DNA of 64,000 bases from a bacterium (GTDB lineage Bacteria; Joyebacterota; Joyebacteria; Joyebacterales; Joyebacteraceae): positions 87,556-151,555 of the forward strand of contig JALGZD010000218.1 in NCBI GenBank assembly GCA_025782395.1. The letters are read 5' to 3'. A program made the translations under genes and the position numbers. Shown in pieces: positions 1 through 64,000 of the stretch. The notes beneath the pieces are model-generated. The model was not told where the DNA came from. It made no database searches and saw only the letters and a program-made list of their open reading frames with translations. Positions within the stretch are counted from its first letter, which is position 1; every line of letters starts with the position of its first letter.

Positions 1-618
1 GAGACTGCCCGGACCTGCTCCCACCATGGCAACTCTCTTCCCGGTCGGGGGCGCGACGGGGGGTGAGAACGGTTCCGGGTGCTCGATGTCCCAGTCGGCG
101 GCGAACCGCTTGAGGAAATCAATGCAGACCGGTCCCTCCATAGCGTTCCTGCGGCACTCTTCCTCACAAGGCCTGGTGCAGACGCGGCCGATCGACAGAG
201 GAAACGGGTTCACTTCCTTGACGAGTGCCGTCGCCTCACGGTACTTCTTTTTCGCAATGAGAGCGATGTATCCCTGGACGTCGACACTCGCCGGGCACGC
301 CGCCTGACACGGCGCGATGCAGTCGCCCCGGTGATTCGACATGAGGAGCTCGAGCGCCATACGCCGTACCGCACGCACGTCCTCAGTGTTCGTCCATATC
401 TTCATCCCCTCCGCCACCCGCGTTCCACACGAGGGCACATACCGCTTCACGCCTTCCAGCTTGACTGCGCAGACCCAGCAGGATGTGAAGGGCTCGAGCT
501 GCTCGTCATGGCATAGTGTCGGTATCTCGATCCCGTTCCGCCTCGCGGCCTCAAGGATCGTGATACCGTGCTCGACCTGTACTTCCTTCCCGTCAAGGGA
601 GACAGTTACCAGTGCCAC
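1..618 (-). CDS. 5' part of a gene (continues beyond the left window edge) for a protein with a NuoG-like N-terminal ferredoxin domain followed by a GltD/NfnB-like NAD(P)H-binding domain
   Basis: The minus-strand frame is open from position 1 to a GTG at 616-618 with an AGAGGGAAC ribosome-binding site. Translation: VALVTVSLDGKEVQVEHGITILEAARRNGIEIPTLCHDEQLEPFTSCWVC (2Fe-2S fold); HRGDCIAPCQAACP (His-ligated 4Fe-4S of NuoG type); GKRVAMVGAGPGS (Rossmann start). It is absent from the ORF track because the gene is truncated by the window edge. Confidence 0.5.
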   Translation of the reverse strand, partial: MALVTVSLDGKEVQVEHGITILEAARRNGIEIPTLCHDEQLEPFTSCWVCAVKLEGVKRYVPSCGTRVAEGMKIWTNTEDVRAVRRMALELLMSNHRGDCIAPCQAACPASVDVQGYIALIAKKKYREATALVKEVNPFPLSIGRVCTRPCEEECRRNAMEGPVCIDFLKRFAADWDIEHPEPFSPPVAPPTGKRVAMVGAGPGSL

Positions 619-667
619 CTTGTTCCCTCTCTGATTCAGCCTCGGTCTCAAAGCCTGTTGATTCGAG

Positions 668-2455
668 CTAGCGAACGATGATCGCGTCGAACTTGCACAC
701 CTGCCTGCACGCGTCGCACTTCGTGCAGAGATCCTGGTCTATGACGTGCGGTTTCTTCTTCTCGCCGCTCACCGCGCCGACCGGGCACGCCTTGGCGCAC
801 AGCGTACAGCCTACGCAGTTCTCTGCAACGACTTCGTAGGTCAGAAGCGCCTTGCACGCGAGCGCCGGACAGCGCTTCTCGTGAATGTGCGCTTCGTACT
901 CGTTTCTGAAGTGCTTGATCGTGGTGAGGACGGGGTTCGGTGCGGTCTGCCCAAGCCCGCAGAGCGACGAGCTCACTACTTTCTCACCCAGCTCCTGCAG
1001 GAGTTCGATATCGCCCTCGCGTCCCTCTCCGGCACAGATGCGCTCAAGGATCTCCAGCATCCGCTTGGTGCCTACTCGACAGAACGTGCACTTGCCGCAG
1101 CTCTCATTCTGGGTGAAGTCGAGGAAGAACCGCGCGATGTCCACCATGCACGTCGAATCGTCCATGACAACCATGCCACCCGAGCCCATGATCGCGCCCG
1201 TTTTCGTCACGGATTCATAGTCGACCTTGACGTCGATGAGCTCCTCCGGAATGCAGCCACCGGACGGTCCCCCGAGCTGAACGGCCTTGAACTTCCGCCC
1301 CTCCGGCACACCGCCCCCGATTTCGAAGATGATGTCTCTCAAGCGAATGCCCATCGGGACTTCAACGAGTCCGCCGCGGACGATCTTCCCGGCAAGTGCA
1401 AACACTTTCGTTCCCTTGCTGGTCTCCGTGCCGTGGCTCGCGTACGCCGCGGCTCCATTCGTGATGATCCACGCGATGTTCGCGTACGTTTCGACGTTGT
1501 TGATGTTGGTCGGCTTCCCCCAGAGCCCCTCGACAGCAGGATACGGCGGCCGCAGCTTCGGCATGCCTCTCTTGCCCTCTATGGATGCGATGAGGGCCGT
1601 CTCCTCCCCGCAGACGAAAGCTCCGGCGCCTTCCTTGATCTTGACCGTGAAGCCGAACCCGGATCCCAGAATGTCGCTTCCAAGGAATCCCCGCTCCGTA
1701 GCATCGGCAATGGCTATGTTGAGGCGCTTGATGGCGAGAGGGTACTCCGCGCGAACGTAGAAATAGCCCTCCTTGGCTCCGATCGCATATGCCGCGATCA
1801 TGAGCCCTTCGAGAACCGAATGGGGATCGCCCTCAAGAATGCTCCGATCCATGAAGGCGCCGGGATCTCCCTCGTCGGCGTTGACTATGACGTACTTGAC
1901 CTCTCCCGGCTGCTGCCTGGCCAGACCCCACTTCACGCCGGTCGGGAAGCCGGCTCCGCCGCGCCCCCTCAGACCGGAGTCCTTGACTACCGAGATGACT
2001 TCATCGGGCGACATGGATTTGAGTGCCGTTGCGAGGGCGTCGTAGCCGCCGGCATCCATGTAGTCATCGATCGACTCGGGATCGATTAGACCTGCGTTCC
2101 TGAGGACTATCCGCTCCTGTGGCGCCAGGTAGGCATCGTCCGGAAGCTCCCGACCGTCGGCGTGGATCAGCCACTCTTCGATCGGTTTTCCGCCCACCAC
2201 GTGTTCAGCAATGATGCGTTCGACGCGTTCCGTGGTGACGCCGCCGTACGTCATCTTCCCCAACCCGGGAACCGCTACATCCACGAGCGGTTCTCTGTAG
2301 CACATCCCGACACACCCTGTACGTTTGAGCTCGACGTCGATTCCCTGGTCCTGGAGCTTCTGCCGGAAGGTCTCATACACGTCCCGAGCCCCGGCGGCAA
2401 TCCCGCAGCTCGAAAGACCGACCGTTATCTCAGCAACCACGCCCGAAGTATCCAT
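668..2455 (-). CDS. NuoF-like NADH-binding flavoprotein subunit with N-terminal thioredoxin-like 2Fe-2S domain and C-terminal 2x[4Fe-4S] (HndC/HydB/StnC-like)
   Basis: 595 aa. FMN/NADH motifs GRGGAGFPTGVKW. C-terminal CxxCxxCxxxCP x2. N-terminal CGIAAGARDV...CVGMC ferredoxin-like. Confidence 0.8.
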   Translation of the reverse strand: MDTSGVVAEITVGLSSCGIAAGARDVYETFRQKLQDQGIDVELKRTGCVGMCYREPLVDVAVPGLGKMTYGGVTTERVERIIAEHVVGGKPIEEWLIHADGRELPDDAYLAPQERIVLRNAGLIDPESIDDYMDAGGYDALATALKSMSPDEVISVVKDSGLRGRGGAGFPTGVKWGLARQQPGEVKYVIVNADEGDPGAFMDRSILEGDPHSVLEGLMIAAYAIGAKEGYFYVRAEYPLAIKRLNIAIADATERGFLGSDILGSGFGFTVKIKEGAGAFVCGEETALIASIEGKRGMPKLRPPYPAVEGLWGKPTNINNVETYANIAWIITNGAAAYASHGTETSKGTKVFALAGKIVRGGLVEVPMGIRLRDIIFEIGGGVPEGRKFKAVQLGGPSGGCIPEELIDVKVDYESVTKTGAIMGSGGMVVMDDSTCMVDIARFFLDFTQNESCGKCTFCRVGTKRMLEILERICAGEGREGDIELLQELGEKVVSSSLCGLGQTAPNPVLTTIKHFRNEYEAHIHEKRCPALACKALLTYEVVAENCVGCTLCAKACPVGAVSGEKKKPHVIDQDLCTKCDACRQVCKFDAIIVR

Positions 2456-2550
2456 CTTGTCCCTCTCCGGACACCCCTTAACAGGGTGTTCCGCAATGCG
2501 TCCGCCCTGATTGCCCGTTCAGCCGTGCGCCATCGACCCCCGCCCTGGCC

Positions 2551-3087
2551 TTACTTCCCGTACTCCCGGACAATCTTCCGCGCCTCGGCGGGTGTCAGGC
2601 GACCGTATGTGTCGTCCGCGATCATGATCACGGGGGCAAGGCTGCAACAACCGATGCACGCCACGGAGTCGACGGTGAACATCCCGTCCTCGGTGGTACC
2701 TCCGTCCTCAATACCAAGTTCATCGCAGATGGCGTCGCCGATCGCGACCGCCCCCTGCACGTGGCAGGCCGTGCCGTGACAGACCTTCACAATGTATTTC
2801 CCGACAGGATTGAATCTGAACTGCGAGTAGAAACTGGCGACGCCGTAGACGCGTGCTGGAGGCACATCCAGCGAGTGTCCGATTCTCTGAATCACCTCAA
2901 CCGGCAGGTAGCCGATTCTGGCCTGAACCTGCTGCAACACGGGGATCACGCTCCCCGGCGCGTCCACATACTTCCCGGCTATCTCATCGACGATAGCCAG
3001 GTACTCTTTCATTGTCTCCGCCTGAACAACCGCCTTCTCCATCGTTCCTCCGAGTGATCCGGTGGCTCCGTCCCTTGCGAACACCAC
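2551..3087 (-). CDS. NuoE-like 2Fe-2S thioredoxin-fold subunit (HndA/HydC-like)
   Basis: 178 aa. CHGTACHVQGA...CIGCCSLAPV cysteine pattern typical of NuoE/24 kDa subunit. Abuts ndk (3087/3088). Confidence 0.8.
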   Translation of the reverse strand: MVFARDGATGSLGGTMEKAVVQAETMKEYLAIVDEIAGKYVDAPGSVIPVLQQVQARIGYLPVEVIQRIGHSLDVPPARVYGVASFYSQFRFNPVGKYIVKVCHGTACHVQGAVAIGDAICDELGIEDGGTTEDGMFTVDSVACIGCCSLAPVIMIADDTYGRLTPAEARKIVREYGK

Positions 3088-3510
3088 CTACCCAGCGAGT
3101 GTGCGAGGACAGTCGCCGAAGTAGAAGGCTGATTCATGTTTCACGCGCTCAGGCGCGTCGGAAGCATGCACTCCGTTCTCCGTCATGCTCTTGCCGTACT
3201 TGCCCCTGATGCTGCCGGGCGCAGCCTTAGCCGGGTCGGTGGCTCCGATGAACGCTCGGAGTGCCGTCACCGCATCAGGCGCTTCCAGCATGACCCCGAC
3301 CGTCATTCCCGATGTGACGAACTCAATGAGGGTCCCAAAGAACGGTTTGCCCACGTGCACATCGTAGAACACGTGAGCTTCTTCGACCGACAGTTTTCGT
3401 GATGCGAGGCCGACGATGCGGAAGCCCCCCCGCTCGAGCGCAGCCAGAATCTCTCCCGTGAGACCATCACGGACGGCCCGCGGTTTCACCATGAGGAAGG
3501 TTCTGTCCAT
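3088..3510 (-). CDS. ndk: nucleoside diphosphate kinase
   Basis: MDRTFLMVKPRAV...NGVHASD (active-site His region). The listed ORF's first 40 aa are a spurious extension overlapping korC; the true start is the internal ATG at about 3510. Confidence 0.85.
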   Translation of the reverse strand: MDRTFLMVKPRAVRDGLTGEILAALERGGFRIVGLASRKLSVEEAHVFYDVHVGKPFFGTLIEFVTSGMTVGVMLEAPDAVTALRAFIGATDPAKAAPGSIRGKYGKSMTENGVHASDAPERVKHESAFYFGDCPRTLAG

Positions 3511-4070
3511 CAGCTCACCTTTCCCGTCGCGCGCCTGGCGGCTTCCCGTCCGACAGCCAGCGCTCTCTTGTTCGCCTCCTCGGTTCCGCTCGGTACACGC
3601 GCCACCACGGTCTTCTCGAGGCTGTCCCACTCCACGGCTTTCGAGAGCTCAACAACTGCGCCGAGTGCAACCACGTTGGCGAACAGTGCTCTTCCGCACT
3701 GTTCGATGGCGAGAAGCGTGAACGGGATCCCGATAGCGGAGTCCAGCCCGGCATTGTCCACGAGGTACGAATCCACGACGAAGAGCCCACCCTCTTTGAG
3801 AGAACGCCTGTATTCATCCGCGGATACCTGGGTCATGGCGAGAAGCACATCGACGCTGGTCGCCTTTGGATAGTCGATATCCTCGGTCGAGATGACGATA
3901 TCGGTCTTGCTCTTACCGCCTCTTGCCTCGGGACCGTAGCTTTGCGTTTGCACCGTGTTCTTGCCGTCGTAGACGGACGCCGCCTCCGCAAGGAGCTTGC
4001 CGGCCAGCATCAGCCCCTGACCGCCCGAGCCTGAAAGGCGAATCTCGAATCTGCCTTCATCTTTCGTCAC
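3510..4070 (-). CDS. korC: 2-oxoacid:ferredoxin oxidoreductase gamma subunit
   Basis: 186 aa. RLSGSGGQGLMLAGKLLAEAA matches the Por/Kor gamma family signature. Confidence 0.75.
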   Translation of the reverse strand: MTKDEGRFEIRLSGSGGQGLMLAGKLLAEAASVYDGKNTVQTQSYGPEARGGKSKTDIVISTEDIDYPKATSVDVLLAMTQVSADEYRRSLKEGGLFVVDSYLVDNAGLDSAIGIPFTLLAIEQCGRALFANVVALGAVVELSKAVEWDSLEKTVVARVPSGTEEANKRALAVGREAARRATGKVS

Positions 4071-4132
4071 TTGCGAATCCTCGCGTTGGTGTCGCCGCGC
4101 TCAGGCGGTGACCGTTCCTCGAGATACACCGG

Positions 4133-5041
4133 CTACTCGATCCTCGCCTTGAGCCTGTTCCCAAGCCGTTGGTAGCTCTCGATCGTCGCCCTGAGGTTCT
4201 GGTTGACAACCGAGGAGTCCGTGGTCAGCTCTTCAGCGAGCTTGTCATAGACCTCGATAAATTCGGGCTGATCTCTCTCGACATGAACGCCGCGGATGAA
4301 CTTCCCCTTGAGCTGCTCGGGAGACATATCGGCGGCCTGCTTCACGGTGACCGCGCTCTCCTTCATCCACTTGAACATGTCGACCGGACCGGAGAACTTG
4401 TTGAGTCTGCCGTAGCTCGTGTAGCAGTTGCTGACGACCTCAACGACGGAGAACCCCGGGTGTCGGATGGCACGCTCAAGGATCTTGTCCAGCTCGCGCA
4501 CGTGGTAGACCGACGTGCGGGCAACGAATGTCGCCCCGGCTCCAGCCGCGAGGGAGACGATATCGAATTCGTACTCAACGTTGCCGTAGGGAGCGGTCGT
4601 TCCTCGCTTGCCGTGAGGCGTCGTGGGCGAGTACTGCCCGCCCGTCATCCCGTAGATGCAGTTGTTCGCCACGATGGCGGTTATATCGATGTTGCGCCGG
4701 CAGGCGTGGATGAAGTGGTTGCCTCCGATCGCCACAGCATCCCCGTCACCCATTGCTGTGACGACCGTAAGCTCGGGATTGGCGAGCTTAACGCCCGTGG
4801 CGAATCCGAGCGCTCTGCCGTGTGTCGTATGCAGCGTATTGGTATCGATGTAGGTAGGAAGCCGTCCGGTGCACCCAATACCCGAGATCGTCGCCGTCTT
4901 GTTCTTCTCGAGCCCCATCCCGGACATCACCCTCGTGAGGCTGCCCATAATGATCCCGAGACCGCATCCCGCACACCAAACGGTCGGAAGTTTCTTGTGA
5001 GGCTTGAGATAGGTCCTCGCGCGTTCTATGGCCTGGCTCAT
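4133..5041 (-). CDS. korB: 2-oxoacid:ferredoxin oxidoreductase beta subunit (TPP-binding)
   Basis: 302 aa. CAGCGLGIIMGS...GDGD TPP-binding motifs. Overlaps the alpha subunit by 4 bp. Confidence 0.85.
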   Translation of the reverse strand: MSQAIERARTYLKPHKKLPTVWCAGCGLGIIMGSLTRVMSGMGLEKNKTATISGIGCTGRLPTYIDTNTLHTTHGRALGFATGVKLANPELTVVTAMGDGDAVAIGGNHFIHACRRNIDITAIVANNCIYGMTGGQYSPTTPHGKRGTTAPYGNVEYEFDIVSLAAGAGATFVARTSVYHVRELDKILERAIRHPGFSVVEVVSNCYTSYGRLNKFSGPVDMFKWMKESAVTVKQAADMSPEQLKGKFIRGVHVERDQPEFIEVYDKLAEELTTDSSVVNQNLRATIESYQRLGNRLKARIE

Positions 5042-6210
5042 GACGCTATCTCCTCCAGAACGAAGTCAGTGATCTGATCGGGCTCAAACAAGTGCCCGTC
5101 GACCCGCCCGAAGTGCCGGACCGGAACAACACCGGCCACCGCACGCTCCACTTCTGTTACAAGCTGTCCCAGGTTCATTTCAGGAACGATGATACTGCGA
5201 AGTTGGGGAGCCAGCTCCCTGAGCCTCTTGCCCGAGAACGGCCAGATGGTCTTCACGCGCAGGAGCCCGGCCTTCAGACCGCGTTCCCTCAGAACCCTCA
5301 GCGACGCTTTCGCGACACGCGCCGAGGACCCGTACGCGAAGAGCAGCACCTCGCAGTCGTCCGTCATTGTTTCCTCGTTCATGGCCAGATCGTCCGCTCT
5401 GTCCTCGATCTTGCCCACGATCCCGCGGATCTTCCTGTCCACCTCCTCCGGCACCATTGTCGGGAAGCCGCGCTCGTCGTGAGTGAGGCCTGTCACGTGG
5501 AAGCGATGCGGCCCACCGAAGTGAGCCATCGGAGGAATGCCACTGAGTCCGCCGCAGAACGGCTGGTAGTCCTCCTGCTCGTCGCGCGGGTGCGGCCGCG
5601 AATGCACTTTGTACGACCCCGGAGCCGGAACCTCAACGCTCTCACGCATGTGACCGATCACTTCGTCCATAAGAAGCACGACGGGCGTGCGGAACTCCTC
5701 GGACAGACTCACGCAGCGTGCCGTGAGCTCGATGCACTCGAGAACAGTCGCCGGCGCCAGCGCGATGATAGCATGGTCGCCGTGCGTTCCCCAGCGCGTC
5801 TGCATGACGTCCCCCTGGGCCGGCTGCGTCGGTAGCCCGGTTGAGGGACCGGCACGCTGGACGTTTACGATGACACAAGGGATTTCAGCGAGACAGGCTA
5901 ATCCCAAGTTCTCCTGCATGAGCGAGAAACCCGGTCCGCTTGTGGCGGTCATCGATCTCGCGCCGGCCAGCGACGCACCGATTATGGCTGCTATCGAGCC
6001 GATCTCATCTTCCATCTGGATGAAGCGCCCGCCGATCAGTGGAAGATGTCTTGCCATGAACTCTGCGATTTCGGACGATGGAGTAATGGGATAGCCGGCG
6101 AAGAAATCGACACCGGCGGCGACAGCTCCCACAGAGCAGGCTTCGTTCCCCTGCATCACCCAGATCGACCTTTCGTTGTTCCCTGACATGATTGATGAAC
6201 CCCCGGACAC
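5038..6210 (-). CDS. korA: 2-oxoacid:ferredoxin oxidoreductase alpha subunit
   Basis: 390 aa. Typical KorA/PorA pyrimidine-binding domain: GNEACSVGAVAAGVDFFAGYPITPSSEI. Confidence 0.85.
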   Translation of the reverse strand: MSGGSSIMSGNNERSIWVMQGNEACSVGAVAAGVDFFAGYPITPSSEIAEFMARHLPLIGGRFIQMEDEIGSIAAIIGASLAGARSMTATSGPGFSLMQENLGLACLAEIPCVIVNVQRAGPSTGLPTQPAQGDVMQTRWGTHGDHAIIALAPATVLECIELTARCVSLSEEFRTPVVLLMDEVIGHMRESVEVPAPGSYKVHSRPHPRDEQEDYQPFCGGLSGIPPMAHFGGPHRFHVTGLTHDERGFPTMVPEEVDRKIRGIVGKIEDRADDLAMNEETMTDDCEVLLFAYGSSARVAKASLRVLRERGLKAGLLRVKTIWPFSGKRLRELAPQLRSIIVPEMNLGQLVTEVERAVAGVVPVRHFGRVDGHLFEPDQITDFVLEEIAS

Positions 6211-6232
6211 TGTAGTCCGTTAGCCGGCCTCG

Positions 6233-6523
6233 TTAGGAACCGTTCTTCTTCGCACGCTCTTTGTAGATCGTGATCGCCATATCGGGGCAGAGCATCTCGC
6301 AGAGATTGCAGGCAATGCACTTCTCCGGATGCTCCACGACCGGACGACCGGTCTTGTCCGCCCCGAAGACCTTTGTGGGGCAGAACTCGATGCAGATACC
6401 ACAGGCCTTGCACCAGGCCTGGTAGACAAAGACATCCTGATCCGGGTGCTCTTCACGCGACGGGTAGTTCCATCGCCTGTTGTTCGCGGCCTTGGCCGCC
6501 TGCTTCTCCATGCTACCTCCCAA
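6233..6523 (-). CDS. korD: 2-oxoacid:ferredoxin oxidoreductase delta subunit (2x[4Fe-4S] ferredoxin)
   Basis: 96 aa. [12 protein letters not shown] and [12 protein letters not shown]. Overlaps the sucD stop by 11 bp. Confidence 0.75.
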
Positions 6524-7385
6524 GCGCGGTCTTCAGAAGACCGGGTATCTCACTCGGACGGTCGGCCACGGGCACGCCCGCCGCCGCCAGCGCTTCCATC
6601 TTCTCCTGAGCCGTCCCCTTGCCACCCGCGATGATGGCCCCGGCATGCCCCATCCTCTTTCCTGGGGGAGCAGTTCTGCCGGCGATGAAGCTCACGACCG
6701 GCTTCGTCATCTTCGCCTTGATGAACTCCGCTGCCTGCTCTTCGTCCGTCCCGCCGATCTCCCCTATCAGCACGACGGCTTCTGTCTCCTGGTCATTCTC
6801 GAACGCTTCCAGCGTGTCGATGAAGCTCGTTCCGATTATCGGATCACCACCGATCCCGATAACGCTCGACTGACCCATCCCGTCGCGACGCAGACAGTCC
6901 ACTACCTCGTAGGTCAGCGTTCCGCTTCTCGAGACGACACCTATGCCGCCCTGGGAGTGAATGAAGCCGGGCATGATGCCCAGCTTCGATTTCCCGGGGC
7001 TGATGATACCGGGACAGTTCGGTCCGATCATGCGAACACCGAGCTCCTTCGTCCGCTTGTAGATCTTCGCCACATCGAGAGTGGGCACACCCTCGGAAAC
7101 AACGACAACGAGCTTAGCACCCGACTCGACCGCCTCCATCGCAGCACCTGCGGCGAACTTCGCGGGGACGAAGATGATGGTTGCATTGGCTCCCGTCGCG
7201 TCGACGGCCTCACGCACGGTATTGAAGACAGGGATCCCGTCTATCTCCTGTCCACCCTTCCCTGGTGTGACGCCCGCCACGACAGCGGTTCCGTACTCCA
7301 CCATGGCGCGGGTGTGGAACGAGCCGTCGCGGCCGGTGATTCCCTGGACGCAGACTCGTGTGGTTTCATCCAGAAAGATACTCAC
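6513..7385 (-). CDS. sucD: succinyl-CoA synthetase alpha subunit
   Basis: 290 aa. Canonical SucD N-terminus and CoA-binding/His-phosphorylation region (GHAGAII). Confidence 0.9.
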
Positions 7386-8520
7386 GCCTGCCTCCTCGCC
7401 AGCTCGACCGCCTTCTCGACCGCTTCATCCATCGTCTCCGCGGATTCCATCTCGTGCTCAGCCAGGATTCGCCCGGCCTCTTCCGCGTTCGTCCCCGTCA
7501 GGCGGACAACGAGCGGCAGCCCCACGGGCTGCTCCTCGAGCGCAGCCACGAGTCCCCTGGCAACGTCGTCACAGCGGGTGATTCCCCCAAAGATGTTGAG
7601 GAGGATCGACTTGACGTTCGGGTCACCCGTAATGATGTCGATGGCGGTCTGCATTTTCTCCGGGCTCGAGCTTCCTCCGATGTCGAGGAAGTTAGCGGGC
7701 TCACCACCGTAGTACTTGATGACATCCATAGTGGTCATGGCCAGGCCTGCCCCGTTTACGATGCAGCCAACGTCGCCCTCAAGCTTGATGTATGAGAGAC
7801 CCATCTCTCGCGCCCGCCTCAGTTCATCGGTCTCACTGGATGGGTCGCGCATGGCCTCAATGTCGGGATGGCGGAATAGTGCGTTGTCGTCGATGTTGAT
7901 CTTCGCATCGACCGCCCAGACCTGCTCGTCCGGTGTAACGACCAGCGGGTTTATCTCCGCAAGCGAGGCATCGCTTCCGATGAAAGCCTCATACAGTTTC
8001 TCAACAACGACTGCGATGTCACGAGCCACATGAGGTCTCGCATCGAGCTTCCCTGCAAGCTCTTGCGCGTCGGCTTCAGAGAGCCCGTCCTCGGGATCGA
8101 CCGGATGTTTGTGGATTCTCTCGGGCGTCGTCGCTGCAACCTCCTCGATGTCCACTCCGCCGGCGGCGCTCACCATATAGACCGGCCTCTTGGTCGCGCG
8201 GTCGACGACGATTCCGGCGTAGTACTCGCGATCGATATCGACGGCGTCCGCGACCATGACTCTCTCGACCGTGAGGCCCTTGATGTCCATCCCCAGTATG
8301 GCCGATGCGTGCGCCTCCGCCTCGCGGGGAGTCTGCGCCAGCTTGACGCCGCCGGCCTTACCGCGACCGCCGACGTGCACCTGAGCTTTGACGACGACCA
8401 TACTGCCGATCTTCTCGGCAACACGGCGCGCGTCCCTGGAATCGTCCACGACCTCAAAACGAGGAATCGGGACCCCATACCCGCTCAGAATCTCTCTGGC
8501 CTGGTACTCATGGATCTTCA
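7382..8520 (-). CDS. sucC: succinyl-CoA synthetase beta subunit (ATP-grasp)
   Basis: [12 protein letters not shown]... is the canonical SucC start. The likely start is TTG at 8518-8520 with a GGGGGG ribosome-binding site; the upstream part of the listed ORF (to 8563) is probably non-coding. 4-bp overlap with sucD. Confidence 0.9.
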
Positions 8521-8593
8521 AGTAGTCCCCCCATGGTTGCTGCGGTTCCGGAGATCCGTCCACCCCGGCGTACCGGGCGCGAGCGGCCCGATA

Positions 8594-9904
8594 TCACAGG
8601 AACTTCTTCAGAACATCAACGAGCGTCGGACTACCCTTCACGTCAAGATCGTACCCGACGCGCACGCTCGGTTTCTCTATTGTGATGACCCTCCTGAGAT
8701 CGATCGGCGTCCCCACAACGACGTAATCGCAATCGACCGCGTTCACCGTCTTCTCCAGGTCCGCCACCTGCTCACCACTGTAGCCGGCCGCGGGCAGGAG
8801 CGCTCCTATGCCCGGGTACTTCTCGTACATCTCTTTGATTTTGCCAACTGCCTTGTCGCGCGCGTCAACAAGGATCGCACCGGCACGCTCGGCAGCCACA
8901 GTGCCGGCCCCGATCGTCATGCCGCCGTGAGTCAGTGTGGGACCATCCTCGATAACCAGTACGCGCTTGCCCCTGAGATCGACGTCCTCTTCGAAGACTA
9001 CGGGCGAGTCGGCGTGCATAATCAGAGCTTCCGGGTTCACCGACTCGATATTGCCGACGAGCCGATCTATCTCCGCCTGCTCCGCGGAGTCTTCCTTGTT
9101 GATAATGACGACATCGGCCATCCGGAGGTTCTGCTCTCCGGGGTAGTACGTGAGTTCGTGACCGACGCGATGCGGATCGGCAACCACGATGTAGAGATCG
9201 GCATCGTAGAAGGACGCGTCGTTGTTACCACCGTCCCACAGGACGATGTCCGCCTCCTTTTCAGCCTCTTCCAGGATGCGTCCGTAGTCGACTCCTGCGA
9301 AGACGACGTTTCCACGGTCGATATGAGGCTCGTACTCCTCCATCTCCTCGATTGTGCACTTGTGCTTCGCCATGTCGTCGTAGCTGCCGAACCTCTGCCA
9401 GATCTGCTTCGTCAGATCGCCGTACGGCATCGGATGTCTGATGGCGACGACCTTCTTCCCGGCCTCGGTCAGGATTTCCGCAACGCGTCGCGTCGTCTGG
9501 CTTTTTCCACACCCCGTCCGGGTCGCACAGATGGCGATCACCGGCTTCCCGGAGTTGAGCATCGTCTCGCGCGCACCGAGGAGCACAAAGTTGGCTCCCA
9601 GGGCGTTCACCTGGGACGCCTTGTGCATCACATACTCGTGCGGCACGTCGCTGTACGCGAAGACGACATCATCGACGTTGAGTTCCTCGATCAGGCGTGG
9701 CAGTTCCTCCTCCGCGCGAATCGGGATGCCGTCGGGGTAGAGCCTGCCGGCGAGTTCCGTAGGATATGCTCGACCATCTATGTCGGGAATCTGAGTCGCC
9801 GTGAACGCTACGACCTCAAACTCTTCGCGGTCACGATAGACCAGATTGAAATTATGGAAATCCCTACCCGCCGCCCCCATGATAATGACACGTCTTTTCT
9901 CCAT
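8594..9904 (-). CDS. P-loop protein of the COG2403 / cyclic 2,3-diphosphoglycerate synthetase-like family
   Basis: About 436 aa from the internal Met MEKRRVIIMG. Walker-A-like TRTGCGKSQT. Family assignment is from recall, not a search. Confidence 0.35.
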   Translation of the reverse strand: MEKRRVIIMGAAGRDFHNFNLVYRDREEFEVVAFTATQIPDIDGRAYPTELAGRLYPDGIPIRAEEELPRLIEELNVDDVVFAYSDVPHEYVMHKASQVNALGANFVLLGARETMLNSGKPVIAICATRTGCGKSQTTRRVAEILTEAGKKVVAIRHPMPYGDLTKQIWQRFGSYDDMAKHKCTIEEMEEYEPHIDRGNVVFAGVDYGRILEEAEKEADIVLWDGGNNDASFYDADLYIVVADPHRVGHELTYYPGEQNLRMADVVIINKEDSAEQAEIDRLVGNIESVNPEALIMHADSPVVFEEDVDLRGKRVLVIEDGPTLTHGGMTIGAGTVAAERAGAILVDARDKAVGKIKEMYEKYPGIGALLPAAGYSGEQVADLEKTVNAVDCDYVVVGTPIDLRRVITIEKPSVRVGYDLDVKGSPTLVDVLKKFL

Positions 9905-10165
9905 CACACCTCTCCTTGACTCCCCGACACACTGCTGTCGCGTCACCTTGAGGCCGCGACGCACCCGGCCAATCGCAGATGAATCCCCCATGTACCCGCA
10001 TTCACCCGAAGACGGTCACTTGGAGGATCCCAAACATCATATGGACCGTGCGGATGTCGTTCCACCGGTCCGCCGACAGCCAGGAGTGCGACTGCCGAAC
10101 AACCATATAAGTTTACTCTATTTGCAGAAGATAGTCCAGCAGCCAATGGTGCGTTCACGCCTTTT

Positions 10166-10648
10166 CTAGCGCTCGTGCCGGACCTCCAGAATCCTGTCGA
10201 CGATAGAGCGCGTCGAGCGACCTTCCAGCGCTTCGAGCGCAACGACTCTCCCTCCGTGCTCTTCCACGAGATCAGCCCCGACGATGTTCTCCCTCGAATA
10301 TCCGGCGCCTTTGGCCAGCACATCCGGCACAATCGCCGCGATGAGTTCGTATGGAGTGTCCTCGTCGAAGAGGCAAACGTAATCGACGGACGCGAGCGCC
10401 GCAAGCACATGCGCGCGGTCGTCTTCCGGAATTATCGGTCTTGTCTCACCCTTGAGCGCGCGGACCGACCTGTCGGTGTTGAGACCGACAACGAGGATAT
10501 CACCCAGCGACTTCGCTCGCGCCAGGTAGTCCGTGTGGCCGCGGTGGATTATGTCGAAACAACCGTTTGTGAAGACGACGCTTCTCCCTGCCGTCCTGGC
10601 CTCATCACGGATCCCAATGAACTCCTCACGCGATACGACCTCGCCCAC
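10166..10648 (-). CDS. D-glycero-beta-D-manno-heptose-1-phosphate adenylyltransferase (RfaE domain II, stand-alone)
   Basis: 160 aa. VFTNGCFDIIHRGHTDYL cytidylyltransferase motif. Confidence 0.8.
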   Translation of the reverse strand: MGEVVSREEFIGIRDEARTAGRSVVFTNGCFDIIHRGHTDYLARAKSLGDILVVGLNTDRSVRALKGETRPIIPEDDRAHVLAALASVDYVCLFDEDTPYELIAAIVPDVLAKGAGYSRENIVGADLVEEHGGRVVALEALEGRSTRSIVDRILEVRHER

Positions 10649-10650
10649 GT

Positions 10651-11661
10651 CTAGTCCTCCTCGATATCCTCGAACGACCGGGCTATCTCCTCGGTCGTCA
10701 CCGACGCGGTGCCGATCTCCCGTATCACCATCCCTGCGGCATGATTGGCCACGACTGCAGCCTCAACCATCGTTGCGCCGGCCGCAAGCGCCACGGCCAA
10801 TACACCGACGACGGTGTCTCCGGCGCCCGTGACGTCGAACACTTCTCTGGCCATGGTCGGGAGATGGATGTGCTCGCTGTCCCTCATGAAGAGCGACATG
10901 CCTTCCTCGCCCCTTGTGATGATCACGCACTCCGCGTCGAGTCTCTTCCGGAGTTCCCAGCCCGCTCTCAACAGGTCCTCTTCCCCTCGTATCCCGAATT
11001 CCACGGCGCCCGCCGTCTCTTTCTGATTCGGCGTGATGGCGGTGACGCCCGTGTAGCTCCCGAAGTGCGACTCCTTCGGGTCAACACAGACGGGTTTTCC
11101 TGCCTCGTGCACCCGCTCCAGGACCGCTGCGAGTGTTCGTTCACTCACCACACCCTTGCCGTAGTCGGAGATGACCAGAACATCCGCCGACTCGATCGCT
11201 TCGGTGGCAAGTTCGATAAGTCGTGACTCGGTGTCTGCACTCAGGGAACGAGTGTCCTCGCGATCGGCTCGGACCACCTGTTGGCTGTGCGCGATGATCC
11301 GTGTCTTGGTTGTGGTGGGCCGTCCGTCCACATCGAGGACCTTCGAGATATCAACACCTCGCTCCGTAAGAAACGAGGTCAGCAGATGCGCGTTCTCGTC
11401 CCGGCCGACGACGCCGACGACGATGGCTGATGCTCCGAGCGACGCCACGTTCTCAGCGACGTTGGCCGCTCCTCCAAACCGCACGGTCTCCCTGCTGACT
11501 TCCACGACCGGAACGGGCGCCTCCGGTGAGATGCGATTGACATCCCCCCAGACGTAGCGGTCCAGCATCATGTCACCGAGAATCGCGACCCTGCATTTCC
11601 CAAAGCCATCGAGAAGTTCGCCCAGCCTTTTCCTTGTCATGTGTCTCGAATCCACGAACAA
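10651..11661 (-). CDS. D-glycero-beta-D-manno-heptose-7-phosphate kinase (RfaE domain I, PfkB family)
   Basis: 336 aa. VAILGDMMLDRYVWGDVNRISPEAPVPVV. GAGD motif near the C-terminus. Confidence 0.8.
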   Translation of the reverse strand: MFVDSRHMTRKRLGELLDGFGKCRVAILGDMMLDRYVWGDVNRISPEAPVPVVEVSRETVRFGGAANVAENVASLGASAIVVGVVGRDENAHLLTSFLTERGVDISKVLDVDGRPTTTKTRIIAHSQQVVRADREDTRSLSADTESRLIELATEAIESADVLVISDYGKGVVSERTLAAVLERVHEAGKPVCVDPKESHFGSYTGVTAITPNQKETAGAVEFGIRGEEDLLRAGWELRKRLDAECVIITRGEEGMSLFMRDSEHIHLPTMAREVFDVTGAGDTVVGVLAVALAAGATMVEAAVVANHAAGMVIREIGTASVTTEEIARSFEDIEED

Positions 11662-11831
11662 CCTCCATCAGCTCGTACGATGTGAGGAACAGCGTACCGC
11701 GGCCGCCACAACACGGCAAGAGGGATGCTAAGCCAGTCCAATCGACAAGTCAAGGCCACCCGGCAAAAGCTGCGGCCGGCTCCTCGCGGAACCGACCGCC
11801 TGCTGTTTTCACTCGTGGGTCTGAACCGGCC

Positions 11832-12689
11832 TTAGGTGAGTTTCACCCTCTCGATCGTGCGTCTCCGCCTCGGCTTCCTCTTGGGATGCTCGGGAACGAT
11901 GAGGTCCGGATACGCGTTATGAAGAGCCTGGATCGACGAACCGGAGAAGCATCCGGTCAGCATACCGCCGAGTCCGTACTCCCTGAAGAGGTGATAGGTG
12001 ACGTCCTGGAAAACACGCTCCGGCGGCACGCCGAGCATGTCCTCAACCAGCCACCTGGTGGCCCGCCGCGCGTTTTCGAGTCCCTTCTCACCCTGCCAGA
12101 AGTTCTTCGGAACGTTTCTGAACTCCCAGGGATAGAAACGGCCCGGATAGGCGTTCTCGATAGCGCGGAAGAAAGAACCACGGAAGCAGACTGACAGCAT
12201 ACCCCTCAGGTTGTACTTCCCGAAGGTCGTCGCTGAGATCCGCTGCGGGATCTCGCCTACTGCGCAGCCCTCCCTCTCCTCGATCATCCAGCGGGTAGCC
12301 TCCGCCGCCAGCTTGAAGCGCTCAGGACCTTGCCACATACCCTTGACATTGAACTGCCATTTGTGGAATCGGCCGGGATATGCGTTGTCGATCACCTTGT
12401 ACGGCGACCAGTCGAAGCAGCTCCCCAGCATCCACGTCAAGCCGTTCTCGTAGAACAACTTCTTGTGAATGGCGCGCGGTATCTCGTCGACGCCGATGCC
12501 AAGCTTCTCCTCGAGGAGGTGGCGTGTGATGATACCGGCTCTGGCACGGCCGACCGCCCCCTCAAAGAAGTTATTCGGGAAACGCCTCCGCTGCTTGAGA
12601 GAGACGTCCTCGTAGACCTGGATCACCTCGGCGCGGTCCAACTCAGGCGCCGCTACTCCGGAGTCCAGCCTTTTCAGCTCCGCAACCAT
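11832..12689 (-). CDS. hypothetical protein with three ~85-aa internal repeats and an Arg/Lys-rich tail
   Basis: 285 aa. Repeat core ATRW..E...G......P......F...GL.GML..CF.GS...A..NAYPG.F..W.F. C-terminus PKRKPRRRRTIERVKLT. Good GGAGGAG ribosome-binding site before the ATG. Confidence 0.55.
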   Translation of the reverse strand: MVAELKRLDSGVAAPELDRAEVIQVYEDVSLKQRRRFPNNFFEGAVGRARAGIITRHLLEEKLGIGVDEIPRAIHKKLFYENGLTWMLGSCFDWSPYKVIDNAYPGRFHKWQFNVKGMWQGPERFKLAAEATRWMIEEREGCAVGEIPQRISATTFGKYNLRGMLSVCFRGSFFRAIENAYPGRFYPWEFRNVPKNFWQGEKGLENARRATRWLVEDMLGVPPERVFQDVTYHLFREYGLGGMLTGCFSGSSIQALHNAYPDLIVPEHPKRKPRRRRTIERVKLT

Positions 12690-13173
12690 AGCTCCTCCAC
12701 TCTACAGTTCGGACAACTGTCAAAGCTGTCGAATGCCATCGCAGGATGCTCGTTGCCCACCAACACAGATTCCGCCACGTGTCATCTATCCGTATCTACA
12801 ATATCACCCCGCGCAAAACCTGTCAAGAGAAATGTTCGCCAAAGCTTACACTGACAAGGTTTCCCTTTTGACGGGCACGACGACCGGCATGTCCTCCTTC
12901 ATCGTCGACGCCCCTGCATCGCCACTCACGCCGTTGCGACGTGCGACGTCCGCCCGCCCCATGCTGTGGTGGAACGAAAGACGGAAGCTGGATCCCGAGT
13001 CCAGGCATCCGTACGGACGCACTCGAACCCGGCTTCTCCGACTCGCCGTTCGCTCGACGTGCGCTCTGGACAGGCTCAGCCGCATGACAAGCACCCCCCG
13101 ATCATCCACGCGATCGAGTACCCCACCGTACCCATGTGGCACGGTGATTGCTAGCGCGCGCCCCAGAAAGCGC

Positions 13174-13202
13174 TTGACATGCCATCAGTTCGCTCCTATC
13201 TT
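13174..13202 (+). promoter_or_regulatory. sigma-70-like promoter candidate (TTGACA-17-TATCTT) for the DUF3467 gene
   Basis: TTGACA at 13174-13179, 17-nt spacer, TATCTT at 13197-13202. A GGAGAGG ribosome-binding site at about 13247 precedes the TTG start at 13262. Confidence 0.35.
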
Positions 13203-13261
13203 GACGCAAAATCCGAACTGATGCGCTGTGAAGTTGCACGGCAGGCGGAGAGGCTTAGCTA

Positions 13262-13552
13262 TTGGCAGAGCAGAAGAAGATCAACATAGAACTGAGGGAC
13301 GAGGAGGCCGAGGGCGTCTATGCGAACTTCGCGGTGATCACCCATTCTCCAGCGGAGTTCGTCGTCGACTTCATCAGGATCCTCCCCGGCACGAAGAAAA
13401 GCCGGGTACATGCGCGAATCGTGATGGCGCCTCAGAATATCAAGGCGTTCGCTCACGCTCTGGCCGGCAATGTCAGCAAGTATGAAGAGAAGCACGGAGA
13501 GATCAAATCCGTCTCGAATGGACAGCAGGACAAGCAGATCGGGTTCCAGTAG
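13262..13552 (+). CDS. DUF3467 family protein
   Basis: 96 aa. INIELRDEEAEGVYANFAVITHSPAEFVVDFIRILPG matches the conserved DUF3467 core as I recall it. TTG start. Confidence 0.6.
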   Translation: MAEQKKINIELRDEEAEGVYANFAVITHSPAEFVVDFIRILPGTKKSRVHARIVMAPQNIKAFAHALAGNVSKYEEKHGEIKSVSNGQQDKQIGFQ

Positions 13553-13791
13553 GTTTCGAACGAAGACGATACGAAGGAGGTTAAGGAGAGAGGCTTGTTG
13601 GGTTGCCGACCGGTCCAGGGAACCGGTCGCAGGTTGCTGGGAATGAGTCTTTCTACGGTGCACTGGGGAGCATCTGACGTCCCCGCGAATCCGGAGGGAG
13701 GTGCAAGCACGAAGAGAACGAGGCTGGTCTGACCAATGAAGTTCCTCTGGCAGGGTGGTAATCGATTTCTTCAAGTTCTAGGGGGTTAAGA

Positions 13792-14646
13792 ATGAGACGC
13801 AGTATTCTTTCAGTAGCAGTCATCGTGTTTGTCGTGGGGCTGGCCTGCACGGCCGGCGCTTATGACTTCCTCTACTTCAATGACTCACCGATGACACATG
13901 ATGCCGGCACGTTCGGCGTCAGCGCAGGCTTCGTTTACTTCTCGCAGAACGGTTGGTATGACAACGATGGCGAGAAGGTCGACTTCGAGGGTGACATGGC
14001 CGGAACCGAGATGTATGCCCCGGTCGACATCTACTACAGCATCATGGACCAGCTCGAGATCGGCATCAAGCCCGCTTTCCAGATGAACACCTGGACGGAC
14101 CTTGACGGTGACGAATTCGATTCGAACGGCATCATGGACACATGGATCGACGCCAAGTACATGATCATGATGGACCCGATGGTCACGGCTCGCGCCGGCC
14201 TCAAGGTTGCGACAGGCGACGACGAGGGTGACGAGGACAACGGTCCGACCGGTACGGGTCAGATGGACATCGACGCTGCCGTGCTCTTCGGCATGCCTGC
14301 CGGCCCGGGTCAGTTCGGCGCTCAGGTCGGCTACCGGATGGGCCTCGAGGATGACGACGGCTGCGCGCCGGGTGGAAAGATCATGTTCCTCGTGGACTAC
14401 CACTATCCGCTCAGCGACGTGATGCAGCTCAAGGTCGCGGCCGATGGCTACTTCGGCAGTGACAACACGGTCGACGGCGATGCCGTTGAGGACTCAGGCA
14501 GCAATGCTGTCGAGATCAACCCCGGCATCACCTACTCGATGGACAACGGCATGGACGTCGGCTTCGACGTCTTCTACGTCCTCATGGGCACCAACGAGGC
14601 TGCAAAGTGGGGCGCCGGCCTCTGTGTTGGTTGGGGGACGCAGTAG
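13792..14646 (+). CDS. secreted acidic beta-rich protein, possible major outer-membrane porin-like protein
   Basis: 284 aa. Signal peptide MRRSILSVAVIVFVVGLACTAGA. Asp/Gly-rich alternating pattern. Followed by a strong intrinsic terminator. Confidence 0.45.
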   Translation: MRRSILSVAVIVFVVGLACTAGAYDFLYFNDSPMTHDAGTFGVSAGFVYFSQNGWYDNDGEKVDFEGDMAGTEMYAPVDIYYSIMDQLEIGIKPAFQMNTWTDLDGDEFDSNGIMDTWIDAKYMIMMDPMVTARAGLKVATGDDEGDEDNGPTGTGQMDIDAAVLFGMPAGPGQFGAQVGYRMGLEDDDGCAPGGKIMFLVDYHYPLSDVMQLKVAADGYFGSDNTVDGDAVEDSGSNAVEINPGITYSMDNGMDVGFDVFYVLMGTNEAAKWGAGLCVGWGTQ

Positions 14647-14677
14647 CAGTCTGTTTCCGGCATACCAGGTAGTAAAG

Positions 14678-14710
14678 ACGGGGGGGCAGGTCGGCCCCCC
14701 CGTTTCTTTC
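14678..14710. terminator. bidirectional rho-independent terminator between convergent genes
   Basis: ACGGGGGGG-caggtcgg-CCCCCCCGT stem (9 bp) followed by TTTCTTTC on the plus strand. Its reverse complement is followed by TCTTTACT, downstream of the lpxL-like gene. Confidence 0.7.
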
Positions 14711-14755
14711 TGATGGTCGTCTCTCGCCGGCGCGGCTGCGCCGCTGATGCCTCGC

Positions 14756-15664
14756 CTACTCGCCCGCCGGTCGCGTCTTCCACCGCCTGTGCATCCAGAA
14801 GTACTGTTCCGGATCACTCCGTATGAACGCCTCGAACTCGCGCGTGTAGGCCTGAGTGTAGTATCGCGCGGCTTCATCCGAGTCGGTCCCGTCCGGCGGC
14901 GGCTTGATGGCCGGACAAACGACGATCTCGTGGCGACCACCCCCGCGGCCGACGACCATGCCGGGCAGAAGTGCCGCCCCTGTCGCCGCGGCCAGCCGGC
15001 CGGAACCGTAGGGAGTAGACGCCTGGCGCCCGAGGAACTCGACGAACGTGCCGCGCTTCCCGGCGTCCTGATCCGATAGCATAGCCACGACCCTGTTGCC
15101 GCGAAGCGCCCGGAAGACACCCTTGAGACTTCCGGTCAAGGGCACGATTTCCCCACCAAACCTCGCCCTCATCCTGTTCATGACACCATCTACGAGTATG
15201 TTGTGCTGCTCACCGACGAGGAATGTCATCGGATAGCCCATCAACGGCAGCGTGGCCAGGTACTCCCAGTTACCCAGGTGGCCGGCTACGAGAATCACTC
15301 CCTTCCCTTTCTCAAGCGCCCGGTCGAGATGCTCGGCGCCTGCAAGCGACACCGTGTCCTTGATCCGCCGAGGAGTCAGACGCGGGAAGCGTGCGTACTC
15401 GAATGTCATTCTGCCGAAGTTCCTGTAGGATTCTCTGCCTATGCGAACCAGCTCCTCCTCGCCCATCTCCTCCCCCAGCGCCCGCCTGAGATGGTCCATC
15501 GTGACCGCACGCCTGATACGCAGCGAGGAGAAAGCCAGACCGCCGAGAAGCGCACCTGTCTCACGAGAGAAGGCAGCCGGACTCGCACAGATGAGCGCCT
15601 GAAATGCGCGCGCAGCGCAGTACTCCATCCGATGACTCAGCGTGGTCTTTCCTCTTCGGGCCAC
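14756..15664 (-). CDS. lipid A biosynthesis lauroyl/myristoyl acyltransferase (LpxL/HtrB family)
   Basis: 302 aa. AGHLGNWE (HxxxxE acyltransferase motif). C-terminal QYFWMHRRWK typical of the family. Confidence 0.8.
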   Translation of the reverse strand: MARRGKTTLSHRMEYCAARAFQALICASPAAFSRETGALLGGLAFSSLRIRRAVTMDHLRRALGEEMGEEELVRIGRESYRNFGRMTFEYARFPRLTPRRIKDTVSLAGAEHLDRALEKGKGVILVAGHLGNWEYLATLPLMGYPMTFLVGEQHNILVDGVMNRMRARFGGEIVPLTGSLKGVFRALRGNRVVAMLSDQDAGKRGTFVEFLGRQASTPYGSGRLAAATGAALLPGMVVGRGGGRHEIVVCPAIKPPPDGTDSDEAARYYTQAYTREFEAFIRSDPEQYFWMHRRWKTRPAGE

Positions 15665-15755
15665 GAAAATCCCTCCTTAGGTGGGCGCCACGGCGGTTGT
15701 TCGGGACGGCGCTCGCACACATCCTGCTCGCTGCTGTCTCAGACCAATCCCCCGC

Positions 15756-16937
15756 TCAGGCGAATCTCCGCGCCAGCCACGAAAGCTTCACACGAACCGC
15801 CTCGTGCGGACAGACCTCGTGGCAGCAGAGGCACTCCACGCACCTCTTGCGATCGACCACGGGACCAGTCTCCGTCATCCGTATCGCACCGACGGGACAG
15901 CTGCGCACACAGAGAGCGCACGCCTCCGCCCGACAGCCCCACTCCTTCGACATCTCCGGATATACCCAGATCCATGGCTTGAGCGCGCGCATCAGAAAGC
16001 CGGGTATGTAGTTCAGTACTCCGGCTGACGGCAACACGAATCCCTCTGTATCGAACGACTCGGGAGCTTCTCCAAGAATGTCTATCCTGCGCCTGTCGGC
16101 GATGCCGAGACCCTTCTCGGCCGCTCGCCTGATCATGTAAACTCGACCGTCCTTGATCCCCATCATGCCGGCCAGAATCGTGTCGACGGCAACGGCATCG
16201 GTCCCCGCAATGATGGCACCTACAGCGCGTGGCTTTCCACCGGACGGACCATCACCCTCCATGGCGACTACGGCATCGACCACGTTCAGCGCCGGAGCAA
16301 CAAGAGCGAAGATGTCGACAAGATGATGGCTGAAAGGCCTCGGTCTCGGTGCAAGGTTGTGCATGCGCCCCTTCCCGAACCCGGGAATTGAGCCGAACAT
16401 GTTCTTGATGCACCCGGTGAACAGCGTCAGGACGTGCGTCTTCATCTTCGGGACGTTGATGACCACATCCGCGTCCAGAACGGGGCGTGTGATCATGTAC
16501 GATCTCAGTTCGCCCTCGACCGACTCCGCACCCGCTTTCTCGAAGTTCACAAGCTCGATTCCCATGCGCAGAGAGAGCTCGAGGAAACCCGTGTTCCGCC
16601 ACACGCGCTCCACACCCCTTACGGCTCCACCGGGACTGTCTCCTACCCGTGGCTCGACGCCGGCCTCGCGCGCGAGCTCGGTGAGCGCCTGGATTACTGT
16701 TGGATGTGTCGTGATGGCTCTCTCCGGGGCCTTCGCGGAAAGCATGTTGGGTTTGAGAAGGAGGGACTGCCCCCTCGTCACGAATGCCGACATGCCCCCG
16801 AGCAGGTCTACGACCTGCCTCACGGCTCCTCGTACCTCATCGAGGTCGTAGCTCTCGCACCGCGCGATCGCCACCGTTGCTCTGCCGTTCGCCTTCGCCA
16901 CCGCTATCCTGCTCTCGTATAGAAGCCTCCGGGCCAC
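15756..16937 (-). CDS. DUF362 domain protein with C-terminal 2x[4Fe-4S] ferredoxin domain
   Basis: 393 aa. N-terminal ...AIARCESYDLDEV...LLKPNM resembles DUF362. C-terminal CALCVRSCP and CVECLCCHEVCP. Confidence 0.65.
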   Translation of the reverse strand: MARRLLYESRIAVAKANGRATVAIARCESYDLDEVRGAVRQVVDLLGGMSAFVTRGQSLLLKPNMLSAKAPERAITTHPTVIQALTELAREAGVEPRVGDSPGGAVRGVERVWRNTGFLELSLRMGIELVNFEKAGAESVEGELRSYMITRPVLDADVVINVPKMKTHVLTLFTGCIKNMFGSIPGFGKGRMHNLAPRPRPFSHHLVDIFALVAPALNVVDAVVAMEGDGPSGGKPRAVGAIIAGTDAVAVDTILAGMMGIKDGRVYMIRRAAEKGLGIADRRRIDILGEAPESFDTEGFVLPSAGVLNYIPGFLMRALKPWIWVYPEMSKEWGCRAEACALCVRSCPVGAIRMTETGPVVDRKRCVECLCCHEVCPHEAVRVKLSWLARRFA

Positions 16938-18049
16938 GCCTTTGCGAGGCCCCTCAGTTCGAGCTCCATCAACGCTGCCAGCACCTCCCCGAGCGGCGCG
17001 CCCAGTTTCTCGGCTAGGGCTTCCGGCTGCGCGGGAGTGAGCGACAGCAGCCCCAGCAATCCCGCAACGCCGGTTTCCTCGCTCTTCATGAGGGCAGGCC
17101 GGGCCCCGCTCTCAGGAGATGCGCCTGTCGCACACGCCGTCCCGGCAGCGGAGAGTCCATGACGCGCGAACACAGTCCTCTTGACGGGGAATTCGCCCCA
17201 CGAGCCCTCGAGTTCGACGAGGACGTCCTCGATCGATTCGACGAGCTTGGCCCCGGCCTTTATGAGTGAATGAGGACCGCGCGCTGTAATCTCGTCAACC
17301 GGTCCCGGCACTGCGAACACTTCGCGGCCCTGCTCAAGAGCGCACGCAGCCGTTATGAGGGCGCCGCTTCGCTCGCCGGCCTCAACAACTATGATACCCA
17401 TCGAGAGCCCTGCAATGACGCGGTTGCGCTGCGGAAAGGATCCGGGCCTCGGATCCTGCCCGTACGGGAACTCGGTGACCACGACCCCCCGCCTCGCGAT
17501 CTCCTCACAGAGCCCCGCGTTCTCGGGGGGGTAGATGCGATCGAGCCCCGAACCGAGAACGGCAATAGTCGTCCCGCCGGCATCCAGGGCGCCTTCGTGC
17601 GCCGCAGTGTCTATCCCCCGCGCGAGGCCGCTCACTACGGCAATCCCGTGCGAGACCAGTTCCCGCGCCAATCGTCCGGCATTGATCAGGCCCCGGGGCG
17701 TGGCCCGCCTTGTTCCGACGATCGCAACCGCCGGTATTGCGTGCTCAAGCTCGAGCCCTCGCACGAAAAGACCGACAGGAGGCGCATGGATTCCAGCAAG
17801 GAGCTCCGGGTAGTCGCGAGTTCCCGCCACTGCGAAACGTGCGCCGCGAGCGTCTGCCCTGTCGAGCTGTGCCCTGTGTTCCCGCCGGCCAGCACTGTGT
17901 CCTATCGCGCGCAAGGCCCCGTCGGGGCACCGCACGGCCGCCGCAACTACAGATGTGAAAGAACCAAAACGCGTCCTGAGCCGTGCCGCCGTTACAGGCC
18001 CCACACCGTCCGCCAGAAGAACTGCCAGAGCAGCTTCCCGTTCATCCAC
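16904..18049 (-). CDS. dprA: DNA processing protein DprA (Smf)
   Basis: Rossmann-like DprA core VAIVGTRRATPRG...VVSGLARGIDTAAHEGAL. The likely start is GTG at 18047-18049 (VDEREAALAVLLADGVGPVTAARL). The listed ORF's first 43 aa are translated tandem repeats overlapping the obg 3' end. Confidence 0.8.
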   Translation of the reverse strand: MDEREAALAVLLADGVGPVTAARLRTRFGSFTSVVAAAVRCPDGALRAIGHSAGRREHRAQLDRADARGARFAVAGTRDYPELLAGIHAPPVGLFVRGLELEHAIPAVAIVGTRRATPRGLINAGRLARELVSHGIAVVSGLARGIDTAAHEGALDAGGTTIAVLGSGLDRIYPPENAGLCEEIARRGVVVTEFPYGQDPRPGSFPQRNRVIAGLSMGIIVVEAGERSGALITAACALEQGREVFAVPGPVDEITARGPHSLIKAGAKLVESIEDVLVELEGSWGEFPVKRTVFARHGLSAAGTACATGASPESGARPALMKSEETGVAGLLGLLSLTPAQPEALAEKLGAPLGEVLAALMELELRGLAKAWPGGFYTRAG

Positions 18050-18075
18050 CCGACCACCCCCCGTCCCAGTGAACG

Positions 18076-18154
18076 TACTCCTCCAACAGGAGGAGCCTAC
18101 TCCTCCAACGAGAGGAGCCCACTCCTCCAACGAGAGGAGCCTACTCCACCGTCC
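18076..18154. repeat. 3.5 tandem copies of a 22-bp palindromic unit (TACTCCTCCAACGAGAGGAGCC) between obg and dprA
   Basis: Units at 18076-18097, 18098-18119 and 18120-18141, plus a partial copy. Each contains CTCCTC/GAGGAG inverted arms. The obg stop (TAG at 18141-18143) lies in the last unit. Confidence 0.8.
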
Positions 18155-19130
18155 TGTCGGCTTCATCAAGAAGGGCACGCATCATGCCCTTGAGCTTCTC
18201 CAACCCAGCGCCTGTCGCGGACGAGATCTCTACGATATCCTCGCCCCCGAACGCAACATCTCCGGATCTCACGCCCGATCCGAGGTCCATCTTCGTCAAG
18301 GCCACAATGCGAGGTTTCTCGGAGACGCCGAAACCGTAGCTCCTGAGCTCATGGAGCAGCGTGCGATAGGAGACCTCGGGGTCAGGATCACTTGAGTCCA
18401 CGAGCACGACCAGGACTCGCGTCCGCTCGATGTGACGCAGGAACCGGTCGCCGAGTCCCTTTCCCTGGTGGGCGCCTTCGATGAGACCGGGAAGATCGGC
18501 CACGACGAAGCTCCGATCGATATCGAACGGCACAAGTCCAAGAACAGGACTCAGGGTCGTGAACGGAAAGCTCCCGATCTTCGGACGGGCGGCCGAGATC
18601 GTGGAGAGAAGGGTCGACTTGCCCGCGTTCGGAAGCCCCACCAGCCCGACGTCCGCGACCAGCTTGAGTTCGAGCTCCACCATCCGCTCCTCACCAGGAC
18701 GTCCTTCCTCGCACCTTGTTGGAGCCCGATTGGTGGAGGTCGCGAACCTCGCGTTTCCCCTGCCGCCACGACCGCCGGCGGCAACAACGAAGCTCTTCCC
18801 GACCTCATCCAGGTCAGCAAGGATCTCGCCGATATCGACGTCCTTGATCATCGTTCCGACCGGGACCTTGAGAACAACACCTTCTCCGCTCCTGCCCGTC
18901 TTACGCGAGCCGAGACCGTGATGCCCTCGCTCAGCTTTGATCTCCCTCTTGTATCTGAAATCGAGAAGCGTCGAGTGGCCCCTGGACGCTTCAATGACTA
19001 TGCTGCCCCCCCTGCCCCCGTCTCCGCCGTTGGGGCCGCCGAAAGGCACGAATTTCTCCCGTCGAAAGCTCTTGCAGCCGTTCCCTCCATCTCCTGCCTT
19101 CACACGTATCCTGGCTGTATCGATCAGCAT
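18141..19130 (-). CDS. obg: GTPase Obg/CgtA
   Basis: 329 aa. N-terminal glycine-rich Obg fold [34 protein letters not shown]1-G4 motifs [17 protein letters not shown]. Confidence 0.9.
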
Positions 19131-19140
19131 CCGGGAACTC

Positions 19141-20586
19141 CTATGCCCCGACGGCGGGTGCCCTGAGATCGTCCCACCATGGGTTGGGCCTGTCGGATAG
19201 TATTTTGTCCGGGTTCAGAAGACCGGATGGATCGAGCGCGCGCCTGACGGCCACGGTGACGCGAAGGGCCGCTTCGTCCAGCTCCTCCGCCAGGTGTTCC
19301 GCCTTGGTTATCCCGATGCCGTGTTCGCCGCTCAGGGTCCCACCCAGCTTGAGTGCTGCGCTGAAGAGCATCGATACGGCCTGCTGCGCCCGGACCATGT
19401 GTGACCGGTTGGCGCGGTCGAGCATTATGTTCACGTGGAGGTTGCCGTCGCCTGCGTGACCGAACGCCAGGATCGGCAGATTGACCTCCTCTGAAATGCG
19501 TCGCATCTCCGCGATAAACATCGGAATCCGGCTTCTCGGAACGGCAATGTCCTCGTTGATCTTGCCGGTGCCGAGCCTCGCAAGAGATGCGGAGATGGAA
19601 CGCCTGATCTCCCAGAGCTCATCCCGCTCGTTCTCATCGGATGCGGCTCTGATTCCCGTGGCCCCGCAGCTCTCAAGGATGGGCCGCAGTCTCCCCCACA
19701 TCCCGGCGAGATCGTCCGCAGCACCCTCGACTTCTATGAGAAGCGCTCCCTCCGACCTCGTGTCCGGAGCTCGGCCGCACACGTATTCGGTAGCGCAGGC
19801 AAGAGTGTCCCCGTCCATGATCTCGAGAACGCTCACCGGTACACCATCGGCCGTTATCATTGCCACGGCCGCCGCTGCATCATCGAGCGAGCCGAACTCG
19901 GCCCAGTACGTTCGCGTAACCTCGGGAGCATCGGTCAATCTCAGCGCAACGTTGGTCACCACAGCCAGCGTCCCCTCCGAACCCACGATGAGCGGGCCGG
20001 GATCCCACGCGGCACTGACGTCCGAGGCCGAGGCAAGGTAACCGGTCCGGATGATACTGCCGTCCATTGTTACCAGTTCCAGCCCCACGACGTAGTCTCC
20101 GGTAGTCCCGTAGAGCACGGTCCGGGGTCCCGCGGCACCCTCCGCTACGTTGCCGCCGATAGTGGACACCTTGAGGCTCGCCGGATCGGGAGGATACGTC
20201 AGTCCCAGGCTCTCCACGGTGTTGCGCAGGTCATCATTGACCACGCCGGGCTCGACCACGGCAACACGCGCCGTGACGTTCACGTCGGCAATACGCGTCA
20301 TCTTCTCGAACGAGAGTGCGATTCCCCCACAGATCGGAATGCTACCGCCCGTGTACCCGGTGCCCGCCCCTCTCGGGACGACAGGAAGACGTGCTCGGGA
20401 TGCTATCTTCACCACGGCCACGACATGATCCGGTGACTCAGGCCACACCACGATATCGGGAAGCCCACGGATGTCCGTTGCGTCGAAGGAGTAGCAGATC
20501 CTGTCCTCGCGTGCTGCCGAGCAGGATCCTTGAACCGCAGCCTCGATCTCCCTCTGAACAGCCTTTGTCAGGCGACTGCCTTCCAT
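19141..20586 (-). CDS. FAD-linked oxidase (GlcD / D-lactate dehydrogenase family)
   Basis: FAD-binding PCMH domain ([14 protein letters not shown]) and C-terminal FAD-oxidase domain. Probable start is MEGSRL; the first 22 aa of the listed ORF are doubtful. Confidence 0.75.
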
Positions 20587-20655
20587 GCCCGTGGCCCCAG
20601 TAGAAGAGATTCCCAAGAGAAGCGCACAGAGCCCGGCGGTGGTTCTCGACAACCG

Positions 20656-21660
20656 TCAAGCAATGCTCTGCGCAGCTGTGATCGCAGCCAGATCAACGAT
20701 GTCCTGCACACTCGCGCCGCGCGAGAGGTCATTCACGGGCTTGGCCAGCCCCTGCAGTATCGGTCCCACGGCCATTGCCCCACCGAGCCGCTGCACCAGC
20801 TTGTAGCTGATGTTGGCAGCGTCAAGATCGGGGAATATGAGCACGTTCGCGCGTCCGGCGACTTCGCTTCCCGGCGCTTTCTTCGCCCCGATCGCGGGCA
20901 GAAGCGCCGCATCTGCCTGAAGCTCGCCGTCGATCAAAAGGTCCGGAGCTCGCTCGCGAACGAGCCGTGTCGCGTCTATGATCTTGTTCACATCACGGTG
21001 GTTGGCACTCCCTTTGGTCGAAAATGACAACATGGCCACGACCGGCTCGTCACCGACAAGCGCCTGCCTTGTTGCCGCCGTCGCGATCGCGATGTCGGCC
21101 AGCTGCTCAGGCGTCGGCTGAGCGACTACGGCACAATCGGAAAAGAAGAGTACATGTTCCGAAACCGGCACTTCGTCCGGGATGATCATCAGGAACGTGC
21201 TCGAAACAATGGATGCGCCCTCGGTCAGGCCGATGCAGTGAAACGACGCCCTCAGCACGTCCGCCGTTGCCGTGGCGGCGCCGGCAACGCAGCCGTCGGC
21301 ATCACCGTTTCGTACCATGAGTGTGGAGAAAAAGATTGGATCTCTGACGGCTTCCCATGCCTCCTCCTCCGTGATGCCCTTGTGAGCCCTGAGTTCGTGG
21401 TACTGCCGCGCGAAGTCACCGAGCTTGTCCGAACGCTCGGGTGAAATGGTCTCGATTCCGGAGATATCGTCGCCGTGCGCCCGCGCGGCCGCCTCCAAAC
21501 TCTCCCGCTTGCCAAGGATGACGGGCGTTGCGAAACCCTCGCGCTTGATCCGGGCTGCAGCCTTGACTATGCGATCATCGTTCCCTTCGGGCAGGATTAT
21601 TCTCGCGTCGCGCTCTGCCGCCCGCTCCCTGATTGACTCCAGTATCCCCATCGTCTCCAC
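20656..21660 (-). CDS. pta: phosphate acetyltransferase (or butyryltransferase)
   Basis: 334 aa. [16 protein letters not shown] and ...GVNIIDGLSRG-like C-terminal region typical of Pta/Ptb. Confidence 0.8.
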
Positions 21661-21681
21661 TCTCTCCTGTGATCATGTTTT

Positions 21682-22164
21682 TCAGGAACCGTTGCGCTTC
21701 TTCACAAGCTCCCTGAGAACAACGTCCGGCACGAGTCCGGAGACGTCGCCCCCCAGAAGGGCCACCTCTTTGACGATTGTGGAGTCCAGATATGTGAAGC
21801 GCTCGCTCGGTGTGAGGAACACCGTCTCGATCTCGGCCGCGAGACGTCTGTTCATCAGAGCCATCTGGAATTCGTACTCGAAATCAGAGACCGCTCTCAG
21901 GCCCCGGATCACGGCGCACGCGTCAAGTCGCCGGGCCTCCTCCACAAGAAGCCCCCCGAGTGACGTCACCTCAATGCCGTCAAGGTCGCTCGTGGCCTCC
22001 CGGATCATCTCCACTCGCTCGGATGGCGTGAACATCGGATCCTTGTCCCGGCCCGTGCCCACCGCCACCACCACGCGGTCGAAGATGCCGAGTGCCCGCC
22101 TCAGAAGGTCGAGATGGCCGTTTGTGATCGGGTCGAACGTCCCCGCATAGAGCGCTGTTCTCAA
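21682..22164 (-). CDS. coaD: phosphopantetheine adenylyltransferase
   Basis: 160 aa. ALYAGTFDPITNGHLDLLRRA. Confidence 0.9.
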   Translation of the reverse strand: MRTALYAGTFDPITNGHLDLLRRALGIFDRVVVAVGTGRDKDPMFTPSERVEMIREATSDLDGIEVTSLGGLLVEEARRLDACAVIRGLRAVSDFEYEFQMALMNRRLAAEIETVFLTPSERFTYLDSTIVKEVALLGGDVSGLVPDVVLRELVKKRNGS

Positions 22165-22772
22165 ATGTCCACCTCCGATGTCATCTTCGCGGCACCCGCC
22201 TCGGCACGCGCCTCGAAGAACTCGACCTCAATGGTCCCGTAGCGTTCTCTTCTCACCCTGGTAAGCCGACCGCTCGCGTCCGGAAGCTCGTCACCGACCC
22301 GATGCTCCACGACAACCAGCGAATCCGTGTGTATGCCACCCCAGCTGCCCAGTATCTCAAGTGTCCTCTCGGCCAGTCCGCTGTCGTACGGCGGGTCGGC
22401 AAACACGATATCGAACGCTGCCCTGCCCCGTCCACCCCTCAGGAATTCAGCCACAACCAGCTTAAGGACCGTGGACTCCGGCTTGACACCGAGTCGCTCG
22501 ATGTTACCCACAAGCACGCCTGCAACATCTCGGTCTTGCTCGACGAACGCGACCGATCGAGCTCCGCGAGACAGGCTTTCTATGCCGAGGCTGCCCGTAC
22601 CCGCGAAGAGATCAAGAACTCGCGCACCCTCGATCCTCGATCCGATGATCGAGAACACCGACTCCCTGACACGATCGTACGTCGGCCTGATGTCGCCCTT
22701 CCTGGGAACCTCGATCCGGCGCCCTCTGAGCTCGCCGGCGATTACTCGCAATCCACCCTCCCTGCGCTCCAC
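22161..22772 (-). CDS. rsmD: 16S rRNA (guanine966-N2)-methyltransferase
   Basis: 203 aa. LDLFAGTGSLGIE and FADPPY motifs. 4-bp overlap with coaD. Confidence 0.85.
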   Translation of the reverse strand: MERREGGLRVIAGELRGRRIEVPRKGDIRPTYDRVRESVFSIIGSRIEGARVLDLFAGTGSLGIESLSRGARSVAFVEQDRDVAGVLVGNIERLGVKPESTVLKLVVAEFLRGGRGRAAFDIVFADPPYDSGLAERTLEILGSWGGIHTDSLVVVEHRVGDELPDASGRLTRVRRERYGTIEVEFFEARAEAGAAKMTSEVDI

Positions 22773-22803
22773 CGTTCGTCTTCGCTTCCGCTCTTCGACC
22801 CAC

Positions 22804-24177
22804 CTACTCCTCGACCTGCTCCTCCATTCCGTATCGCTGGAGCTTCCGGTAAAGGGTAGAGGGATTGATGCCGAGGACCTCGGCTGCCTGCTTTTTCTTC
22901 CATCCTATATCGTTGAGGGTCTGAAGCAGATAGCGACGCTCGAGCTCGTCGAGTGTAATCCCGGATACGCCGAGATCGCGCGTGGACACGGTCGAGAGAG
23001 CCTGCTTTCTCAGACGCTCGGGAAAGATCGAGACGTTGAGGCTCTCGCCGGTGATCTCCGGTCCGTCGGAAAGAATCACCGCTCGCTCGATGATGTTCTC
23101 GAGTTCTCTCACATTGCCGGGCCACTCGTAGCTCGCCAGAATGGTCATCGCATCATCGGACACGGTCTTCTCCCCTCCAGTGATCTTCTCGATGAAGTGG
23201 TTCACCAACAGGGGAATATCTTCACGCCGCTCTCGGAGAGGAGGAATGACTACCGGGATCACATTGAGCCTGTAGTAGAGATCGGGCCTGAATCGCTTGT
23301 CCTCAACGAACTTCTCGAGATCGGCGTTCGTGGCCGCGACGATCCTTACGTTGACCTTGGTCGGTTTCGTGCCGCCCACCGGAACGACCTCACGCTCCTG
23401 AAGAACCCTCAGCAGCTTCACCTGGGTCGCAAGTGACGTCTCGCTGACCTCATCGAGGAAGAAGGTGCCTCCGTCGGCCACAACGAAAAGCCCGCGCTTG
23501 TCCTTTATGGCCCCCGTGAAGGAGCCCTTCACGTGTCCGAAGAGCTCGCTTTCGAGGAGCGTCTCAGGCAACGCCCCGCAGTTGATCGAGACGAAGCGTT
23601 CATCGGCACGCGAACTCGCCGCGTGGATGGCACGAGCGACCAGTTCCTTGCCGGTACCGCTCTCCCCCCTCAGAAGCACGGTACTCGACGTCTTCGCGAC
23701 ACGAGCGATCAGATCGAAAACATTCTGTATCTCTTCGCTCTCACCGATCATGTTCCGCTCGCTGTCGACGTGCATCGCACGCTCGAGATCGACCTTTTCC
23801 TCCCTGAGCCTCCGCACTTCCAGAGCGTTTCGTACGACCTGCTTGAGTTCCTCGTTCGAAACGGGTTTCAGAAGGTAGTAGAACGCCCCGAGGTTCAGGG
23901 CCTCTATCGCGGACTCCTGAGACGCGTGCCCGGTTACGATGATTATCGGGACGGTCGGGTCCGACTCGCGGAATGCGCCAAGCAGATCGATCCCGGTCAT
24001 TCCGGGAAGCTGAATGTCTGTGATGACGGCGTCGAAACTCTCCTTCGAGCTCAGCCTCACCGCCTTCTTCCCGTCCGCGGCCGCCTGTACTTCGTAGCCC
24101 TCGCGCTCCAGCATCATCGCCAGATATTCTCGAATGCTGTCCTCGTCGTCGACGACCAGGATTCTCCCGTGCGCCAT
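22804..24177 (-). CDS. sigma-54-dependent response regulator (NtrC/AtoC family: REC, AAA+, Fis HTH)
   Basis: 457 aa. REC domain with conserved Asp. GESGTGKELVARAIH Walker A. GAFTGA motif (FTGA). C-terminal helix-turn-helix. Confidence 0.85.
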   Translation of the reverse strand: MAHGRILVVDDEDSIREYLAMMLEREGYEVQAAADGKKAVRLSSKESFDAVITDIQLPGMTGIDLLGAFRESDPTVPIIIVTGHASQESAIEALNLGAFYYLLKPVSNEELKQVVRNALEVRRLREEKVDLERAMHVDSERNMIGESEEIQNVFDLIARVAKTSSTVLLRGESGTGKELVARAIHAASSRADERFVSINCGALPETLLESELFGHVKGSFTGAIKDKRGLFVVADGGTFFLDEVSETSLATQVKLLRVLQEREVVPVGGTKPTKVNVRIVAATNADLEKFVEDKRFRPDLYYRLNVIPVVIPPLRERREDIPLLVNHFIEKITGGEKTVSDDAMTILASYEWPGNVRELENIIERAVILSDGPEITGESLNVSIFPERLRKQALSTVSTRDLGVSGITLDELERRYLLQTLNDIGWKKKQAAEVLGINPSTLYRKLQRYGMEEQVEE

Positions 24178-24203
24178 CGTGATGTCCTTCCGAATACGTT
24201 TCG

Positions 24204-25808
24204 TTAATCGCCCACTCCGGGCAGGTAAACGATGAACCTGCTGCCTCGATCCTTCTTGCTCTCAATCACAATTCGCCCATCCTGCAGCTCGACGAGCTTG
24301 TCGACGACAGCGAGCCCAAGCCCGGTTCCACGAGCCTTCGAAGTCACAAACGGCGCGAATACCTGATCCACACGCTCCGCTTCGATCCCACATCCCGTGT
24401 CCTCAACGACCACCGCCATCTCTCCCCTCCGCACCTCCGAATTCATTTCGGAGACAGGCAGTAGAAACACCTTGACCCGGCCGCTCCCCTCGATCGCCTC
24501 GAAGGCGTTGATGATAAGGTTCAGGAGGATCTGACGTATCTGCTCGGGGTTCCCACGGACGCTCGCACCGCGGCAGTCAACGTCAAGAGCGATCTCCGAC
24601 CTGTAGCTGGAGTGGTTCCGTGCAAGAAGAGACACCTCGTGAGCGAGTTCACCCAGGTCCACGCGCCCGACGACACCTTCTTCCACCCGTCCGTACCTCA
24701 GCACACCCTGCACGAGGTTACTCAGCCTGTCAGATTCCTTCAGCACGAGTTCGACCAGCTTTGCATCATCGCTGCCCCGATCGACCCCCTCCCCAATCAT
24801 CTCAACCGAACCCCGGATCGCATTCAGGGGATTTCGGATTTCGTGGGCGAGCCCGGCCGCGAACTCGCCGAGCGCCGCAAGACGGTCGGCGTGACGCATC
24901 CTCCGTTCGAGCTCTCGCACATCTGTGAGGTCCTGGAAGATCGCAATCGCTCCTCGTTCCTTCCCGTCGTTGTCACGAAGGACGGAGGTGGATAGCCCCA
25001 CGGGGACCTTGGATCCGTCGGGGCGCGTGACCGACAGTTCCACGCGCGTCTCGGAACGCTGTTCCCCAAGCGCGGCGGCAATGTGTTTGGAAAAGGCCGG
25101 GACGGCCGACAGCACCTCCCGGAAATCCCGGCCTCGTGTCGCCAACGAGGGAACACCGAGGATGCGGCGTCCGGCCCGATTCAGATGAATGAGGACTCCC
25201 TCACTGTCGACGAGAACAAGCCCGCTCCGGATGCTCTCCACGATGTTCTCTGCATCGATCTGCGCTCTCGCCAGCTCCGACCTGGTCTCCTCCAGTTTCT
25301 GCTCGCTCTCCCGCGTGCGGGTACCAAGAAAACCGACCAGGAGCGCGACCAGGATCAGCGACAGCGACAGGATCACCGCCTCATCAAGAAGGTGGTGTCC
25401 GGACTGACCCAGCAGATCCGGCCGCTCGATGAGAAACAGCCCGACGAACGCGGTGAGACCTGCGACGGCGACGATGACTCCAGCGCGCGTGCCGAGCGCC
25501 GACGCAGCTGCAATCACAGGCAGAAAATAGAGCAATTTGAAGGGACTTCCCCCCCCTCCCGAGAAGTAGACCAGAAGAGTGACCAACGCGATGTCTGAGG
25601 CCAGCTGAACCGGCCTGATTCCGTGACGCCACCTGCCCCACGAGTGCCAGAAGTAGAAGCCTCCGCTCAGGAGAAGTACGGCAGCACCAAGCACCAGAAC
25701 AGGCGCCAGGTTGAATTCATTGCGACCGATGGATGCAACACCTATCACGACGGCGGCCACAACGAGTCGCCCAACGATGGCATTCCTCACAGTCGACAGC
25801 TGCCTCAT
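24204..25808 (-). CDS. sensor histidine kinase (N-terminal transmembrane region, PAS, HisKA, HATPase)
   Basis: 534 aa. H-box AAGLAHEIRNPL. N/G1/G2 boxes NLIINAFEA and DTGCGI...GTGLGLA. Hydrophobic N-terminal 200 aa. Confidence 0.8.
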   Translation of the reverse strand: MRQLSTVRNAIVGRLVVAAVVIGVASIGRNEFNLAPVLVLGAAVLLLSGGFYFWHSWGRWRHGIRPVQLASDIALVTLLVYFSGGGGSPFKLLYFLPVIAAASALGTRAGVIVAVAGLTAFVGLFLIERPDLLGQSGHHLLDEAVILSLSLILVALLVGFLGTRTRESEQKLEETRSELARAQIDAENIVESIRSGLVLVDSEGVLIHLNRAGRRILGVPSLATRGRDFREVLSAVPAFSKHIAAALGEQRSETRVELSVTRPDGSKVPVGLSTSVLRDNDGKERGAIAIFQDLTDVRELERRMRHADRLAALGEFAAGLAHEIRNPLNAIRGSVEMIGEGVDRGSDDAKLVELVLKESDRLSNLVQGVLRYGRVEEGVVGRVDLGELAHEVSLLARNHSSYRSEIALDVDCRGASVRGNPEQIRQILLNLIINAFEAIEGSGRVKVFLLPVSEMNSEVRRGEMAVVVEDTGCGIEAERVDQVFAPFVTSKARGTGLGLAVVDKLVELQDGRIVIESKKDRGSRFIVYLPGVGD

Positions 25809-25814
25809 CTTTCA

Positions 25815-26282
25815 CTACTCCCCTTCCGCCTCGAGCGGAAGCAAGATCTCGTCAACGGTTATCATCGGTCTCATACGCTCGAGAGTTCGCCGACCTATCC
25901 CCTTCACTTTAAGAAGGTCCTCCGGGTCGGAGAAACGCCCAAGCGTCTGCCTGAGTTCAATGATGGCCCCCGCACGAACGGGGCCTATGCCGGGAAGCTC
26001 AACGAGTTCGGTCTCGCCGGCAGTGTTCAAATTCAGAGGCCAAACCGGGGCCAAGCTCTCCGCGACTTCTTCCTCGACCGTCGCCGTCGACGGTAGAAGC
26101 CCCTCGACGCGCGACGGGTCAACTCGCCCGACCGCGAGCACTATGACGCCGACCAGGACGGCAATCACCAGAAACACGATGACTCCGCGCTCATCGCGTG
26201 TGAAAATGCCTTTCACCCCATCACCTCCGCCCAATACGTTGAATCTAACGAATTGCAAAACGCAATGCAAACTATTCCTCAC
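25815..26282 (-). CDS. comEA: ComEA-like helix-hairpin-helix DNA-binding protein
   Basis: 155 aa. N-terminal membrane anchor. LNLNTAGETELVELPGIGPVRAGAIIELR tandem HhH. Confidence 0.7.
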   Translation of the reverse strand: MRNSLHCVLQFVRFNVLGGGDGVKGIFTRDERGVIVFLVIAVLVGVIVLAVGRVDPSRVEGLLPSTATVEEEVAESLAPVWPLNLNTAGETELVELPGIGPVRAGAIIELRQTLGRFSDPEDLLKVKGIGRRTLERMRPMITVDEILLPLEAEGE

Positions 26283-26386
26283 AGTCGCCCAGCGGGCGGA
26301 CCACTCGGCCTATCGGAGGACAGCCGCTCAGGGAGAGAAACGATATATGCCAGCGGGTAGCGAGACAGGGAGGAAAACACGCGATC

Positions 26387-26452
26387 CTTGTGGGGTAACG
26401 ACAAGGGGAAGATGCCCGATGCTTGTGGGACAACGACAGGAGACAGATGCCC
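26387..26452. repeat. two tandem imperfect ~35-bp direct repeats, each with hairpin potential, upstream of comEA
   Basis: CTTGTGGGGTAACGACAAGGGGAAGATGCCC (26387-26417) and CTTGTGGGACAACGACAGGAGACAGATGCCC (26422-26452). CCTTGT/ACAAGG inverted arms within each copy. Confidence 0.7.
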
Positions 26453-26489
26453 TGGCCGGCGGCAGGGGCGCTGAAGCCGACCGAGTCGA

Positions 26490-28412
26490 TCAGTTCCAGA
26501 AATCCCAGGAGAACCCGACGGTGACGCGCCGGCCGGCCACATCGCGCTCCGGCCACTGCGGACGGTCCGTCTCAAATGGATTGTCCATGTAAACGTAGAC
26601 GTGCGCTGGTCCCACGTTTCCGGTCACGCTCGCTCGGGTGTAGAGCACGTGGTCATCCACCACATCTCCCCAGAGCTCTCCGACATCCGGAGCTTCAAAC
26701 GTCGCCGCGATCGCCAGTCGCGTGCTGAGCGTCTCCTTGAAGAGGAGTCGCACCAGCCACACCTCCGCATCGACCCTGACGGGCGAAACCGGAACCAGAC
26801 TGTGCAGGCCTCCGACCTCTGTAAGATCCAGGCGCAGCCTCGCGCCACCTCTCAGGCTGTCGTCCAGGGCCGCCCACAACGAGAGCGCTCCTATTGTCTC
26901 GCTGCTGCAGTTGACGGGAAGGAGGACACCGCCGTCGTCTTCAAGAAGGGCGATCGGCGAGTCCATTCTGGACAGCCTACCTGCGAAACCTCCCGAGACG
27001 ATCCGCCTGCGGCCCGACCAGCCGCAGCTGAGCGTAGCAACCGTCTCAGGATTCAGCGCAGGATTCCCTTCCGCGGACATGCCGGCTCCACCAGAGACCG
27101 GGATCGACGTCTCGACAAGCGCAAGTTCGAGCACCGTGGGCTGTCGTCCGCCGAGATTCGCTGCCAACCAGAAGCTACTCGCACCGGGGCCACGCGTGAG
27201 AAAAAGAACCGCTTGCGGAATGAGCGTTTCACGTTCACGACTTGCTCCAGCGGACGCATAGAGCGTCCAGGCCGAACCACACTCCAGCCTGCGATCGACG
27301 CCCGCAGCCACCGTGACAGCATTCTGCGGTTTTCCAAGCAGTGATCCGCGCGCTCTGTGGCTCGCGCCGCGAATCCGCACGGCGTCGAACGGACCGGCAG
27401 CGAAGGAGAGCGTCACACCATCTGTTGTGCCGTCGATACCACGACCGCCCGTGCCGGACCGATCCGAATTGAGCCAACTCTCGATGTGGAAGAGCTGTAC
27501 GCGAGTTCTCCCGTCTGTCGCAACCAGATCGACATCACTTCTGATGAGGCGATTGGCCACCGATGCGATGTCAGACGACTCGAACGGAAGATGCCGCTCT
27601 GCATCTACTCTCATCCCCCGAGCATCGACCCTCCACGCTCCAGGGAGAGAGACCGTGATTCTCCCACCCACGGTTCCGCTCTCGTACGATCCGCCCGGCA
27701 CCGGGGCCCGTCCGTCGCTCGCCTCCATGAAGCCCTGGAAACCCACGTCTCCATCCAGGAGTCGTCGTCCGAACTCGAATGACCGGGCGCGCGCGCTCAG
27801 GTCCCCGCTCATCATCCCCACCCGGGCGAACGGCACCGCCGCGGGTTTCCGCCCGGGATGCACGCTCACGGAGAGCCCCCCGGCGGCGCCTGCTCCGGAG
27901 CCCGCCGGCCCGAAGGGCGCTACGCTGATGCGCTCCGCCGCTGTGGACGGCCATATTGAAAGATCCGGACCGCTCGGAACCAGCACCACACCGTCGGAGA
28001 GCCCATATGCCTCCAGAAGGTCGAGTCCCCCAAGAATGCGATCGTACATGTCTCGACCGCCCATGGTCACCGTGGTCATCGAGGGAGGAAGGGCTCCACA
28101 GGCAAGCGATGAACGGTGGCCCCGCCAACCGGATGACTCTACCCGCACTCCGGGAACTCCTGCAAGCAGGACCGCAGCGTTCTCTGTCCCTGTGGGAGCC
28201 ATGCTCCGGACGGCAACGATAGAAAGCGGATGCCCGATGCGCTCGAGCAGAAGCGTGTCCGGGCTCTCGTGCTCATGCCGCGCCGGGAAGACCCGAGTGC
28301 TGTCCGGGGCGAATGGCGCAGGCTTCGGGATATCATCCGGTTCCTGCGCGGCTACGAGAGCGGCGCTCGCCACGACTACCAGAACAGCGACAAGGTTGCG
28401 AACTGCTATCAT
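26490..28412 (-). CDS. outer-membrane protein, possibly a TonB-dependent-receptor-like barrel
   Basis: About 640 aa from ATG at about 28412 (signal peptide MIAVRNLVAVLVVVASAALVAAQEP). PDTLLLERI is a TonB-box-like motif. AVLLAGVPGVRVESSG is a plug-like motif. Long stretch of alternating beta strands. The upstream 218 aa of the listed ORF overlap another gene and are spurious. Confidence 0.4.
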   Translation of the reverse strand: MIAVRNLVAVLVVVASAALVAAQEPDDIPKPAPFAPDSTRVFPARHEHESPDTLLLERIGHPLSIVAVRSMAPTGTENAAVLLAGVPGVRVESSGWRGHRSSLACGALPPSMTTVTMGGRDMYDRILGGLDLLEAYGLSDGVVLVPSGPDLSIWPSTAAERISVAPFGPAGSGAGAAGGLSVSVHPGRKPAAVPFARVGMMSGDLSARARSFEFGRRLLDGDVGFQGFMEASDGRAPVPGGSYESGTVGGRITVSLPGAWRVDARGMRVDAERHLPFESSDIASVANRLIRSDVDLVATDGRTRVQLFHIESWLNSDRSGTGGRGIDGTTDGVTLSFAAGPFDAVRIRGASHRARGSLLGKPQNAVTVAAGVDRRLECGSAWTLYASAGASRERETLIPQAVLFLTRGPGASSFWLAANLGGRQPTVLELALVETSIPVSGGAGMSAEGNPALNPETVATLSCGWSGRRRIVSGGFAGRLSRMDSPIALLEDDGGVLLPVNCSSETIGALSLWAALDDSLRGGARLRLDLTEVGGLHSLVPVSPVRVDAEVWLVRLLFKETLSTRLAIAATFEAPDVGELWGDVVDDHVLYTRASVTGNVGPAHVYVYMDNPFETDRPQWPERDVAGRRVTVGFSWDFWN

Positions 28413-28438
28413 CGGCCCCTCGCGGAAAAGCGTTACAG

Positions 28439-29032
28439 TCAGATCGACCGTGAGTCCACACGTCGCCCGGCCGTGGCAACGGCTCGAGGCACAATCACGG
28501 GCACAAGCACAGCGAAGACGATCGTGTTTGACACCATATGCACAGTCGAGAAGAAGGCATTGGCGACCAGCGCTGCCCTGAACCCCGTGCCGACATCCAA
28601 GCTGGCCACGGCCAGACCGGCGATAACGCCGACCTGGTAGATACCCGTCAATACGAATCCGGTCACGGCCGCGAAGATCACTTCGCGAAGCCTTCCCCCT
28701 GTCCGCCATACCCCTCTCAGGCAGCCACCGACGAAGCCGGCGAACCCCATCGCAAGAACCTGCGCGACGAACATGGGTGGAATGCCCAAACCGGAACCGA
28801 TGGGGTTCGCCCCGGAGTAGATCCCCATGACGATCATCCCCAGACAAGCTCCACGCCAGCGGCCCAGTACGGCTCCAGACACGAACACAGTGAAAGAAAT
28901 GAGTTCGATATTCGGGACGTGCGCGAGCAGCATACCGAGCGCGACGGCCAGCGCAGTCAGGATCGCCATCAGCACGAGGTCGCGAGCGCCCCGGCCCCCG
29001 CTCTTCTCCCACTCGACCATCGTTGCCTCCAC
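28439..29032 (-). CDS. small polytopic membrane protein (ECF-transporter S-component-like)
   Basis: 197 aa. 5-6 hydrophobic helices. GTG start. No soluble domains. Confidence 0.4.
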   Translation of the reverse strand: MEATMVEWEKSGGRGARDLVLMAILTALAVALGMLLAHVPNIELISFTVFVSGAVLGRWRGACLGMIVMGIYSGANPIGSGLGIPPMFVAQVLAMGFAGFVGGCLRGVWRTGGRLREVIFAAVTGFVLTGIYQVGVIAGLAVASLDVGTGFRAALVANAFFSTVHMVSNTIVFAVLVPVIVPRAVATAGRRVDSRSI

Positions 29033-29080
29033 ACGCCGTGGCGATGAGGATCACCGACGCATCCACTGCGGCGGCAGCTG

Positions 29081-29524
29081 TCAGTCGATCGCCGTTCTCT
29101 CGCGCTCAAGCTGGTTGGGCGTAACGTCATCAAGCTGGGTGTTGTCAGAGTCTCTCTCGCCAATCGGCTTGATGTACTGAGATATCTCGGTCTTGTCCGC
29201 CGGAGTCAGGCGCCCCCAGTTGCGCTGGACTTCATCGATGAGCGGCGTTCCGCACTTGCCTGGAATCTCGCTCCTGTATTCGGGCGGCAGACTCAATGGC
29301 TCGTACATCGCGTACACCTTGTACAGAAGGCCTGTCGAGTAGCCGATTTCGCCTTCCGCGACTGCGAGCGAGATAAGAGAGTACGTGTCGAACTCGGCGA
29401 GTTCGCCCGGCGGACCATGACCTGCCGTCTGAACGCCAGGCGGGTGCTCGATCCCCGCCGGCGGCGCGCATCCCGTCAGGACTACGGCGCAGACGATAAA
29501 CGCCTGTAGAAAGAGCAATCGCAT
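29081..29524 (-). CDS. lipoprotein, unknown function
   Basis: 147 aa. Signal peptide plus lipobox VLTGC. Confidence 0.5.
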   Translation of the reverse strand: MRLLFLQAFIVCAVVLTGCAPPAGIEHPPGVQTAGHGPPGELAEFDTYSLISLAVAEGEIGYSTGLLYKVYAMYEPLSLPPEYRSEIPGKCGTPLIDEVQRNWGRLTPADKTEISQYIKPIGERDSDNTQLDDVTPNQLERERTAID

Positions 29525-29551
29525 GATACCTCCGCTCAGACAGCGGGCGTG

Positions 29552-30178
29552 CTACGACACCTTCTCGAGCACCGTAGCCATCGCGTCTCCGGCAAGACGG
29601 TCGGCCCTTTCCGTCATCTCATTCAGAGCGGCCCGCGCCTTCTCAACGAACACAGCGTGCCGTTCGGCCCGGATGCCGCCGAGATTGATGAGCACGTTCA
29701 GGCGTGCCGCGTGGGCACCGGCTCGGCCGTTCAGCGCCGCTACTCCTGCGTCGGAGACAGCGTTTACGTTCCCCTTCTCGGCAACAGTGACAGACAGCTC
29801 GATGACTTCCACGCACTTACTCATGACCGCGAGAGGAACGCTGGCGGCATCCACGAGGCTGTCCTGGAGCGCCGCCTTCCTTGCCGCCTTCTCCTCGTCG
29901 GTTTCCTTGGGAAGCTTCATCGCAGCCATCACCTTGTCGAAGGCTGCCGCGTCTTCATCGATCAGCTGGGTCAGCTCCAGACGAAGCCGTTCCGTCTCCT
30001 TCAGGACGCGCTTCAGGTCTTCCTCAACATCCACATACTTCTTCTTGCCGATCGTGAGATTGCAGACCATCGAACAGAGTGAGGCTCCGACGGCGCCCGA
30101 GAGCGCTGCGACGCTGCCTCCGCCCGGTGTCGGCGAATCTGAAGCAAGCTCTGCCAGAAAATCGTTCACTGCACTCAT
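29552..30178 (-). CDS. formimidoyltetrahydrofolate cyclodeaminase / methenyl-THF cyclohydrolase family protein (FTCD C-domain-like, stand-alone)
   Basis: 208 aa. SPTPGGGSVAALSGAVGASL is the hallmark N-terminal motif of the cyclodeaminase/cyclohydrolase family. Confidence 0.75.
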   Translation of the reverse strand: MSAVNDFLAELASDSPTPGGGSVAALSGAVGASLCSMVCNLTIGKKKYVDVEEDLKRVLKETERLRLELTQLIDEDAAAFDKVMAAMKLPKETDEEKAARKAALQDSLVDAASVPLAVMSKCVEVIELSVTVAEKGNVNAVSDAGVAALNGRAGAHAARLNVLINLGGIRAERHAVFVEKARAALNEMTERADRLAGDAMATVLEKVS

Positions 30179-30192
30179 CGGACCTCCAGTTC

Positions 30193-31092
30193 TTACTTTT
30201 CGGAAAGACGGTTCTCCAGGATCTGGTTGCGATCGAAATCCTCGAGCCTCAGAAAGAAATCGGCACAGTCAGCGAGTGCATCGAGCGGCACCAGCCCGAC
30301 TATCTCGCTTCCTATGATCGGAACGCCATACCGCTCCGCCTCGCTCTTCACGAGCTGGAAGACACGGAACAGCGGTGTCCCTTTGTAGTGCACCATGTTC
30401 ATCGAGACCTGAACGATGCCGCGGTCCTTGATCTCAAAGCCCATGGCCTTGACATACCTGAGCCCCCCGCCCGCATGCCGTATGGACTTCGCGATCCGCT
30501 TGGCGATCGTGATGTCGTCGGTTCCAAGGTTGATGTTGAACGCCACAAGGAATTCCCGTGCCCCGATAGCTATCGCGCCCGCGGTTGGATGTATCCTGTT
30601 CGGACCGAAGTCGGGCTCCTTGGCCGGGTTCGTCCCGATCTCGTCCCTGAGCCCCTCGAACTGGCCTTTTCTGACCTTGGCAAGATTCTGTCGCGTCGGG
30701 CGAGTCGCCGCCGCCTCGTAGAGGAAGACGGGGATATCCAACTCGCTGCCCACTCTCTCGCCGAGTTTCTTCGCCAGCTCGACACACTCATCCATCGTGA
30801 CGTCACTGACCGGCACGAATGGGCAGACGTCTGTCGCTCCCATGCGCGGATGCTCTCCTTCATGCTTCGTCAGATCGATAAGATCCCGCGCCTTCTCTAT
30901 CCCTTTGAACACCCCTTCCAGAATCACATCGGGGTCGCCGATAATCGTGACGACCGCCCGATTGTGATCCGCGTCCATCTCCCTGTCCAGAAGTCTCACT
31001 CCTTCAACGGCCGTCATCGCTCCGACGATCTCGTCGAGAACCTCGGGACGTCGCCCCTCGCTGAAGTTCGGGACACACTCAACAAGCCTCAT
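30193..31092 (-). CDS. glutamate formimidoyltransferase (FTCD N-domain-like)
   Basis: 299 aa. MRLVECVPNFSEGRR canonical N-terminus of formiminotransferase. Confidence 0.8.
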   Translation of the reverse strand: MRLVECVPNFSEGRRPEVLDEIVGAMTAVEGVRLLDREMDADHNRAVVTIIGDPDVILEGVFKGIEKARDLIDLTKHEGEHPRMGATDVCPFVPVSDVTMDECVELAKKLGERVGSELDIPVFLYEAAATRPTRQNLAKVRKGQFEGLRDEIGTNPAKEPDFGPNRIHPTAGAIAIGAREFLVAFNINLGTDDITIAKRIAKSIRHAGGGLRYVKAMGFEIKDRGIVQVSMNMVHYKGTPLFRVFQLVKSEAERYGVPIIGSEIVGLVPLDALADCADFFLRLEDFDRNQILENRLSEK

Positions 31093-31143
31093 TGGTTACC
31101 TCCATTTTGAGAGCACGCCGCCACAGGCGATCCTGACCGCCTC

Positions 31144-32418
31144 CTACGCACCGTGACCGCGTGTTGACACAACCGTTCCGCGCTTGACGACGCTCGCCGC
31201 CAGATTCACACCGTAGTGGTAGGGGATCGCCCTGTAGTCGTCTACCTCCCAGAGAACCAGATCGCAGAGCTTGCCCACGGCCAGCGATCCGACGCTCCTC
31301 TCCATGCCCACAGCACTTGCGGCGTTGATCGTAGCGGCCACCAGGACCTCTTCCGGGGTCATGCGCATCACCATCGACGCCAGGGCCATTATGATCTGCA
31401 TCGATTCAGTCATGGAGCTTCCCGGGTTGCAGTCGGTGGCAAGCGCAATCGCCCCGCCCGCTTCGATGATGAACCTCGCCCGTGCGAATTCCCTCTTCCC
31501 CAACGAGAGCGTCGTGCCCGGCAGGAGCACCGCCACAACCCCACCGTCAGCCATCGCCTTCAGTCCCTCATCCGACGCACAGATAAGGTGATCCGCCGAG
31601 ACTGCGGAAAGCTCCGCGGCAAGTTCAGCGCCACCAAAAGCGCTGAGTTCATCGGCGTGGAGCTTCGAGGCCATTCCGTGCTCCTGCGCCGCCAGCAGAA
31701 CTGCCCGCGACTGCTCGACGGAGAAGACACCACGCTCGCAGAAGACGTCGCAGAAGCGCGCCAGCTTCGCGCGAGCGACCGCAGGTATCATCCGCCGGGT
31801 GAGCTCCGAGACGTATCCATCGCGATCCTCGCGGTACTCATCGGGGAACTCGTGAGCCCCGAGAAACGTCGGAACGACGTCGAGCGCGTGAAGCTCGGAC
31901 AGCCTGGCGATGACGCGAAGCATCTTGAGCTCAGCCTCGAGAGAGAGACCGTAGCCGCTCTTCACCTCGACGGTCGTCGTCCCGAACTCCATCATCCTGT
32001 CGAGCGTCGCAGCACCTCGAGAGAAGAGCTCATCCTCCGACATCTGACGAACGCTCCGCACGCTTGAGCGAATTCCGCCTCCGGCCTCTGCGATATCCTC
32101 GTAGCTTCTGCCCTCGACGCGCATCGCGAATTCGTTCTCCCGCGTTCGTGCGAAGACGGCGTGTGTGTGCGGATCAACCAGCCCCGGCGTCACAACACGG
32201 CCCCCGGCGTCCAGCTCCGCTGTCCCGGGACCGGCCGAGACCGTATCCAAGACCTCGCTCTCGGACCCGAGCGCCACTATACGACCACCCAGGGCCGCGA
32301 TGGCCCCGGACTCCACGATCCCGAGTTCGCTCATCGCTCCACCGGTTCGCGGAGCATCAGCTCCTCGTACGGTAACGAGCTGACCTATGTCAGTGACCAG
32401 AAGGTCTGCCTCCAGCAT
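31144..32418 (-). CDS. hutI: imidazolonepropionase
   Basis: Amidohydrolase fold with HutI motifs (DPHTH, ...HADE...). The true start is ATG at about 32418 (AGCGAGGGAG ribosome-binding site 5 nt upstream); the listed ORF begins at an upstream GTG. Confidence 0.85.
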   Translation of the reverse strand: MLEADLLVTDIGQLVTVRGADAPRTGGAMSELGIVESGAIAALGGRIVALGSESEVLDTVSAGPGTAELDAGGRVVTPGLVDPHTHAVFARTRENEFAMRVEGRSYEDIAEAGGGIRSSVRSVRQMSEDELFSRGAATLDRMMEFGTTTVEVKSGYGLSLEAELKMLRVIARLSELHALDVVPTFLGAHEFPDEYREDRDGYVSELTRRMIPAVARAKLARFCDVFCERGVFSVEQSRAVLLAAQEHGMASKLHADELSAFGGAELAAELSAVSADHLICASDEGLKAMADGGVVAVLLPGTTLSLGKREFARARFIIEAGGAIALATDCNPGSSMTESMQIIMALASMVMRMTPEEVLVAATINAASAVGMERSVGSLAVGKLCDLVLWEVDDYRAIPYHYGVNLAASVVKRGTVVSTRGHGA

Positions 32419-32431
32419 GAGGACTCCCTCG

Positions 32432-34099
32432 CTATGCACTGTCGAGCATCGGGATCCTGATCCCTTTCTCGGCAGCGAACTCGATTGCCTCCTCGTATCC
32501 GGCGTCCGCGTGCCTCACGATGCCGGTTCCCGGATCCGTCGTAAGGACTCTCTCGAGGCGCCGGGCGGCCTCGGGCGTGCCGTCGGCGACTATGACCATG
32601 CCGGCGTGAAGCGACTTGCCGATGCCGACGCCGCCGCCGTGGTGGAACGATATCCACGTCGCCCCGCCGACTGCGTTAAGAAGCGCATTGAGAACAGGCC
32701 AGTCCGCGATCGCGTCGCTTCCGTCCTTCATGGCCTCGGTCTCACGATAGGGCGAAGCCACGGAACCGCTGTCCAGATGATCCCGCCCGATCACGATGGG
32801 TGCTCCTATCTCGCCGGACGCGACCATGTCATTGATGATCCGCCCGAAGCGGGCCCTCTCCCCGTAGCCGAGCCAGCAGATGCGGGACGGGAGACCCTGG
32901 AACGTGACTCGCTCGCGCGCGAGCTTGATCCAGCGCACGAGAGCTTCGTCCTCAGGGAATTCCCTCATTATCACCTCATCCGTCTTGTAGATGTCCTCGG
33001 GGTCTCCCGAAAGAGCCACCCAGCGAAACGGCCCCTTCCCCGTGCAAAAGAGCGGGCGGATGTAGGCGGGCACAAAACCCGGATAGTCGAACGCGTTTTT
33101 CACGCCCGCCGACATGGCCTGTCCCCTCAGGTTGTTCCCGTAGTCGAACGCCACGGCGCCGCGCTCCTGCATCGTGAGGATCGCTCTCACGTGCTCGGCC
33201 ATCGATTTCATGGAAAGCTCCATGTACCGGTCGGGATCGCTCTCCCTCAAAGCAAGCGCCTTATCGAGCGCCATCCCGCCGGGGACGTAACCGTTCAGCG
33301 AATCGTGAGCCGACGTCTGGTCGGTGACCACATCAGGGGTCACCCCACGCCGCACAAGCTCGGGGAGCACGTCTGCACAGTTGCCGATCAAACCGACCGA
33401 GAGCGGCTCACGCGCGGCGACTGCGGTGTTGACCAACTTCAGCGCTTCGTCGAGATCGTCGGTCATGCGGTCGCAGTAGTTGCCGTCAAGACGCTTCTGA
33501 ATCCGCTCCGGGTCCACCTCAACATCCAGGCAGACTCCGCCGTTCATGGTCACCGCGAGAGGCTGAGCGCCCCCCATTCCTCCCATACCACCTGTGAGAA
33601 CGAGGCGTCCCGAGAGATCGCTGCCGAAATGCTGTCTCGCGAGCTCGACCAGTGTTTCGTAGGTACCCTGAAGAATCCCCTGGGTGCCGATATAGATCCA
33701 GCTCCCCGCCGTCATCTGGCCGTACATGATGAGACCCTGGCGTTCCAGCTCACGGAATTGCTCCCACGTCGCCCAATCCCCGACCAGGTTCGAGTTCGCG
33801 ATAAGTACCCTGGGCGCGTTCTCGTGGGTCTTGAAGACCCCGACCGGTCTGCCCGACTGAACAAGCAGTGTCTCGTCGGACTCGAGCTCAAGCAGGGTCC
33901 GCACGATCGCATCGTACGCATCCCAGCTCCTGGCCGCTTTCCCGGTTCCGCCGTAGACGACCAGCTCGTCGGGGTTCTCCGCCACCTCAGGGTCGAGGTT
34001 ATTCATGAGCATCCGCATCGCGGCCTCCTGCAACCATCCTTTGCAGGAGAGCGTGGACCCGCGCGGGGCCTTGATACTTCCTCTCGCATTCCCGTTCAT
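32432..34099 (-). CDS. hutU: urocanate hydratase
   Basis: 555 aa. [33 protein letters not shown]...[10 protein letters not shown] canonical urocanase. Confidence 0.9.
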
Positions 34100-36969
34100 G
34101 ACCGATTACCTCCAGCTGTCTCAGTGCAAACGTGCAGTCCTTCGACCGCGGACATAAGCTCCGATTCGCAGCTTGCGACTATCACGCGCGTCGGAAGCTG
34201 ATCCAGAAGGCGCGGACCGTAGGATTTGCCATCGAGTCTGCTATCGAGAAACACCACCGCCCCGGTGTCGGTCGTCGAGCGAATCAGGCGGCCGAAACCC
34301 TGCCTGAGACCTATCGCCGTCCGCGGGACCATGTACTTGTCGAATGAGCGTTCACCGTCCTGTTCGTATCGTTCACAGTGCGCCTGTATGACCGGATCGG
34401 ACGGAACCGGGAACGGGAGTTTGACGATGATCAAGAGCTCGAGCGAACGGCCGGGCACATCAACTCCCTCCCAGAAACTGCTCGTCGCAAGGAGAACAGA
34501 GTCGATGTTTCGCGCGAACTCGTTCAGGAGCACAGACGGCGCCCCACCGTGACCCTGTGCGAGGATCAGTTTGCCGGAGCCGGCCAGCTTGCCCCGCACC
34601 TCCTCGAAGACCGCGTTGAGTGCCGCCCTCGACGTGAAAAGGACGAGAGTGCCGCCTGCGGCGGGCTTCGCCAGCTTGACGACGAGATCACTGACAACAT
34701 GATTGAAACCGGGCGACGATGGCGGGTTCAGATAGCCGGCCACAACGGCCAGCGCCTGCGCATCGTAGTCGTACGGGCTCCCGACGTCGAGTGTCAGCAC
34801 CTTCCAGTCGGGGAGTTGATCCAGGCCAAGTCTCTCGAACAGGAAATCGAACGACCCATCTACCGTGAGAGTCGCCGATGTCATCACGAGCGATTCGACT
34901 TTCGAATAGAGGAAGTCCCCCATTTTCTCCGCAACGCTCACCGGCGCGCACCGCAGTTCGCACTCCAGATGATCCCGGAACGAACGGACCTCAAGCCAGA
35001 ACACGCTGTCAGGATCCTCTGCCCCGGCGAGATAACTGAGATCGTCGGCCAATCCACCGATGCGGGCAGCCTCGAACTCCAGATTCTGGAAGACGGAGTC
35101 GACCCGTTCCACGCCGGAATCGGCAATGAGATCTCCGAGCGCCGCGACCGAGTTCCCGGCACGCGCGAGCCCCGATGTCGCATCGGCGAGCTCTTCCGGG
35201 ACGATGCCCGAGATCGAGCTTCCAGGCCGATACCTCAGCTTGCCGTACTCGACGGCCCTTCCCGCGTTGAGCTTGACGTGCGCGGTCGACAGAACCCTGA
35301 AGAAAAGCTCCACGGCTCGCCGGGCGTCTTCTACCTCGTCTCTCAGACGCTCGGCCGCTGCTCTGGCCGCTGACAGCATCCCACCGTCTTCCTGTCCCGA
35401 GAGCTCCGCAAGGATATCGACCACGATCCCGGTGTCCACGCCGTCGCTCCGGTAGACTCCATCGAGCACCGTGCGTGCTCTCCAGACGTTCGCTCGTCGC
35501 CCCAGGTGTTCGGTGGCGACACGCTCAAGATTGTGGGCCTCATCGCAGATGAGATACGAGTAGTCGCCCAGAACCCTGTTGTCGGTCTCGCTGTCGCTGA
35601 AGAGAAGCGAGTGATTGATGATAACGATGTGCGCGGCCTGGGACGCCCGTCGCGCCTGCATCAGATAGCACTTATCGTTCATCGGGCACTTCTGTCCCAT
35701 GCACGGCCCACCGTCTGCGGAGACCTTGCTCCAGAGATAGCCGTAGCGTCTGACGGGAACCGCCTCGCTGACGTCGCCGGAGCGCGTCTCGGCCTCCCAG
35801 AGAACGAGCGGCAGAAGAACCGAACGCTCCTGCGGGGAAAGGCTGCGTTCGGAGAGCTGCACCCACCTCCGCCGGCAGAGGTAGTTGCCCCGCCCTTTGA
35901 GAAGCGAGACGCTGAACCTGAGATCGAGCGCATCCTCAAGAAAGGGAACGTCCTTGTTGAAGAGCTGCTCCTGGAGATTCTTCGTGTTCGTCGAGACAAT
36001 GACACGCTCGCCATTCATCACGGCAAAGTGTGCCGCCGGGACAAGATAGGCCAGAGATTTTCCGACGCCCGTTCCTGCCTCGACCACGAGGTCGATGCCG
36101 CTATTGAAAGAATCGCCGACTGCTCGCATCATCTCCAGCTGTTCGCGTCGCTCCTCGTATCCGGGAAGCCTGGATGCTATCGGCCCGTTCTCCTCGAATA
36201 CCGCCTCGACCATGTCCAGATCGACGCTTAAGTGCTCCTCTCGCGCAACCCTCGTGAACTCCATTCCACGGGCGACGTCGTAGCGCAGAAGTCCGTTTTC
36301 TTTCTCCCCGTGGTCGGGAACTGCGAACGGATCGAGGCGCCCCTCCGATCGGACTCTGGCCGCGTCTATCAGGAGCTTCGTCTGGGGATCCGCGAAAGCC
36401 GACATGCGACTCAGGAGGGCCGAACCGACCTGATCGAGAACACCCAGGAGAGCGACGAGCAGAAGAGCGGTAGCGCCGGCGTCGTCCCCAGCGCGGTGTG
36501 CTCTCGCGAGATCGATATCGAAGAAGGCCGCGAGCGTGGTCAGGCGGTGATTATCGAGTCTCGGAACGAGAGCGCGTCCGACAGTGAGCGTGTCGAACAC
36601 TCCCGCGCCACCCATGAGGAACTCAGGTCTGTTGTCGGCCGCCCTTGCGAGAAAGCCGATGTCGAACGGCGCGTTGTGGGCGACGAGGGGCGCGTCGCCT
36701 ACAAACTCGATGAGGTCAGGAAGCACCTCATCGATCCCGGGAGCGCCGGCCACATCCTCGTCCGTGATGCCCGTGAGGTAGACCACGTCCGCGGGGATGG
36801 AAATACCGGGATTGACAAGAGCCTCAAAGCGCCCATCGATCTTCCCGTCCGTAACGCGGACCGCACCGATTTCAATGATGCGGTCGTGCTGCGGCTCAAG
36901 CCCGGTCGTCTCCAGATCTATCCCGACGAAGGTCCGGGGATATCCCTTCGGCCCACTTCCCATCCTCAC
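34096..36969 (-). CDS. dinG: DinG-family ATP-dependent helicase with N-terminal DnaQ-like 3'-5' exonuclease domain
   Basis: 957 aa. Exo I motif [21 protein letters not shown] (Exo III). Then DEAD_2/helicase C motifs ([18 protein letters not shown], 4Cys FeS-like CRRR...C..C). Confidence 0.8.
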
Positions 36970-38255
36970 TCACCCTCCTTCTCCCGGACGTCCGTCATCT
37001 TCTTGACGGCGCAGAATTCACCACACATAGAGCACAGGCTCTCATCCGAGGGAAGCGCCGCGTCGCGGGAAGCCTTCGCCTTGTCCCTGTCCAGACAGAG
37101 ATCCATCATGGTGTCCCAGTCCAACGCCTTGCGGGCAGCGGAGAACCTGTCGTCCCAATCGCGTGCGCCACGCACGCCCTTGGCTATGTCGGCCGCGTGA
37201 GCAGCCAGACGGAACGTGTAGACGCCCTCCCGGACATCGTCCACATCCGGAAGCCTGAGGTGCTCGGCCGCGGTCACGTAGCAGAGGAAATCGGCGCCGG
37301 CCATGGCGATCACTGCGCCCCCGATCGCTGCCCCGATGTGATCGTAGCCCGGTGCGATGTCGGTGACCAGCGGTCCGAGGACGTAGAACGGGGCCTCATC
37401 ACAGAGCGATTTCTCGAGCTCGACTGACGACGCCACCAGGTTGAGAGGTACATGACCCGGCCCCTCGACGATGGTCTGGACATCTCTCGCGCGCGCTCTC
37501 TGCACGAGCTCGGAGATAACCGTGAGCTCGGCTATCTGCGCAGCGTCGTTGGCGTCGGCAAGGGCGCCCGGCCTGAGGCCGTCGCCGAGGCTGATCGTAG
37601 CATCGTATTCGGCCGTGATATCCAGCAGTTCATCGTACCGTTCGTACAACGGGTTCTCCTTGCCGTTGCAGGACATCCACTCCATCAGAAATGACCCGCC
37701 GCGACTGACGACGTCCGCCAGTCTGTGCGACCGGCGGCAGTGCTCCGCAACCTCCCTCGTAACGCCGCAGTGAACGGTGACGAAGTCGACGCCGTCCCTG
37801 AGGTGATCCTCCACAGCACCGAGTATCTCATCCCCGGTCATGTTGACCATGCCCGCTCCGGAGCGCCGCGCGCGGACGGCCGCCTGATAGATCGGAACCG
37901 TCCCGACCGGCACTGGTGAGCGGTCCACGACCGCCTTCCGGATCGCGTCGAGATCGCCACCGGTAGAAAGATCCATCACCGCATCCGTGCCCGCCTCTAC
38001 TGCCGCATCCACCTTCGCGAGTTCCTCGTCGAGATCCGATGCGTCCGTCGACGTCCCCAGGTTGGCGTTCACCTTCGTCCTGAGACCCTTCCCCACACCT
38101 ACGGGACGGTGGGAATTCGTGTTGTTCTTGAGTATCACTACCTTGCCGGCCGCGACGCCGGCCATGAGTTCCTCAATCGGGACTCCCTCTTCACCGGCGA
38201 CCGACTCGAGTTCCTTTGTTGCGCGGCCCTCCCGGGCCTCTTTCATCACCAGCAT
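36966..38255 (-). CDS. thiC: phosphomethylpyrimidine synthase
   Basis: ThiC core plus C-terminal CSMCGEFC radical-SAM-type cluster motif. The likely start is ATG (MLVMKEAR) at about 38255 behind AGGAGGGGGAGGGGG; the listed ORF extends 10 codons further. Confidence 0.9.
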   Translation of the reverse strand: MLVMKEAREGRATKELESVAGEEGVPIEELMAGVAAGKVVILKNNTNSHRPVGVGKGLRTKVNANLGTSTDASDLDEELAKVDAAVEAGTDAVMDLSTGGDLDAIRKAVVDRSPVPVGTVPIYQAAVRARRSGAGMVNMTGDEILGAVEDHLRDGVDFVTVHCGVTREVAEHCRRSHRLADVVSRGGSFLMEWMSCNGKENPLYERYDELLDITAEYDATISLGDGLRPGALADANDAAQIAELTVISELVQRARARDVQTIVEGPGHVPLNLVASSVELEKSLCDEAPFYVLGPLVTDIAPGYDHIGAAIGGAVIAMAGADFLCYVTAAEHLRLPDVDDVREGVYTFRLAAHAADIAKGVRGARDWDDRFSAARKALDWDTMMDLCLDRDKAKASRDAALPSDESLCSMCGEFCAVKKMTDVREKEGE

Positions 38256-38362
38256 AATCCGCCCCCTCCCCCTCCTGTATCGCATCCGCTGCTGTCAGTT
38301 CGTCGGACCATGAAACCCTCAACGCGCTCATCACAGGCCCGGAACCGCGAACCACACCCGGC

Positions 38363-40423
<2,061 letters not shown>

Positions 40424-40425
40424 TC

Positions 40426-40501
40426 AGAATTCGCGGATCAGACCTACGTGCAGCTTGCCGTCCTAGAATTCGCGGATCAGACCTACGTGCAGCTTGCCGT
40501 C
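40426..40501. repeat. tandem duplication (39-bp period) of the 3' end of the Omp85 gene
   Basis: AGAATTCGCGGATCAGACCTACGTGCAGCTTGCCGTC at 40426-40462 and 40465-40501. On the minus strand both copies encode DGKLHVGLIREF followed by a stop (TGA in the distal copy, TAG in the copy that terminates the gene). Confidence 0.85.
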
Positions 40502-42253
40502 GAGGAGGCTGTCACCCTCACCCAGTCCGTAGTCAATTGCGATTGTACCCAAGCGTGTTTGGCCCCGCAACCCGATTCCGTACCCCAGCTTCGTACCCTT
40601 CGCGAAACCGGGACTCTGCCTGTAGAAGTAACCCGCATCGACGAAAACTATCGCCCTCGAAGTCCGCCCAAGCAGAAAGCGGTACTCGATACTGCCGAGC
40701 GCCACCCGGGAGCCACGGAACTGCTCCTCTCTGTAGCCACGCAGGCTGTTCGCGCCGCCGAGCGTGATCTGTTCGTGGAGCGGTATCTCATCCCGGCTCG
40801 AAGCCATCCCGGTGAGTTCAGCGCGCACGGAGATCACCTGAGCCTCCCGGGTCCGGATCAGGATCTCGCAGTCGATCATCAGTGTGCCTGTCCTGTAATG
40901 TTCCTGGCCCTCCCGCACCTCCTGGTCGCGATACTCGAGTCTTCCACCCACGCGGGCGCCCCGGCGTGGATTCAGCACCTCGTCCCGTGCGTCATATCCA
41001 GCCTCGATGGCCGTTCTGTAACCTTCTGTGGTCGACTCCTCCGGCCCTCCGGGCACATATCGCTCACTGCCGACCGACCAGGTGACAGTCGTGCGCGGGC
41101 CGAAACGCGCCGACACAAAGAGGTCCGCCTCCATTGTCGTGTAGAGCGTATCTCGTATCACCTGCTCGCCGCGGACCCCGACGTTGATCGGCGCGCCGAA
41201 GAGCCACGGTTCCTCGTATCTGAAGGTGATGCGGTCATGTCTGGACTGCAGCCGCTCCCACGACGCTGCCGCTTTCCGACCTGTGCCGGCTATGTTTCCG
41301 AGATATATGTCGACCAGCCCGGTGAACTCCCCCCCACCGTCCGGGGCGGGAGCGTATCCAAGAAGACCGGATACGCTGTTCACAGGACGCTCGGATACGA
41401 CAATGCCCACGGCCGCGCTCCCGGTCGCAGGATCGACCACGACGACCGGCTCCTGAACGTCTGAGAATATCCCGAGTCGCTCAAGCCGGGGACGGACGGC
41501 CTCCAGTATTCGCGCATCGTAGGCCCGTCCGGGGATGATCCCGGTCTCCCGGACAATCACTTCGCCGTGCGTCAGATCATTTCCGGAGAGAAACACCTGT
41601 CCGAAACGAGTGGCCAGGTTCTCGTGGACGCCCAGCTCCAGCGTAGGGCGTTCACCTCTCCGGGCAACCGAGATCCCGGGAGTAACGGCTGCAAAGGGAC
41701 GGCCGGTCGCAGCGTACCAGTCCAGGATCGAGTAGACATCGTCCTCAAGCGACATCAGGCTGAGCACATCTCCAGAACCGAGCTCCATCTGTCGCCTGAC
41801 CGCCGCCTCGTGCACCTCGTCTACACCCGTCAGGCGAACGACGTCCAGCCTGCCATCGGGACCTTCGTCTATCTCCACACGGACCAGAAGACCATCGGGG
41901 CCGTTCATCCAGTCCATCTCCACTCGACCGAATGGACGGCCGCGCATGACGAGCAGCGCGAGGAGCGAATCGGCTCCTGCGCGGGCGTGCGCAATGTCGA
42001 ACACGTCGCCGGGTCCGAGATCGAGCGCCTTCACAGCTTCTCGGCGACTCACGCTCTCGTAGCCTTCGATCTCGACGCGCGCGATCACGATGCTGGTGGA
42101 GGCCTCGACGCCGACGGATGAGTCGGACGCCTCCACATGAGCCCCGAATCCGAGAAGCGAACAAAACAGCGCGGCGACGATCACGCGCCCATACAGCGGG
42201 CGGCGTCTCTCGACCACCGAGTTCAGACTTCCTGCTGTGCTAGAAGAACGCAT
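40463..42253 (-). CDS. Omp85-family outer membrane protein (POTRA repeats plus surface-antigen D15 barrel; TamA/TpsB-sized)
   Basis: 596 aa. Signal peptide. C-terminal beta-signal ...GKLHVGLIREF with terminal Phe. Barrel motif region GANSLRGY. Start overlaps the upstream 1137-aa gene by 14 bp. Confidence 0.7.
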   Translation of the reverse strand: MRSSSTAGSLNSVVERRRPLYGRVIVAALFCSLLGFGAHVEASDSSVGVEASTSIVIARVEIEGYESVSRREAVKALDLGPGDVFDIAHARAGADSLLALLVMRGRPFGRVEMDWMNGPDGLLVRVEIDEGPDGRLDVVRLTGVDEVHEAAVRRQMELGSGDVLSLMSLEDDVYSILDWYAATGRPFAAVTPGISVARRGERPTLELGVHENLATRFGQVFLSGNDLTHGEVIVRETGIIPGRAYDARILEAVRPRLERLGIFSDVQEPVVVVDPATGSAAVGIVVSERPVNSVSGLLGYAPAPDGGGEFTGLVDIYLGNIAGTGRKAAASWERLQSRHDRITFRYEEPWLFGAPINVGVRGEQVIRDTLYTTMEADLFVSARFGPRTTVTWSVGSERYVPGGPEESTTEGYRTAIEAGYDARDEVLNPRRGARVGGRLEYRDQEVREGQEHYRTGTLMIDCEILIRTREAQVISVRAELTGMASSRDEIPLHEQITLGGANSLRGYREEQFRGSRVALGSIEYRFLLGRTSRAIVFVDAGYFYRQSPGFAKGTKLGYGIGLRGQTRLGTIAIDYGLGEGDSLLDGKLHVGLIREF

Positions 42254-45200
42254 TGAGCCTCATGTCGACCGTATGCCTCGCATCGGCATCCGGACGCCTT
42301 TCTCCCGAGTAGGTCACAGTTCCCGTCAGGAACCTGTTGAATCTGTAGTCACCGGAGAGCCTCCATTCAGCCGAAGCTCCGGCTTGCCGTCCATCCGCCA
42401 TGTAGTCCGGCAGCGCTCCGCCTGAGGCTTCCACTCCGGTGCGGGTCAAGCTTGCACTCACGGCACCTCGCCCCTTGAGGCGATAGATCAGCGTCGGCGT
42501 GATCTGCCAGACTCCAACGTCGACGCCGGAGACTGCGTCGCTCTCAACCCCATAGAGCGCAGTCAGCTTGATCTCGGCTCCACCGAGCTGTCTCTTGCCC
42601 ACCTCAGCGAGGACGCAGCGTTCATCCAGATCGTAGTCATTGAGGCTGCCGCCGGCCTCCCGCGCCCTCACGGCAGCGTCTACCTGAACACGATACGCAA
42701 TTCCACCCGGTGGGGAGACCTTGAGTTCAAGAGCCCCGCTCCGCTCCTTCAGTTCCTCCGGAGAGTTGGTGTAGACACGATCCAAGCGGTCACGCGTCTT
42801 GACAGCCAGGCGCGCCGAGAGAACTCCGCTCGTCGCATACCTCACGACGTGGCGTCCCGTCAGCTCCCCGGTGACCGTGTCCTCTCCTCTGAGCACAGAC
42901 GGATCCAGAAGGTAGAGGCGCGTCTTGTCACTGGTCGTCGTAGATTCCCTGAGCTTCAGGCTGCTCTCGAGCGACAGGCCCGTCAGAAAACGCCTCAACG
43001 CGCTGGGATCGGGCGTCCACCGCTCGTCCCGGCGACTGCTCCCGAAGCGAAGCGACCACCTGGTCCCGACAGACAGCTCCGTCACGGGCAGGAAGTTGCC
43101 GGTAGAGACGATGCGCGTCACTTCAACGCCGTCCTCCTCGGTCACGAACCGTTCCTTCTCCTCCACCTCGGTCGCCGTGACCGAGTACTTGAGCTCTCCC
43201 TTGAGGGCGCCGCTCATCGAGCGATGGCCGAGTGTGATGGCGGCGAGATCGTACCTGGTTCCGGACTCCGCGAGACCCTCGGCGACGTCGGTCCGCCTCC
43301 TCATAACATTGCCTTCGACCGTCAGCGCCTCCCAGCGCCTCAGCTGAGCACTCATCTCCTCTGTTCTGGTCGTGGACGATCCAGCCCAGGTCTTTCCATC
43401 CGAGGTCCGTTCAGTGTCCCGGTAGTTGGCCGCAACTCTGAATCCGATCTCGCCGCTCCCGGAGCTCTCTATCGACGCGCCGTGCTCGACGTAGCGTTCT
43501 CCGTCGTTGTCCTCGACACGGGAGTCATGCCTGTAGCTCAAGCCCGGCCGAACAGGCCCGAATGCGTAGCTCGCACCGGCGCGGTAGAACTCTCGTTCCC
43601 TCCGAAGCGAGGAGTCGGCCGAGACCCTGTGCCTCAAGTCAACGAAGCAGCCGCCGGCCCACACACTCCCGTTCTCGAGAGGGCTTGCCAACATGGAGAA
43701 CTCCATTCGATTCGACTCGAGCGCATCAGCGCGCTTGAGAAGGCCTCGAGACAGCTCAATGGCGCCCCCGCCCGGCAGAGAAAGGGCCAGTTCCCCTTCA
43801 CCCAGAACCTCTGCCTCAGGCAGGTCAAGACCCTTGAGCTCCCACGTCTCCTCGTAGCGGACATCTCTGAAGCGACCCACTCCCTCGAAGCTGCCCCCAA
43901 CGCGCCTGCCGACAAAGCCCACGGTGGCCTCAGCTCCGCCGAGGAAGCCGATCCGGACGCCGGGCGTGGAGGCGCGCAGCACGCTCGCGTTTCCCAGATT
44001 GTCGTCGTCATCCAGATCGGAGAAGGTGTTCCGGTCGAAACTTGAGACGGCGGCCTCGGCAGAAACGAATCCGTCCCTTCCGAATTCCCACCGGCCGTCG
44101 AGCGCCGCGACAGCTTTGTCCTGGGGCATGGGGAGTGCCTTGCCCAGACGGAACTCACCTTCATTCTCACCCACGTAGTAGTAGAAACCACCGAGGTAAT
44201 CGAAACCGTATCCGCCGCCGCTGCTCCGTTCAAAACTCAGATCATAGACCCCCGAATCGGCTCCCGCGTATTCGAAGTAACCCTCTTGAGTCAGCGTGTA
44301 GTCCCCGTTGCCGATCCCGAGCGAATCGATGCCGTCATCGTGAGCCAGCTCGATATCGTCTCCCGCCGCCTCGAGGACGGCTATCTGGCCTTCAGTGAGA
44401 GTGGCGGACGCAGCATCTCCGCGGTCGTCCGACTCGCGGAAGAACCCGGCTCCGATGACGAACTCCCCGTCACCCGCAGTGAAGGTCGCTCTTCCCCCAT
44501 AGATGTCTCTGTCGTAATCGCTGGTGGCGTACTCGTAGTCGATGACAATCTCGCTGTCGCTCGTAATGTGCCGGCGCTCAGTGAACTCGATCTCGCCCGC
44601 GGTGTACTCAATTGTGTAGTCGTTGTCCTTTCCCCGCCTGAGCCTCTCCCCGTCGAGCCAGATGCGCTCGCTTCCCGCCACCACCGTTATCCGGGTCGCA
44701 CCACCTCTGTCGGTAAGAAGATAGGGGCCCTGTTTCCCCGCAGTCCCGCGGAATGTCAGGCTTGCGTACTCGCCGTCGGCGCGCGCGCCGGCCAGCACGA
44801 TCGCCGCCCTGCCCACTTCTCCGCTGACCGTCACACCGGACAGATCCCGTCTCACATCCAGGAGGCTCCCTCCGTCTATCTCGAGGATGTAGTCACCCAT
44901 TGTGGCCGCCACGCGCTCGCCCTCGATCTCGACGAGCACCTTGTCGAGCGAACGAAGCTCCTCCGTGTCCCCCTCCGGAATGAGCGGCGTGTTCTGATCT
45001 GAGAGGTAGGCGGTGACGCTCACGTCGCGCGTTATCCTGCCTGAGATGTTGAGTCGCAGCGACTGCTCCAGCCTGAGGTCGCGGTCGGATCCCACCGTGA
45101 TTCCGAAGGTCTTGGCGCCGCCGACTTTGAGGGACGTCGATCTCGTCCCGGCGGCTGAGCCGCCCCCCGTTGCCGCGACGACCATCTCCCCCGGCCCGCC

Positions 45201-45653
45201 CCCATCGGCATCAGGCTGCCTGGCGGCATAGGCCGCCCCCGAGTCGGGTGTCCCTCCGGCCCGCAGGAATAGATCGGGTAGTTGTGCCGACGAGTCGATG
45301 ACCGACCGGCGGTAGACGCCGTGAGCCGGGATGGGATAGTAACGGTAGCGGAGGATGATCAGAGCACTCTCGGAGACAGCGACAGAAAGCGCCAGTTGCC
45401 CGGTCGCGTAATCGATGACGTAGTCGCGTCCGCGTTCTGCCGCCAGCCCGTCAATGAAAAGGGAATCGCTGCCGGCGAAGATAAGCGCGTCCGGAAGAGC
45501 GATACCAAGAACGGCCTCAGCCCCCGAGAACGCAAGTTCCCGTTCACCGCTTACGGCTGAAAGGTGACCGGCACGGACGCCCTGGGCCAACGTCACGAAA
45601 AGAACGAGAGACACAAGAAGCACTGCCGGCGCGGGGCGTCGGGTTCTATTCAT
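42240..45653 (-). CDS. very large secreted beta-rich protein (TamB/AsmA-like or TpsA-like partner of the downstream Omp85), unknown function
   Basis: 1137 aa. N-terminal signal or anchor MNRTRRPAPAVLLVSLVLFVTLAQG. D/G/S/T/Y-rich amphipathic strand pattern throughout. Ends ...RLNAFF. Confidence 0.5.
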   Translation of the reverse strand: MNRTRRPAPAVLLVSLVLFVTLAQGVRAGHLSAVSGERELAFSGAEAVLGIALPDALIFAGSDSLFIDGLAAERGRDYVIDYATGQLALSVAVSESALIILRYRYYPIPAHGVYRRSVIDSSAQLPDLFLRAGGTPDSGAAYAARQPDADGGGPGEMVVAATGGGSAAGTRSTSLKVGGAKTFGITVGSDRDLRLEQSLRLNISGRITRDVSVTAYLSDQNTPLIPEGDTEELRSLDKVLVEIEGERVAATMGDYILEIDGGSLLDVRRDLSGVTVSGEVGRAAIVLAGARADGEYASLTFRGTAGKQGPYLLTDRGGATRITVVAGSERIWLDGERLRRGKDNDYTIEYTAGEIEFTERRHITSDSEIVIDYEYATSDYDRDIYGGRATFTAGDGEFVIGAGFFRESDDRGDAASATLTEGQIAVLEAAGDDIELAHDDGIDSLGIGNGDYTLTQEGYFEYAGADSGVYDLSFERSSGGGYGFDYLGGFYYYVGENEGEFRLGKALPMPQDKAVAALDGRWEFGRDGFVSAEAAVSSFDRNTFSDLDDDDNLGNASVLRASTPGVRIGFLGGAEATVGFVGRRVGGSFEGVGRFRDVRYEETWELKGLDLPEAEVLGEGELALSLPGGGAIELSRGLLKRADALESNRMEFSMLASPLENGSVWAGGCFVDLRHRVSADSSLRREREFYRAGASYAFGPVRPGLSYRHDSRVEDNDGERYVEHGASIESSGSGEIGFRVAANYRDTERTSDGKTWAGSSTTRTEEMSAQLRRWEALTVEGNVMRRRTDVAEGLAESGTRYDLAAITLGHRSMSGALKGELKYSVTATEVEEKERFVTEEDGVEVTRIVSTGNFLPVTELSVGTRWSLRFGSSRRDERWTPDPSALRRFLTGLSLESSLKLRESTTTSDKTRLYLLDPSVLRGEDTVTGELTGRHVVRYATSGVLSARLAVKTRDRLDRVYTNSPEELKERSGALELKVSPPGGIAYRVQVDAAVRAREAGGSLNDYDLDERCVLAEVGKRQLGGAEIKLTALYGVESDAVSGVDVGVWQITPTLIYRLKGRGAVSASLTRTGVEASGGALPDYMADGRQAGASAEWRLSGDYRFNRFLTGTVTYSGERRPDADARHTVDMRLNAFF

Positions 45654-45656
45654 GGA

Positions 45657-46610
45657 TTACTCACAGGCGCCGTAGACAAGATCGACGATGATCAGGCGAC
45701 CGGCGACGCGGTCGAGCACGAGCAGGCGGCCATTTCCGTCGATCGCCAGGCCCACCGGCTCAACGGCCGGGGGTAGCCCGCTTCCCTCAATCGCGACCGC
45801 CGTTATCAGCCGATTCCTCGCGCTGAACGCCACAATGCGGCGTCCCTTGGGATCAGCGGCGATAAGATTGCCGTAGGTATCGAATGCGAGAGCGCACGGG
45901 TGGAAGCCGTCTCCCGGCAGCGCGACCTCACAGAGCTCAGAGCCGAATTCATCAAAGACGTGCACAACACCCGCCCCGGGATCAGAGACGGCAATCTGCC
46001 TGGATGGTCCCATGGCGACGTCACACGGCGACACCAACTCACCCACTCCACCTCCGAAGCCACCGAGCGGCTCGAGGGTCTCTGCAAACTGCGAGTAGAC
46101 GATCACGGCCTGCTTGTCCTCATCGACGATAAGAAGCTCGCCTCCACTCCCTATCGCAATGCCGATCGGGGTGCCGGTCTCATCTTCGTCGACGATCCGA
46201 TCAAGGTAGTTGCCGCGTTCGTCGAAACGCTCCACGCGCCTGTTCCCTTCATCGAGAACGTAGATGTAGAAGCCGGGATAGACGGCCAGATCCGTCGGGG
46301 TGTCGAACTGACCCTCATCCCAACCGTACCCTCCAAACTCCACGACAAGGTCGCCCGTTTCTGTGATGATCAGAACACGGTTATTACCCGAGTCCGCAAT
46401 CAGCATGTCTCCACGATGGTCGACGGCAAGCGATTGTGGAGAATCGAGACCCCACTCTCCGCTCCCCGGCACCTCACCGGCAAGTTCGAACGCAGTTATA
46501 GAGCGAGTATCGCCGACTGTCGCCAAGACGTCGACATCGGAGGAAGAGACGCTGCCGGCAGCGGCAAGGAGGCAACCGACGGCAAGCGCGCATGTCTTGA
46601 AACCTTGCAT
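45657..46610 (-). CDS. secreted NHL-repeat beta-propeller protein
   Basis: 317 aa. Signal peptide. Repeated ...SPQSLAVDHRGDMLIADSGNNRV... / ...PIGIAIGSGGELLIVD... / ...SPCDVAMGPSRQIAVSDPGAGVV... blades. Confidence 0.65.
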   Translation of the reverse strand: MQGFKTCALAVGCLLAAAGSVSSSDVDVLATVGDTRSITAFELAGEVPGSGEWGLDSPQSLAVDHRGDMLIADSGNNRVLIITETGDLVVEFGGYGWDEGQFDTPTDLAVYPGFYIYVLDEGNRRVERFDERGNYLDRIVDEDETGTPIGIAIGSGGELLIVDEDKQAVIVYSQFAETLEPLGGFGGGVGELVSPCDVAMGPSRQIAVSDPGAGVVHVFDEFGSELCEVALPGDGFHPCALAFDTYGNLIAADPKGRRIVAFSARNRLITAVAIEGSGLPPAVEPVGLAIDGNGRLLVLDRVAGRLIIVDLVYGACE

Positions 46611-46681
46611 GAGCCCTCCACTCCGAGTGAACGTGGGGATTCGTGGGGAGGGACAGAAGGGGAAGTGGATCGGGCAGGATG

Positions 46682-47557
46682 CTAGAACGACATCTCGAGC
46701 GTCACCCGGCTGCCCGGAGATCCGTCATCGTCTACGACGGGCGCAACGAAGAGCCTGGCGTGTGGCTCGTTCTTGAGGCCCTGGTTGTGCCGACGCGCCA
46801 TCCAGGCGCTGTCGATGCTGCTTATCGCGCGATTCAGGATCGCGAGCCCGATCATGTGGAACGCGTTCTTGCGCGAAAGCGATGCGCTGTGGCGAAGATC
46901 CAGGTACTCGGAGAACCGTCCGCTACTCTCCCATTCCCAACCTGCGTCCCCAAAGTAGCCGTGTTGTGCGAAGTACTCACTCTGGGCATCCAGGTCATCT
47001 GGATAGAGACTGCGCGCCTCGCTCCTGATCCCCTCATTGTAGCTGTCCTCACCCTCGCTGCGGATGTAGTCGGCGATGTCCCGATAGTACTCACTCGTCG
47101 AGCCTCTGGGCACACCGGCGAAGATGGAGGCGAATTCCTTGTAGTCGTCCTCGCGCATACTCCCCTGGATCTCGAACGAAGCGTACCCAACCCAGATGGC
47201 GCCCTCGGCAGCCATGAAGGCCTTTCCACGACCATCGTTCCCCGTGTACATCTCCCCCCAGCCGGGTAAAACCATGGACATGAGCAGAGCGACCATCGGA
47301 TTCTTCATATCTGTGCCGGACTCTGACGCGGGAACTCTCCTGCCTCTCCCACTCGAGCTGAAATCAGCCGTGCTTCCGATCTCATTCAGGGAGAGCCCGT
47401 CCATCTCGAGTTCCACGCGCGCGCCGTACGCATGCGGAAGATCAGTGGTCACTACGGCCGACGCGGCTCCGGGTAGAAGATCAGCGGTGAGTACGGCCGA
47501 TGCGGCTCCGGGTATGAGCACGGCCATGGCCAAGAGAGCTGTAACGGTGCGATTCAT
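46682..47557 (-). CDS. secreted hypothetical protein, paralog A (shares PG.GE hydrophobic-helix motif and C-terminal region with 47569-48414)
   Basis: 291 aa. Signal peptide. Internal 13-aa tandem duplication IPGAASAVLTADL/LPGAASAVVTTDL. Motif LLMSMVLPGWGEMYTGNDGRGKAFMAAEGAIWVGYASFE. Confidence 0.5.
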   Translation of the reverse strand: MNRTVTALLAMAVLIPGAASAVLTADLLPGAASAVVTTDLPHAYGARVELEMDGLSLNEIGSTADFSSSGRGRRVPASESGTDMKNPMVALLMSMVLPGWGEMYTGNDGRGKAFMAAEGAIWVGYASFEIQGSMREDDYKEFASIFAGVPRGSTSEYYRDIADYIRSEGEDSYNEGIRSEARSLYPDDLDAQSEYFAQHGYFGDAGWEWESSGRFSEYLDLRHSASLSRKNAFHMIGLAILNRAISSIDSAWMARRHNQGLKNEPHARLFVAPVVDDDGSPGSRVTLEMSF

Positions 47558-47568
47558 GCGCCACCCCG

Positions 47569-48414
47569 TCAGTAGGTTGTCACGAAAGCCACACTGAGAC
47601 CGGCCGCACCGCAGGGCACCCCGAATTCGATACCCACTTGAGCGGCAGCCGCGTCATTCTCAGTCCCGTGTCCTCCGGCAAGAATGAACGAGTCCACGGC
47701 GCTCACGACGTGATTCAACAGCGCGGCCATCATGAGATACCGCGCCTGTCTGAGAGACGTGTTGCTGTCCTTCCGCATCCCCCAGTACTCGTTGCGGAGT
47801 TCCAGGGCCTCAGCGGTCGGATCGTTCGGAACGCCGTCACCGCCCCACCACGGCCAGTAGACGTCGTACTTGCCTATATCTTCGTAGAACTCCTGTGATC
47901 CGCAGTCGGCCAGCGGCCTGCATCCATTGGCGTAGTCGTGGGGGCAATCGAGGCAGTTCTCGTTGTAGAACTCCATGTAGCCCTCGAGATCCCAGTTGGC
48001 ATCTGCGAATGATTCATAGTCGCTGCGTTCTTCCAGACCCTGCTTGTCCAGGACATAGAACCCGCTCCACATGGCGATCTCGGCGAGAAGAAAAAGGTAA
48101 CCCCGCTTCTTGCCCTGCACGAGTTCGCCGCTACCGGGGACCGCGAGCGACATGAGAAGCATCTTTGAAGGATCGTGCCCCGACTCGGCGAAGGCCACGT
48201 CGGATCCACCGCTCGACAGGAACTCGGCTCTGGCATCGAGTGAGGAGATCAGCGCCAGATCCGGCCGTGCGGCCGTTCCGTTCGGCACGGCGGCCACACC
48301 GAAAGCCACTGGCGCCAGTGCCGCGATCACGGCGCACACGACAGCGAGCCTGATCACAGGTTCTGATGCAAATCTCACCACATCCACCAAACCAGCCTCC
48401 GTCGGAACCGACAC
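47569..48414 (-). CDS. secreted hypothetical protein, paralog B
   Basis: 281 aa. LLMSLAVPGSGELVQGKKRGYLFLLAEIAMWSGFYV aligns with paralog A. C-terminal ...LRQARYLMMAALLNHVVSAVDSFILAGGH aligns with A's ...LSRKNAFHMIGLAILNRAISSIDSAWMARRH. Confidence 0.5.
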   Translation of the reverse strand: MSVPTEAGLVDVVRFASEPVIRLAVVCAVIAALAPVAFGVAAVPNGTAARPDLALISSLDARAEFLSSGGSDVAFAESGHDPSKMLLMSLAVPGSGELVQGKKRGYLFLLAEIAMWSGFYVLDKQGLEERSDYESFADANWDLEGYMEFYNENCLDCPHDYANGCRPLADCGSQEFYEDIGKYDVYWPWWGGDGVPNDPTAEALELRNEYWGMRKDSNTSLRQARYLMMAALLNHVVSAVDSFILAGGHGTENDAAAAQVGIEFGVPCGAAGLSVAFVTTY

Positions 48415-48426
48415 TGTAGTTTCCTC

Positions 48427-51400
48427 CTAACGAACGACGGCGACCTTCATGATCCTCTGTTCGGTCCGCTCCCTCTGACGCATTTCCCCCATCGGCGTCG
48501 GAAGAACCACGCGCGCCTCAACACGCACCAGGTAGAGCCCACCGGCAACAGAAGAGATGTCCCAGACAAACTCGTTCACCGTCGGGACGCCATCCATCTC
48601 CACACTCTCGATGACCTGCCCCGTCACATCCAGCATCTCGATACTGAGCTCCGCCGCCTCCTCGAGATAGACACGAACCGTGAGATCCGAAGCCATCGCT
48701 GGATTCGGGTAGCAGTAGGTTCGCTCGAGAGCCATGAGCGTCTCTGTTTCATCGTACGCACCGAGAAGAAGCGAATCAGCGTAGCAGCCGGTGCCCGCGG
48801 CGTTTCCGGCCTCGGTCGACCAGACGATTGTTTCATTGGAGCACTCGTACGGCATCCGGTAGAAGAGGATCCGCCCGCTGCTACCCGCGACCAGAACATC
48901 CAGTTCTCCGTCGTTGTCCGCGTCCCCGATCCACGGCGTTCCGAGCGAGACATCAGATGAGAGAGGCCAGCCTTCCAGCATCTTCCCCGTCACACCGTCC
49001 CACGCGAACAGACTACCGCCCGGACCTCCGATGATCACATCTGTAATCCCGTCGGAGTTGATATCACCGACGAGTGGCGAGGACGGAGTGGAACGCAGGC
49101 TGTCGCCCGCGGAGAACCCCAGGGGCCAGTTCTCAACGGCGGTCCCGTTCATCCTGATGCCGGTCACGCTGCGTCTGCCGGTCGGAACAAGCACCTCAAG
49201 ATAGCCATCGCCATCGATATCTCCGAGAGAGACCCGCCCGATGATCTCGGCGCCCACGTCGACGGGCCAACCGGGAAGCTCGTTGCCGCCCGAGTCCCAT
49301 GCGTAGACGACCCCATCTGATCCTGCCGCTATTACCTCTGTACGACCGTCCGCAGCGTGGTCTATGTCACCTATCACGATGCCGGAGGTCTCCTGAAGCC
49401 ACGAGTCCACGATGACGGGCCATCCGGGAAGCGGAGTCCCATCCAAACGAATGGCCGCGATCCAACCTCTGTTGGTGGTCGAAGTCATCAGCTCGTCTGC
49501 CCCGTCTCCATCGAGATCGCCCGCGGCCAGCGTCACGTCGTCCAGAACAAGATGGCCAAACGAGTACGGCGACGAACCGAGATGATGGCCTGTCGCGTCT
49601 ACTATCGTGATGTACCCTCCACGAGACACGGCTGCTATTTCGAGTCCACCGCCGGCTTCGAACTGTGCTGCGAGAGGAGCTCCGCTGGCGGGGCCGCCTA
49701 TATTCAGGGGGAAGTTGTCGGACACGAGGTCGGCGATCCCGTCGCCGCGATCGTCCCGTCCGTACCAGGCGTACAGGAGACCGTTGTCGGACGCGACGAT
49801 CACCTCGGCCGCACCGTCGCCATCCAGATCCGCAAGGGCCGGCGCATGCGAGACGCCCCCGGAGGCCGCGGCGATGAATCCGAACGGTCCCGCGCAATCA
49901 GGCATCACCGGCGATCCGTCGGCGTGCCACGCGTAGACGGCTCCATCCGTTGTTGCCACCACGATCTCCATCTCGCCGTCACCATCGATATCCGCGACGC
50001 GCGGCGTCAACTCGTCGACCGCGTCCTCGAGCTCTATGGGCCATCCGTCCTTCCATCGATCGAAGTGTATCGATGCCGTCATGGTCGAGTCCGGATTCGA
50101 GATACCGCTGATCGAGAGGTAGCTTTTCCCGCCAAGATTGTCGTCTGTAGAAGGGAACGTGTCCCAGGAGAACGTCCCGTTGTTGTCGGCGAAGAACGGA
50201 TCGTATCTGCTGCCGGCCCAGTAGAAACTCGAGATGTTGCCAAGGTCCATGATCCCGTCGGCCTCCTCAACGGCGACGCCGAGTCGATGGCGATCGGCAT
50301 TGACCCGGTTGTACGGAAGCAGTCCGGGGGTCACGCGGGTGTCGTCCACGTGGTAGATGAGAAGCCCGGGGCCGGGGAGCAGAAAATCGTACTCATGATT
50401 GACGGGACATACGGGGTCATCGCAACCGGGATCGACCGGACCCAGCACCACACCTCTCTCCTGCTCGATGACAACGAGGTTGTCTTTGCCAATGTCATCC
50501 ATGCGGTTTTCGAGAAGGAAGTACTCAGTGCTCGTGATCGGGATCTTGAAGAGCCTGGCGCCACCGCTTCTGAGAACGGAAGCCTTGATGGTAATCTCCT
50601 CCATATCCTCAGCAATTATGACGGGATCAGTCCAGCCGAGATACTGGAGCGACCAGCCGCAGGGCGGAACCGGAATGAGACCGTATGCCCACCCCCACGG
50701 CGTGTTCATACCGATCCGTCCGCCGGAATCCATAAGTCCCCAGTAACCGATTGCGGGAAAGAAGTTGGAGGTATTGTACAGGTCGGACAGCCCGAGGACG
50801 TGACCTACTTCGTGGGCAAGCGTCCCGTTCAGAACGATGGTGAGCCCGTCCTGACTCGACGTCTCCGGCATAATCGCCGAGCCCCAGATCTCGTGCGCGC
50901 CATCGTTCACGAGGATCGGCTCGCCCAGCGCGATGTGCGCCGAGGGAAGATCGTACGGCGAGTTCAGATATACATCGCTCTGCCAGTCAGCACCTGCGTG
51001 GAAGACCACGTACCCGTCGTACGCAGCGAAGTCTATGCTGTCTGTCGTATCGGCGGCAGCGAAAGCGTCGCGTATGAACGATTCCACCTGGCTTACGTAC
51101 CAGACTTGTTCTTCCGAGTAGTCGTGGTAGTAACCCATGTCGTGCGGCAGCACGTATGCCTGATTGGATTCGGCCGGAACGACAGTGAACTCGAGATCGA
51201 GTGCGCCGTGTGAGACCGATCCGTAGTAGTTCTTGAGCGCCGTCATGTGAAGCTCGAAGTACTCCAGGTCGTGCGGCGGTCCATCGAACGTTGCCCCGTC
51301 CCACTCGGAGTAGTCGAAGGTCCCGTCTCCTGTGCTCAGCGGGTCGGAGTCGGGCTGGAACTGCACCCGGATGGCCAGAAGGCGCACGAGCGTCCGGTCG

Positions 51401-51621
51401 CCATTGCCACGCTCTCTCGCACGAGCCAGTTCTATCGCGCTCACGCGGGCCGGCTGACTCGGATAGTACCTGGACGTCACCGCCTGGAGCTCCTCCGGGG
51501 CGGCCTCGCCGCTCTTGCTGCAGATCAGCGTGGACGCCGCGCCGGCAGGGAACGCGGTCACAAGCAATATCACAACCAGAACAGCTGCACCCAATCTCAT
51601 TCCGTCCTCCACCGATCTCAT
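48427..51621 (-). CDS. secreted zinc metalloprotease (M6/immune-inhibitor-A-like HEXXH) with FG-GAP repeats and T9SS-type C-terminal sorting domain
   Basis: 1064 aa. LAHEVGHVLGLSDLY. At least six DxDGDG...VY.W FG-GAP-like repeats. C-terminal ~90 aa YPNPA...LSIEMLDVTGQVI...GGLYLVRVEA matches the Por-secretion C-terminal domain pattern. Confidence 0.65.
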   Translation of the reverse strand: MRSVEDGMRLGAAVLVVILLVTAFPAGAASTLICSKSGEAAPEELQAVTSRYYPSQPARVSAIELARARERGNGDRTLVRLLAIRVQFQPDSDPLSTGDGTFDYSEWDGATFDGPPHDLEYFELHMTALKNYYGSVSHGALDLEFTVVPAESNQAYVLPHDMGYYHDYSEEQVWYVSQVESFIRDAFAAADTTDSIDFAAYDGYVVFHAGADWQSDVYLNSPYDLPSAHIALGEPILVNDGAHEIWGSAIMPETSSQDGLTIVLNGTLAHEVGHVLGLSDLYNTSNFFPAIGYWGLMDSGGRIGMNTPWGWAYGLIPVPPCGWSLQYLGWTDPVIIAEDMEEITIKASVLRSGGARLFKIPITSTEYFLLENRMDDIGKDNLVVIEQERGVVLGPVDPGCDDPVCPVNHEYDFLLPGPGLLIYHVDDTRVTPGLLPYNRVNADRHRLGVAVEEADGIMDLGNISSFYWAGSRYDPFFADNNGTFSWDTFPSTDDNLGGKSYLSISGISNPDSTMTASIHFDRWKDGWPIELEDAVDELTPRVADIDGDGEMEIVVATTDGAVYAWHADGSPVMPDCAGPFGFIAAASGGVSHAPALADLDGDGAAEVIVASDNGLLYAWYGRDDRGDGIADLVSDNFPLNIGGPASGAPLAAQFEAGGGLEIAAVSRGGYITIVDATGHHLGSSPYSFGHLVLDDVTLAAGDLDGDGADELMTSTTNRGWIAAIRLDGTPLPGWPVIVDSWLQETSGIVIGDIDHAADGRTEVIAAGSDGVVYAWDSGGNELPGWPVDVGAEIIGRVSLGDIDGDGYLEVLVPTGRRSVTGIRMNGTAVENWPLGFSAGDSLRSTPSSPLVGDINSDGITDVIIGGPGGSLFAWDGVTGKMLEGWPLSSDVSLGTPWIGDADNDGELDVLVAGSSGRILFYRMPYECSNETIVWSTEAGNAAGTGCYADSLLLGAYDETETLMALERTYCYPNPAMASDLTVRVYLEEAAELSIEMLDVTGQVIESVEMDGVPTVNEFVWDISSVAGGLYLVRVEARVVLPTPMGEMRQRERTEQRIMKVAVVR

Positions 51622-51713
51622 TCGACAGCCGGTGCCTCAGATACTCGCTCCGGCACAATCGGGCACTCTCTACCGAGTGCCTGGCTTGCCGGAGCGGAGT
51701 GTGGGTGCTCTTT

Positions 51714-52697
51714 TCAGAATGCGGCAGTCAGTGAGAACCTGAAGGGACGTTTGAGCCCTTCAGCCTGCGGCACATTCGCGATGTCGAATGCGAAGTCCCG
51801 ATACTTGAGCCCCATCCCGAAGGCGAAATCCTTCACTTCTCCGTCCTCATCGTACACGTAGCCCGCGCGTAGGCTCAGGAGGTCGAAGTACCGGTACTCC
51901 GCGCCAAGATTGAGAATGACGCCTGTGGACTGATCCATGATGTCCTCGATGATGACAAGCGACTTGTTGTAGTCACCGCACACCATCACCTTGTTCATCT
52001 CATCCGAGATGACCATGTAGGAAACACCGAGCTTCAGATTCCGGGGGAGAGGATCCGACTGTTCCTCGTCGATGTATGCGATTCTCGGTCCGACATGCTG
52101 AATCGCTCCTCCCAGCCTCAGTCTGCCGTCCCACAATCTGTAGAGCGCGCCGATGTCCGCCGCGAACGTCGTCCCCGCTCCCTTCTGCTGATCCTGCGTG
52201 TACTGAGCGGGAGCGAGATTGACGTAGACGAATTTGAGATTGAGGCCCAGCGCCAGATTATCGGTCAGGAGAGTGCCATAGGCCACCGACGGTATGACCT
52301 CGTAGGAACTGAATGTGCCGATTGGGTCCGGGCTGTCCGGATCCGTGGCTATCTGCTCACCGTACGTGAGATAGACAAGAGACGCCCCGACAGTACCCAG
52401 GCCCTCGATGCGCTGCGCGTACGCCGCGTACTCATAATAGACATCGTCCCAGTCCGGGACCAGCTGCGTGTGCATGAGCGTGACGTTGAACTCAGCTCCG
52501 ATGAATGCGAGTCCGGCAGGATTCCACGAGACGGCACTTGCATCCTCCGCCACGGCTGCAAAGCAATCGCCCATACCGGCCGGCCTGGCGCCCGGCTGGA
52601 TGTAAAGCGACTGAGCTCCGCCGATCGACACCTGCGCGTGTGCCGGTGCCACGATCGCAACTGCCAGCAGCGTCAGAAGCATTCCTGTTCTCAGCAT
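51714..52697 (-). CDS. FadL-fold outer-membrane beta-barrel, PorV/PorQ/PorP-like
   Basis: 327 aa. Signal peptide. GARPAGMGDCFAAVAEDASAVSWNPAGLAF N-terminal motif typical of FadL/PorV-like barrels. Ends ...SLTAAF. Confidence 0.45.
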   Translation of the reverse strand: MLRTGMLLTLLAVAIVAPAHAQVSIGGAQSLYIQPGARPAGMGDCFAAVAEDASAVSWNPAGLAFIGAEFNVTLMHTQLVPDWDDVYYEYAAYAQRIEGLGTVGASLVYLTYGEQIATDPDSPDPIGTFSSYEVIPSVAYGTLLTDNLALGLNLKFVYVNLAPAQYTQDQQKGAGTTFAADIGALYRLWDGRLRLGGAIQHVGPRIAYIDEEQSDPLPRNLKLGVSYMVISDEMNKVMVCGDYNKSLVIIEDIMDQSTGVILNLGAEYRYFDLLSLRAGYVYDEDGEVKDFAFGMGLKYRDFAFDIANVPQAEGLKRPFRFSLTAAF

Positions 52698-52730
52698 ATC
52701 TCGGTCTCTCCCCTCAGTTGTCCATGAAAA

Positions 52731-55700
52731 TCATCTCATGATGACGGCTCTGCCGATCGCCTCGGCCTTGTCGCCACGGTAGCTCCTGGAGACGGCGGAA
52801 ACTCTGTACAGATAAACTCCGTTGGCCGGCTCGTCTCCTACGTGATCCCGACCGTCCCAGAAAACCTGATTGGCTCCTGCGGTCGCATCGATGTCGTCCA
52901 GCGTGACGATTCTCCTGCCTCCCACCGTGAAGATATCGATCCTGACGTCCGCGTCCACCGGCAGCTGGAAGAGGATATAAGTACCCTCTCTCCCCGCGTC
53001 AGGGAACGGATTCGGGTGGTTGGCAACATTCCGTATCTCGAAATCGGCAGCCGAGATCACTTCGAACCAGAGGTTCTCGCTCTGCCTGTTGCCGACGTTG
53101 TCGCTCGCCGAGAGCGAGAGCGAATGGCCGCCCAGTGGCATTGATGGAAGATCGTACTCGAACGAACCCCCGCGAAAATCCCCAAGGTCGCAGATGAAAT
53201 CACCGGTCAGATCGGTCGAATCGCTGCTGTCGATCTGAAGGATGATGCCACGTCCACCGCCCTCGGTCGCCAGGTTGATTCCGCTCTCGTCAAAGAGCGA
53301 GATCGCCATGGTTGCACTCGGCAGAACCGAGGCCCCACCACCCTCGAATTCGAGAGCGATATCCGGGCCGGTGTGGTCCGAGACTTCCACCGAATCCATG
53401 AGTGCCACGTTCTCCAACGAGAAAGCCCCATCAGTACCGCTGCCGTAGGCGTACACCCGGACTCTCCCGTATGGACCCTCGCGCGCCGCAGTCGAAACGA
53501 CGAACTCCGTAGACAGATCACCGTCCAAGACCGCGACCGGTCCCCGGAAGATCGTCTCTCCCGGAAGCGAGTAGTCAACGTGATATCCGCTCGACTCCTG
53601 TGTGTACCCGGTCGTGTCTGCGCTCTCCGAGACACGAATGAGCGCGACCCCGTCCAGACTCTCGATAGCACCCGTGCCCTCACCTTCGACTTCGATCCTC
53701 GAGCCACGCTTCATCGGGTCGAGGTCGTCGGAGACGAGAACACCGCCTCCTACGGGCGCTGCCAAGGTCAGGCCCGGATCGCCCAGCACAACGAACTTCG
53801 AGTTGTTCCACCATGCAGACAGGCTGCCCCACATTGAAAACGCCGTCTGGAACGCACACCCTACGTCCATCACAGCTTCAGGACTTGTCTGCTGGTATCC
53901 AAAGATGGCCCTGAGGAAGTCGCGGTTGAAATTGGCATTCTGGTTGGCCCCTGAGTCCCGCGTGCTTCCGATGGAGATGATGGAACCTCCTATCGCGGAT
54001 TTCGCCAGGGCCTCACCCAGGGAATCGACGGTCTCATGGTCGAACTTATTCAGCCTGCACGAAGCGGCGAAGAAAAGAGGAAGAGTATCGATGTTGTTCA
54101 GAAGTGAGACGTCATCAAACAGTAAGACGGACTCATGAGCAATGACGATCTCACTGCCGTGGCCCGTGTAGTTCAGAAGGAGGGCGCCCCCGTTCCAGGC
54201 GTCGATGACGTCGGCCCGGGCGGCAGGCTTCATCGTGCCCACTTTCTCATATTCCATGAGATAAATCTTGCGCCGATCCAGAGGGAAGGGCAGCACATCA
54301 GTGGCTATCTGCTCCGTCTGCACGGTGTGCAACCACTCGGTGGAGCCGTCCACCGTGTACTCATCGTCGCCCAGGAGAATGGCTGTGTTCTTCCAGAGGC
54401 CCGGCTGCTCTGCCAGCTCGTAGCGCTCAATCTTGTCCACCATCGTCGCCGCTTCCGTGACCGTGTCAACGGACAGGCGTCCGAGAGCGATGTTCATGTC
54501 ACACCGGACAGTGTCCTCGAAGCAAACGTACCAGACGTCGGCCGGCCAGTACCAGGGCGAGAATGATGTGGCGAATCGGAGCATGTGGTGCACAGGAATG
54601 TACGTCGGGAGACTTGATGAAGCGTACCCGCGGGAATCGGACGTCCCGTCGCCGATCAGGACTGCGTGTGTGGGCGGTACAGCCTCATTCTCCCAGGTGA
54701 ACTTGAAGTAGTCCCTGATGGCGGCCGCATCTACGATGCCCCACGAGAATTCGTCGTAGATGTCGGACACCTTCACCAGGCGGACGTCGAAGCTGCCTCC
54801 ACTCGCGCTCTCCCTGATGTTCTTCAATCGGACGGCATCATCGTAGAACATGTCGTGAACAACCATGAGGTAGTCGTGCCCGCCCGGTGTTCTCAGGTCC
54901 CCGAACTCATCCAGCTCCAGCGACGGCGTCAAGTACGCTGCGGATGAGATCGCCGCATACGATGCCGTATCTGCGGCATCGTCCTGAAACACAATAGCGT
55001 TGTCCCTGCCTGCGGTCCCATGTGAAACGCCCGGTATCGTCCGAACGGTGAACTTGTTCATGATCTTGTAGACCATGACATCCGGATTCTGAAATCCGGT
55101 GACCGTGTGTTCCACAATCCCTGTCCTGCCGGAGCTTCCGAAGAAGACGCGATCGTTGGTCGCAATCAGGTTTCTCCAGTACGTGATATCGAACCAGTCA
55201 ATGTATATCGACTCGTCGGTCGCCCCGGGGATATCTCGCGGAAGGTAGATCTCAAGCGTGTTGTAGCCTTCATTGATGGAGAGGCTGTCGGCTTCGAATC
55301 TCATGTCCCCATAGGCATTCCCGTAGGCCTCGTACGCCTCTTCTCCGTTCAGAGAGAAGATGACATGGTGATCCGGATTGCAGGGGAAAGAGCTGTTGCC
55401 GTAGACGCTCGCCGCGAGACATCCGAGCGAGTCGGTCCTGACGTGGCTCAACTGCTCGTGAAAGTAGCGACGACTCTCGCTCTTCGTCATCTCGTGCCAG
55501 AACCAGTTGTCGGACCGCCCCTGACGCGTGAGGATGTTGCGCTCGAAATGCGTACGCACTCTGTGGGCATCAGCCAGGATCGGCGTTGGTGAATTCTGCA
55601 GGTCGTCTTCTTCCATACGGAGAGGATCGGCACTGAATCCCGACGGCGCACCCTGGTTCTCCCACGTCAGCCAGTAGACATTCTCGTTCGCGAAGCGGTT

Positions 55701-56762
55701 CTCGTGGTAGGGCTCCTCCGGATTCTCAATGTCGAATTCGGTCGACCACCCGTCGGCGCCCAGCGCATAGAAGACCACGCAGTCACCGGGATCGAATGAG
55801 CTATCACTCTCACCCGGCACACGTATCGTACACTCTTCCATCCAGTCCGGACGTGGTTCGAGCACGGAGGGTGGCATCGACAACCCGCCCCCGCTGAACA
55901 CGCGAAAGGTCGCAGGATCGATCGCGCCGGCAGCCACACCGAGGGAGACCAGCGCGTCATAGGGAACGCTGTAGAATCCCCTGTCCGAGACCGACATCTT
56001 CACCCAGTTGGACGACGTATAGAAGTAATCCCCGTCACGACGACCAGAAACGTCCAGGCGGTTGCCGACCCGGCGCCAAGCCCTACCGCTCTCGTAGTTC
56101 AGGAGACTGACCCGGAACATATTCTCTCGCCGCGCCGCATCGCGGAGTGGACCGCCGTCCTCGCTCACGGCGCCTCGCTTGAGTCCACTGAATGTCAGCC
56201 TCGCTTGAATCCTCTCCTGCGAGATCAGAGTGTTGCGGGCGGGATCGAACTGAACAGGATGGAACTCCAGAACGACAACGCGCTGGGTCGCGAACCACTT
56301 GGGCCCTTCAAAACTTGCGGCCGTCGGGGGCCAGAGACCGGATATCTCATAGACACTCCCTTCCTGCCGCTCGTACCGGCTGAGTTCACCCGCCGGCACC
56401 CGCACAGAGGATGGAGCCGGAGCCACTCGGACCCCTTCCGTCGACTCTGTTCCGCCCGTTGTCAGCTGGAGCTCGACCGTCTCACAGTCGGGAACGGCAA
56501 GCATGACTCGGATGCATGGGAGATCGGGACCACCAGGAACCGCCAGGAACTGCGAGTGAGGCAGAGCGATCGAGACGTAGTCGCGATCATCTATCGTCAG
56601 AGCCGTGAGAATCGGCTCCCCGGGTTCGCACACGAGCGTGATGCCCGTTTCGTTTGACTCCACGAGCGTGACCGAGGCCGGAACCGCCGCTACGGGACTT
56701 GCGAAAGCTACAATCCAGATCGCCGCCGGCACAGCTGCCGCGAGAGAGCTTCGGTGACTCAC
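52731..56762 (-). CDS. clan CD C25 (gingipain-like) cysteine peptidase with T9SS-type/FlgD-Ig-like C-terminal domain
   Basis: 1343 aa. Signal peptide. Catalytic dyad context LLNYTGHGSE (His) and FFAASCRLNKF (Cys). C-terminus NPFPDAG...VRIDIFTVGGRRIVTL...WDGRDHVGDEPANGVYLYRV. Confidence 0.65.
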   Translation of the reverse strand: MSHRSSLAAAVPAAIWIVAFASPVAAVPASVTLVESNETGITLVCEPGEPILTALTIDDRDYVSIALPHSQFLAVPGGPDLPCIRVMLAVPDCETVELQLTTGGTESTEGVRVAPAPSSVRVPAGELSRYERQEGSVYEISGLWPPTAASFEGPKWFATQRVVVLEFHPVQFDPARNTLISQERIQARLTFSGLKRGAVSEDGGPLRDAARRENMFRVSLLNYESGRAWRRVGNRLDVSGRRDGDYFYTSSNWVKMSVSDRGFYSVPYDALVSLGVAAGAIDPATFRVFSGGGLSMPPSVLEPRPDWMEECTIRVPGESDSSFDPGDCVVFYALGADGWSTEFDIENPEEPYHENRFANENVYWLTWENQGAPSGFSADPLRMEEDDLQNSPTPILADAHRVRTHFERNILTRQGRSDNWFWHEMTKSESRRYFHEQLSHVRTDSLGCLAASVYGNSSFPCNPDHHVIFSLNGEEAYEAYGNAYGDMRFEADSLSINEGYNTLEIYLPRDIPGATDESIYIDWFDITYWRNLIATNDRVFFGSSGRTGIVEHTVTGFQNPDVMVYKIMNKFTVRTIPGVSHGTAGRDNAIVFQDDAADTASYAAISSAAYLTPSLELDEFGDLRTPGGHDYLMVVHDMFYDDAVRLKNIRESASGGSFDVRLVKVSDIYDEFSWGIVDAAAIRDYFKFTWENEAVPPTHAVLIGDGTSDSRGYASSSLPTYIPVHHMLRFATSFSPWYWPADVWYVCFEDTVRCDMNIALGRLSVDTVTEAATMVDKIERYELAEQPGLWKNTAILLGDDEYTVDGSTEWLHTVQTEQIATDVLPFPLDRRKIYLMEYEKVGTMKPAARADVIDAWNGGALLLNYTGHGSEIVIAHESVLLFDDVSLLNNIDTLPLFFAASCRLNKFDHETVDSLGEALAKSAIGGSIISIGSTRDSGANQNANFNRDFLRAIFGYQQTSPEAVMDVGCAFQTAFSMWGSLSAWWNNSKFVVLGDPGLTLAAPVGGGVLVSDDLDPMKRGSRIEVEGEGTGAIESLDGVALIRVSESADTTGYTQESSGYHVDYSLPGETIFRGPVAVLDGDLSTEFVVSTAAREGPYGRVRVYAYGSGTDGAFSLENVALMDSVEVSDHTGPDIALEFEGGGASVLPSATMAISLFDESGINLATEGGGRGIILQIDSSDSTDLTGDFICDLGDFRGGSFEYDLPSMPLGGHSLSLSASDNVGNRQSENLWFEVISAADFEIRNVANHPNPFPDAGREGTYILFQLPVDADVRIDIFTVGGRRIVTLDDIDATAGANQVFWDGRDHVGDEPANGVYLYRVSAVSRSYRGDKAEAIGRAVIMR

Positions 56763-57229
56763 CAGGAGTCCTCCTCGCCTGCAGCGCCGGTGAATGCAGA
56801 ACTCACATCGCTTCGATTGATGACGCCGACGACCCGGCTGTCTTCGTCGACCACGGGCAGGAGAACGTGCTTGTTGTTGAGCATTACAGCAGCGACCTTC
56901 ATCATGGACGTTCCGGGACCGACCGTGTGTGGATCGGCATGCATAATATCCTCTGCAAGGAAAAGCGTCGGTTCGATCTCCGACATCGTCTGCGCTTCGA
57001 TCGCTCCGAAATCGTCGAGAAAAGCGAGATCATCGAACATCGAAAGATAGTGCGGAAGAAATATGTTTATGAGTTCTTCATGTGTGACGACACCGAGCAG
57101 ACGGCCGTCCTCGTCGACGACCGGGACGCCGGTGATTCTATGGCATCTCAGAAGCTCCGCAATCTCAGCGATGTTCGCCGACCGTCCGACAGTGACGACG
57201 TCCGTAGTCATGTAGTCGCGCGCCTTCAT
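56759..57229 (-). CDS. CBS-domain pair protein
   Basis: 156 aa. Two CBS motifs (DYMTTDVVTVGRSANIAEIAELL...ITGVPVVDEDGRLLGVVT; ...HVLLPVVDEDSRVVGVINRSDV). Confidence 0.7.
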   Translation of the reverse strand: MKARDYMTTDVVTVGRSANIAEIAELLRCHRITGVPVVDEDGRLLGVVTHEELINIFLPHYLSMFDDLAFLDDFGAIEAQTMSEIEPTLFLAEDIMHADPHTVGPGTSMMKVAAVMLNNKHVLLPVVDEDSRVVGVINRSDVSSAFTGAAGEEDSW

Positions 57230-57276
57230 GTTCCCCCATTCCGGCGAGGCGATTCCTCGTGCCCTTTGTCAGGCGC

Positions 57277-57735
57277 CTACTTCACCGAGTCGAAAAGCCT
57301 GAGCACATCGTCCACAGAGTCCGTTGAGAGAAGCAGTTCTCTGTTCCCCTCGTCCTTCATCAGAAACGACATGTGCGCTATCAGGTTGAGGTAGAGGCGC
57401 GACGGTTCCTCCTCCTTGGGTGCCCCGATAAGGAAGACGAGTCGGACCGGATTCCCGTCCAGGGCTCCGAAGTCTACGTCTGTCGTCGTGCGCCCGAACG
57501 CGAACACCACATCGCGCACTGCCTTGCTCTTCGCATGAGGGAACGCTACTCCGTAGCCCACCCCCGTCGACACGAGTTCCTCTCTGGCCAAGACGTCGCT
57601 CAGGAAGATGTCGGCATCCGCGACCTTCCTGGATCGCGACAGCAGATCCGTCATGCGTCTGATGACTTCTTCTTTGGTACCGGACGTGACGTCCAGGCTC
57701 ACAAACCTGCGATCGGTAAAGGCTGATAGCTTCAT
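57277..57735 (-). CDS. ptsN: PTS EIIA type-2 nitrogen-regulatory protein
   Basis: 152 aa. GVAFPHAKS active-site His region. EIIA-Ntr fold signatures. Confidence 0.75.
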   Translation of the reverse strand: MKLSAFTDRRFVSLDVTSGTKEEVIRRMTDLLSRSRKVADADIFLSDVLAREELVSTGVGYGVAFPHAKSKAVRDVVFAFGRTTTDVDFGALDGNPVRLVFLIGAPKEEEPSRLYLNLIAHMSFLMKDEGNRELLLSTDSVDDVLRLFDSVK

Positions 57736-57748
57736 CCGGGGAGAGCTC

Positions 57749-58705
57749 CTAGGCTTCCTTGTACTTACCCATACTCATGAACTTCTCGAGCCGGCGGTCC
57801 ACAAGTTCGGTCGGGCTCAGCTTCTCAAGCTCGCTCAAGTGCCTCCGGATCGCCTCACCGACGTTCCGCGCCGCCATCTCGGGATCTCTGTGCGCCCCAC
57901 CCACCGGCTCACGAACAATCTCGTCGATCACACCGAGCGACATCAGGTCCGGCGCCGTTATCTTCATGGCTTCTGCAGCCTGCTGCGCCTTGGCGGCGTC
58001 CCTGTAGAGAATGGATGCGCACCCTTCGGGTGAGATCACGGAGTAGATCGCGTACTCCATCATGAGAACACGATCACCGACGGCGATGCCCAGCGCTCCA
58101 CCACTGCCGCCTTCGCCGATAACCACTACAACGAACGGCACCGGAAGACGCGCCATCTCGTGCAGATTCACGGCGATGGCCTCAGCCTGTCCGCGCTCCT
58201 CGGCACCGATACCGGGATACGCACCCGGCGTGTCCACAAAAGTGATGATCGGACGTCCATATTTCGCCGCCAGCTTCATGAGCCTGAGAGCCTTGCGATA
58301 CCCCTCAGGGTGAGCCATGCCGAAGTTGCGCCTGATGTTCTCCTTCGTATCCCTGCCCTTCTGGTGACCTATCACAACTACCTTGCGATCGCCCCAGAAG
58401 CCGAATCCGCCGACAATGGCCGCGTCATCACCAAAGCGCCTGTCACCGTGGAGTTCGACGAGCTCTATGCCTAACATCTTCACATAGTCCAGCGTGTATG
58501 GACGACGCGGGTGACGCGCTATCTGTGTCATCTGCCACCGGGTGAGCTTCCCGTAGATCTGCCTGCGCAGCTCCCCGGCCTTCGCCTCCAACCGTGTCAG
58601 CTCGGAGGCGACGTCGATGTTCTGGCTGTCCGCGAAGCTCCTGAGCTCGTCTATGCGCTGTTCCAGCTCCAGAAGGGGACGCTCGAACTCAAGCCATCCT
58701 ATCAT
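57749..58705 (-). CDS. accA: acetyl-CoA carboxylase carboxyltransferase alpha subunit
   Basis: 318 aa. [17 protein letters not shown]...[15 protein letters not shown] canonical AccA. Confidence 0.9.
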
Positions 58706-58722
58706 ATGTGTCCCACCTCCGA

Positions 58723-59466
58723 TCAGAACGAGTCGTAGAAAGCGAATCCAAGTGCCCTGCTGTTCAGTTCAGGCGAGCCGCTGGGGCCTACGATGTTCCG
58801 GAAGTAGATGTCAACCTCGAGCTGTTCCATGAATATCCAGCGGAGCCCGAAGTTCAGGCAACCAGTCGTGCCTTCGGGGTCACCCTCGAGTCGATCCATC
58901 TCCCATTGGTACTCAGCAACGACCGAGAACTCCTGTGAGAGACGCGCCGACGCGCCAAAAACGATGTCCGGCTTCGCTCTTTCCTCATCAAGAGTTCGCG
59001 AAAGCCCCGCGTGCGCCTGCCAGAACTCGGAGAAAGGAAGTGTCTTGGCAGCGCTTACATAGATGCCGGGCGAGGCCTTTTCGTACTCCCCGCTCTCCAG
59101 CTGCCGACCGTATCCCCTCGAATCGTAGCCGATGGCGATCTCGGGAATGACGTCCGTCTCCTCGGCTATCCGGAGCTTGATGTCGAACTCTATGCGATCC
59201 TCCCACTCCGGGGACCCGCTCCCCACGACATTCGAGGCCCCGTAGGAAACGCCTGCCAGCACGTAGTCCGAGATTCCAACACGCAGCCCGGTGATCACGC
59301 CCCCATCGGGCACGATACGCATCCCGAGGGAGTACCCGCCCTTTGGAAGCCCGTATGCGCTCTGGAAGTCGACCAGCTTGATCGGATGCTCCACCTGAGC
59401 CGCGGCTATGGATGGAAGCACCACGATCAGAATGAAGAGAGCCGCAAGTGCCCTGCTTCTCTGCAT
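58723..59466 (-). CDS. small outer-membrane beta-barrel protein, unknown function
   Basis: 247 aa. Signal peptide [24 protein letters not shown]. Alternating hydrophobic pattern. Terminal ...FAFYDSF. Confidence 0.45.
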
Positions 59467-59541
59467 CTACGGGTCCTTTCAGCCGACCGGAATGCCCCAT
59501 GATTTGGGAGAAAATATAGCAACGTTGGAATTCGCTGTCAA

Positions 59542-62500
59542 TCAGAAACGCGGTTCGGGCACCCCGGCTCGTTGCGCCGCCCCTACCAGCTCGACGGACG
59601 ACTGTCCAACGAGCGGCTCCAGATCATTGAGAAGCTCCCGAGACAGTTCGACCCTTATCGTTCCCACCTCTATCTTCAGTTCCCGCCCATCCACGGTCTC
59701 GAGAACGATGTCGACCCGACATCGACCCGGGTGCCGCAAGAGAACGGCCCTCACATCATGGAGGAGCGACTCCTCAAGACCTGTGGTGGAGAGATGAATG
59801 GCGATGCGCTCAACGAATCGCCCCATTGCGCTCGACAGCGGGACGATTTCACCAACAATGATCTTCGGCTCCTGCTCCTCACGGGTTGAGAGCTTGCCGT
59901 CGATGATCACGGCGGCCTCGTTTCTTATCTCTGCCTGCCGCTTTGCGTAGATGCCGGAGAAAATGATGGCCTCCACGCTGCCGGTAAAATCCTCGATGGT
60001 CGCGAACGCCATCCGCTGTCCCTTTCTGTCGTTCGTCGTCTTCACCTGGGTGATGATCCCCCCCAGGCGGACCTCCTCGCCATCATCGATCTCACTCAGA
60101 TCCTCGATGGATGCGGTGGCGAAAGCATCCAGCTCTCGCCCGTATCGAGCGAGCGGGTGCCCCGTTACATAGAACCCGAGCACGTCCTTCTCCCGCGAAA
60201 GCGAGAAGCTGTCGCTCCACGGCTCGGCTTCCGGGAGTTTCCTCGGCTGGACCGTCGCCGCCTCATCATCGCCGCCCCCGAAGAGCAACGTCTGTCCGGA
60301 GTCCCGCTCCCGCTGGAGACGCTGACCAAGCTCGAGCGCCGCGGGAATACCCGCCATCTGCTGCGCGCGGTGCCCATGGAGTCCGTCCATAGCGCCCGCC
60401 GCGATGAGGCTTTCCAATACTCTCCGGTTCACGAGCCTCAGGTCAACGCGGCCGACAAGATCGAAGATGTCACCGAATTCGCCGTGTTTCTGTCTCGCAT
60501 CGACAAGTGACTGGATCGCCGGGAGCCCGACGTTCTTTACGGCACCGAGTCCGAACTGGATGTCGTTCCTGGCACTCGCCAGGAAACCGGCGTGCCCCTG
60601 ATTGATGTCTGGAGGGAGCACCTGTATCCCCATGCGCTTGCACTCGTTCATGAGGACCACCATCCGATCGGTGTTGCCCATCTCGCTCGTCATCGCGGCC
60701 GCCATGTACTCAGCGGGATAGTGCGCCTTCAGGTAGGCCGTCCTCACCGCGAGGATAGCGTAGGAGGCGCTGTGGGCCTTGTTGAAGCCGTAGTCTGCGA
60801 ACTTCGCCATCTGATCGAAGACCGCGATCGCCGTCTTCTTCTTGATTCCACCTGCTGTGGCGCCCCTGATGAACTCCTCGCGCTGCTGGTCCATGACGTC
60901 TGTGACCTTCTTGCGCATCGCGTTGAGAAGAACATCCGCTTGGCTCATGGAGAACCCCGCCAGCGCGCTCGACACCTGCATCACCTGCTCCTGGTACGCG
61001 ATGACGCCGTACGTCTCACCAAGGACCGGCTCCAGGTTCGGGTGAAGAAACCTGACCTTTTGCTTGCCGTGCTTTCTCTTGACGTAGTCGTCGACCATGC
61101 CGGAGCCCAGCGGGCCGGGGCGGTACAGCGCGTTGATCGCTATCATGTCCTCGAGCCGTTCCGGCTTCATCTTCCTGAGAAGATCCCGCATTCCCGACGA
61201 CTCGACCTGAAAGACCCCGACCGTATGCGCGGCCGCGAGGAGTTCAAAGGTGGCGGAATCATCAAGCGGGATATCCTGAGGGGTCAGGGTGACACCATGG
61301 TTCTCCCGCATCATCTCTATTGCATCATCGATGACGGTCAGTGTTCTGAGACCGAGAAAATCGAACTTGAGGAGACCGATCTTCGAGAGCGATTTCATCG
61401 CGTACTGTGTCGTGATCTCATCGCGGTTCGTCTTGTACAGGGGTGCCCAATCCGAGATCCGACCCGGCGCGATAATGACGCCTGCGGCGTGCACGGAAGC
61501 GTGTCTGGAGAGCCCCTCGAGCGTCTTCGCGTACTCGAACAGCTTCACATGTCTGTCGTCGGACACTGCGAGCGCCTTGAGATCGGGCACGCGCGCGATC
61601 GCATTGGCCAGAGTGATATTGAGTTCACGCGGGATCAGCTTCGCTATGCGATCGATTTCGGAGTACGTGAACTTGAGAACGCGGCCCACATCTCGTATGA
61701 CGGCCCTGGCCTGCATCGTTCCGAAGGTGATTATCTGGGCGACGGAATCTCTGCCGTACTTGGACGTGACGTAGTCGATGACTTCGCTCCGCCGCTCGTA
61801 GCTGAAGTCGATGTCGAAATCCGGCATGCTCTTTCTGGCCGGATTGAGAAAGCGTTCGAAGACCAGGCCGAACTCCAGGGGATCGAGTTCGGTGATGCCC
61901 AACGCATAGCTTACTATGCTCGCCGCTGCCGAGCCTCTCCCGGGTCCGACCGCGATGTCGCGTCTTCTCGCCTCGCGTATGAAATCGTGAACGATCAGGA
62001 AATAGCCGGAGAAACCCATCCCCGCTATCATCTCAAGCTCCGTTGTAACGCGATCCTCGATCTCCGGCGTGATGGTCTCGTATCTCTCTGCGATCCCCTC
62101 ACGGGTCAGAGCAGTCAGATAGGCCGCCGCGTCCTGGTATCCGTCCGGAATCGGAAAGCGAGGCATGTGAACCCGACCGAACTCAAGAGAGAGATTGCAC
62201 TTCTCAGCGATCTCGACAGTGTTGCTACAGGCCTCAGGAAGGTCGGCGAAGATCTCCTTCATTTCCTCCGGCGACTTGAAGTAGAACTGATCGTTCGCCA
62301 TGCGCATCCGGTTTGGATCATCGATCTCCTTCCCCGTCTGGATACAGAGGAGCACGTCGTGGGCGGCCGCGTCCTCGCGACGGAGGTAGTGGCAGTCGTT
62401 CGCCGCCACGAGAGGCACACCGAGTTCCTGCGAGAGCTGTTTGAACCCCTGGATGACACGCTCCTCCTCCTCCAGACCGTGCCGCTGTACCTCAAGGTAG

Positions 62501-63021
62501 AAATTGCCCTTCCCCATGATCTCCATGAGATCGATCACGGCGGCCCTGGCTCCATCCATGTCCCCGGCGAGAACTCGCTGGGCGGGTTCAGATGCGAGAC
62601 AGGCGCTCGTCGCGATGAGGCCTTCGTGGTATTCCCTGAGGAGCGCCTTGTCGATCCTCGGCTTGTAGTAGAAGCCGTCCACATAGCCGGTGCTTGAGAG
62701 ACGCATCAGATTCCTGTAGCCGTCCATGTTCTTGGCAAGCAGGATCAGATGGTTGTACTTCTGACGCACACGACCCTGCGGCCTCTCAGTGTGCGAGACA
62801 GGATCGAGATAGGCCTCCATTCCAATGATCGGCTTGATGCCTCGCTCCATCGCTGCAGTGTAGAACAGGATGGCCCCGAACATGCCGCCGTGGTCTGTGA
62901 TCGCCAGCGCGGGCATGCGGAACTCGTGCGCCTTCTCGACGAGCGCATCGATTTTCATGGCGCCGTCCAGAAGGCTGTATTCGGTGTGGTTGTGAATGTG
63001 TACAAAATCCGCGTGCCGCAT
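59542..63021 (-). CDS. dnaE: DNA polymerase III alpha subunit
   Basis: 1159 aa. PHP domain FVHIHNHTEYSLLDG. Polymerase core and OB-fold at the C-terminus. Confidence 0.95.
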   Translation of the reverse strand: MRHADFVHIHNHTEYSLLDGAMKIDALVEKAHEFRMPALAITDHGGMFGAILFYTAAMERGIKPIIGMEAYLDPVSHTERPQGRVRQKYNHLILLAKNMDGYRNLMRLSSTGYVDGFYYKPRIDKALLREYHEGLIATSACLASEPAQRVLAGDMDGARAAVIDLMEIMGKGNFYLEVQRHGLEEEERVIQGFKQLSQELGVPLVAANDCHYLRREDAAAHDVLLCIQTGKEIDDPNRMRMANDQFYFKSPEEMKEIFADLPEACSNTVEIAEKCNLSLEFGRVHMPRFPIPDGYQDAAAYLTALTREGIAERYETITPEIEDRVTTELEMIAGMGFSGYFLIVHDFIREARRRDIAVGPGRGSAAASIVSYALGITELDPLEFGLVFERFLNPARKSMPDFDIDFSYERRSEVIDYVTSKYGRDSVAQIITFGTMQARAVIRDVGRVLKFTYSEIDRIAKLIPRELNITLANAIARVPDLKALAVSDDRHVKLFEYAKTLEGLSRHASVHAAGVIIAPGRISDWAPLYKTNRDEITTQYAMKSLSKIGLLKFDFLGLRTLTVIDDAIEMMRENHGVTLTPQDIPLDDSATFELLAAAHTVGVFQVESSGMRDLLRKMKPERLEDMIAINALYRPGPLGSGMVDDYVKRKHGKQKVRFLHPNLEPVLGETYGVIAYQEQVMQVSSALAGFSMSQADVLLNAMRKKVTDVMDQQREEFIRGATAGGIKKKTAIAVFDQMAKFADYGFNKAHSASYAILAVRTAYLKAHYPAEYMAAAMTSEMGNTDRMVVLMNECKRMGIQVLPPDINQGHAGFLASARNDIQFGLGAVKNVGLPAIQSLVDARQKHGEFGDIFDLVGRVDLRLVNRRVLESLIAAGAMDGLHGHRAQQMAGIPAALELGQRLQRERDSGQTLLFGGGDDEAATVQPRKLPEAEPWSDSFSLSREKDVLGFYVTGHPLARYGRELDAFATASIEDLSEIDDGEEVRLGGIITQVKTTNDRKGQRMAFATIEDFTGSVEAIIFSGIYAKRQAEIRNEAAVIIDGKLSTREEQEPKIIVGEIVPLSSAMGRFVERIAIHLSTTGLEESLLHDVRAVLLRHPGRCRVDIVLETVDGRELKIEVGTIRVELSRELLNDLEPLVGQSSVELVGAAQRAGVPEPRF

Positions 63022-63022
63022 T

Positions 63023-63676
63023 CTATCTCTCGTCTCGATCTGCGTTCGGCTTTGTCTTCGGCTCTCTCTCCGGCGTCTCGTAGTTGGCGATTACCCAATC
63101 GGCCAGTTCGACCAGGTTGTCGCGCCCGCTCTTCGCGAACTCGTGTCGCATTTCGAAAACGGTCTCTTCCAGCATGCGCCCCCAGTCGGCGGCATCCAGA
63201 GAAAGCTCCACGAACGTCCGGCAGACGGGGCCTCCGACCCAACGATCCGGAAACCCGTCATAGGCGCGGCCGGTCTCGCAGTCCTCAAAGTAGACCCGGT
63301 CCAGACGCGCTGCTTCTATCAGGTGGCCCGCATAGGACTCAAGTCCCCGTTCTTTGAACTCCACTCTATCAATCGACGTCAGCTCTATACCGCTCCCTCT
63401 TATCGCTCCCGAGAAAACTCTTGTGAAGTCCGTCCGTGACTTCCTGGTGATCTGGGAAAAGACGTCCGCCCGTGCCAGCTCAACGCTCTCCGCCGGTCCG
63501 GCCGCCATCGAGCATCCGCCGACGTAGATGTCCCGTCCATCGGCTGTGGGGTGCACCATGCGGACCCACTCCGGCAGTGGCGACGCGCCACCCGACACCT
63601 GTGTCCCGTGGCCGGCACACCCAGGAAGTGCCACAGCCACAATGATTGCGATAAGAAGTGCAGCAACACGAGTCAT
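63023..63676 (-). CDS. lipoprotein, unknown function
   Basis: About 217 aa from the internal ATG (MTRVAALLIAIIVAVALPGCAG lipobox). The upstream 78 codons of the listed ORF are Arg/Gly-rich and probably non-coding. Confidence 0.45.
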   Translation of the reverse strand: MTRVAALLIAIIVAVALPGCAGHGTQVSGGASPLPEWVRMVHPTADGRDIYVGGCSMAAGPAESVELARADVFSQITRKSRTDFTRVFSGAIRGSGIELTSIDRVEFKERGLESYAGHLIEAARLDRVYFEDCETGRAYDGFPDRWVGGPVCRTFVELSLDAADWGRMLEETVFEMRHEFAKSGRDNLVELADWVIANYETPEREPKTKPNADRDER

Positions 63677-63745
63677 GGGGATCCCTCCTGGCCTGTGTGG
63701 TGTTCCCGATTGAGTGGCGTGCCCGTCAACCGGTCTCTCTCTGCT

Positions 63746-63809
63746 GCTCTGCCTGATCCGCCTGGCAGTATACCCCGCTCCTCTGCCTGATCCGCCTGGC
63801 AGTATACCC
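63746..63809. repeat. two tandem 30-bp direct repeats (34-bp period) CTCTGCCTGATCCGCCTGGCAGTATACCCC
   Basis: Exact copies at 63746-63775 and 63780-63809. Minus-strand reading of each contains TATACT. Located between the rRNA terminator and the lipoprotein gene. Confidence 0.8.
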
Positions 63810-63825
63810 CACCCGCGGACAAAGA

Positions 63826-63860
63826 AGAACCCCCTCTGCCTTTCGGCGAAGGGGGTTCGT
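63826..63860 (-). terminator. rho-independent terminator downstream of the 5S rRNA (minus strand)
   Basis: Minus-strand RNA GAACCCCCUUCGCCGAAAGGCAGAGGGGGUUC followed by UUCUUCUUUGU. Confidence 0.65.
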
Positions 63861-63865
63861 ACGTT

Positions 63866-64000
63866 CCGGCGGCGTCCTACTCTCCCGCAAGGTCGCCCGA
63901 GCAGTACCATCGGCGCTGGAGGGCTTAACTACTGTGTTCGAAATGGTAACAGGTGTGACCCCTCCGCCATTGCCACCGAAACAATTCGCGCCGCCATGAC
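63866..64000 (-). rRNA. rrf: 5S ribosomal RNA (3' part certain; 5' end at or near the window edge)
   Basis: Plus-strand text CCTACTCTCCCGC...ACCATCGGCGCT...GTTCGAAATGG...CAGGTG...CCACCG is the reverse complement of conserved 5S segments (CGCCGAUGGU, CCAUUUCGAAC, CACCUG). Helix I GGCGGCG/CGCCGCC closes at 63866-63874 and 63987-63995. Confidence 0.7.

Follow-up and report, generated by a model that had tools for sequence, protein, structure and literature searches.

The left end of the window, the 64,000-nucleotide stretch of DNA analysed here, appears to encode a succinate-CoA ligase (SucCD), an OorDABC-type 2-oxoacid:ferredoxin oxidoreductase (Kor) and, past a nucleoside-diphosphate kinase gene (ndk), a complete StnABC/Nfn-BfuABC complex. 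The genes are probably cotranscribed, and the bacterium is of the Eisenbacteria type, a little-known group. A probability of about 0.6 is assigned to this reading. Each part is of a known kind, while the pairing of genes for the conversion of 2-oxoglutarate to succinate and ATP with Stn/NfnABC genes is new. The ADP-forming SucCD would convert succinyl-CoA into succinate and ATP. Stn would re-oxidize reduced ferredoxin together with NADH, reducing two NADP+, so that the low-potential electrons of the cycle would end as NADPH. All steps are reversible, and the same genes could also serve electron transfer from NADPH to ferredoxin and a reductive carboxylation of succinyl-CoA. The formation of two NADPH from ferredoxin and NADH has been shown biochemically for Sporomusa ovata StnABC and Thermococcus sibiricus NfnABC (PMC7483475, PMC10482914, PMC9304861, PMC12018979). 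A precedent for electron transfer from a 2-oxoacid oxidoreductase to NADP is OorDABC of Helicobacter pylori, judging by the title under which PMC4257069 cites Hughes 1998. Electron entry from such an enzyme into a Bfu core has been proposed for Por-Bfu (PMC9304861).

Ten genes lie on the minus strand between the window start and position 8521, in the order sucC-sucD-korD-korA-korB-korC-ndk-stnA-stnB-stnC (Table 1). Open reading frames, translations, Pfam and NCBIfam bear out the ten-gene run and the domain content of the original prediction. The nine junctions comprise four overlaps and five gaps of 22–95 nt. Overlaps of 4 nt (7382–7385, sucC/sucD), 11 nt (6513–6523, sucD/korD), 4 nt (5038–5041, korA/korB) and 1 nt (korC stop and ndk ATG, at 3510) had all been predicted. 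The gaps measure 22 nt between korD and korA, 62 nt between korB and korC, 45 nt between ndk and stnA, 95 nt between the NuoE-like stnA and the NuoF-like stnB, and 49 nt between stnB and stnC. Two predicted positions had to be corrected. SucC starts with a TTG at 8521 instead of 8520, and the supposed abutment of ndk and stnA at 3087/3088 is the gap of 45 nt, because stnA most likely starts with the ATG at 3042. This codon is preceded by GGAGGA, relatives match residues 1–162 of the resulting protein, and the orthologous reading frames in the contigs L002 and L083 have 163 aa and an ATG start.

Table 1. Genes of the cluster and their positions in the window.
Gene	Product	Length	Position	Strand	Pfam
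sucC	succinate-CoA ligase beta, TTG start	379 aa	7382..8521	-	ATP-grasp_2 + Ligase_CoA
sucD	succinate-CoA ligase alpha	290 aa	6513..7385	-	CoA_binding + Ligase_CoA
korD	korD/oorD-like delta, two [4Fe-4S] motifs	96 aa	6233..6523	-	Fer4 dicluster families
korA	korA/oorA-like alpha	390 aa from GTG	5038..6210	-	POR_N + PFOR_II
korB	korB/oorB-like TPP-binding beta	302 aa	4133..5041	-	TPP_enzyme_C
korC	korC/oorC-like gamma	186 aa	3510..4070	-	POR
ndk	nucleoside-diphosphate kinase	140 aa	3088..3510	-	NDK (145 bits)
stnA	BfuC/NfnC, HydC/NuoE-like, [2Fe-2S] subunit	163 aa	2551..3042	-	2Fe-2S_thioredx
stnB	BfuB/NfnB, HydB/NuoF-like	595 aa	668..2455	-	Complex1_51K, NADH_4Fe-4S, C-terminal 2x Fer4
stnC	BfuA/NfnA, 5' part, cut at window edge	206 codons	1..618	-	Fer2_4 + Fer4_20

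The operon-like feature of the cluster is its overlapping start and stop codons. Co-directionality says little, because the minus strand holds almost the whole window. By a consensus scan, the intergenic gaps of the cluster are free of terminator-like and promoter-like sites; the promoter part of the scan covers sigma-70-type sites only, a model that may be unsuited to this lineage. Compared with shuffled sequence, folding is no better in any of the six spacers (z −1.3 to +0.7). Upstream, a 465-aa gene on the same strand ends at 8594, 72 nt short of sucC. Since same-strand genes run on in this direction, the transcription unit may begin upstream of sucC.

Both ligase subunits exceed the cut-offs of their NCBIfam models. 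SucC reaches 517 bits (cut-off 370) with the equivalog NF001913, 'ADP-forming succinate--CoA ligase subunit beta', and SucD 437 bits (cut-off 336) with NF004230. KorA matches NF006412, '2-oxoacid:acceptor oxidoreductase subunit alpha', with 541 bits (cut-off 411). Its true start may be the ATG at 6189, since relatives align from residue 8. The top matches of KorD are OGOR_delta and OorD, each under its cut-off. KorB is matched best by NF007207, '2-oxoglutarate ferredoxin oxidoreductase subunit beta', with 310 bits, under the cut-off of 364. For KorC, the 2-oxoacid:ferredoxin oxidoreductase gamma models match, all under their cut-offs. Among the NCBIfam models bearing on the Kor substrate, the cut-off is hence passed by the generic alpha-subunit model only. 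2-Oxoglutarate is the most likely substrate of the four-subunit enzyme. Ndk yields 153.7 bits with NF001908 (cut-off 155).

The last three genes are, with strong support from their sequences, an orthologue of the StnABC/Nfn-BfuABC electron-bifurcating transhydrogenase. The best solved-structure matches of all three subunits, extending along their full lengths, are 9bov, 8oh5 (S. ovata StnABC) and 9n5u (NfnABC); subunits of hydrogenases, formate dehydrogenases and complex I rank behind them. StnA matches 9n5u_C (8e-55), 8oh5_A (5e-53) and 9bov_C, and its Cys88, Cys93, Cys129 and Cys133 are invariant in 41/41 homologues. StnB, predicted to carry an FMN/NAD(H) site and a ferredoxin site, matches 9bov_B (1e-268), 8oh5_B (3e-266) and 9n5u_B (4e-263), in comparison to 1e-226 or weaker for HydB structures of NiFe and FeFe hydrogenases. 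The Cys and His residues taken as its cluster and Zn ligands are kept in 54–58 of 58 homologues. StnC starts with the GTG at 618, which is preceded by GAGAGGGA. Its part in the window comprises an N-terminal [2Fe-2S] domain, a GltD-type 2x[4Fe-4S] domain and the first GxGxxG motif, and matches 9bov_A (4e-66), 8oh5_C (4e-61) and 9n5u_A. All cofactor-ligand cysteines of the Stn subunits, as assigned from Fe-S motifs, are conserved. The window genes also agree with the architecture published for StnA, StnB and StnC (PMC10482914). Structure matches, gene order and domain architecture thus agree with the Stn/Nfn type originally predicted.

The ten-gene order is kept in six of six long Eisenbacteria-type contigs (L001, L002, L082, L083, L085, L086) and partly in L087. 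Protein identities to the relatives with conserved order are 55–93%. A genome scan yielded 45 GltD-type Stn loci with at least 3 kb of upstream sequence. Kor or sucCD genes are near Stn in two of them, both from Eisenbacteria/Effluviviacota, and in none of the 43 loci from other phyla. Judged by sequence, a known enzyme family gains a new member here, set in an operon context that is specific to one lineage. A co-function of Kor and Stn is plausible; to call Stn the partner of Kor and the whole a self-contained module, as in the original prediction, is an interpretation.

In relatives, the part of stnC that would lie past the window edge ends in a molybdopterin/FdhF-like domain. The full-length L083 orthologue (1236 aa), which shares the start and 83% identity with the window part, carries Pyr_redox_2, Fer4_Nqo3, Molybdop_Fe4S4 and Molybdopterin domains. 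The original statement that no H-cluster or molybdopterin domain is visible, made for the part inside the window, thus needs a qualification, as the relatives have a molybdopterin domain, though no hydrogenase domain, past the edge. The terminal Molybdop_Fe4S4 and Molybdopterin domains, and a C-terminal half that fits true formate dehydrogenase alpha subunits slightly better than StnC/NfnA, might suggest that the three genes encode a formate dehydrogenase (Fdh-Bfu) or hydrogenase (HydABC) of the bifurcating kind instead of a transhydrogenase. Such an assignment is extremely improbable, as the window part aligns best with Stn/NfnABC chains and the relatives possess a complete, inserted, StnC-like GltD domain (Fer4_20 + Pyr_redox_2, motif GGGNTAIDAAR...YRRSR). 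Neither a Molydop_binding nor an Fe-hydrogenase domain is present in the third gene of full-length relatives. In StnC, this FdhF-like domain is normal and catalytically dead (PMC10482914), and the Cys/Sec-His active-site dyad is not present in Eisenbacterial or Sporomusa StnC proteins. L002 has Arg and Glu at these positions, and the motif is missing from L083 and L085 too, whereas Fdh-type loci without GltD in the same data set retain HCAR-x-[U/C]-H. Without the dyad, having this domain does not turn the complex into a formate dehydrogenase. The truncated gene, whose identity as a hydrogenase or formate dehydrogenase catalytic subunit would have spoken against the original prediction, is in the relatives a GltD-type fusion with a dead tail.

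Given a transhydrogenase, its place behind kor and ndk may be accidental and lineage-fixed, with independent genes and Stn acting as a general balancer of NADH, NADPH and ferredoxin as in acetogens. This is a doubtful but serious alternative. Besides the lack of kor and sucCD at 43/45 Stn loci, a pfkB kinase, a cytidylyltransferase and the 465-aa gene upstream and plsX-fabH downstream are syntenic in related contigs as well. As these non-redox neighbours are unrelated, the conserved order may be a matter of common descent and not of selection for joint expression. Ferredoxin, moreover, diffuses freely as a pool substrate, so co-expression of Kor and Stn is not required. However, the product of Kor is the exact substrate of Stn, and the order survives in L002 and L085 at only 55–77% protein identity. 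The ndk-stnA spacer is also short in relatives (about 25–75 nt from ORF and BLAST coordinates); in the window it holds no stable hairpin and, by the consensus scan, none of the terminators or promoters that would have split the predicted operon. A coupled system could also run in reverse. Stn would then oxidize two NADPH to reduce NAD+ and ferredoxin, SucCD would supply succinyl-CoA, and Kor would act as a 2-oxoglutarate synthase in a glutamate or reductive TCA branch. StnABC reduces ferredoxin and NAD+ with NADPH in vitro (PMC10482914), Oor/Kor enzymes are readily reversible according to the discussion in PMC4257069, and SucCD is reversible. This direction is nevertheless unlikely, with no sign of autotrophy within the window. 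The nearby hutU/hutI, C25 peptidase and type IX secretion genes hint, weakly and indirectly, at a heterotroph, in which histidine breakdown via glutamate to 2-oxoglutarate would favour the oxidative direction. Finally, by analogy with the proposed Por-Bfu of seven subunits, Kor and Stn may form a single 'Kor-Nfn-Bfu' complex, in which electrons from 2-oxoglutarate enter the Bfu core without free ferredoxin. The genes share one tight cluster, and for POR subunits that share an operon with BfuABC a single enzyme has been proposed by Schut et al. (PMC9304861). Such a complex is very improbable here, since StnC carries its own GltD/NADPH domain, giving the core its full three-substrate set, while the third substrate of Por-Bfu comes from its OFOR. 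Furthermore, ndk separates kor from stn, Kor has its own delta-subunit ferredoxin domain like stand-alone Oor enzymes, and no extra docking domains were seen.

The predicted Kor and Stn enzymes resemble several known systems. S. ovata StnABC (PDB 8OH5/8OH9; bacterial Nfn-BfuABC) shares the order of NuoE-like, NuoF-like and large fusion subunit, the domain architecture including the dead FdhF-like tail, and the iron-sulfur, zinc and FMN-site residues. Protein identities to Sporomusa silvacetica (L014) are 55%, 63% and 47% for stnA, stnB and the N-terminal 214 aa of stnC. In contrast to the acetogen Sporomusa, the host is an uncultured Eisenbacteria-type heterotroph. The predicted large subunit has about 60 aa more (1236 vs 1172 aa), and the Sporomusa locus has no sucCD-korDABC-ndk directly ahead. 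T. sibiricus NfnABC (Nfn-Bfu, PDB 9N5U) and the 9BOV complex, top-scoring solved relatives for all three subunits, belong to the same Bfu family with an FMN and iron-sulfur bifurcation core (PMC9304861, PMC12018979), but at 963 aa the large subunit of the archaeon is shorter, with one cluster fewer (PMC9304861). The proposed Por-Bfu (BfuA-G; Schut et al. 2022, PMC9304861) likewise has the genes of a multi-subunit 2-oxoacid:ferredoxin oxidoreductase in one cluster with a BfuABC set. There, a single enzyme using pyruvate is proposed, with the OFOR as its third-substrate module. Here, the NADPH/GltD module is part of BfuA, which makes Kor more likely to be an enzyme of its own that shares ferredoxin, and its substrate is probably 2-oxoglutarate.

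OorDABC of H. pylori and Campylobacter jejuni shares the four subunits and the delta-alpha-beta-gamma gene order. Oor/OGOR NCBIfam models are the best specific matches for delta and beta, and alpha and gamma also have them among their matches. In C. jejuni, sucCD is located directly upstream of oorDABC. An oxidative role in the TCA cycle, with electrons passing to NADP or the respiratory chain, is indicated by PMC4257069 and by the Hughes 1998 title. In those organisms, flavodoxin receives the electrons and passes them to a modified complex I or a flavodoxin reductase, while the Eisenbacteria-type cluster encodes a predicted bifurcating Stn complex downstream.

The last three genes of the minus-strand series that runs into the window start are assigned to the known Stn/Nfn-Bfu family of bifurcating transhydrogenases, as a new member with StnABC and NfnABC as closest relatives. 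The order of a NuoE-like gene (stnA; BfuC/NfnC), a NuoF-like gene (stnB; BfuB/NfnB) and a large NuoG-N/GltD fusion gene (stnC; BfuA/NfnA) is present in the window and in 57 GltD-type loci, i.e. Stn loci whose large subunit carries an inserted GltD NADPH domain. Sequence searches against all solved structures yielded identical top structures for the three subunits: 9bov/9bp5, 8oh5/8oh9 and 9n5u/9n5v. 8oh5 is the StnABC transhydrogenase of Sporomusa ovata and 9n5u an NfnABC complex. Over its full length, the NuoF-like protein scored 896, 888 and 878 bits against 9bov_B, 8oh5_B and 9n5u_B, respectively, compared with at most 757 bits against HydB of NiFe/FeFe-hydrogenases and about 380 bits against NuoF of complex I. 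The NuoE-like and the truncated third protein showed the same ranking with Stn/NfnABC ahead; NfnC and StnA were the best PDB matches of the former.

StnA has been described as a HydC/NuoE-like [2Fe-2S] subunit, and StnB as a HydB/NuoF-like FMN subunit whose N-terminus forms a thioredoxin-like domain and whose C-terminus forms a ferredoxin-like one, in addition to a Zn-stabilised linker (PMC10482914). Ligand conservation was followed in an alignment of 58 StnB and 41 StnA homologues. StnA of the window matches Pfam 2Fe-2S_thioredx at 1.7e-50, and four cysteines in it are invariant (41/41). StnB has a weak 2Fe-2S ferredoxin match at residues 16-96. Its cluster ligands, assigned by motif and not by structural superposition, are Cys17/48/52, Cys453/456/459/499, Cys547/550/553/557 and Cys577/580/583/587; they are conserved in 54 to 58 of the 58 homologues, as is the presumed Zn site His523/Cys529/Cys534. 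Structure ranking of all three subunits, gene order and ligand conservation thus bear out the Stn/Nfn-type affiliation guessed in the original prediction.

Features of the window and of two related contigs
Feature	Position	Strand	Annotation
third gene (stnC), truncated	ORF 1-642, gene 1-618	-	Fer2_4 + Fer4_20, GxGxxG motif at end
NuoF-like (stnB)	668-2455	-	Pfam Complex1_51K, NADH_4Fe-4S, two C-terminal Fer4 motifs
NuoE-like (stnA)	ORF 2551-3087, gene 2551-3042	-	Pfam 2Fe-2S_thioredx
ndk	3088-3510	-	Pfam NDK
korC	3510-4070	-	Pfam POR
korB	4133-5041	-	Pfam TPP_enzyme_C
korA	5038-6210	-	Pfam POR_N + PFOR_II
korD	6233-6523	-	small protein with two [4Fe-4S]
sucD	6513-7385	-	NCBIfam equivalog NF004230, 437 bits vs cut-off 336
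sucC	7382-8521	-	ATP-grasp_2 + Ligase_CoA; NCBIfam ADP-forming equivalog NF001913, 517 bits vs cut-off 370
465-aa gene	8594-9991	-	weak cobW/G3E P-loop match only
DUF362 protein	15756-16937	-	C-terminal two-[4Fe-4S] ferredoxin domain
GlcD-like FAD-linked oxidase, phosphotransacetylase, urocanase, amidohydrolase	19141-21660 and 31144-34099	-	
858-aa ORF	26490-29066	-	
1137-aa ORF	42240-45653	-	
type IX secretion set	48427-56762	-	includes 1064-aa FG-GAP protein with Por_Secre_tail sorting domain
PorV homologue	51714-52697	-	type IX secretion
1343-aa C25 peptidase	52731-56762	-	type IX secretion set
295-aa ORF	63023-63910		
5S rRNA	63864-63980	-	complete, Rfam RF00001, 95.6 bits
plsX + fabH	L083 18403-20434; L085 18317-20333	same as stnC	start of fatty-acid/phospholipid synthesis

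According to the ORF list and translations, the genes form an unbroken minus-strand series from 8521 to the window start. The ten genes, their domain content and the listed junctions of the original prediction stand. sucC/sucD (7382-7385) and korA/korB (5038-5041) overlap by 4 nt and sucD/korD (6513-6523) by 11 nt, while the korC stop and the ndk start share 1 nt at position 3510. Three details had to be corrected. sucC starts with TTG at 8521 rather than at 8520, and ndk and the NuoE-like gene do not abut at 3087/3088. The NuoE-like protein most likely starts with the ATG at 3042, which is preceded by GGAGGA and leaves a gap of 45 nt. Relatives align to this protein across residues 1-162, and the orthologous ORFs in two related contigs (L002, L083) start with ATG and encode 163 aa. 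The third gene starts with GTG at 618, preceded by GAGAGGGA. By consensus scan, all spacers of the ten-gene run are free of terminator-like and promoter-like sites, and none of six spacers folded into hairpins more stable than shuffled controls.

The same-strand run extends upstream past sucC. The 465-aa gene ends 72 nt before sucC and could belong to the same transcription unit. Cyclic 2,3-diphosphoglycerate synthetase (PDB 9sxb, E = 6e-6) is a distant match, comparable in total length and in the positions aligned. In L083, the place directly before sucC is taken by an ORF of likewise 465 aa that shows this weak cobW match too, and ORFs of 435-444 aa, recognized by position and length, occupy this place in L001, L002 and L085. 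The 465-aa gene is itself preceded by genes for a cytidylyltransferase-like protein and a pfkB-family kinase, which may together be a split hldE.

Inside the window, the third gene comprises only Fer2_4, Fer4_20 and the first GxGxxG motif, and a protein-homologue search with it retrieved short, partial proteins only. Looking up the exact sequence of the NuoF-like protein to extend the contig gave no match. Orthologous contigs were obtained by a genome scan with the NuoF-like protein as query (80 loci) and a metagenome scan with KorB (four further long contigs). The best genome locus is L001 (91% identity), from a Candidatus Eisenbacteria MAG, followed by L002 (77%) from a 'Candidatus Effluviviaceae' MAG, a family placed by NCBI in the phylum Candidatus Effluviviacota. 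The third gene of L001 is 96% identical to the window fragment over the shared part, has a full GltD domain and runs to the contig end. That of L002 exceeds 1209 aa and reaches into an FdhA/NuoG-like region. L083 harbors a complete gene of 1236 aa with the same start and 83% identity to the 206 residues of the window; its domains are Fer2_4, Fer4_20, Pyr_redox_2, Fer4_Nqo3, Molybdop_Fe4S4 and Molybdopterin, and Molydop_binding is absent. L001, L083 and L002 each encode the entire Pyr_redox_2 domain together with a YRRSR motif.

The original prediction spoke against a formate dehydrogenase or hydrogenase catalytic subunit in the truncated gene; the molybdopterin-like tail of the orthologues brought the former into consideration. 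In the scanned loci, the motif HCAR-x-[U or C]-H is kept by BfuA genes lacking the GltD insertion, where an in-frame TGA is frequent. This motif is absent from the GltD-fused proteins of L002, L083, L085 and Sporomusa silvacetica (L014), and alignment of L002 to Rhodobacter-type formate dehydrogenase alpha subunits places Arg and Glu at the catalytic Cys-His positions. Since the GltD-fused orthologues lack the Cys/Sec-His motif, their C-terminal tail is assigned as the dead FdhF-like domain typical of StnC, in agreement with the original prediction. In StnC, an N-terminal [2Fe-2S] domain is followed by a GltD domain, equipped with FAD/NADPH as well as two [4Fe-4S] clusters, and by a catalytically inactive FdhF-like domain (residues 683-1172) (PMC10482914). 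An Fdh-Bfu or NAD-dependent formate dehydrogenase is rejected owing to the missing dyad (L002, L083, L085) and the inserted GltD domain of the orthologues. A HydABC hydrogenase is rejected because the full-length L083 protein contains no hydrogenase domain, and the PDB ranking favours Stn/NfnABC. A BfuA homologue from a Thermovirgaceae MAG (L067, JAXGIW010000002, about 12135-15704) aligns contiguously with the GltD-fused StnC type, yet its formate dehydrogenase active site is preserved as HCAHL-TGA-H, including a selenocysteine codon in frame. It may represent a hybrid large subunit with an NADPH module and an active formate dehydrogenase module.

All four subunit types of Kor, the four-subunit 2-oxoacid:ferredoxin oxidoreductase, were identified by Pfam: delta with 2x[4Fe-4S], alpha with POR_N/PFOR_II, TPP-binding beta and gamma with POR. 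The generic NCBIfam model of 2-oxoacid:acceptor oxidoreductase alpha exceeds its cut-off. The 2-oxoglutarate-specific models stay below their cut-offs for all subunits, ranking first for beta and delta, second for alpha behind the generic model, and third for gamma. 2-Oxoglutarate is the presumed substrate because OGOR/Oor are the best specific matches of delta and beta, albeit below cut-offs, and sucCD is adjacent. Both SucCD subunits are above curated equivalog cut-offs.

The ten window proteins were used as tblastn queries on all loci. The GltD-type trio stnA-stnB-stnC is present in 53 of 80 genome loci, which represent many phyla. Only in L001 and L002 is it preceded by sucCD, kor and ndk, even at E = 1e-3; among 45 GltD-type loci whose upstream sequence spans at least 3 kb, 43 lack these genes. 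In other phyla, relaxing the threshold to E = 1e-3 for remote homologues of 2-oxoacid oxidoreductases, sucCD or ndk around Stn yielded just three weak sucD-like matches, all distant from stn. The whole ten-gene order was found in every sufficiently long contig with a close KorB relative (69-87% identity; L082, L083, L085, L086), and L087 has korB-korC-ndk-stnA. In L089, whose Kor cluster is more distant (53% identity), korDABC stands alone. As the order accompanies close KorB relatives and is missing at other Stn loci, it looks characteristic of the Eisenbacteria-type lineage, with none seen outside. Unrelated neighbours are also syntenic in related contigs: upstream the DUF4046-like, pfkB kinase, cytidylyltransferase and 465-aa genes, downstream plsX and fabH about 310 nt after stnC. 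Gene order alone therefore cannot separate selection from shared ancestry. The position of NADPH-consuming lipid synthesis beside an NADPH-producing enzyme may be coincidence. The stn genes are probably co-transcribed with Kor, SucCD and Ndk in this lineage-specific arrangement. Full-text literature searches yielded no description of a Kor-Stn cluster, or of such a feature in Eisenbacteria.

Beyond the identities, architectures, ligands and tight junctions seen in the genes, we infer a chain of Kor, SucCD, Stn and Ndk. Kor would oxidize 2-oxoglutarate and reduce ferredoxin, and SucCD would capture the thioester energy as ATP. Stn, a predicted ferredoxin- and NAD(H)-dependent NADP(H) oxidoreductase in this organism, would use reduced ferredoxin and NADH to reduce two NADP+. 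Ndk would be translationally coupled to korC and have a generic role only. The gene set in the rest of the window is heterotroph-like, comprising urocanase, an amidohydrolase read by us as imidazolonepropionase, phosphotransacetylase, the C25 peptidase and type IX secretion components. Histidine is broken down via glutamate to 2-oxoglutarate. Such a supply mildly favours the oxidative direction, with every step being reversible. The ferredoxin- and NADH-dependent NADP+ reduction has been demonstrated for the enzymes of S. ovata and T. sibiricus (PMC7483475, PMC10482914, PMC9304861, PMC12018979). No small stand-alone ferredoxin was identified among the listed, partly annotated window ORFs of at least 100 aa. 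The DUF362 protein is encoded about 7 kb upstream of the cluster.

The type IX secretion set fits an organism of the FCB group, for example Eisenbacteria; its C25 peptidase looks like PorU in our reading. No Pfam match at E <= 1e-5 was obtained for the 858-aa and 1137-aa ORFs. Scans of the window for tRNA and Rfam families detected nothing beyond one 5S rRNA at the right-hand end. The 295-aa ORF overlapping this rRNA gene has no Pfam match and is probably spurious.

Most work on Stn/NfnABC enzymes concerns acetogens and Thermococcus, in which they keep the pools of NADH, NADPH and ferredoxin in balance. Papers including PMC10482914 and PMC9304861 propose linkage of redox pools and NADPH supply as their role and name no specific partner enzyme. 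The position of stnABC directly behind a ferredoxin-reducing enzyme of the TCA cycle in a conserved cluster suggests a concrete, testable role. Stn would funnel low-potential electrons from 2-oxoglutarate oxidation into NADPH, or the reverse, in an uncultured FCB-group phylum. As a hypothesis on the physiology of Stn in this poorly known phylum, it is reasonable. For Eisenbacteria metabolism, the cluster supplies a useful rule of annotation; it is also a candidate for studies of co-expression.

No new enzyme class, mechanism or kind of system is involved. The stn genes match StnABC of S. ovata in gene order and, as far as the window extends, in architecture. The Kor genes are similar to those of the OorDABC type, an enzyme known in Helicobacter and Campylobacter to hand electrons on to NADP or the respiratory chain (PMC4257069). 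A physical union of Kor and Stn in one 2-oxoglutarate-oxidizing, NADP-reducing bifurcating supercomplex ('Kor-Nfn-Bfu') is very improbable. In a weaker form of this idea, the cluster could be a dedicated device whose NADPH-driven bifurcation yields low-potential ferredoxin for the reductive carboxylation of succinyl-CoA in a heterotroph. A precedent for a union is 'Por-Bfu', in which one operon encodes a four-subunit pyruvate oxidoreductase together with BfuABC, proposed to form a single enzyme (Schut et al., PMC9304861). The present cluster does not fit an OFOR-Bfu fusion of this type, given the full GltD NADPH module of the orthologous BfuA/StnC and the ndk gene between kor and stn. In Por-Bfu, the OFOR would serve as the third-substrate module of a BfuA that lacks a catalytic domain, whereas in the orthologues an NADPH module is part of BfuA itself. 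For this reason, Kor more likely works as a separate enzyme sharing ferredoxin with Stn.

Follow-up and report, generated by a model that had tools for sequence, protein, structure and literature searches.

The window analysed here is a 64-kb stretch of DNA that, judging by its Obg homologues, comes from an uncultured lineage with "Candidatus Eisenbacteria" MAGs as its named relatives. Its minus strand carries the obg gene (18141..19130), which encodes the GTPase ObgE (Pfam GTP1_OBG, 9.7e-61, and also MMR_HSR1) and ends in a TAG stop codon at 18143..18141. The amino acid identity of this Obg to the Obg proteins of relatives is 94%, 91% and 81%. Downstream of obg and on the same strand lies dprA (16904..18049 from its real start; Pfam DNA_processg_A, 1e-72, and DprA_WH). 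Both genes form part of a string with the order FAD-oxidase, obg, dprA, DUF362 and lipid-A-type acyltransferase, which was kept in every fetched relative whose sequence reached those genes. The string is ended by a two-way intrinsic terminator (14676-14705, both strands) that has a 10-12 bp G/C stem with T-runs on both strands and is located about 50 nt beyond the stop codon of the acyltransferase gene (14756).

The dprA open reading frame, as listed, runs from 18178 to 16904 (minus strand), and its extension upstream to 18178 is a tandem repeat read in frame. An earlier note on this DNA had proposed that the N-terminus of this frame is nothing but the translated repeat and that the real start lies at about 18049, and both proposals were confirmed. 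The GTG codon at 18049..18047 (VDEREAALAVLLADGVG...), together with the encoded DEREAAL sequence, is conserved in all the relatives and outgroups reaching this region, and it is also the dprA start chosen by the gene callers in four relatives (L001, L040, L044 and L045). The NCBI-derived protein P0244, the deposited DprA (408 aa), begins with MEEWAPLVGGVGSSCWRSTFTGTGGGR ahead of the conserved VDEREAAL; its start codon is a TTG in the loop of repeat unit 1 and 27 of its residues are translated repeat. The gene model is therefore corrected by removing these 27 repeat-derived residues from the deposited protein and placing the true start at the GTG at 18049. A coding role of the repeat as an N-terminal extension of DprA was rejected, since relatives with 0 or 1 unit either lack the extension or have it shifted out of frame, and the conserved N-terminus is VDEREAAL. 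The GGAGGAG motif of the last repeat unit was likewise rejected as the ribosome-binding site of dprA, because the GTG is 27 nt away and the motif is not followed by a start codon at a workable distance.

The 25 nt immediately upstream of the GTG (GTTCACTGGGACGGGGGGTGGTCGG; 18050..18074, minus strand) correspond to the ancestral obg-dprA spacer, which is found, identical or nearly so, directly after the TAG in relatives devoid of the repeat (the divergence being greater in L045 and L001 than in L044 and L053, whose spacers are near-identical to it). A Shine-Dalgarno-like sequence, GGGGGGTGG, is present within this spacer at 18062..18054, and the spacer GUUCACU sequence is predicted by folding to pair with the dprA start region. 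A hairpin was also predicted at 18041-18074 (minus strand), in which CGUUCACU pairs with GGUGGAUG, hiding the dprA GUG (unpaired probability 0.02-0.04) and leaving the Shine-Dalgarno-like G-run in the loop. Folding covered the window, L040 and L044; the hairpin sequence is kept in L040 and L044, differs in L053 by one G fewer in the loop G-run, and is not kept in L045, L001 or L043. Due to its lack of conservation in L045 and L001, this hairpin was not used in the explanation given below.

Between obg and dprA there are three 22-nt units arranged head to tail (18075-18140 of the window), with a partial unit that reaches into the final obg codons. Tandem Repeats Finder, run on the window, returned a repeat at 18076-18147 with a period of 22, 3.3 copies, 92% matches, a score of 123 and the consensus TACTCCTCCAACGAGAGGAGCC. 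When the 22-mer was searched in the whole 64-kb window allowing up to three mismatches, it was found at positions 18076, 18098 and 18120 only, and none of 100 dinucleotide-preserving shuffles contained any 22-mer match. The 22-bp tandem array noticed earlier does exist, with every unit a hairpin, and its position is exactly between the obg stop codon and dprA. This feature is real, statistically solid and, in the DNA searched, confined to one locus. The earlier note had counted three full units plus a partial one, which is correct, and had described one unit as carrying a single substitution, which is not: two of the three full units deviate from the consensus, the + strand unit at 18076 by two substitutions (an adjacent GA to AG change in the loop) and the one at 18120 by one.

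Read on the sense strand, the region consists of ...GTG GAG TAG, followed by GCTCCTCTCGTTGGAGGAGTGG, GCTCCTCTCGTTGGAGGAGTAG, GCTCCTCCTGTTGGAGGAGTAC and GTTCACTGGGACGGGGGGTGGTCGG, and then by GTG GAT GAA... Repeat unit 1 (18119..18140, minus strand) starts 1 nt past the obg stop codon and forms an 8-bp stem with two G.U pairs and the loop CGUU (covariance model score, 32.7 bits; folding energy, -11.5 kcal/mol, z = -3.3). Repeat unit 2 (18097..18118, minus strand; 34.2 bits) ends at its 3' side in GAGTAG, a copy of the obg end. Repeat unit 3 (18075..18096, minus strand) contains seven Watson-Crick pairs and one G.U pair, with the loop UGUU (36.1 bits; -14.8 kcal/mol, z = -4.7). The partial unit ("unit 0") is made up of the terminal obg codons GGT GGA G-TAG (18150..18141), which approximate the 3' arm plus the spacer of a repeat unit; the terminal obg codons GGTGGAGTAG thus resemble the 3' half of an additional unit. 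The obg stop codon is placed, as had been stated for this end of the array, at the junction of the third + strand unit and the partial unit.

The 6-bp CTCCTC/GAGGAG stem that had been noticed in each unit is real, and in the minus-strand RNA it extends to eight pairs, including G.U, closed by a 4-nt loop. In the obg-dprA mRNA each unit thus folds as eight pairs plus a tetraloop with energies from -11.5 to -14.8 kcal/mol, and the fold of the array region has a z of -4.7. Considering the ten units from this and related loci, 92.5% of the stem cells are paired. G.U combinations occupy 11 of these cells and A.C combinations none, which makes for a more complete helix on the sense strand than on the antisense strand. 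The folding energy of the sense units is likewise better, by 2.2-2.5 kcal/mol per unit. Compensatory double changes were found in two of the eight stem pairs. One of them is T-A in L040 versus C-G elsewhere, and the other is C-G versus A-U in unit 1 of L043, with an A.G intermediate in unit 3 of L008. The support from covariation is modest, since this count of compensatory pairs was reached by 22 of 500 shuffles and the ten units compared are related by duplication. Within the arrays of the window and L008, variation is limited to the loop, the loop-closing pair and the 2-nt spacer between units. Conservation of the stem within an array could reflect recent duplication and not selection. Because all the arms are mutually complementary, two nearly isoenergetic folds are predicted, namely three local hairpins (-38.7 kcal/mol) and one nested hairpin of about 24 pairs (-41.4 kcal/mol). 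If the first arm is blocked, as it would be by a terminating ribosome, the predicted fold changes.

The obg-dprA spacer was then compared among relatives. According to the nucleotide identity of obg plus dprA, the window and L008 (91%) and L040 and L043 (95%) form two pairs, about 87% identical to each other, which constitute clade A. Clade B (L001-4, L044, L045 and L053) is about 78% identical to clade A at the nucleotide level. All four clade B genomes analysed have a 24-25-nt spacer with no repeat unit, in which TAG is followed by G(T/C)TCACTGGGACGGGG... and then by GTG (in full, TAG-G(T/C)TCACTGGGACGGGGG(T)GGTCGG-GTG). In L040 the spacer of clade B is interrupted by an exact insertion of 22 nt, GTTCCTCCTGCTGGAGGAACAC, which forms a perfect 8-bp stem and represents a single unit. 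Three units are present in the window and also in L043 (flanks 95% identical to those of L040), where they are more diverged, units 2 and 3 having decayed to 5-6 pairs. At least 3.1 units were found in L008 and in the independent Logan contig L042, and in L008 a full 3' arm (CTG GAG GAG TAG) has developed from the final obg codons, changing the C-terminus of Obg to ...RLEE. The copy junctions (GGAGTAG/GCTCC) reuse the end of obg. The number of units across nine related loci is therefore 0, 1, 3 or at least 3, so that the variable copy number named in the earlier note as a sign of a VNTR was observed, in this case between related genomes.

Both assemblies from the CSMAG_2124 lineage stop within the array (positions 1-68 of L008, a k141 MEGAHIT contig, and 1846-1901 of L042). 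These contig breaks suggest a longer array or mixed copy numbers in that population.

Two outgroup lineages with the same gene order have obg-dprA spacers of 74 and 98 nt, which contain unrelated G+C-rich hairpins without T-runs (L050, 3478-3553; L046, 3481-3580). The one in L050, for example, is GTCGCCGAC-AGGG-GTCGGCGAC and begins 12 nt past the obg stop codon. A hairpin in this spacer is therefore a recurrent feature, which hints that it may be useful at this place.

The series of 0, 1, 3 and at least 3 units indicates that an ancestor of a small Eisenbacteria-like clade acquired a 22-nt G+C-rich hairpin immediately past the obg stop codon, by insertion into a spacer of 24-25 nt, and that the unit was subsequently amplified head to tail in 22-nt steps. 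The amplification was most likely due to slipped-strand or unequal pairing between GGAG(G/T)AG motifs. Since the array occupies a single locus and its copy number differs between relatives, it is an intercistronic hairpin minisatellite, and a young one, located between obg and dprA. Taken alone, this account of the anatomy and origin of the array is one that we hold with high confidence. The natural series is a clean one (0, 1 and at least 3 units) and shows a new hairpin arising after a stop codon and then multiplying, and the array is a possible strain marker for this uncultured lineage.

With regard to function, obg and dprA are probably co-transcribed, since the spacer is too short to hold a promoter, a scan of positions 16500-19500 detected no sigma-70-like promoter, and the operon terminator is located at 14.7 kb. 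In the mRNA the units would fold either as three adjacent 8-bp tetraloop hairpins or as one nested hairpin of about 24 pairs. The ancestral spacing of 25 nt between obg and dprA would permit translational coupling, and the array lengthens it to 91 nt and would place a strong structure directly 3' of the obg stop codon. Structure and added length together would weaken the termination-reinitiation coupling of dprA to obg, and the hairpins might in addition block 3'-to-5' exonucleases, shielding the obg part of the transcript. Both effects would lower the dprA output relative to obg, leaving dprA to rely on a weak start site of its own, GGGGGGUGG/GUG. The roles in decoupling and as an exonuclease barrier are proposed here by analogy with E. 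coli REP sequences and other intercistronic stem-loops. According to a review, structure just downstream of the upstream stop codon correlates negatively with translational coupling, and additional spacing of less than 20 nt can already reduce coupling substantially (PMC12548453). An effect of the array on regulation at the transcript level is thus plausible, although four related genomes (clade B) lack any hairpin, which speaks against a needed function, as do the decay of two L043 units and the different copy numbers of genomes with 95% identical flanks, and the effect on the expression of the operon is likely to be modest. We put forward the loosening of the expression link between obg and dprA as a tentative role, somewhat short of an even chance; the whole explanation, which joins hairpin insertion, slippage amplification and obg-dprA decoupling, is the one favoured over the rivals below and could equally well prove right or wrong. 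Should the obg:dprA ratio indeed be altered by the array, this would be a simple case in which a slippage-prone RNA structure tunes an operon.

A serious rival is that the array is a neutral, slippage-driven repeat, i.e. that the hairpin arose and expanded by replication slippage with no selected role, and that any effect on obg and dprA is small and tolerated. This is possible, although we consider it rather doubtful. It is consistent with copy numbers of 0, 1, 3 and at least 3 among genomes whose flanks are 78-95% identical, and particularly with the presence of one unit in L040 and three in L043. The decay of the L043 stems fits as well, as does the fact that two independent assemblies of the CSMAG_2124 lineage break within the array, as would be expected if the repeat were long or heterogeneous. 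Short intergenic segments bearing hairpins have also been duplicated in tandem elsewhere in the window, at 26382 and 63743. Against neutrality stand the compensatory changes in the stem, the restriction of G.U pairs to the sense strand and the concentration of variation in the loops, together with the outgroups that carry other hairpins at the same place.

A factor-independent terminator or attenuator, which had been contemplated in the earlier note, would stop or pause the polymerase after obg, with read-through into dprA regulated by the alternative pairing of neighbouring arms. The stable G+C-rich stems at the end of a gene are of the kind expected for such an element; local, cross-unit and nested pairings compete with one another, since the 5' and 3' arms are all mutually complementary, and blocking the first arm alters the predicted fold. 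However, the array is followed by ACGUUCACUGGG, which contains no T-run, and no terminator was detected by scanning positions 16500-19500, whereas clear T-runs are present at the terminators of the same organism located after the 5S rRNA gene (GAACCCCCT...AGGGGGTTC plus TTCTTT) and after the acyltransferase gene. Moreover, dprA starts 25 nt past the array, which leaves no space for a promoter of its own. A search against Rfam gave no match at the gathering score either, the only sub-threshold match being a microRNA precursor model (16.4 bits versus a 92-bit cutoff, E = 2.5). A classical terminator role is therefore unlikely, and we consider the terminator or attenuator reading improbable.

A more elaborate version of the regulatory role is that the array acts as a heritable, copy-number-tunable control of DprA, whose function in natural transformation is to load RecA onto the incoming DNA. 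In every unit a perfect Shine-Dalgarno sequence (GGAGGAG) would pair with its complement, and a ribosome terminating at the obg stop codon would occlude the first arm, moving the register of pairing further along the array. How much translation of dprA follows that of obg would thereby be set by the number of units, and lineages would switch their recombination capacity by slippage. We regard this as very unlikely.

The array might also act at the DNA level, as an operator or iteron-like set of three 8-4-8 palindromes spaced 22 bp (about two helical turns) apart and bound by a dimeric regulator controlling dprA. The palindromic units and their regular 22-bp phase would suit such a function. 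Nevertheless, the half-sites are asymmetric as DNA, pairs 1, 6 and 8 being G.T in many units, and the sequences of the loop and the outer stem drift while pairing is kept. The array is, besides, located inside an operon with no promoter-like site nearby, and in some relatives there is a single unit or none. The protein-binding DNA array that had been suggested is thus disfavoured by the asymmetry of the stem pairs between the strands, and this reading is highly improbable.

Dispersal of the unit was analysed by means of a covariance model built on the ten units and searched against 146 kb of DNA (the window plus nine related loci). The model matched those ten units alone, with scores of 30-36 bits; the next matches (15.8 and 12.4 bits, E > 0.1) do not represent further copies in these 146 kb. 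A 19-nt core pattern, GCTCCTCYYGTTGGAGGAG, was searched in one genome per species from 185,579 species and gave 30 single matches. Twenty-nine of them were in unrelated taxa, which corresponds to the chance level, and the remaining one was in the relative CSMAG_2124 (L008), at the obg-dprA locus itself; this sister MAG therefore has no second exact copy. A scan of metagenomes with GGCTCCTCNNGTYGGAGGAGT provided five single matches, all inside unrelated coding sequence, and no further arrays. Perfect hairpins of at least 8 bp were not enriched in the window (11 versus 5-15 in Markov shuffles), indicating that there is no general hairpin family in it. Thus, in the DNA searched (the 64-kb window, 146 kb of the clade, the sister MAG and the two public collections) the copies are confined to the obg-dprA locus and the distribution of the element is not REP-, MITE- or MIRU-like, contrary to the REP-like dispersal considered in the earlier note. 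That the array is one insertion site of such a mobile repeat family can hence be dismissed as extremely improbable: the short imperfect palindrome, the GTAG or GTGG ahead of each stem (compare the GTAG head of REPs) and the clean 22-nt insertion as first step would suit it, but no additional copy was found by any of these searches and the GTAG can be traced to the ancestral obg GAG-TAG, also found in hairpin-less genomes.

The interpretation of the array as an intercistronic hairpin minisatellite can be compared with known systems. REP/BIME elements are dispersed outside genes in tens to hundreds of copies per genome, each with a 20-40-nt imperfect palindrome and a GTAG-type head, and those located between malE and malF of E. 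coli are intercistronic stem-loops that stabilise the upstream part of the operon mRNA. Liang, Rudd and Deutscher reportedly observed in 2015 that REPs situated no more than 15 nt from a stop codon stall terminating ribosomes. Like these stem-loops, the array consists of G+C-rich hairpins without T-runs between genes that appear to be co-transcribed, 1 nt past the upstream stop codon, and the effects expected from it concern the relative expression of the two cistrons. The unit does contain a palindrome, and the GTAG or GTGG that precedes its stem comes from the obg end as indicated above. Unlike REP/BIME, the array is a single-locus, tandemly amplified element of only 22 nt per unit.

The array also resembles the mycobacterial MIRU-VNTR loci (PMC12548453) in being a repeat of an intra-operon spacer that touches the upstream stop codon and varies in copy number between genomes. 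MIRU units measure 40-100 bp, occupy many loci and contain a short ORF which keeps translational coupling by overlapping with the stop and start codons on either side. In contrast, the unit of the array is a hairpin of 22 nt, not a multiple of 3, found at a single locus, and it has no conserved reading frame, because one unit shifts the frame and three units do not. With rho-independent terminators the array shares a stable G+C-rich stem-loop at the end of a gene, but it is not followed by a U-tract and is located within an operon, with the next start codon 25 nt away. The array therefore belongs to a known kind of element (intercistronic stem-loop or VNTR) and does not constitute a new class.

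Four other tandem duplications were observed in the window. The one at 26382-26452 (2 x 35 nt, 83% match) is the second intergenic tandem duplication and lies in a gap of about 207 nt that separates ORF 29066..26490 from ORF 26282..25815, both on the minus strand. A 6-bp hairpin (CCTTGT...ACAAGG) is found in each copy, and in its anatomy the duplication is similar to the obg-dprA array, with co-oriented genes on both sides of a hairpin that has been duplicated. At 63743-63810, downstream of the 5S rRNA gene (63980..63864, minus strand) by about 55 nt and immediately past its canonical terminator, there is a tandem repeat of 2 x 34 nt (97% match). Its unit, GGGGTATACTGCCAGGCGGATCAGGCAGAG(G/C)AGC, includes a -10-like TATACT and a 5-bp hairpin, and it is possible that a promoter or operator of the following gene (ATG near 63675) has been duplicated here. 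The remaining two are recent in-frame duplications within coding sequence: a perfect duplication of 39 nt (13 codons) at 40426-40501, where EFADQTYVQLAVL occurs twice in a + strand frame of 657 codons, and a tandem duplication of 39 nt (13 codons) at 47437-47514, which is 89% identical and is contained in a long open frame.

What the first reader, a model, noticed from the sequence alone, without database searches (positions are those of the whole stretch)
40426..40501. Tandem duplication of the last 39 bp of the Omp85 gene: beta-signal peptide and stop codon encoded twice
Both copies read DGKLHVGLIREF-stop in the gene's frame on the minus strand. The proximal copy (40465-40501) ends the gene at TAG; the distal copy (40426-40462) follows it and ends at TGA.

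The duplicated segment is the C-terminal beta-strand that Omp85/OMP biogenesis depends on. A point change in the first stop would append an exact second beta-signal.

This is most likely a recent slipped-strand duplication. It also creates two EcoRI-like GAATTC sites 39 bp apart. It could be an assembly artefact, or a terminator-free buffer before ligA.
Basis: seen in the sequence. Interest (0 to 1): 0.55.

Follow-up and report, generated by a model that had tools for sequence, protein, structure and literature searches.

The report
Young 39-base duplication ending Omp85 gene
The last 12 codons and stop codon of an outer-membrane-assembly (Omp85) gene are repeated once more directly after the gene; this is a young duplication found only in this genome, it leaves the protein unchanged, and it looks like an ordinary mutational footprint rather than a device.

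Summary
Two exact 37-nt copies (40465-40501 and 40426-40462, minus strand) lie 39 nt apart. Both read DGKLHVGLIREF-stop in the Omp85 frame: TAG ends the gene and TGA ends the untranslated copy. All 36 closest homologues (P0001-P0036) end ...[RN]xF, so copy 1 is the true C-terminus, and a structure model places it on the barrel's last beta-strand. All 23 related loci keep the order Omp85-ligA and carry one copy. The nearest relative has a 54-nt spacer; the window has 93 nt, which is 54 + 39. Both copies share this lineage's own synonymous states, so the duplication is recent and private. I found no start codon, promoter, terminator, RNA family or stable fold in it. The best reading is a neutral short tandem duplication that lengthens the Omp85-ligA spacer. 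The same window holds older 34-39-nt tandem duplications, and the sister clade has a 28-29-nt variable-number repeat in the same spacer. Two points stay open. The units differ in their last two bases (AG versus GA) and have no flanking microhomology, so simple slippage is not shown. No conspecific assembly or reads were available, so an assembly artefact is not excluded (about 15%). Interest is low.

The parts
40463..42253 (-). Omp85-family gene. The longest ORF is 596 aa from an ATG. NCBI and JGI call a 584-aa product from the GTG at 42217. It has POTRA repeats plus a 16-strand barrel.
   Evidence: Pfam Omp85 E 5.5e-21 and POTRA E 5.5e-18. AlphaFold model pLDDT 82, and the best PDB matches are BamA and TamA. 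It scores below NCBIfam's BamA and TamA equivalog cut-offs.
40465..40501 (-). Copy 1 of the 37-nt repeat. It encodes D585-F596 (DGKLHVGLIREF) plus the T of the TAG stop. This is the authentic C-terminus.
   Evidence: All 36 closest homologues (P0001-P0036) end at this position with ...[RN]xF. Residues 587-593 form the last beta-strand in the model.
40463..40465 (-). TAG, the functional stop codon of the Omp85 gene. The closest relatives have the same stop.
40426..40462 (-). Copy 2 of the 37-nt repeat. It is in frame but lies after the stop, has no ATG/GTG/TTG codon in that frame, and is untranslated intercistronic DNA.
   Evidence: It is absent from all 23 related loci.
40424..40426 (-). TGA, the second in-frame stop that ends copy 2. 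Together with copy 2 it makes up the 39-nt insertion (40424-40462) relative to the nearest relative.
40370..40462 (-). Omp85-ligA spacer of 93 nt, made of the 39-nt insertion plus the 54 nt seen in the nearest relative. It contains the conserved ligA Shine-Dalgarno-like GGAAGGAG (about 40382-40389).
   Evidence: No promoter- or terminator-like site. Fold z-score +1.8. No relevant Rfam match.
38363..40369 (-). ligA (NAD-dependent DNA ligase, 668 aa from the conserved ATG). It is the downstream co-directional gene.
   Evidence: Pfam DNA_ligase_aden E 2e-92 and further domains. Relatives have the same 668-aa product.

Best explanation
This is a genuine, evolutionarily young, effectively neutral short tandem duplication. 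A 39-nt segment (the last 12 codons of the Omp85 gene plus a stop) was inserted directly behind the gene's TAG stop. The protein is unchanged: it still ends ...DGKLHVGLIREF at the first stop. The second copy is untranslated and only lengthens the Omp85-ligA intercistronic spacer from 54 to 93 nt.

Shown: the anatomy, the single-copy state in all relatives, the lineage-specific identity of the two copies, and the lack of coding or regulatory signals in copy 2.

Inferred: that the event was a replication or repair duplication. I also infer that the AG-to-GA difference at the end of copy 2 is one clustered event. It turns TCTAGTCC into TCTGATCC, an exact copy of an 8-mer 17 nt upstream inside the repeat, which would fit templated misalignment. 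Neutrality is also inferred.
For: - Repeat: two exact 37-nt copies, period 39, with 0 matches in shuffles.
- Reading frame...REF*DGKLHVGLIREF*.
- Copy 1 is the native end. All 36 closest homologues (P0001-P0036) end at this point with ...[RN]xF, F596 is invariant across the 35-sequence alignment, and the last strand is residues 587-593.
- Relatives: 9 loci of close relatives plus 14 loci from pattern scans of genome and metagenome collections each have one copy.
- Nearest relative: L001 (about 86% nt identity) aligns with a clean 39-nt gap and has a 54-nt spacer against 93 nt here.
- Recency: both copies carry AAG and GAA where L001 has AAA and GCA, so the copy was made from this lineage's own sequence.
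- Copy 1 plus TAG matches the relatives' ...TTCTAG. The sequence after copy 2 (TCCCCACT) matches what follows the stop in L003-L009.
- No signals: no in-frame start codon, no promoter or terminator, no stable fold (z +1.8), no Rfam family, no tRNA in the window.
- Similar events in the lineage: older diverged tandem duplications of 34-39 nt in the same window, at 47437-47514 (90%) and 63743-63810 (97%).
- The sister clade has a 28-29-nt repeat of 2-5 copies in the same spacer, seen in independent assemblies.
Against: - The sequence is not the product of a simple slippage event. The units differ at two adjacent bases (AG versus GA), and there is no microhomology between the unit end and the sequence before the unit.
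- If two independent substitutions had hit a 39-nt unit, only 1 of 741 position pairs would be this one. A single complex event, or another origin, must therefore be assumed.
- No reads and no second assembly of the same species were available. The 90% protein cluster holds only the source contig, Ga0451374_89800. The two-copy state therefore rests on one assembly.
Confidence: 0.75

Rival explanations
1. Assembly or scaffolding artefact. The true genome has one copy. Two contig ends that overlapped by the 37-nt segment, and disagreed at a TAG/TGA strain variant, were abutted instead of merged.
For: - The copies are perfectly identical and the structure occurs on a single metagenome contig with no independent assembly.
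- The only difference, AG versus GA, sits exactly at the copy borders, as expected if a strain variant (TAG versus TGA stop) blocked overlap merging.
- TGA is used at this position by more distant relatives.
Against: - The whole structure is only 76 nt. Ordinary short reads and the large k-mers of current metagenome assemblers span it, and a de Bruijn graph cannot create the junction TTCTAG|GACGGC unless reads contain it. This rests on my own knowledge, because the assembler used for this sample was not identified.
- There are no Ns and no other exact duplications in the 64 kb.
- The window holds comparable but diverged 34-39-nt tandem duplications, which cannot be artefacts.
- Relatives show exact 29-nt x3 arrays in the same spacer in independent assemblies.
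Confidence: 0.15
2. The duplication is functional. It could be a spare terminal strand used after amber read-through or stop-codon loss, giving Omp85 a 13-residue extension that ends in the same beta-signal-like strand. Alternatively it could be a selected spacer that uncouples ligA from Omp85 translation or transcription.
For: - Copy 2 is exactly in frame, since the period is 13 codons, and it ends in its own stop.
- The sister clade also enlarged this same spacer with tandem repeats.
Against: - It is private to one genome, and all 23 relatives lack it.
- It is too young to show any signature of selection.
- There is no suppressor tRNA in the window and no start codon for independent translation.
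- No promoter, terminator, structure or RNA family was found.
- The ligA ribosome-binding region is unchanged.
- Tandem repeats occur at about 1 per 13 kb in this window, so a second repeat in the same spacer of a sister clade is roughly a 1-in-10 coincidence.
Confidence: 0.06
3. Footprint of a mobile element. An integrative element or transposon that targets the gene's 3' end duplicated the target and then left.
For: Integrative elements commonly duplicate the 3' end of their target gene (own knowledge). The two copies are separated by 2 nt that match neither flank.
Against: - Only 2 nt lie between the copies, and those two bases are the ancestral stop codon's AG.
- Excision of such elements restores a single site, and transposon target duplications are far shorter than 37 nt (own knowledge).
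- No other copy of the segment exists in the window.
Confidence: 0.02

Closest known systems
Short tandem duplications / variable-number tandem repeats in bacterial intergenic DNA (replication slippage or repair duplications)
   Same: Head-to-tail, two units, period of tens of bases, and absent from relatives. The same genome has older 34-39-nt examples, and the sister clade has a 28-29-nt, 2-5-copy array in the very same spacer.
   Different: The unit straddles a gene end, so a coding strand and its stop are duplicated. There is no flanking microhomology, and the junction carries a 2-nt difference, so textbook slippage is not demonstrated.
C-terminal beta-signal of outer-membrane beta-barrel proteins (consensus zeta-x-G-x-x-[aromatic/hydrophobic]-x-[aromatic/hydrophobic], PMC10945584)
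   Same: The duplicated peptide is the last barrel strand. It ends in a Phe that is invariant across the 35-sequence alignment and has the polar-x-Gly start (H-V-G).
   Different: Position -2 is Arg rather than aromatic or hydrophobic. [quoted passage not shown] Recognition by an assembly machine was not tested here. The second copy is not translated.
Tandem ('backup') in-frame stop codons downstream of genes
   Same: A second in-frame stop follows the first, so read-through would end after 13 residues.
   Different: Here the second stop is a by-product of the duplication, lies 13 codons away, and shows no sign of selection.
Duplicated contig-overlap artefacts in draft assemblies
   Same: Exact adjacent copies of a few tens of bases on a single metagenome contig.
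   Different: The junction bases equal the ancestral stop codon, the structure is shorter than a read, and diverged natural analogues exist nearby. Read evidence is lacking.

Membership tests
Omp85 superfamily (the gene that carries the duplication) | Omp85 beta-barrel domain with N-terminal POTRA repeat(s) | tested here: met
   Pfam PF01103 75.8 bits (cut-off 24) and PF07244 65.9 bits (cut-off 21.3). The model has POTRA-like domains plus a 16-strand barrel. Foldseek matches BamA and TamA at E about 1e-29 to 1e-27.
BamA or TamA proper (equivalog level) | Score above the curated NCBIfam equivalog cut-off | tested here: not met
   TIGR03303 BamA scores 110.9 bits against a cut-off of 297. NF047950 TamA scores 22.4 against 625. 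I call it an Omp85-family insertase-like protein, not BamA or TamA.
OMP C-terminal beta-signal | Last strand matches zeta-x-G-x-x-[arom/hydrophobic]-x-[arom/hydrophobic] with a terminal aromatic residue | tested here: inconclusive
   HVGLIREF has H (polar), G and terminal F in place, but R at -2 does not fit the consensus from PMC10945584. The terminal F is invariant, and the strand covers 587-593 in the model.
OMP C-terminal beta-signal | Recognised by the assembly machinery and required for assembly | not testable with these tools
   This needs mutagenesis or assembly assays.
Short tandem duplication | Adjacent head-to-tail copies with one constant period | tested here: met
   Period 39, 1.9 copies, 100% matches. 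Exact 37-mers at a spacing of 39.
Short tandem duplication | Derived state: relatives carry a single unit at the same site | tested here: met
   All 23 related loci have one copy. The alignment with L001 shows a clean 39-nt gap.
Slipped-strand (microhomology-primed) duplication specifically | Short direct repeat (microhomology) at the unit borders and identical units | tested here: not met
   The unit is preceded by ..CTC, ends ..TAG, and is followed by TCC. The units differ as AG versus GA.
Assembly artefact | Junction not supported by reads | not testable with these tools
   No reads are available. The only contig carrying this gene, or the flanking thiC, is the source contig Ga0451374_89800.
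att-site duplication by an integrative element | Element (integrase and cargo) between the two copies | tested here: not met
   Only 2 nt (AG of the stop) separate the copies.

The most novel reading that the evidence does not exclude
The second copy is not inert. In one version, low-level amber read-through or a single TAG-to-sense mutation yields an Omp85 insertase with a 13-residue extension ending in an identical terminal strand. That would be a natural 'spare beta-signal' that keeps the protein assembly-competent after stop-codon failure. In another version, duplication followed by recombinational collapse between the copies is a one-step route that swaps the gene's stop codon from TAG to TGA.
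Probability: 0.04. Interest if true: 0.4.

Novelty: new member of a known kind. Interest (0 to 1): 0.12.

Why it matters
It matters little beyond annotation hygiene. The duplication does not alter the Omp85 protein. It shows that this uncultured lineage (relatives are labelled Candidatus Eisenbacteria) readily makes 30-40-nt tandem duplications, and that the Omp85-ligA spacer tolerates length change. Its practical value is as a strain marker and as a caution for gene callers and variant callers at this locus. If the read-through reading were true, it would give a natural construct for asking whether an Omp85 protein tolerates a displaced or doubled terminal strand. Nothing here points that way.

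Tried and rejected
- Independent assemblies of the same strain. I made exact-protein look-ups for the 596-aa ORF, the 584-aa call, ligA and thiC and a cluster look-up. Only the source contig (JGI 3300040951, Ga0451374_89800) exists, so one versus two copies within the species could not be tested.
- Recurrence of the phenomenon. A degenerate pattern for DGKLHVGLIREF-stop, scanned over genome and metagenome collections, found 14 loci, all single-copy.
- Regulatory or RNA role. The promoter/terminator scan found nothing. The RNA fold is weaker than shuffles. Rfam gave no relevant match.
- Suppressor tRNA for read-through. There is no tRNA in the window.
- A donor copy elsewhere with a TGA end. 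There is no other copy at up to 3 mismatches.
- Significance of the EcoRI sites. GAATTC is not avoided (27 observed against 16.6 expected), so I rejected this.
- Literature on the sample. No paper mentions the IMG identifiers.
- Mobile-element footprint. The anatomy rules it out.

Full report
**Observation.**

On the minus strand the sequence reads ...CTC-R-AG-R-GA-TCCCCACTT..., where R is the 37-mer GACGGCAAGCTGCACGTAGGTCTGATCCGCGAATTCT. Tandem Repeats Finder gives 40426-40501, period 39, 1.9 copies, 100% matches, and this is the highest score in the window. The 37-mer occurs exactly twice, at 40465-40501 and 40426-40462. No further copy appears at up to 3 mismatches, and there were no matches in 100 shuffles.

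In the gene's frame the translation is ...GDSLLDGKLHVGLIREF*DGKLHVGLIREF*S. The first stop is TAG (40465-40463) and the second is TGA (40426-40424). The one refinement is that the two 39-nt units differ in their last two bases.

**The gene and its neighbours.**

- ORF 40463..42253(-) carries Pfam Omp85 and POTRA domains. NCBI and JGI call it from a GTG 12 codons further in.
- An AlphaFold model built on 35 homologues (pLDDT 82) shows POTRA-like domains and a 16-strand barrel. Its last strand is residues 587-593, KLHVGLI. The best solved-structure matches are BamA and TamA.
- The protein scores below the NCBIfam equivalog cut-offs for both BamA and TamA. I call it an Omp85-family insertase-like protein.
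- Upstream, overlapping its start by 14 nt, is a 1137-aa ORF with no Pfam domain.
- Downstream are ligA (668 aa from the conserved ATG at 40369) and thiC.
- The order large ORF-Omp85-ligA-thiC is the same in the close relatives that were fetched.

**Which copy is the real end.**

All 36 closest homologues (P0001-P0036) end at the same position with ...[RN]xF, most of them with exactly DGKLHVGLIREF. F596 is an invariant column across the 35-sequence alignment. Copy 1 is therefore the native C-terminus, and copy 2 is extra DNA behind the stop.

The published beta-signal consensus is zeta-x-G-x-x-[aromatic/hydrophobic]-x-[aromatic/hydrophobic] (PMC10945584). HVGLIREF matches it at three of the four defined positions and fails at Arg -2. 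'Beta-signal' is therefore a reasonable label but an untested one.

**Comparison with relatives.**

- Nine loci from close relatives (74-82% protein identity; L001-L009) have one copy followed by TAG.
- A degenerate pattern for the 12 codons plus a stop found 9 further genome loci, two of them labelled Candidatus Eisenbacteria. It also found 5 metagenome loci. Each of these has a single match.
- The nearest relative, L001 (about 86% nucleotide identity over the neighbourhood), has a 54-nt Omp85-ligA spacer. The window has 93 nt, which is 54 + 39. The alignment shows one clean 39-nt gap.
- Copy 1 plus TAG matches the relatives' ...TTCTAG.
- The sequence after copy 2 (TCCCCACT) matches what follows the stop in L003-L009. 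The inserted piece is therefore R + GA, placed between the TAG and TCCCC.
- Both copies carry AAG and GAA where L001 has AAA and GCA. The copy was thus made from this lineage's own sequence, after the split from the nearest relative.
- With 37 of 37 identical bases, the event is much younger than the roughly 14% divergence from L001.

**Mechanism.**

A textbook slippage product would be two identical units bordered by microhomology. Neither condition holds. The unit is preceded by ..CTC, ends in ..TAG, and is followed by TCC, and the units differ as AG versus GA. If the two differences were independent substitutions, only 1 of the 741 possible position pairs in a 39-nt unit would be this one. 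A single clustered event is more plausible.

One detail points to how that event could happen. The change turns TCTAGTCC into TCTGATCC, which is an exact copy of an 8-mer that lies 17 nt upstream inside R (seen directly). That is what transient misalignment on a nearby quasi-repeat would produce. This is inference and is not shown.

The lineage does make such duplications:

- The window contains older, diverged tandem duplications at 47437-47514 (39 nt x2, 90%, an in-frame 13-residue repeat near a protein's N-terminus) and at 63743-63810 (34 nt x2, 97%).
- It also contains two further arrays.
- The sister clade carries a 28-29-nt array of 2 to 5 copies in this same spacer. That includes an exact 3-copy array seen in independent assemblies.

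**Function.**

- Copy 2 has no ATG, GTG or TTG codon in its frame.
- The region has no promoter-like or terminator-like site.
- Its RNA fold is weaker than that of shuffled sequence, with z = +1.8.
- There is no relevant Rfam match, and the window encodes no tRNA.
- The ligA ribosome-binding region is unchanged relative to L001.
- GAATTC is simply Glu-Phe and is not avoided in this genome.

Nothing indicates a role. The only demonstrable consequences are a spacer that is 39 nt longer and a second in-frame stop 13 codons downstream. That is a by-product of an in-frame period, not evidence of design.

**Artefact question.**

The window comes from one metagenome contig, JGI 3300040951 Ga0451374_89800, 153,976 bp. 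No other contig in the collections carries this Omp85 at 90% identity or more, or an identical ligA or thiC. The two-copy state therefore rests on a single assembly and I could not inspect reads.

Several points argue against an artefact:

- The structure is only 76 nt, shorter than a typical read. A k-mer assembler cannot invent the junction (own knowledge; the assembler for this sample is unknown).
- There are no Ns and no other exact duplications.
- Natural diverged analogues sit in the same window.

I put the artefact at about 15%.

**Verdict.**

This is a real-looking, recent, private and probably neutral tandem duplication of a gene's last strand and stop. It is an ordinary kind of mutation in an unusual position, and interest is low.

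Noticed in passing
window 47437-47514 (-): A 39-nt x2 tandem duplication at 90% identity. It is in frame and repeats 13 residues (IPGAASAVLTADL / LPGAASAVVTTDL) just after a signal-peptide-like N-terminus of ORF 46682..47557(-). It has the same period as the finding but is older.
   Followed up: partly
window 63743-63810 and 63864-63980 (-): A 34-nt x2 tandem duplication (97%) lies about 50 nt downstream of a 5S rRNA gene (Rfam RF00001, 95.6 bits). The N-terminal part of ORF 63023..63910(-) that overlaps both is therefore probably spurious.
   Followed up: partly
window 18076-18147 and 26382-26452: Two more intergenic tandem arrays: 22 nt x3.3 at 92%, with a self-complementary GGAG..CTCC core, and 35 nt x2 at 83%.
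   Followed up: no
L002 4794-4934; L003 4860-4916; L007 4855-4941; L009 3605-3661; L011 6886-6972; L018 1304-1444: The sister clade has a 28-29-nt variable-number tandem repeat (2, 3 or 5 copies) in the same Omp85-ligA spacer. Some arrays are 100% identical and were recovered in independent assemblies. Each unit contains a GCGGCC...GGCCGC stem.
   Followed up: partly
window 42240-45653 (-): A 1137-aa ORF overlaps the Omp85 start by 14 nt. It has no Pfam domain and only a sub-threshold SprA-like hit (TIGR04189, 29 bits against a cut-off of 200). Its pairing with the Omp85 gene is conserved in all close relatives, which suggests an uncharacterised partner of this Omp85.
   Followed up: partly
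window 42217-42253 (-): The Omp85 start is ambiguous. The longest ORF starts at the ATG at 42253 (596 aa), whereas NCBI and JGI call the GTG at 42217 (584 aa). Relatives' calls range from 563 to 616 aa.
   Followed up: no
window, whole: GAATTC occurs 27 times against 16.6 +/- 3.9 in shuffles, so it is mildly over-represented rather than avoided.
   Followed up: no

What the first reader, a model, noticed from the sequence alone, without database searches (positions are those of the whole stretch)
45657..48414. Secreted NHL propeller plus two tandem paralogous secreted proteins of unknown family inside the protease/Omp85 gene run
The two roughly 285-aa paralogs share three things:
- a signal peptide;
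- a Pro-Gly-x-Gly-Glu hydrophobic hairpin (LLMSMVLPGWGEMY / LLMSLAVPGSGELV), loosely reminiscent of DUF5683/TM2-type helical hairpins (recall only, not searched);
- a conserved C-terminal block.

Paralog A also carries a 13-aa internal tandem duplication, so the region is actively duplicating. All genes from 48427 down to 40463 are co-oriented with tiny gaps (8-70 bp), so they probably form one transcript together with the M6 protease and the Omp85 pair. Their function in that unit is unknown.
Basis: partly seen in the sequence, partly recalled or inferred. Interest (0 to 1): 0.5.

Follow-up and report, generated by a model that had tools for sequence, protein, structure and literature searches.

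The report
Paired unknown proteins in secretion-system operon
The two look-alike proteins are an ancient, always-paired set of exported proteins from an uncharacterised family (DUF5683-like), and in many little-studied bacterial phyla they sit right after a metalloprotease inside a type IX secretion (PorU-PorV) gene cluster, which makes them candidate new parts of that secretion machinery.

Summary
Three minus-strand ORFs fill 45657-48414: an NHL propeller, paralog A (291 aa) and paralog B (281 aa). A and B are 29% identical (E=3e-18). A carries a 39-nt x2 tandem duplication.

Directly upstream lie PorU (the T9SS sortase, above NCBIfam's cutoff), a PorV-family barrel, and an M6-like HExxH protease with a T9SS C-terminal sorting domain.

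A and B are divergent members of the DUF5683 superfamily. They score below Pfam's threshold themselves, but their orthologs and 34 of 55 distant relatives hit PF18935.

The B-then-A pair is ancient. Among 80 species genomes (Eisenbacteria, Zixibacteria, Ignavibacteria, KSB1, Latescibacterota, Caldithrix):
- A follows B in 74/75 loci.
- The M6-like gene lies within 4 kb in 61/64.
- PorV lies upstream in 49/51.

The pair always follows a gene of about 1000 aa with an HExxH motif. Where M6 has lost HExxH (23 loci), a second HExxH protease gene is inserted before B.

The AF2 models are confident and show a signal peptide, a disordered linker, a long alpha-helical hairpin and a C-terminal beta-hairpin ending in F/Y. 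The internal helices are not hydrophobic enough to be transmembrane. No solved structure matches.

Best reading: a periplasmic or outer-membrane-anchored heteromeric accessory of a T9SS PorV/protease module. The mechanism is inferred, not shown.

The parts
52731..56762 (-). PorU, the T9SS sortase (C25 peptidase family, 1343 aa). First gene of the conserved module.
   Evidence: NF033707 535.8 bits (cutoff 420); Pfam Peptidase_C25 255 bits plus Propeptide_C25. Found upstream of the pair in 30/47 loci with enough flank.
51714..52697 (-). PorV/PorQ-family outer-membrane barrel (327 aa). Ends ...LTAAF.
   Evidence: NF033709 237.9 bits (cutoff 90); Pfam PorV 92 bits. Found upstream of the pair in 49/51 loci.
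48427..51621 (-). M6-like HExxH (HEVGH) metalloprotease with FG-GAP propeller repeats and a T9SS type A C-terminal sorting domain (1064 aa).
   Evidence: NF052323 390.7 bits (below cutoff 600); TIGR03296 88.8 bits; FG-GAP_3 73.9 bits; Por_Secre_tail 28.3 bits (cutoff 27). Directly upstream of B in 48/75 loci and within 4 kb in 61/64. HExxH present in 47 of 69 orthologs; 21 of the 22 without it are loci with the inserted protease gene and the other is the fragmented L003. All 23 loci with the insert lack HExxH in M6.
47569..48414 (-). Paralog B (281 aa), the B-type DUF5683-superfamily protein. Layout: signal peptide, linker, PGSGE helix-hairpin, QEFYEDIGKY middle region, long C-terminal helix, beta-hairpin ending in Y.
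   Evidence: AF2 pLDDT 79, pTM 0.68. Pfam DUF6677 18.2 bits, below threshold. Shine-Dalgarno sequence overlaps the M6 stop codon.
46682..47557 (-). Paralog A (291 aa), the A-type DUF5683-superfamily protein. Layout: signal peptide, disordered linker, PGWGE helix-hairpin, helical middle region, long C-terminal helix, beta-hairpin ending in F.
   Evidence: AF2 pLDDT 75, about 90 on average across residues 80-260 with dips near 165 and 205. Pfam DUF5683 17.3 bits against cutoff 26.7. Orthologs are flagged PF18935.
47437..47514 (-). 39-nt x2 tandem duplication (13 aa, PGAASAV[LV]T[AT]DL[LP]) spanning the signal-peptide cleavage region and linker of paralog A.
   Evidence: TRF score 128, 89% matches. 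Absent from P0002 and P0004. P0003 and P0005 carry a different 13-aa repeat at the same place.
45657..46610 (-). Exported NHL-repeat beta-propeller (317 aa), possibly a lipoprotein (LAVG|C). First gene of the second sub-module.
   Evidence: Pfam NHL 56.1 bits; N-terminus. Found downstream of the pair in 41/65 loci. Only 3 nt before the next gene.
42240..45653 (-). 1137-aa exported protein with no Pfam family. It has a short SprA-like segment and a C-terminal ...NAFF. Probable large outer-membrane protein.
   Evidence: No Pfam hit. TIGR04189 SprA 29.4 bits on residues 322-408, and 13/14 orthologs hit it, best E=6e-12. C-terminal F nearly invariant. No PDB sequence match. Present in 27/43 loci.
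40463..42253 (-). Omp85/BamA-family protein with POTRA domains (596 aa). Overlaps the preceding gene by 14 nt.
   Evidence: Pfam Omp85 75.8 bits and POTRA 65.9 bits; TIGR03303 110.9 bits, below cutoff. Present in 27/43 loci.

Best explanation
Paralogs B and A are an ancient, obligately paired set of Sec-exported proteins of the DUF5683 superfamily with no recognisable enzyme features. They belong to a conserved type IX secretion gene module found in FCB-group phyla outside the Bacteroidota: PorU, PorV, an M6-like protease carrying a T9SS sorting domain, then B and A. In Eisenbacteria, Zixibacteria and Ignavibacteria a second sub-module follows: an NHL propeller, a large outer-membrane protein with a SprA-like motif, and an Omp85 protein.

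Shown:
- the paralogy;
- the export signal;
- that the internal helices are not hydrophobic enough to be transmembrane;
- the long alpha-helical hairpin plus a C-terminal two-stranded beta-hairpin ending in an aromatic residue;
- the near-invariant gene order;
- that the pair always directly follows a gene of about 1000 aa with an HExxH motif.

Inferred: B and A are made together with that protease and form a heteromer on the periplasmic side of the outer membrane. The C-terminal beta-hairpin would serve as a membrane or barrel anchor, or as an oligomerisation element, with the helical hairpin projecting into the periplasm. In this reading the pair acts as a scaffold or holdase that docks, holds or controls the PorV-associated protease or cargo before PorU-dependent sorting. 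This is comparable in kind, though not in sequence, to the helical Skp-like and TPR proteins that form the periplasmic part of the Flavobacterium T9SS translocon.
For: Paralogy and pairing:
- A against B: E=3e-18.
- B-type and A-type genes are both present, in the same order, in distant lineages.
- A is adjacent to B in 74/75 loci from different GTDB species.

T9SS identity of the neighbours:
- PorU scores 535.8 against a cutoff of 420.
- The PorV family model scores 237.9 against a cutoff of 90.
- Por_Secre_tail is detected on the protease.

Linkage:
- M6-like gene within 4 kb in 61/64 loci, PorV in 49/51, PorU in 30/47.
- The same order appears in independent look-ups.

Protease coupling:
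- M6 has HExxH in 47 of the 69 orthologs scanned, essentially those where it abuts B.
- In all 23 loci with the inserted gene, M6 lacks HExxH and the inserted gene of about 1000 aa before B has one.
- The M6-like protein of one such locus passes NCBIfam's model 'T9SS-dependent M6-like inactivated metalloprotease' (618 against 600).
- The Shine-Dalgarno sequence of B overlaps the protease stop codon, and the B-A gap is 11 nt.

Structure and location:
- AF2 models of both paralogs give the same architecture: pLDDT about 90 on average in A's core and above 90 in B's, but lower in the beta-hairpins (about 50-85 in A, about 55 in B).
- The C-terminal residue is aromatic in 54/56 and 46/55 family members, as for PorV, the 1137-aa protein and Omp85 in the same run.
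- The internal helices have a Hessa sum with medians of +6.7 to +9.2 kcal/mol, and none of 142 members falls below 1.0.

Precedent: a helical Skp homolog and a TPR protein are structural parts of the T9SS translocon (PMC10994853).
Against: - No experiment and no direct interaction evidence exists. No heteromer model could be computed.
- The DUF5683 superfamily is very large (4396 clusters at 50% identity with E<=1e-3). From my own recollection, not tested here, it also occurs in Bacteroidota in non-T9SS contexts, so the family's basic role may be more general.
- The 80 loci analysed were the best matches to the B-type motif, so they sample one subfamily only.
- A two-stranded hairpin cannot make a barrel on its own, and its pLDDT is only about 55-83.
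- The invariant polar residues (S94, E118, N242, S246, D249, R222) could mark a ligand or catalytic site that this scaffold model does not explain.
- Whether these genomes have the core T9SS (SprA, PorKLMN) was not tested.
Confidence: 0.5

Rival explanations
1. A and B are general cell-envelope proteins, reflecting a generic role of the DUF5683 superfamily in outer-membrane or peptidoglycan organisation. Their position next to PorV and the protease would be conserved operon inheritance among outer-membrane genes, not a T9SS-specific function.
For: - The family is very large: 4396 representative clusters, 493 of them at E<=1e-30.
- There is no T9SS sorting domain on A or B, and no curated T9SS model hits them.
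- An Omp85 gene sits in the same run.
- From recollection, not tested: DUF5683 genes in Bacteroides lie near parB and a lytic transglycosylase.
Against: - Adjacency to the T9SS-dependent protease and PorV persists across phylum-level divergence (about 20-25% identity) and through gene insertion and gene fusion. Drift alone seldom preserves this.
- The Omp85 sub-module is dispensable (27/43), whereas PorV and M6 are nearly constant (49/51, 61/64).
Confidence: 0.2
2. A and B are dedicated periplasmic partners of the metalloprotease, acting as an inhibitor, a maturation chaperone or an 'immunity' pair. They would keep the protease inactive or export-competent before T9SS transport, and would have no role in the secretion machinery itself.
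For: - B and A always directly follow the gene that carries an intact HExxH. That gene is M6 in the loci without the insert, and the inserted protease in all 23 loci where M6 has lost the motif.
- Start and stop signals overlap with the protease gene.
- The proteins are exported, not hydrophobic enough to span a membrane, and lack recognisable catalytic domains.
Against: - Known periplasmic metalloprotease inhibitors are small single-domain beta proteins (from general knowledge), unlike a conserved pair of about 30-kDa helical proteins.
- The strict outer-membrane-protein-like C-terminal aromatic residue is unexplained by a soluble inhibitor.
- The inactive M6-like gene is still retained next to PorV in the loci with the insert, which suggests a structural complex rather than simple enzyme control.
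Confidence: 0.17
3. A and B are inner-membrane proteins. In this view the PGxG[EQ] hairpin and the C-terminal helix are transmembrane segments of the TM2 or DUF6677 type, and the N-terminal segment is a signal anchor.
For: - The hairpin motif resembles helix-hairpin families, with sub-threshold Pfam hits to DUF5683 and DUF6677.
- Basic residues flank the helices.
Against: - The Hessa sum for all three internal helices is far from insertion-competent: medians +6.7 to +9.2 kcal/mol, and 0/142 below 1.0.
- The helices are 36-48 residues long and pair as a coiled-coil hairpin in the models.
- The C-terminal strand ends in an aromatic residue, as in outer-membrane proteins.
Confidence: 0.06

Closest known systems
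Pfam DUF5683 (PF18935), with the related DUF6677 (PF20382)
   Same: - Signal peptide followed by a helix-hairpin with the S-x3-P-G-x-G-[QE] motif.
- Orthologs of A at 51-61% identity are already flagged PF18935.
- 34 of 55 diverse relatives hit PF18935 at E<=0.01.
- No function is known for the family. The only paper mentioning it is irrelevant.
   Different: - The window's proteins score below Pfam's gathering thresholds: A 17.3 against 26.7 for DUF5683, and B 18.2 against 24.3 for DUF6677.
- The Pfam match covers only the N-terminal hairpin region (residues 84-152).
- These proteins form a fixed B-then-A gene pair linked to PorV and a T9SS protease. Neither Pfam nor NCBIfam records this.
T9SS attachment complex PorU-PorV-PorZ-PorQ of Porphyromonas gingivalis
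   Same: - The porU and porV genes are adjacent.
- A surface protein with beta-propeller repeats and a T9SS C-terminal domain sits next to a PorV-type barrel. Here that is M6/FG-GAP, and PorZ in P. gingivalis.
- Several outer-membrane partners are encoded together.
   Different: - No PorZ or PorQ equivalog was found. PorQ scores 74.7 bits against a cutoff of 220.
- The described complex has no counterpart to A and B, the NHL protein, the 1137-aa protein or a dedicated Omp85.
- The organisms are not Bacteroidota.
SkpA/SprE periplasmic 'dish' of the Flavobacterium johnsoniae Extended Translocon (PMC10994853)
   Same: Non-enzymatic periplasmic proteins built from long alpha-helical hairpins plus small beta elements serve as structural parts of a T9SS outer-membrane complex. 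A and B have the same general build.
   Different: - No sequence or significant fold match to Skp/OmpH.
- A and B are a heteropair.
- Their association with any translocon is untested.
NCBIfam NF052323, 'T9SS-dependent M6-like inactivated metalloprotease'
   Same: The gene upstream of B belongs to this lineage: 390.7 bits here, and 618 bits (passing the cutoff) for its counterpart in L004.
   Different: - The window's protein keeps HEVGH, so it is probably active.
- NCBIfam has no model for the downstream A and B pair.

Membership tests
Pfam DUF5683 (PF18935) | Score at or above the Pfam gathering threshold (26.7 bits) | tested here: not met
   A scores 17.3 bits (E=0.005). B has no DUF5683 hit, only DUF6677 at 18.2 bits against a cutoff of 24.3.
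Pfam DUF5683 (PF18935) | Homology to bona fide members (transitive, superfamily level) | tested here: met
   Orthologs P0056, P0066, P0074, P0079, P0085-87 and P0089 carry precomputed PF18935. 34/55 relatives from the profile search hit PF18935, best E=3.3e-9.
Pfam DUF5683 (PF18935) | N-terminal signal peptide followed by the S-x3-P-G-x-G-[QE] helix-hairpin | tested here: met
   S94, P98, G99 and G101 are invariant in 56 sequences. Helices 87-96, 100-104 and 108-147 appear in the model.
T9SS-associated component (accessory of the PorU/PorV module) | Conserved gene neighbourhood with porU/porV and a protein carrying a T9SS sorting domain, across distant lineages | tested here: met
   PorV upstream 49/51; M6-like within 4 kb 61/64; PorU 30/47. 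Also.
T9SS-associated component (accessory of the PorU/PorV module) | Co-occurrence with core T9SS genes (SprA/Sov, PorK/L/M/N) genome-wide | not tested
   Only 20-kb loci and this 64-kb window were available. None of the 18 other window ORFs scanned is a T9SS gene, and five had no family hit.
T9SS-associated component (accessory of the PorU/PorV module) | Physical or genetic requirement for secretion or sorting | not testable with these tools
   Needs experiments.
T9SS cargo | C-terminal type A or type B sorting domain | tested here: not met
   No Por_Secre_tail/TIGR04183 hit on A, B or the NHL protein at E<=1. The C-terminus is a 2-strand hairpin.
Outer-membrane beta-barrel protein | C-terminal beta-signal (terminal aromatic residue, alternating hydrophobic residues) | tested here: met
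   Terminal F/Y/W in 54/56 and 46/55 members. Endings are ...VTLEMSF and ...VAFVTTY.
Outer-membrane beta-barrel protein | A closed barrel of at least 8 strands in the monomer | tested here: not met
   Only two strands are predicted in each paralog.
TM2-like / inner-membrane helical hairpin | Helices hydrophobic enough for Sec-mediated membrane insertion | tested here: not met
   Hessa-scale sums have medians of +6.7 to +9.2 kcal/mol, and 0/142 fall below 1.0.
Skp/OmpH chaperones | Sequence or fold match to OmpH/Skp | tested here: not met
NHL-repeat beta-propeller (for 45657-46610) | Pfam NHL repeats above threshold | tested here: met
   56.1 bits against cutoff 20, in three stretches.
Omp85 (for the claimed 'Omp85 pair') | Omp85 barrel domain plus POTRA | tested here: not met
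   Met only by the 596-aa protein (Omp85 75.8 bits, POTRA 65.9 bits). The 1137-aa protein has no Pfam hit.
SprA/Sov translocon (for the 1137-aa protein) | TIGR04189 at or above 200 bits, full-length match | tested here: not met
   29.4 bits over about 85 residues. 13/14 orthologs share this local hit. The profile does not find SprA in the PDB.

The most novel reading that the evidence does not exclude
The eight genes PorU, PorV, M6-like protease, B, A, NHL, the 1137-aa SprA-motif protein and Omp85 may encode a compact outer-membrane secretion and sorting apparatus that has not been described, used by non-Bacteroidota FCB phyla. In this reading the 1137-aa protein is a half-size analogue of the SprA translocon, assembled by its own Omp85. 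B and A form a hetero-oligomer whose C-terminal hairpins join into a small composite barrel or extend a partner barrel. Their helical hairpins would form the periplasmic entry or 'dish'. That would make B and A new core components of T9SS-like machinery.
Probability: 0.2. Interest if true: 0.8.

Novelty: new variant of a known kind. Interest (0 to 1): 0.6.

Why it matters
T9SS biology comes almost entirely from Bacteroidota such as Porphyromonas and Flavobacterium.

This work shows a conserved five- to eight-gene PorU/PorV module in Eisenbacteria, Zixibacteria, Ignavibacteria, KSB1, Latescibacterota and Calditrichota-type genomes. It contains two always-paired proteins that no database names and no searchable paper discusses. 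That gives concrete candidates for new accessory or core parts of the system.

It also gives a first functional context to a branch of the large DUF5683 family.

The complementary pattern is a testable clue to what the pair does. Where M6 is active it abuts the pair. Where M6 is inactive, a second active protease is inserted, and the pair then follows that one.

If the larger reading is right, it would show how T9SS-type sorting works without the full Bacteroidota parts list.

Tried and rejected
- Fold search of the AlphaFold database: the library was unavailable.
- Foldseek of model B against the PDB found nothing with E<1. The top rows were PorM/GldM periplasmic domains at E=1.1-2.0, probability 0.02-0.06. 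I treat these as chance.
- PDB sequence-profile searches for the A/B family and for the 1137-aa protein found nothing meaningful.
- NCBIfam has no model for A or B, in this window or in two distant loci.
- Literature: 'DUF5683' appears in one irrelevant paper. Nothing turned up for T9SS plus Eisenbacteria, or for T9SS in the other candidate phyla. The 'PorU2/PorV2' hits were not informative.
The B-type-only alignment A5 worked.
- The exact-sequence look-up of the window's B protein found no record. Cluster look-up gave only 'hypothetical protein' names.
- Rejected, 'transmembrane hairpin': the hydrophobicity is too low.
- Rejected, 'actively duplicating locus': the duplication is ancient.
- Rejected, 'Omp85 pair'.
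- Rejected, 'T9SS cargo': no sorting domain.
- A structure prediction for the 1137-aa protein was not attempted.


Full report
**What is at the coordinates**

The interval 45657-48414 holds exactly three minus-strand ORFs:
- an NHL-repeat protein, 45657-46610, 317 aa (Pfam NHL 56 bits);
- paralog A, 46682-47557, 291 aa;
- paralog B, 47569-48414, 281 aa.

A and B align over nearly their full length at 29% identity, E=3e-18. The quoted motifs and the shared C-terminal block are present. TRF confirms a 39-nt x2.0 tandem duplication at 47437-47514, which gives the 13-aa repeat in A. B starts at a GTG whose AGGAGG ribosome-binding site overlaps the stop codon of the upstream protease gene. A starts 11 nt after B's stop.

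The co-oriented run reads as follows:
- PorU, 52731-56762. NCBIfam 'T9SS sortase PorU' scores 535.8 bits against a cutoff of 420. Peptidase_C25 also hits.
- A PorV/PorQ-family barrel, 51714-52697. NF033709 scores 237.9 bits against a cutoff of 90.
- An M6-like metalloprotease, 48427-51621. It has HEVGH, FG-GAP propeller repeats and a T9SS type A sorting domain. It scores 390.7 bits against NF052323, 'T9SS-dependent M6-like inactivated metalloprotease', below the cutoff of 600.
- B, then A, then the NHL protein.
- A 1137-aa protein with no Pfam family, 42240-45653.
- One Omp85/POTRA protein, 40463-42253.

DNA ligase, ThiC and DinG follow. The 'Omp85 pair' is thus one Omp85 plus an unrelated large protein. 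Thirteen of 14 orthologs of that large protein share a local segment of about 85 residues with the SprA model (best E=6e-12, far below the cutoff). Its C-terminal F is nearly invariant. The gaps are 33, 92, 12, 11, 71, 3 and -14 nt. Terminator-like and promoter-like sites are no more frequent than in shuffled sequence, and none lies in an intergenic gap on the coding strand. An operon is plausible but not shown.

**Family**

Pfam gives only sub-threshold hits: A to DUF5683 at 17.3 bits against 26.7, and B to DUF6677 at 18.2 bits against 24.3. However:
- About 100 orthologs of A and 48 of B exist in metagenomes and in Eisenbacteria genomes assembled from metagenomes. Several A orthologs are already flagged PF18935.
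- A profile of both families finds 4396 representative clusters at E<=1e-3, of which 493 are at E<=1e-30.
- Of 55 diverse relatives, 34 hit PF18935.

No function is attached to the family. NCBIfam has no model for these proteins, every source calls them 'hypothetical protein', and the only paper that mentions DUF5683 is irrelevant.

**The duplication is ancient and the pair is fixed**

In every lineage examined, the first gene is B-type, with a Q-x-YYE-x-IGKY middle region. The second is A-type, with an AG[VI]...D-x-YN middle region. A scan of one genome per GTDB species with a B-type alignment found 503 genomes encoding a relative. The best 80 loci come from Eisenbacteria (28), Zixibacteria (8), Ignavibacteria (6), KSB1 (5), Latescibacterota (5), Caldithrix, Zhuqueibacterota and unnamed metagenome-assembled genomes.

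I built HMMs of the module proteins and searched the six-frame ORFs of these loci. Each count is taken over the loci with enough flanking sequence:

| Feature | Loci |
|---|---|
| A adjacent to B | 74/75 |
| M6-like gene directly upstream | 48/75 |
| M6-like gene within 4 kb | 61/64 |
| PorV upstream | 49/51 |
| PorU upstream | 30/47 |
| NHL downstream | 41/65 |
| 1137-aa protein downstream | 27/43 |
| Omp85 downstream | 27/43 |

Independent exact-protein look-ups show the same order. The 13-aa repeat, in contrast, is specific to the window's lineage. Relatives at 76-78% identity lack it. Two others carry a different 13-aa repeat at the same place, inside a linker that AF2 predicts to be disordered. 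'Actively duplicating' is therefore not supported for the paralogs.

**Two architectures and a protease rule**

Type 1 is found in Eisenbacteria (including this window), Zixibacteria and Ignavibacteria. Its order is PorU, PorV (often fused to an N-terminal extension of about 500 aa), M6, B, A, NHL, the 1137-aa protein, Omp85. Here M6 carries HExxH.

Type 2 is found in KSB1, Latescibacterota, Caldithrix and Zhuqueibacterota. Its order is PorV, M6-like, a gene of about 1000 aa, B, A. In all 23 such loci the M6-like protein lacks HExxH and the inserted gene has a single HExxH. In L004 the M6-like protein passes NCBIfam's 'inactivated' model (618 against 600). The inserted protein there shows Peptidase_MA_2 and TolB-like propeller features.

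B and A therefore always directly follow a gene with an intact HExxH motif. The inactive M6-like gene is kept next to PorV.

**Structure and likely location**

AF2 models built with family alignments are confident across the conserved core of both paralogs. For A, mean pLDDT is 75 overall and about 90 on average across residues 80-260, with dips near residues 165 and 205. For B, mean pLDDT is 79 and pTM 0.68. Both show the same layout:
- a signal-peptide helix;
- a disordered linker of about 55 residues;
- two short helices around the PGxGE motif;
- a helix of 36-40 residues;
- a small helical tip;
- a helix of 47-48 residues running back;
- a C-terminal two-stranded beta-hairpin.

**Interpretation**

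Shown:
- an ancient, fixed B-then-A pair of exported DUF5683-superfamily proteins whose internal helices are not transmembrane-grade;
- the pair is embedded in a conserved T9SS PorU/PorV/protease module, directly after that module's protease gene with an intact HExxH motif.

Inferred: the pair forms a heteromer on the periplasmic side of the outer membrane. The C-terminal hairpin would be an anchor or oligomerisation element, and the helical hairpin a periplasmic arm that docks, holds or controls the PorV-associated protease or cargo. A precedent in kind is the Flavobacterium Extended Translocon, where a Skp homolog and the TPR protein SprE are structural periplasmic parts (PMC10994853). There is no sequence or fold evidence that A and B are related to them.

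The NHL propeller belongs to a second, separable sub-module (NHL, the 1137-aa protein, Omp85). That sub-module is absent from type 2 loci, and the 71-nt A|NHL gap is the natural boundary.

**Rivals**

- A generic envelope role of the DUF5683 superfamily. The family is huge, and the 80 loci sample only the B-type subfamily.
- A protease-specific inhibitor or chaperone pair. This fits the protease rule but not the outer-membrane-protein-like C-terminus.
- Inner-membrane hairpin proteins. This is contradicted by the hydrophobicity.

Genome-wide co-occurrence with core T9SS genes, any protein-protein interaction, and localisation were not testable here.

**Verdict**

It is partly wrong: the locus is not actively duplicating, there is no Omp85 pair, and the T9SS context was missed. 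The pair is a divergent branch of a known but uncharacterised family in a newly recognised, strongly conserved T9SS-linked arrangement. I rate it a new variant of a known kind, of moderate to good interest as a source of candidate T9SS components outside the Bacteroidota.

Noticed in passing
L004-L005, L033, L036, L049, L052-L053, L059, L061, L064-L069, L072, L075, L077-L080, L086-L087 (genes between the M6-like gene and B): In all 23 loci where the M6-like protein has lost HExxH, a gene of about 1000 aa with a single HExxH is inserted just before B. In L004 it shows Peptidase_MA_2, a TolB-like propeller and a TamA-like C-terminal stretch. Where M6 keeps HExxH there is no insert. This looks like displacement of the catalytic function while the inactive scaffold is kept.
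   Followed up: partly
L006:3044-5617, L007:3185-5764, L008:2422-4986; also L038, L043, L045, L048, L055, L058, L074, L081, L083: In Zixibacteria and Ignavibacteria the PorV-family barrel is fused to an N-terminal extension of about 500 aa. The extension has faint Reg_prop, LysM and PorZ-like hits, which may mean a PorZ-like propeller fused to its barrel anchor.
   Followed up: no
window 42240-45653: The 1137-aa protein contains a repeated DY-x-IDY-x-x-G-x-I-x-F type motif (near residues 70 and 345). The segment at residues 322-408 hits the SprA model in 13/14 orthologs. It also hits the phage tail tube model in 8/14 and the distal tail protein model in 6/14. This is a shared small domain rather than barrel homology.
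   Followed up: partly
window 47437-47514, and proteins P0003/P0005: Independent 13-aa tandem repeats have arisen at the same position in different lineages, just after the signal peptide of the A-type protein. In the window the repeat duplicates the A-S-A cleavage motif.
   Followed up: partly
window 63864-63980 (-): A 5S rRNA gene (95.6 bits) overlaps the 5' end of the 295-aa ORF at 63023-63910, which has no family hit. That ORF is probably shorter than listed, or spurious. The window contains no tRNA genes.
   Followed up: no
window 8594-9991 (-), 26490-29066 (-), 58723-59466 (-): Three sizeable ORFs (465, 858 and 247 aa) have no family hit at the thresholds used: NCBIfam at E<=1e-5 for the first two, and Pfam and NCBIfam at E<=0.01 for the 247-aa ORF. 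The other window ORFs scanned are housekeeping: NuoF-like, 2-oxoacid:ferredoxin oxidoreductase, succinyl-CoA ligase, DprA, a sigma-54 two-component pair, HutU/HutI, DinG, ThiC, LigA, AccA and DnaE.
   Followed up: no
L003 (ENA contig_24556, 2.2 Mb): The same module is present, but PorU, PorV, M6, the 1137-aa gene and Omp85 are each split into several ORFs. This pattern is typical of indel errors in a long-read assembly rather than real pseudogenes.
   Followed up: no
window 45657-46610, N-terminus: The NHL protein's signal peptide contains a lipobox-like LAVG|C. Orthologs also have a Cys near the end of the hydrophobic region (L001 ...LFVC, L006 ...LVLC). It may be a lipoprotein rather than a soluble periplasmic protein.
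   Followed up: partly
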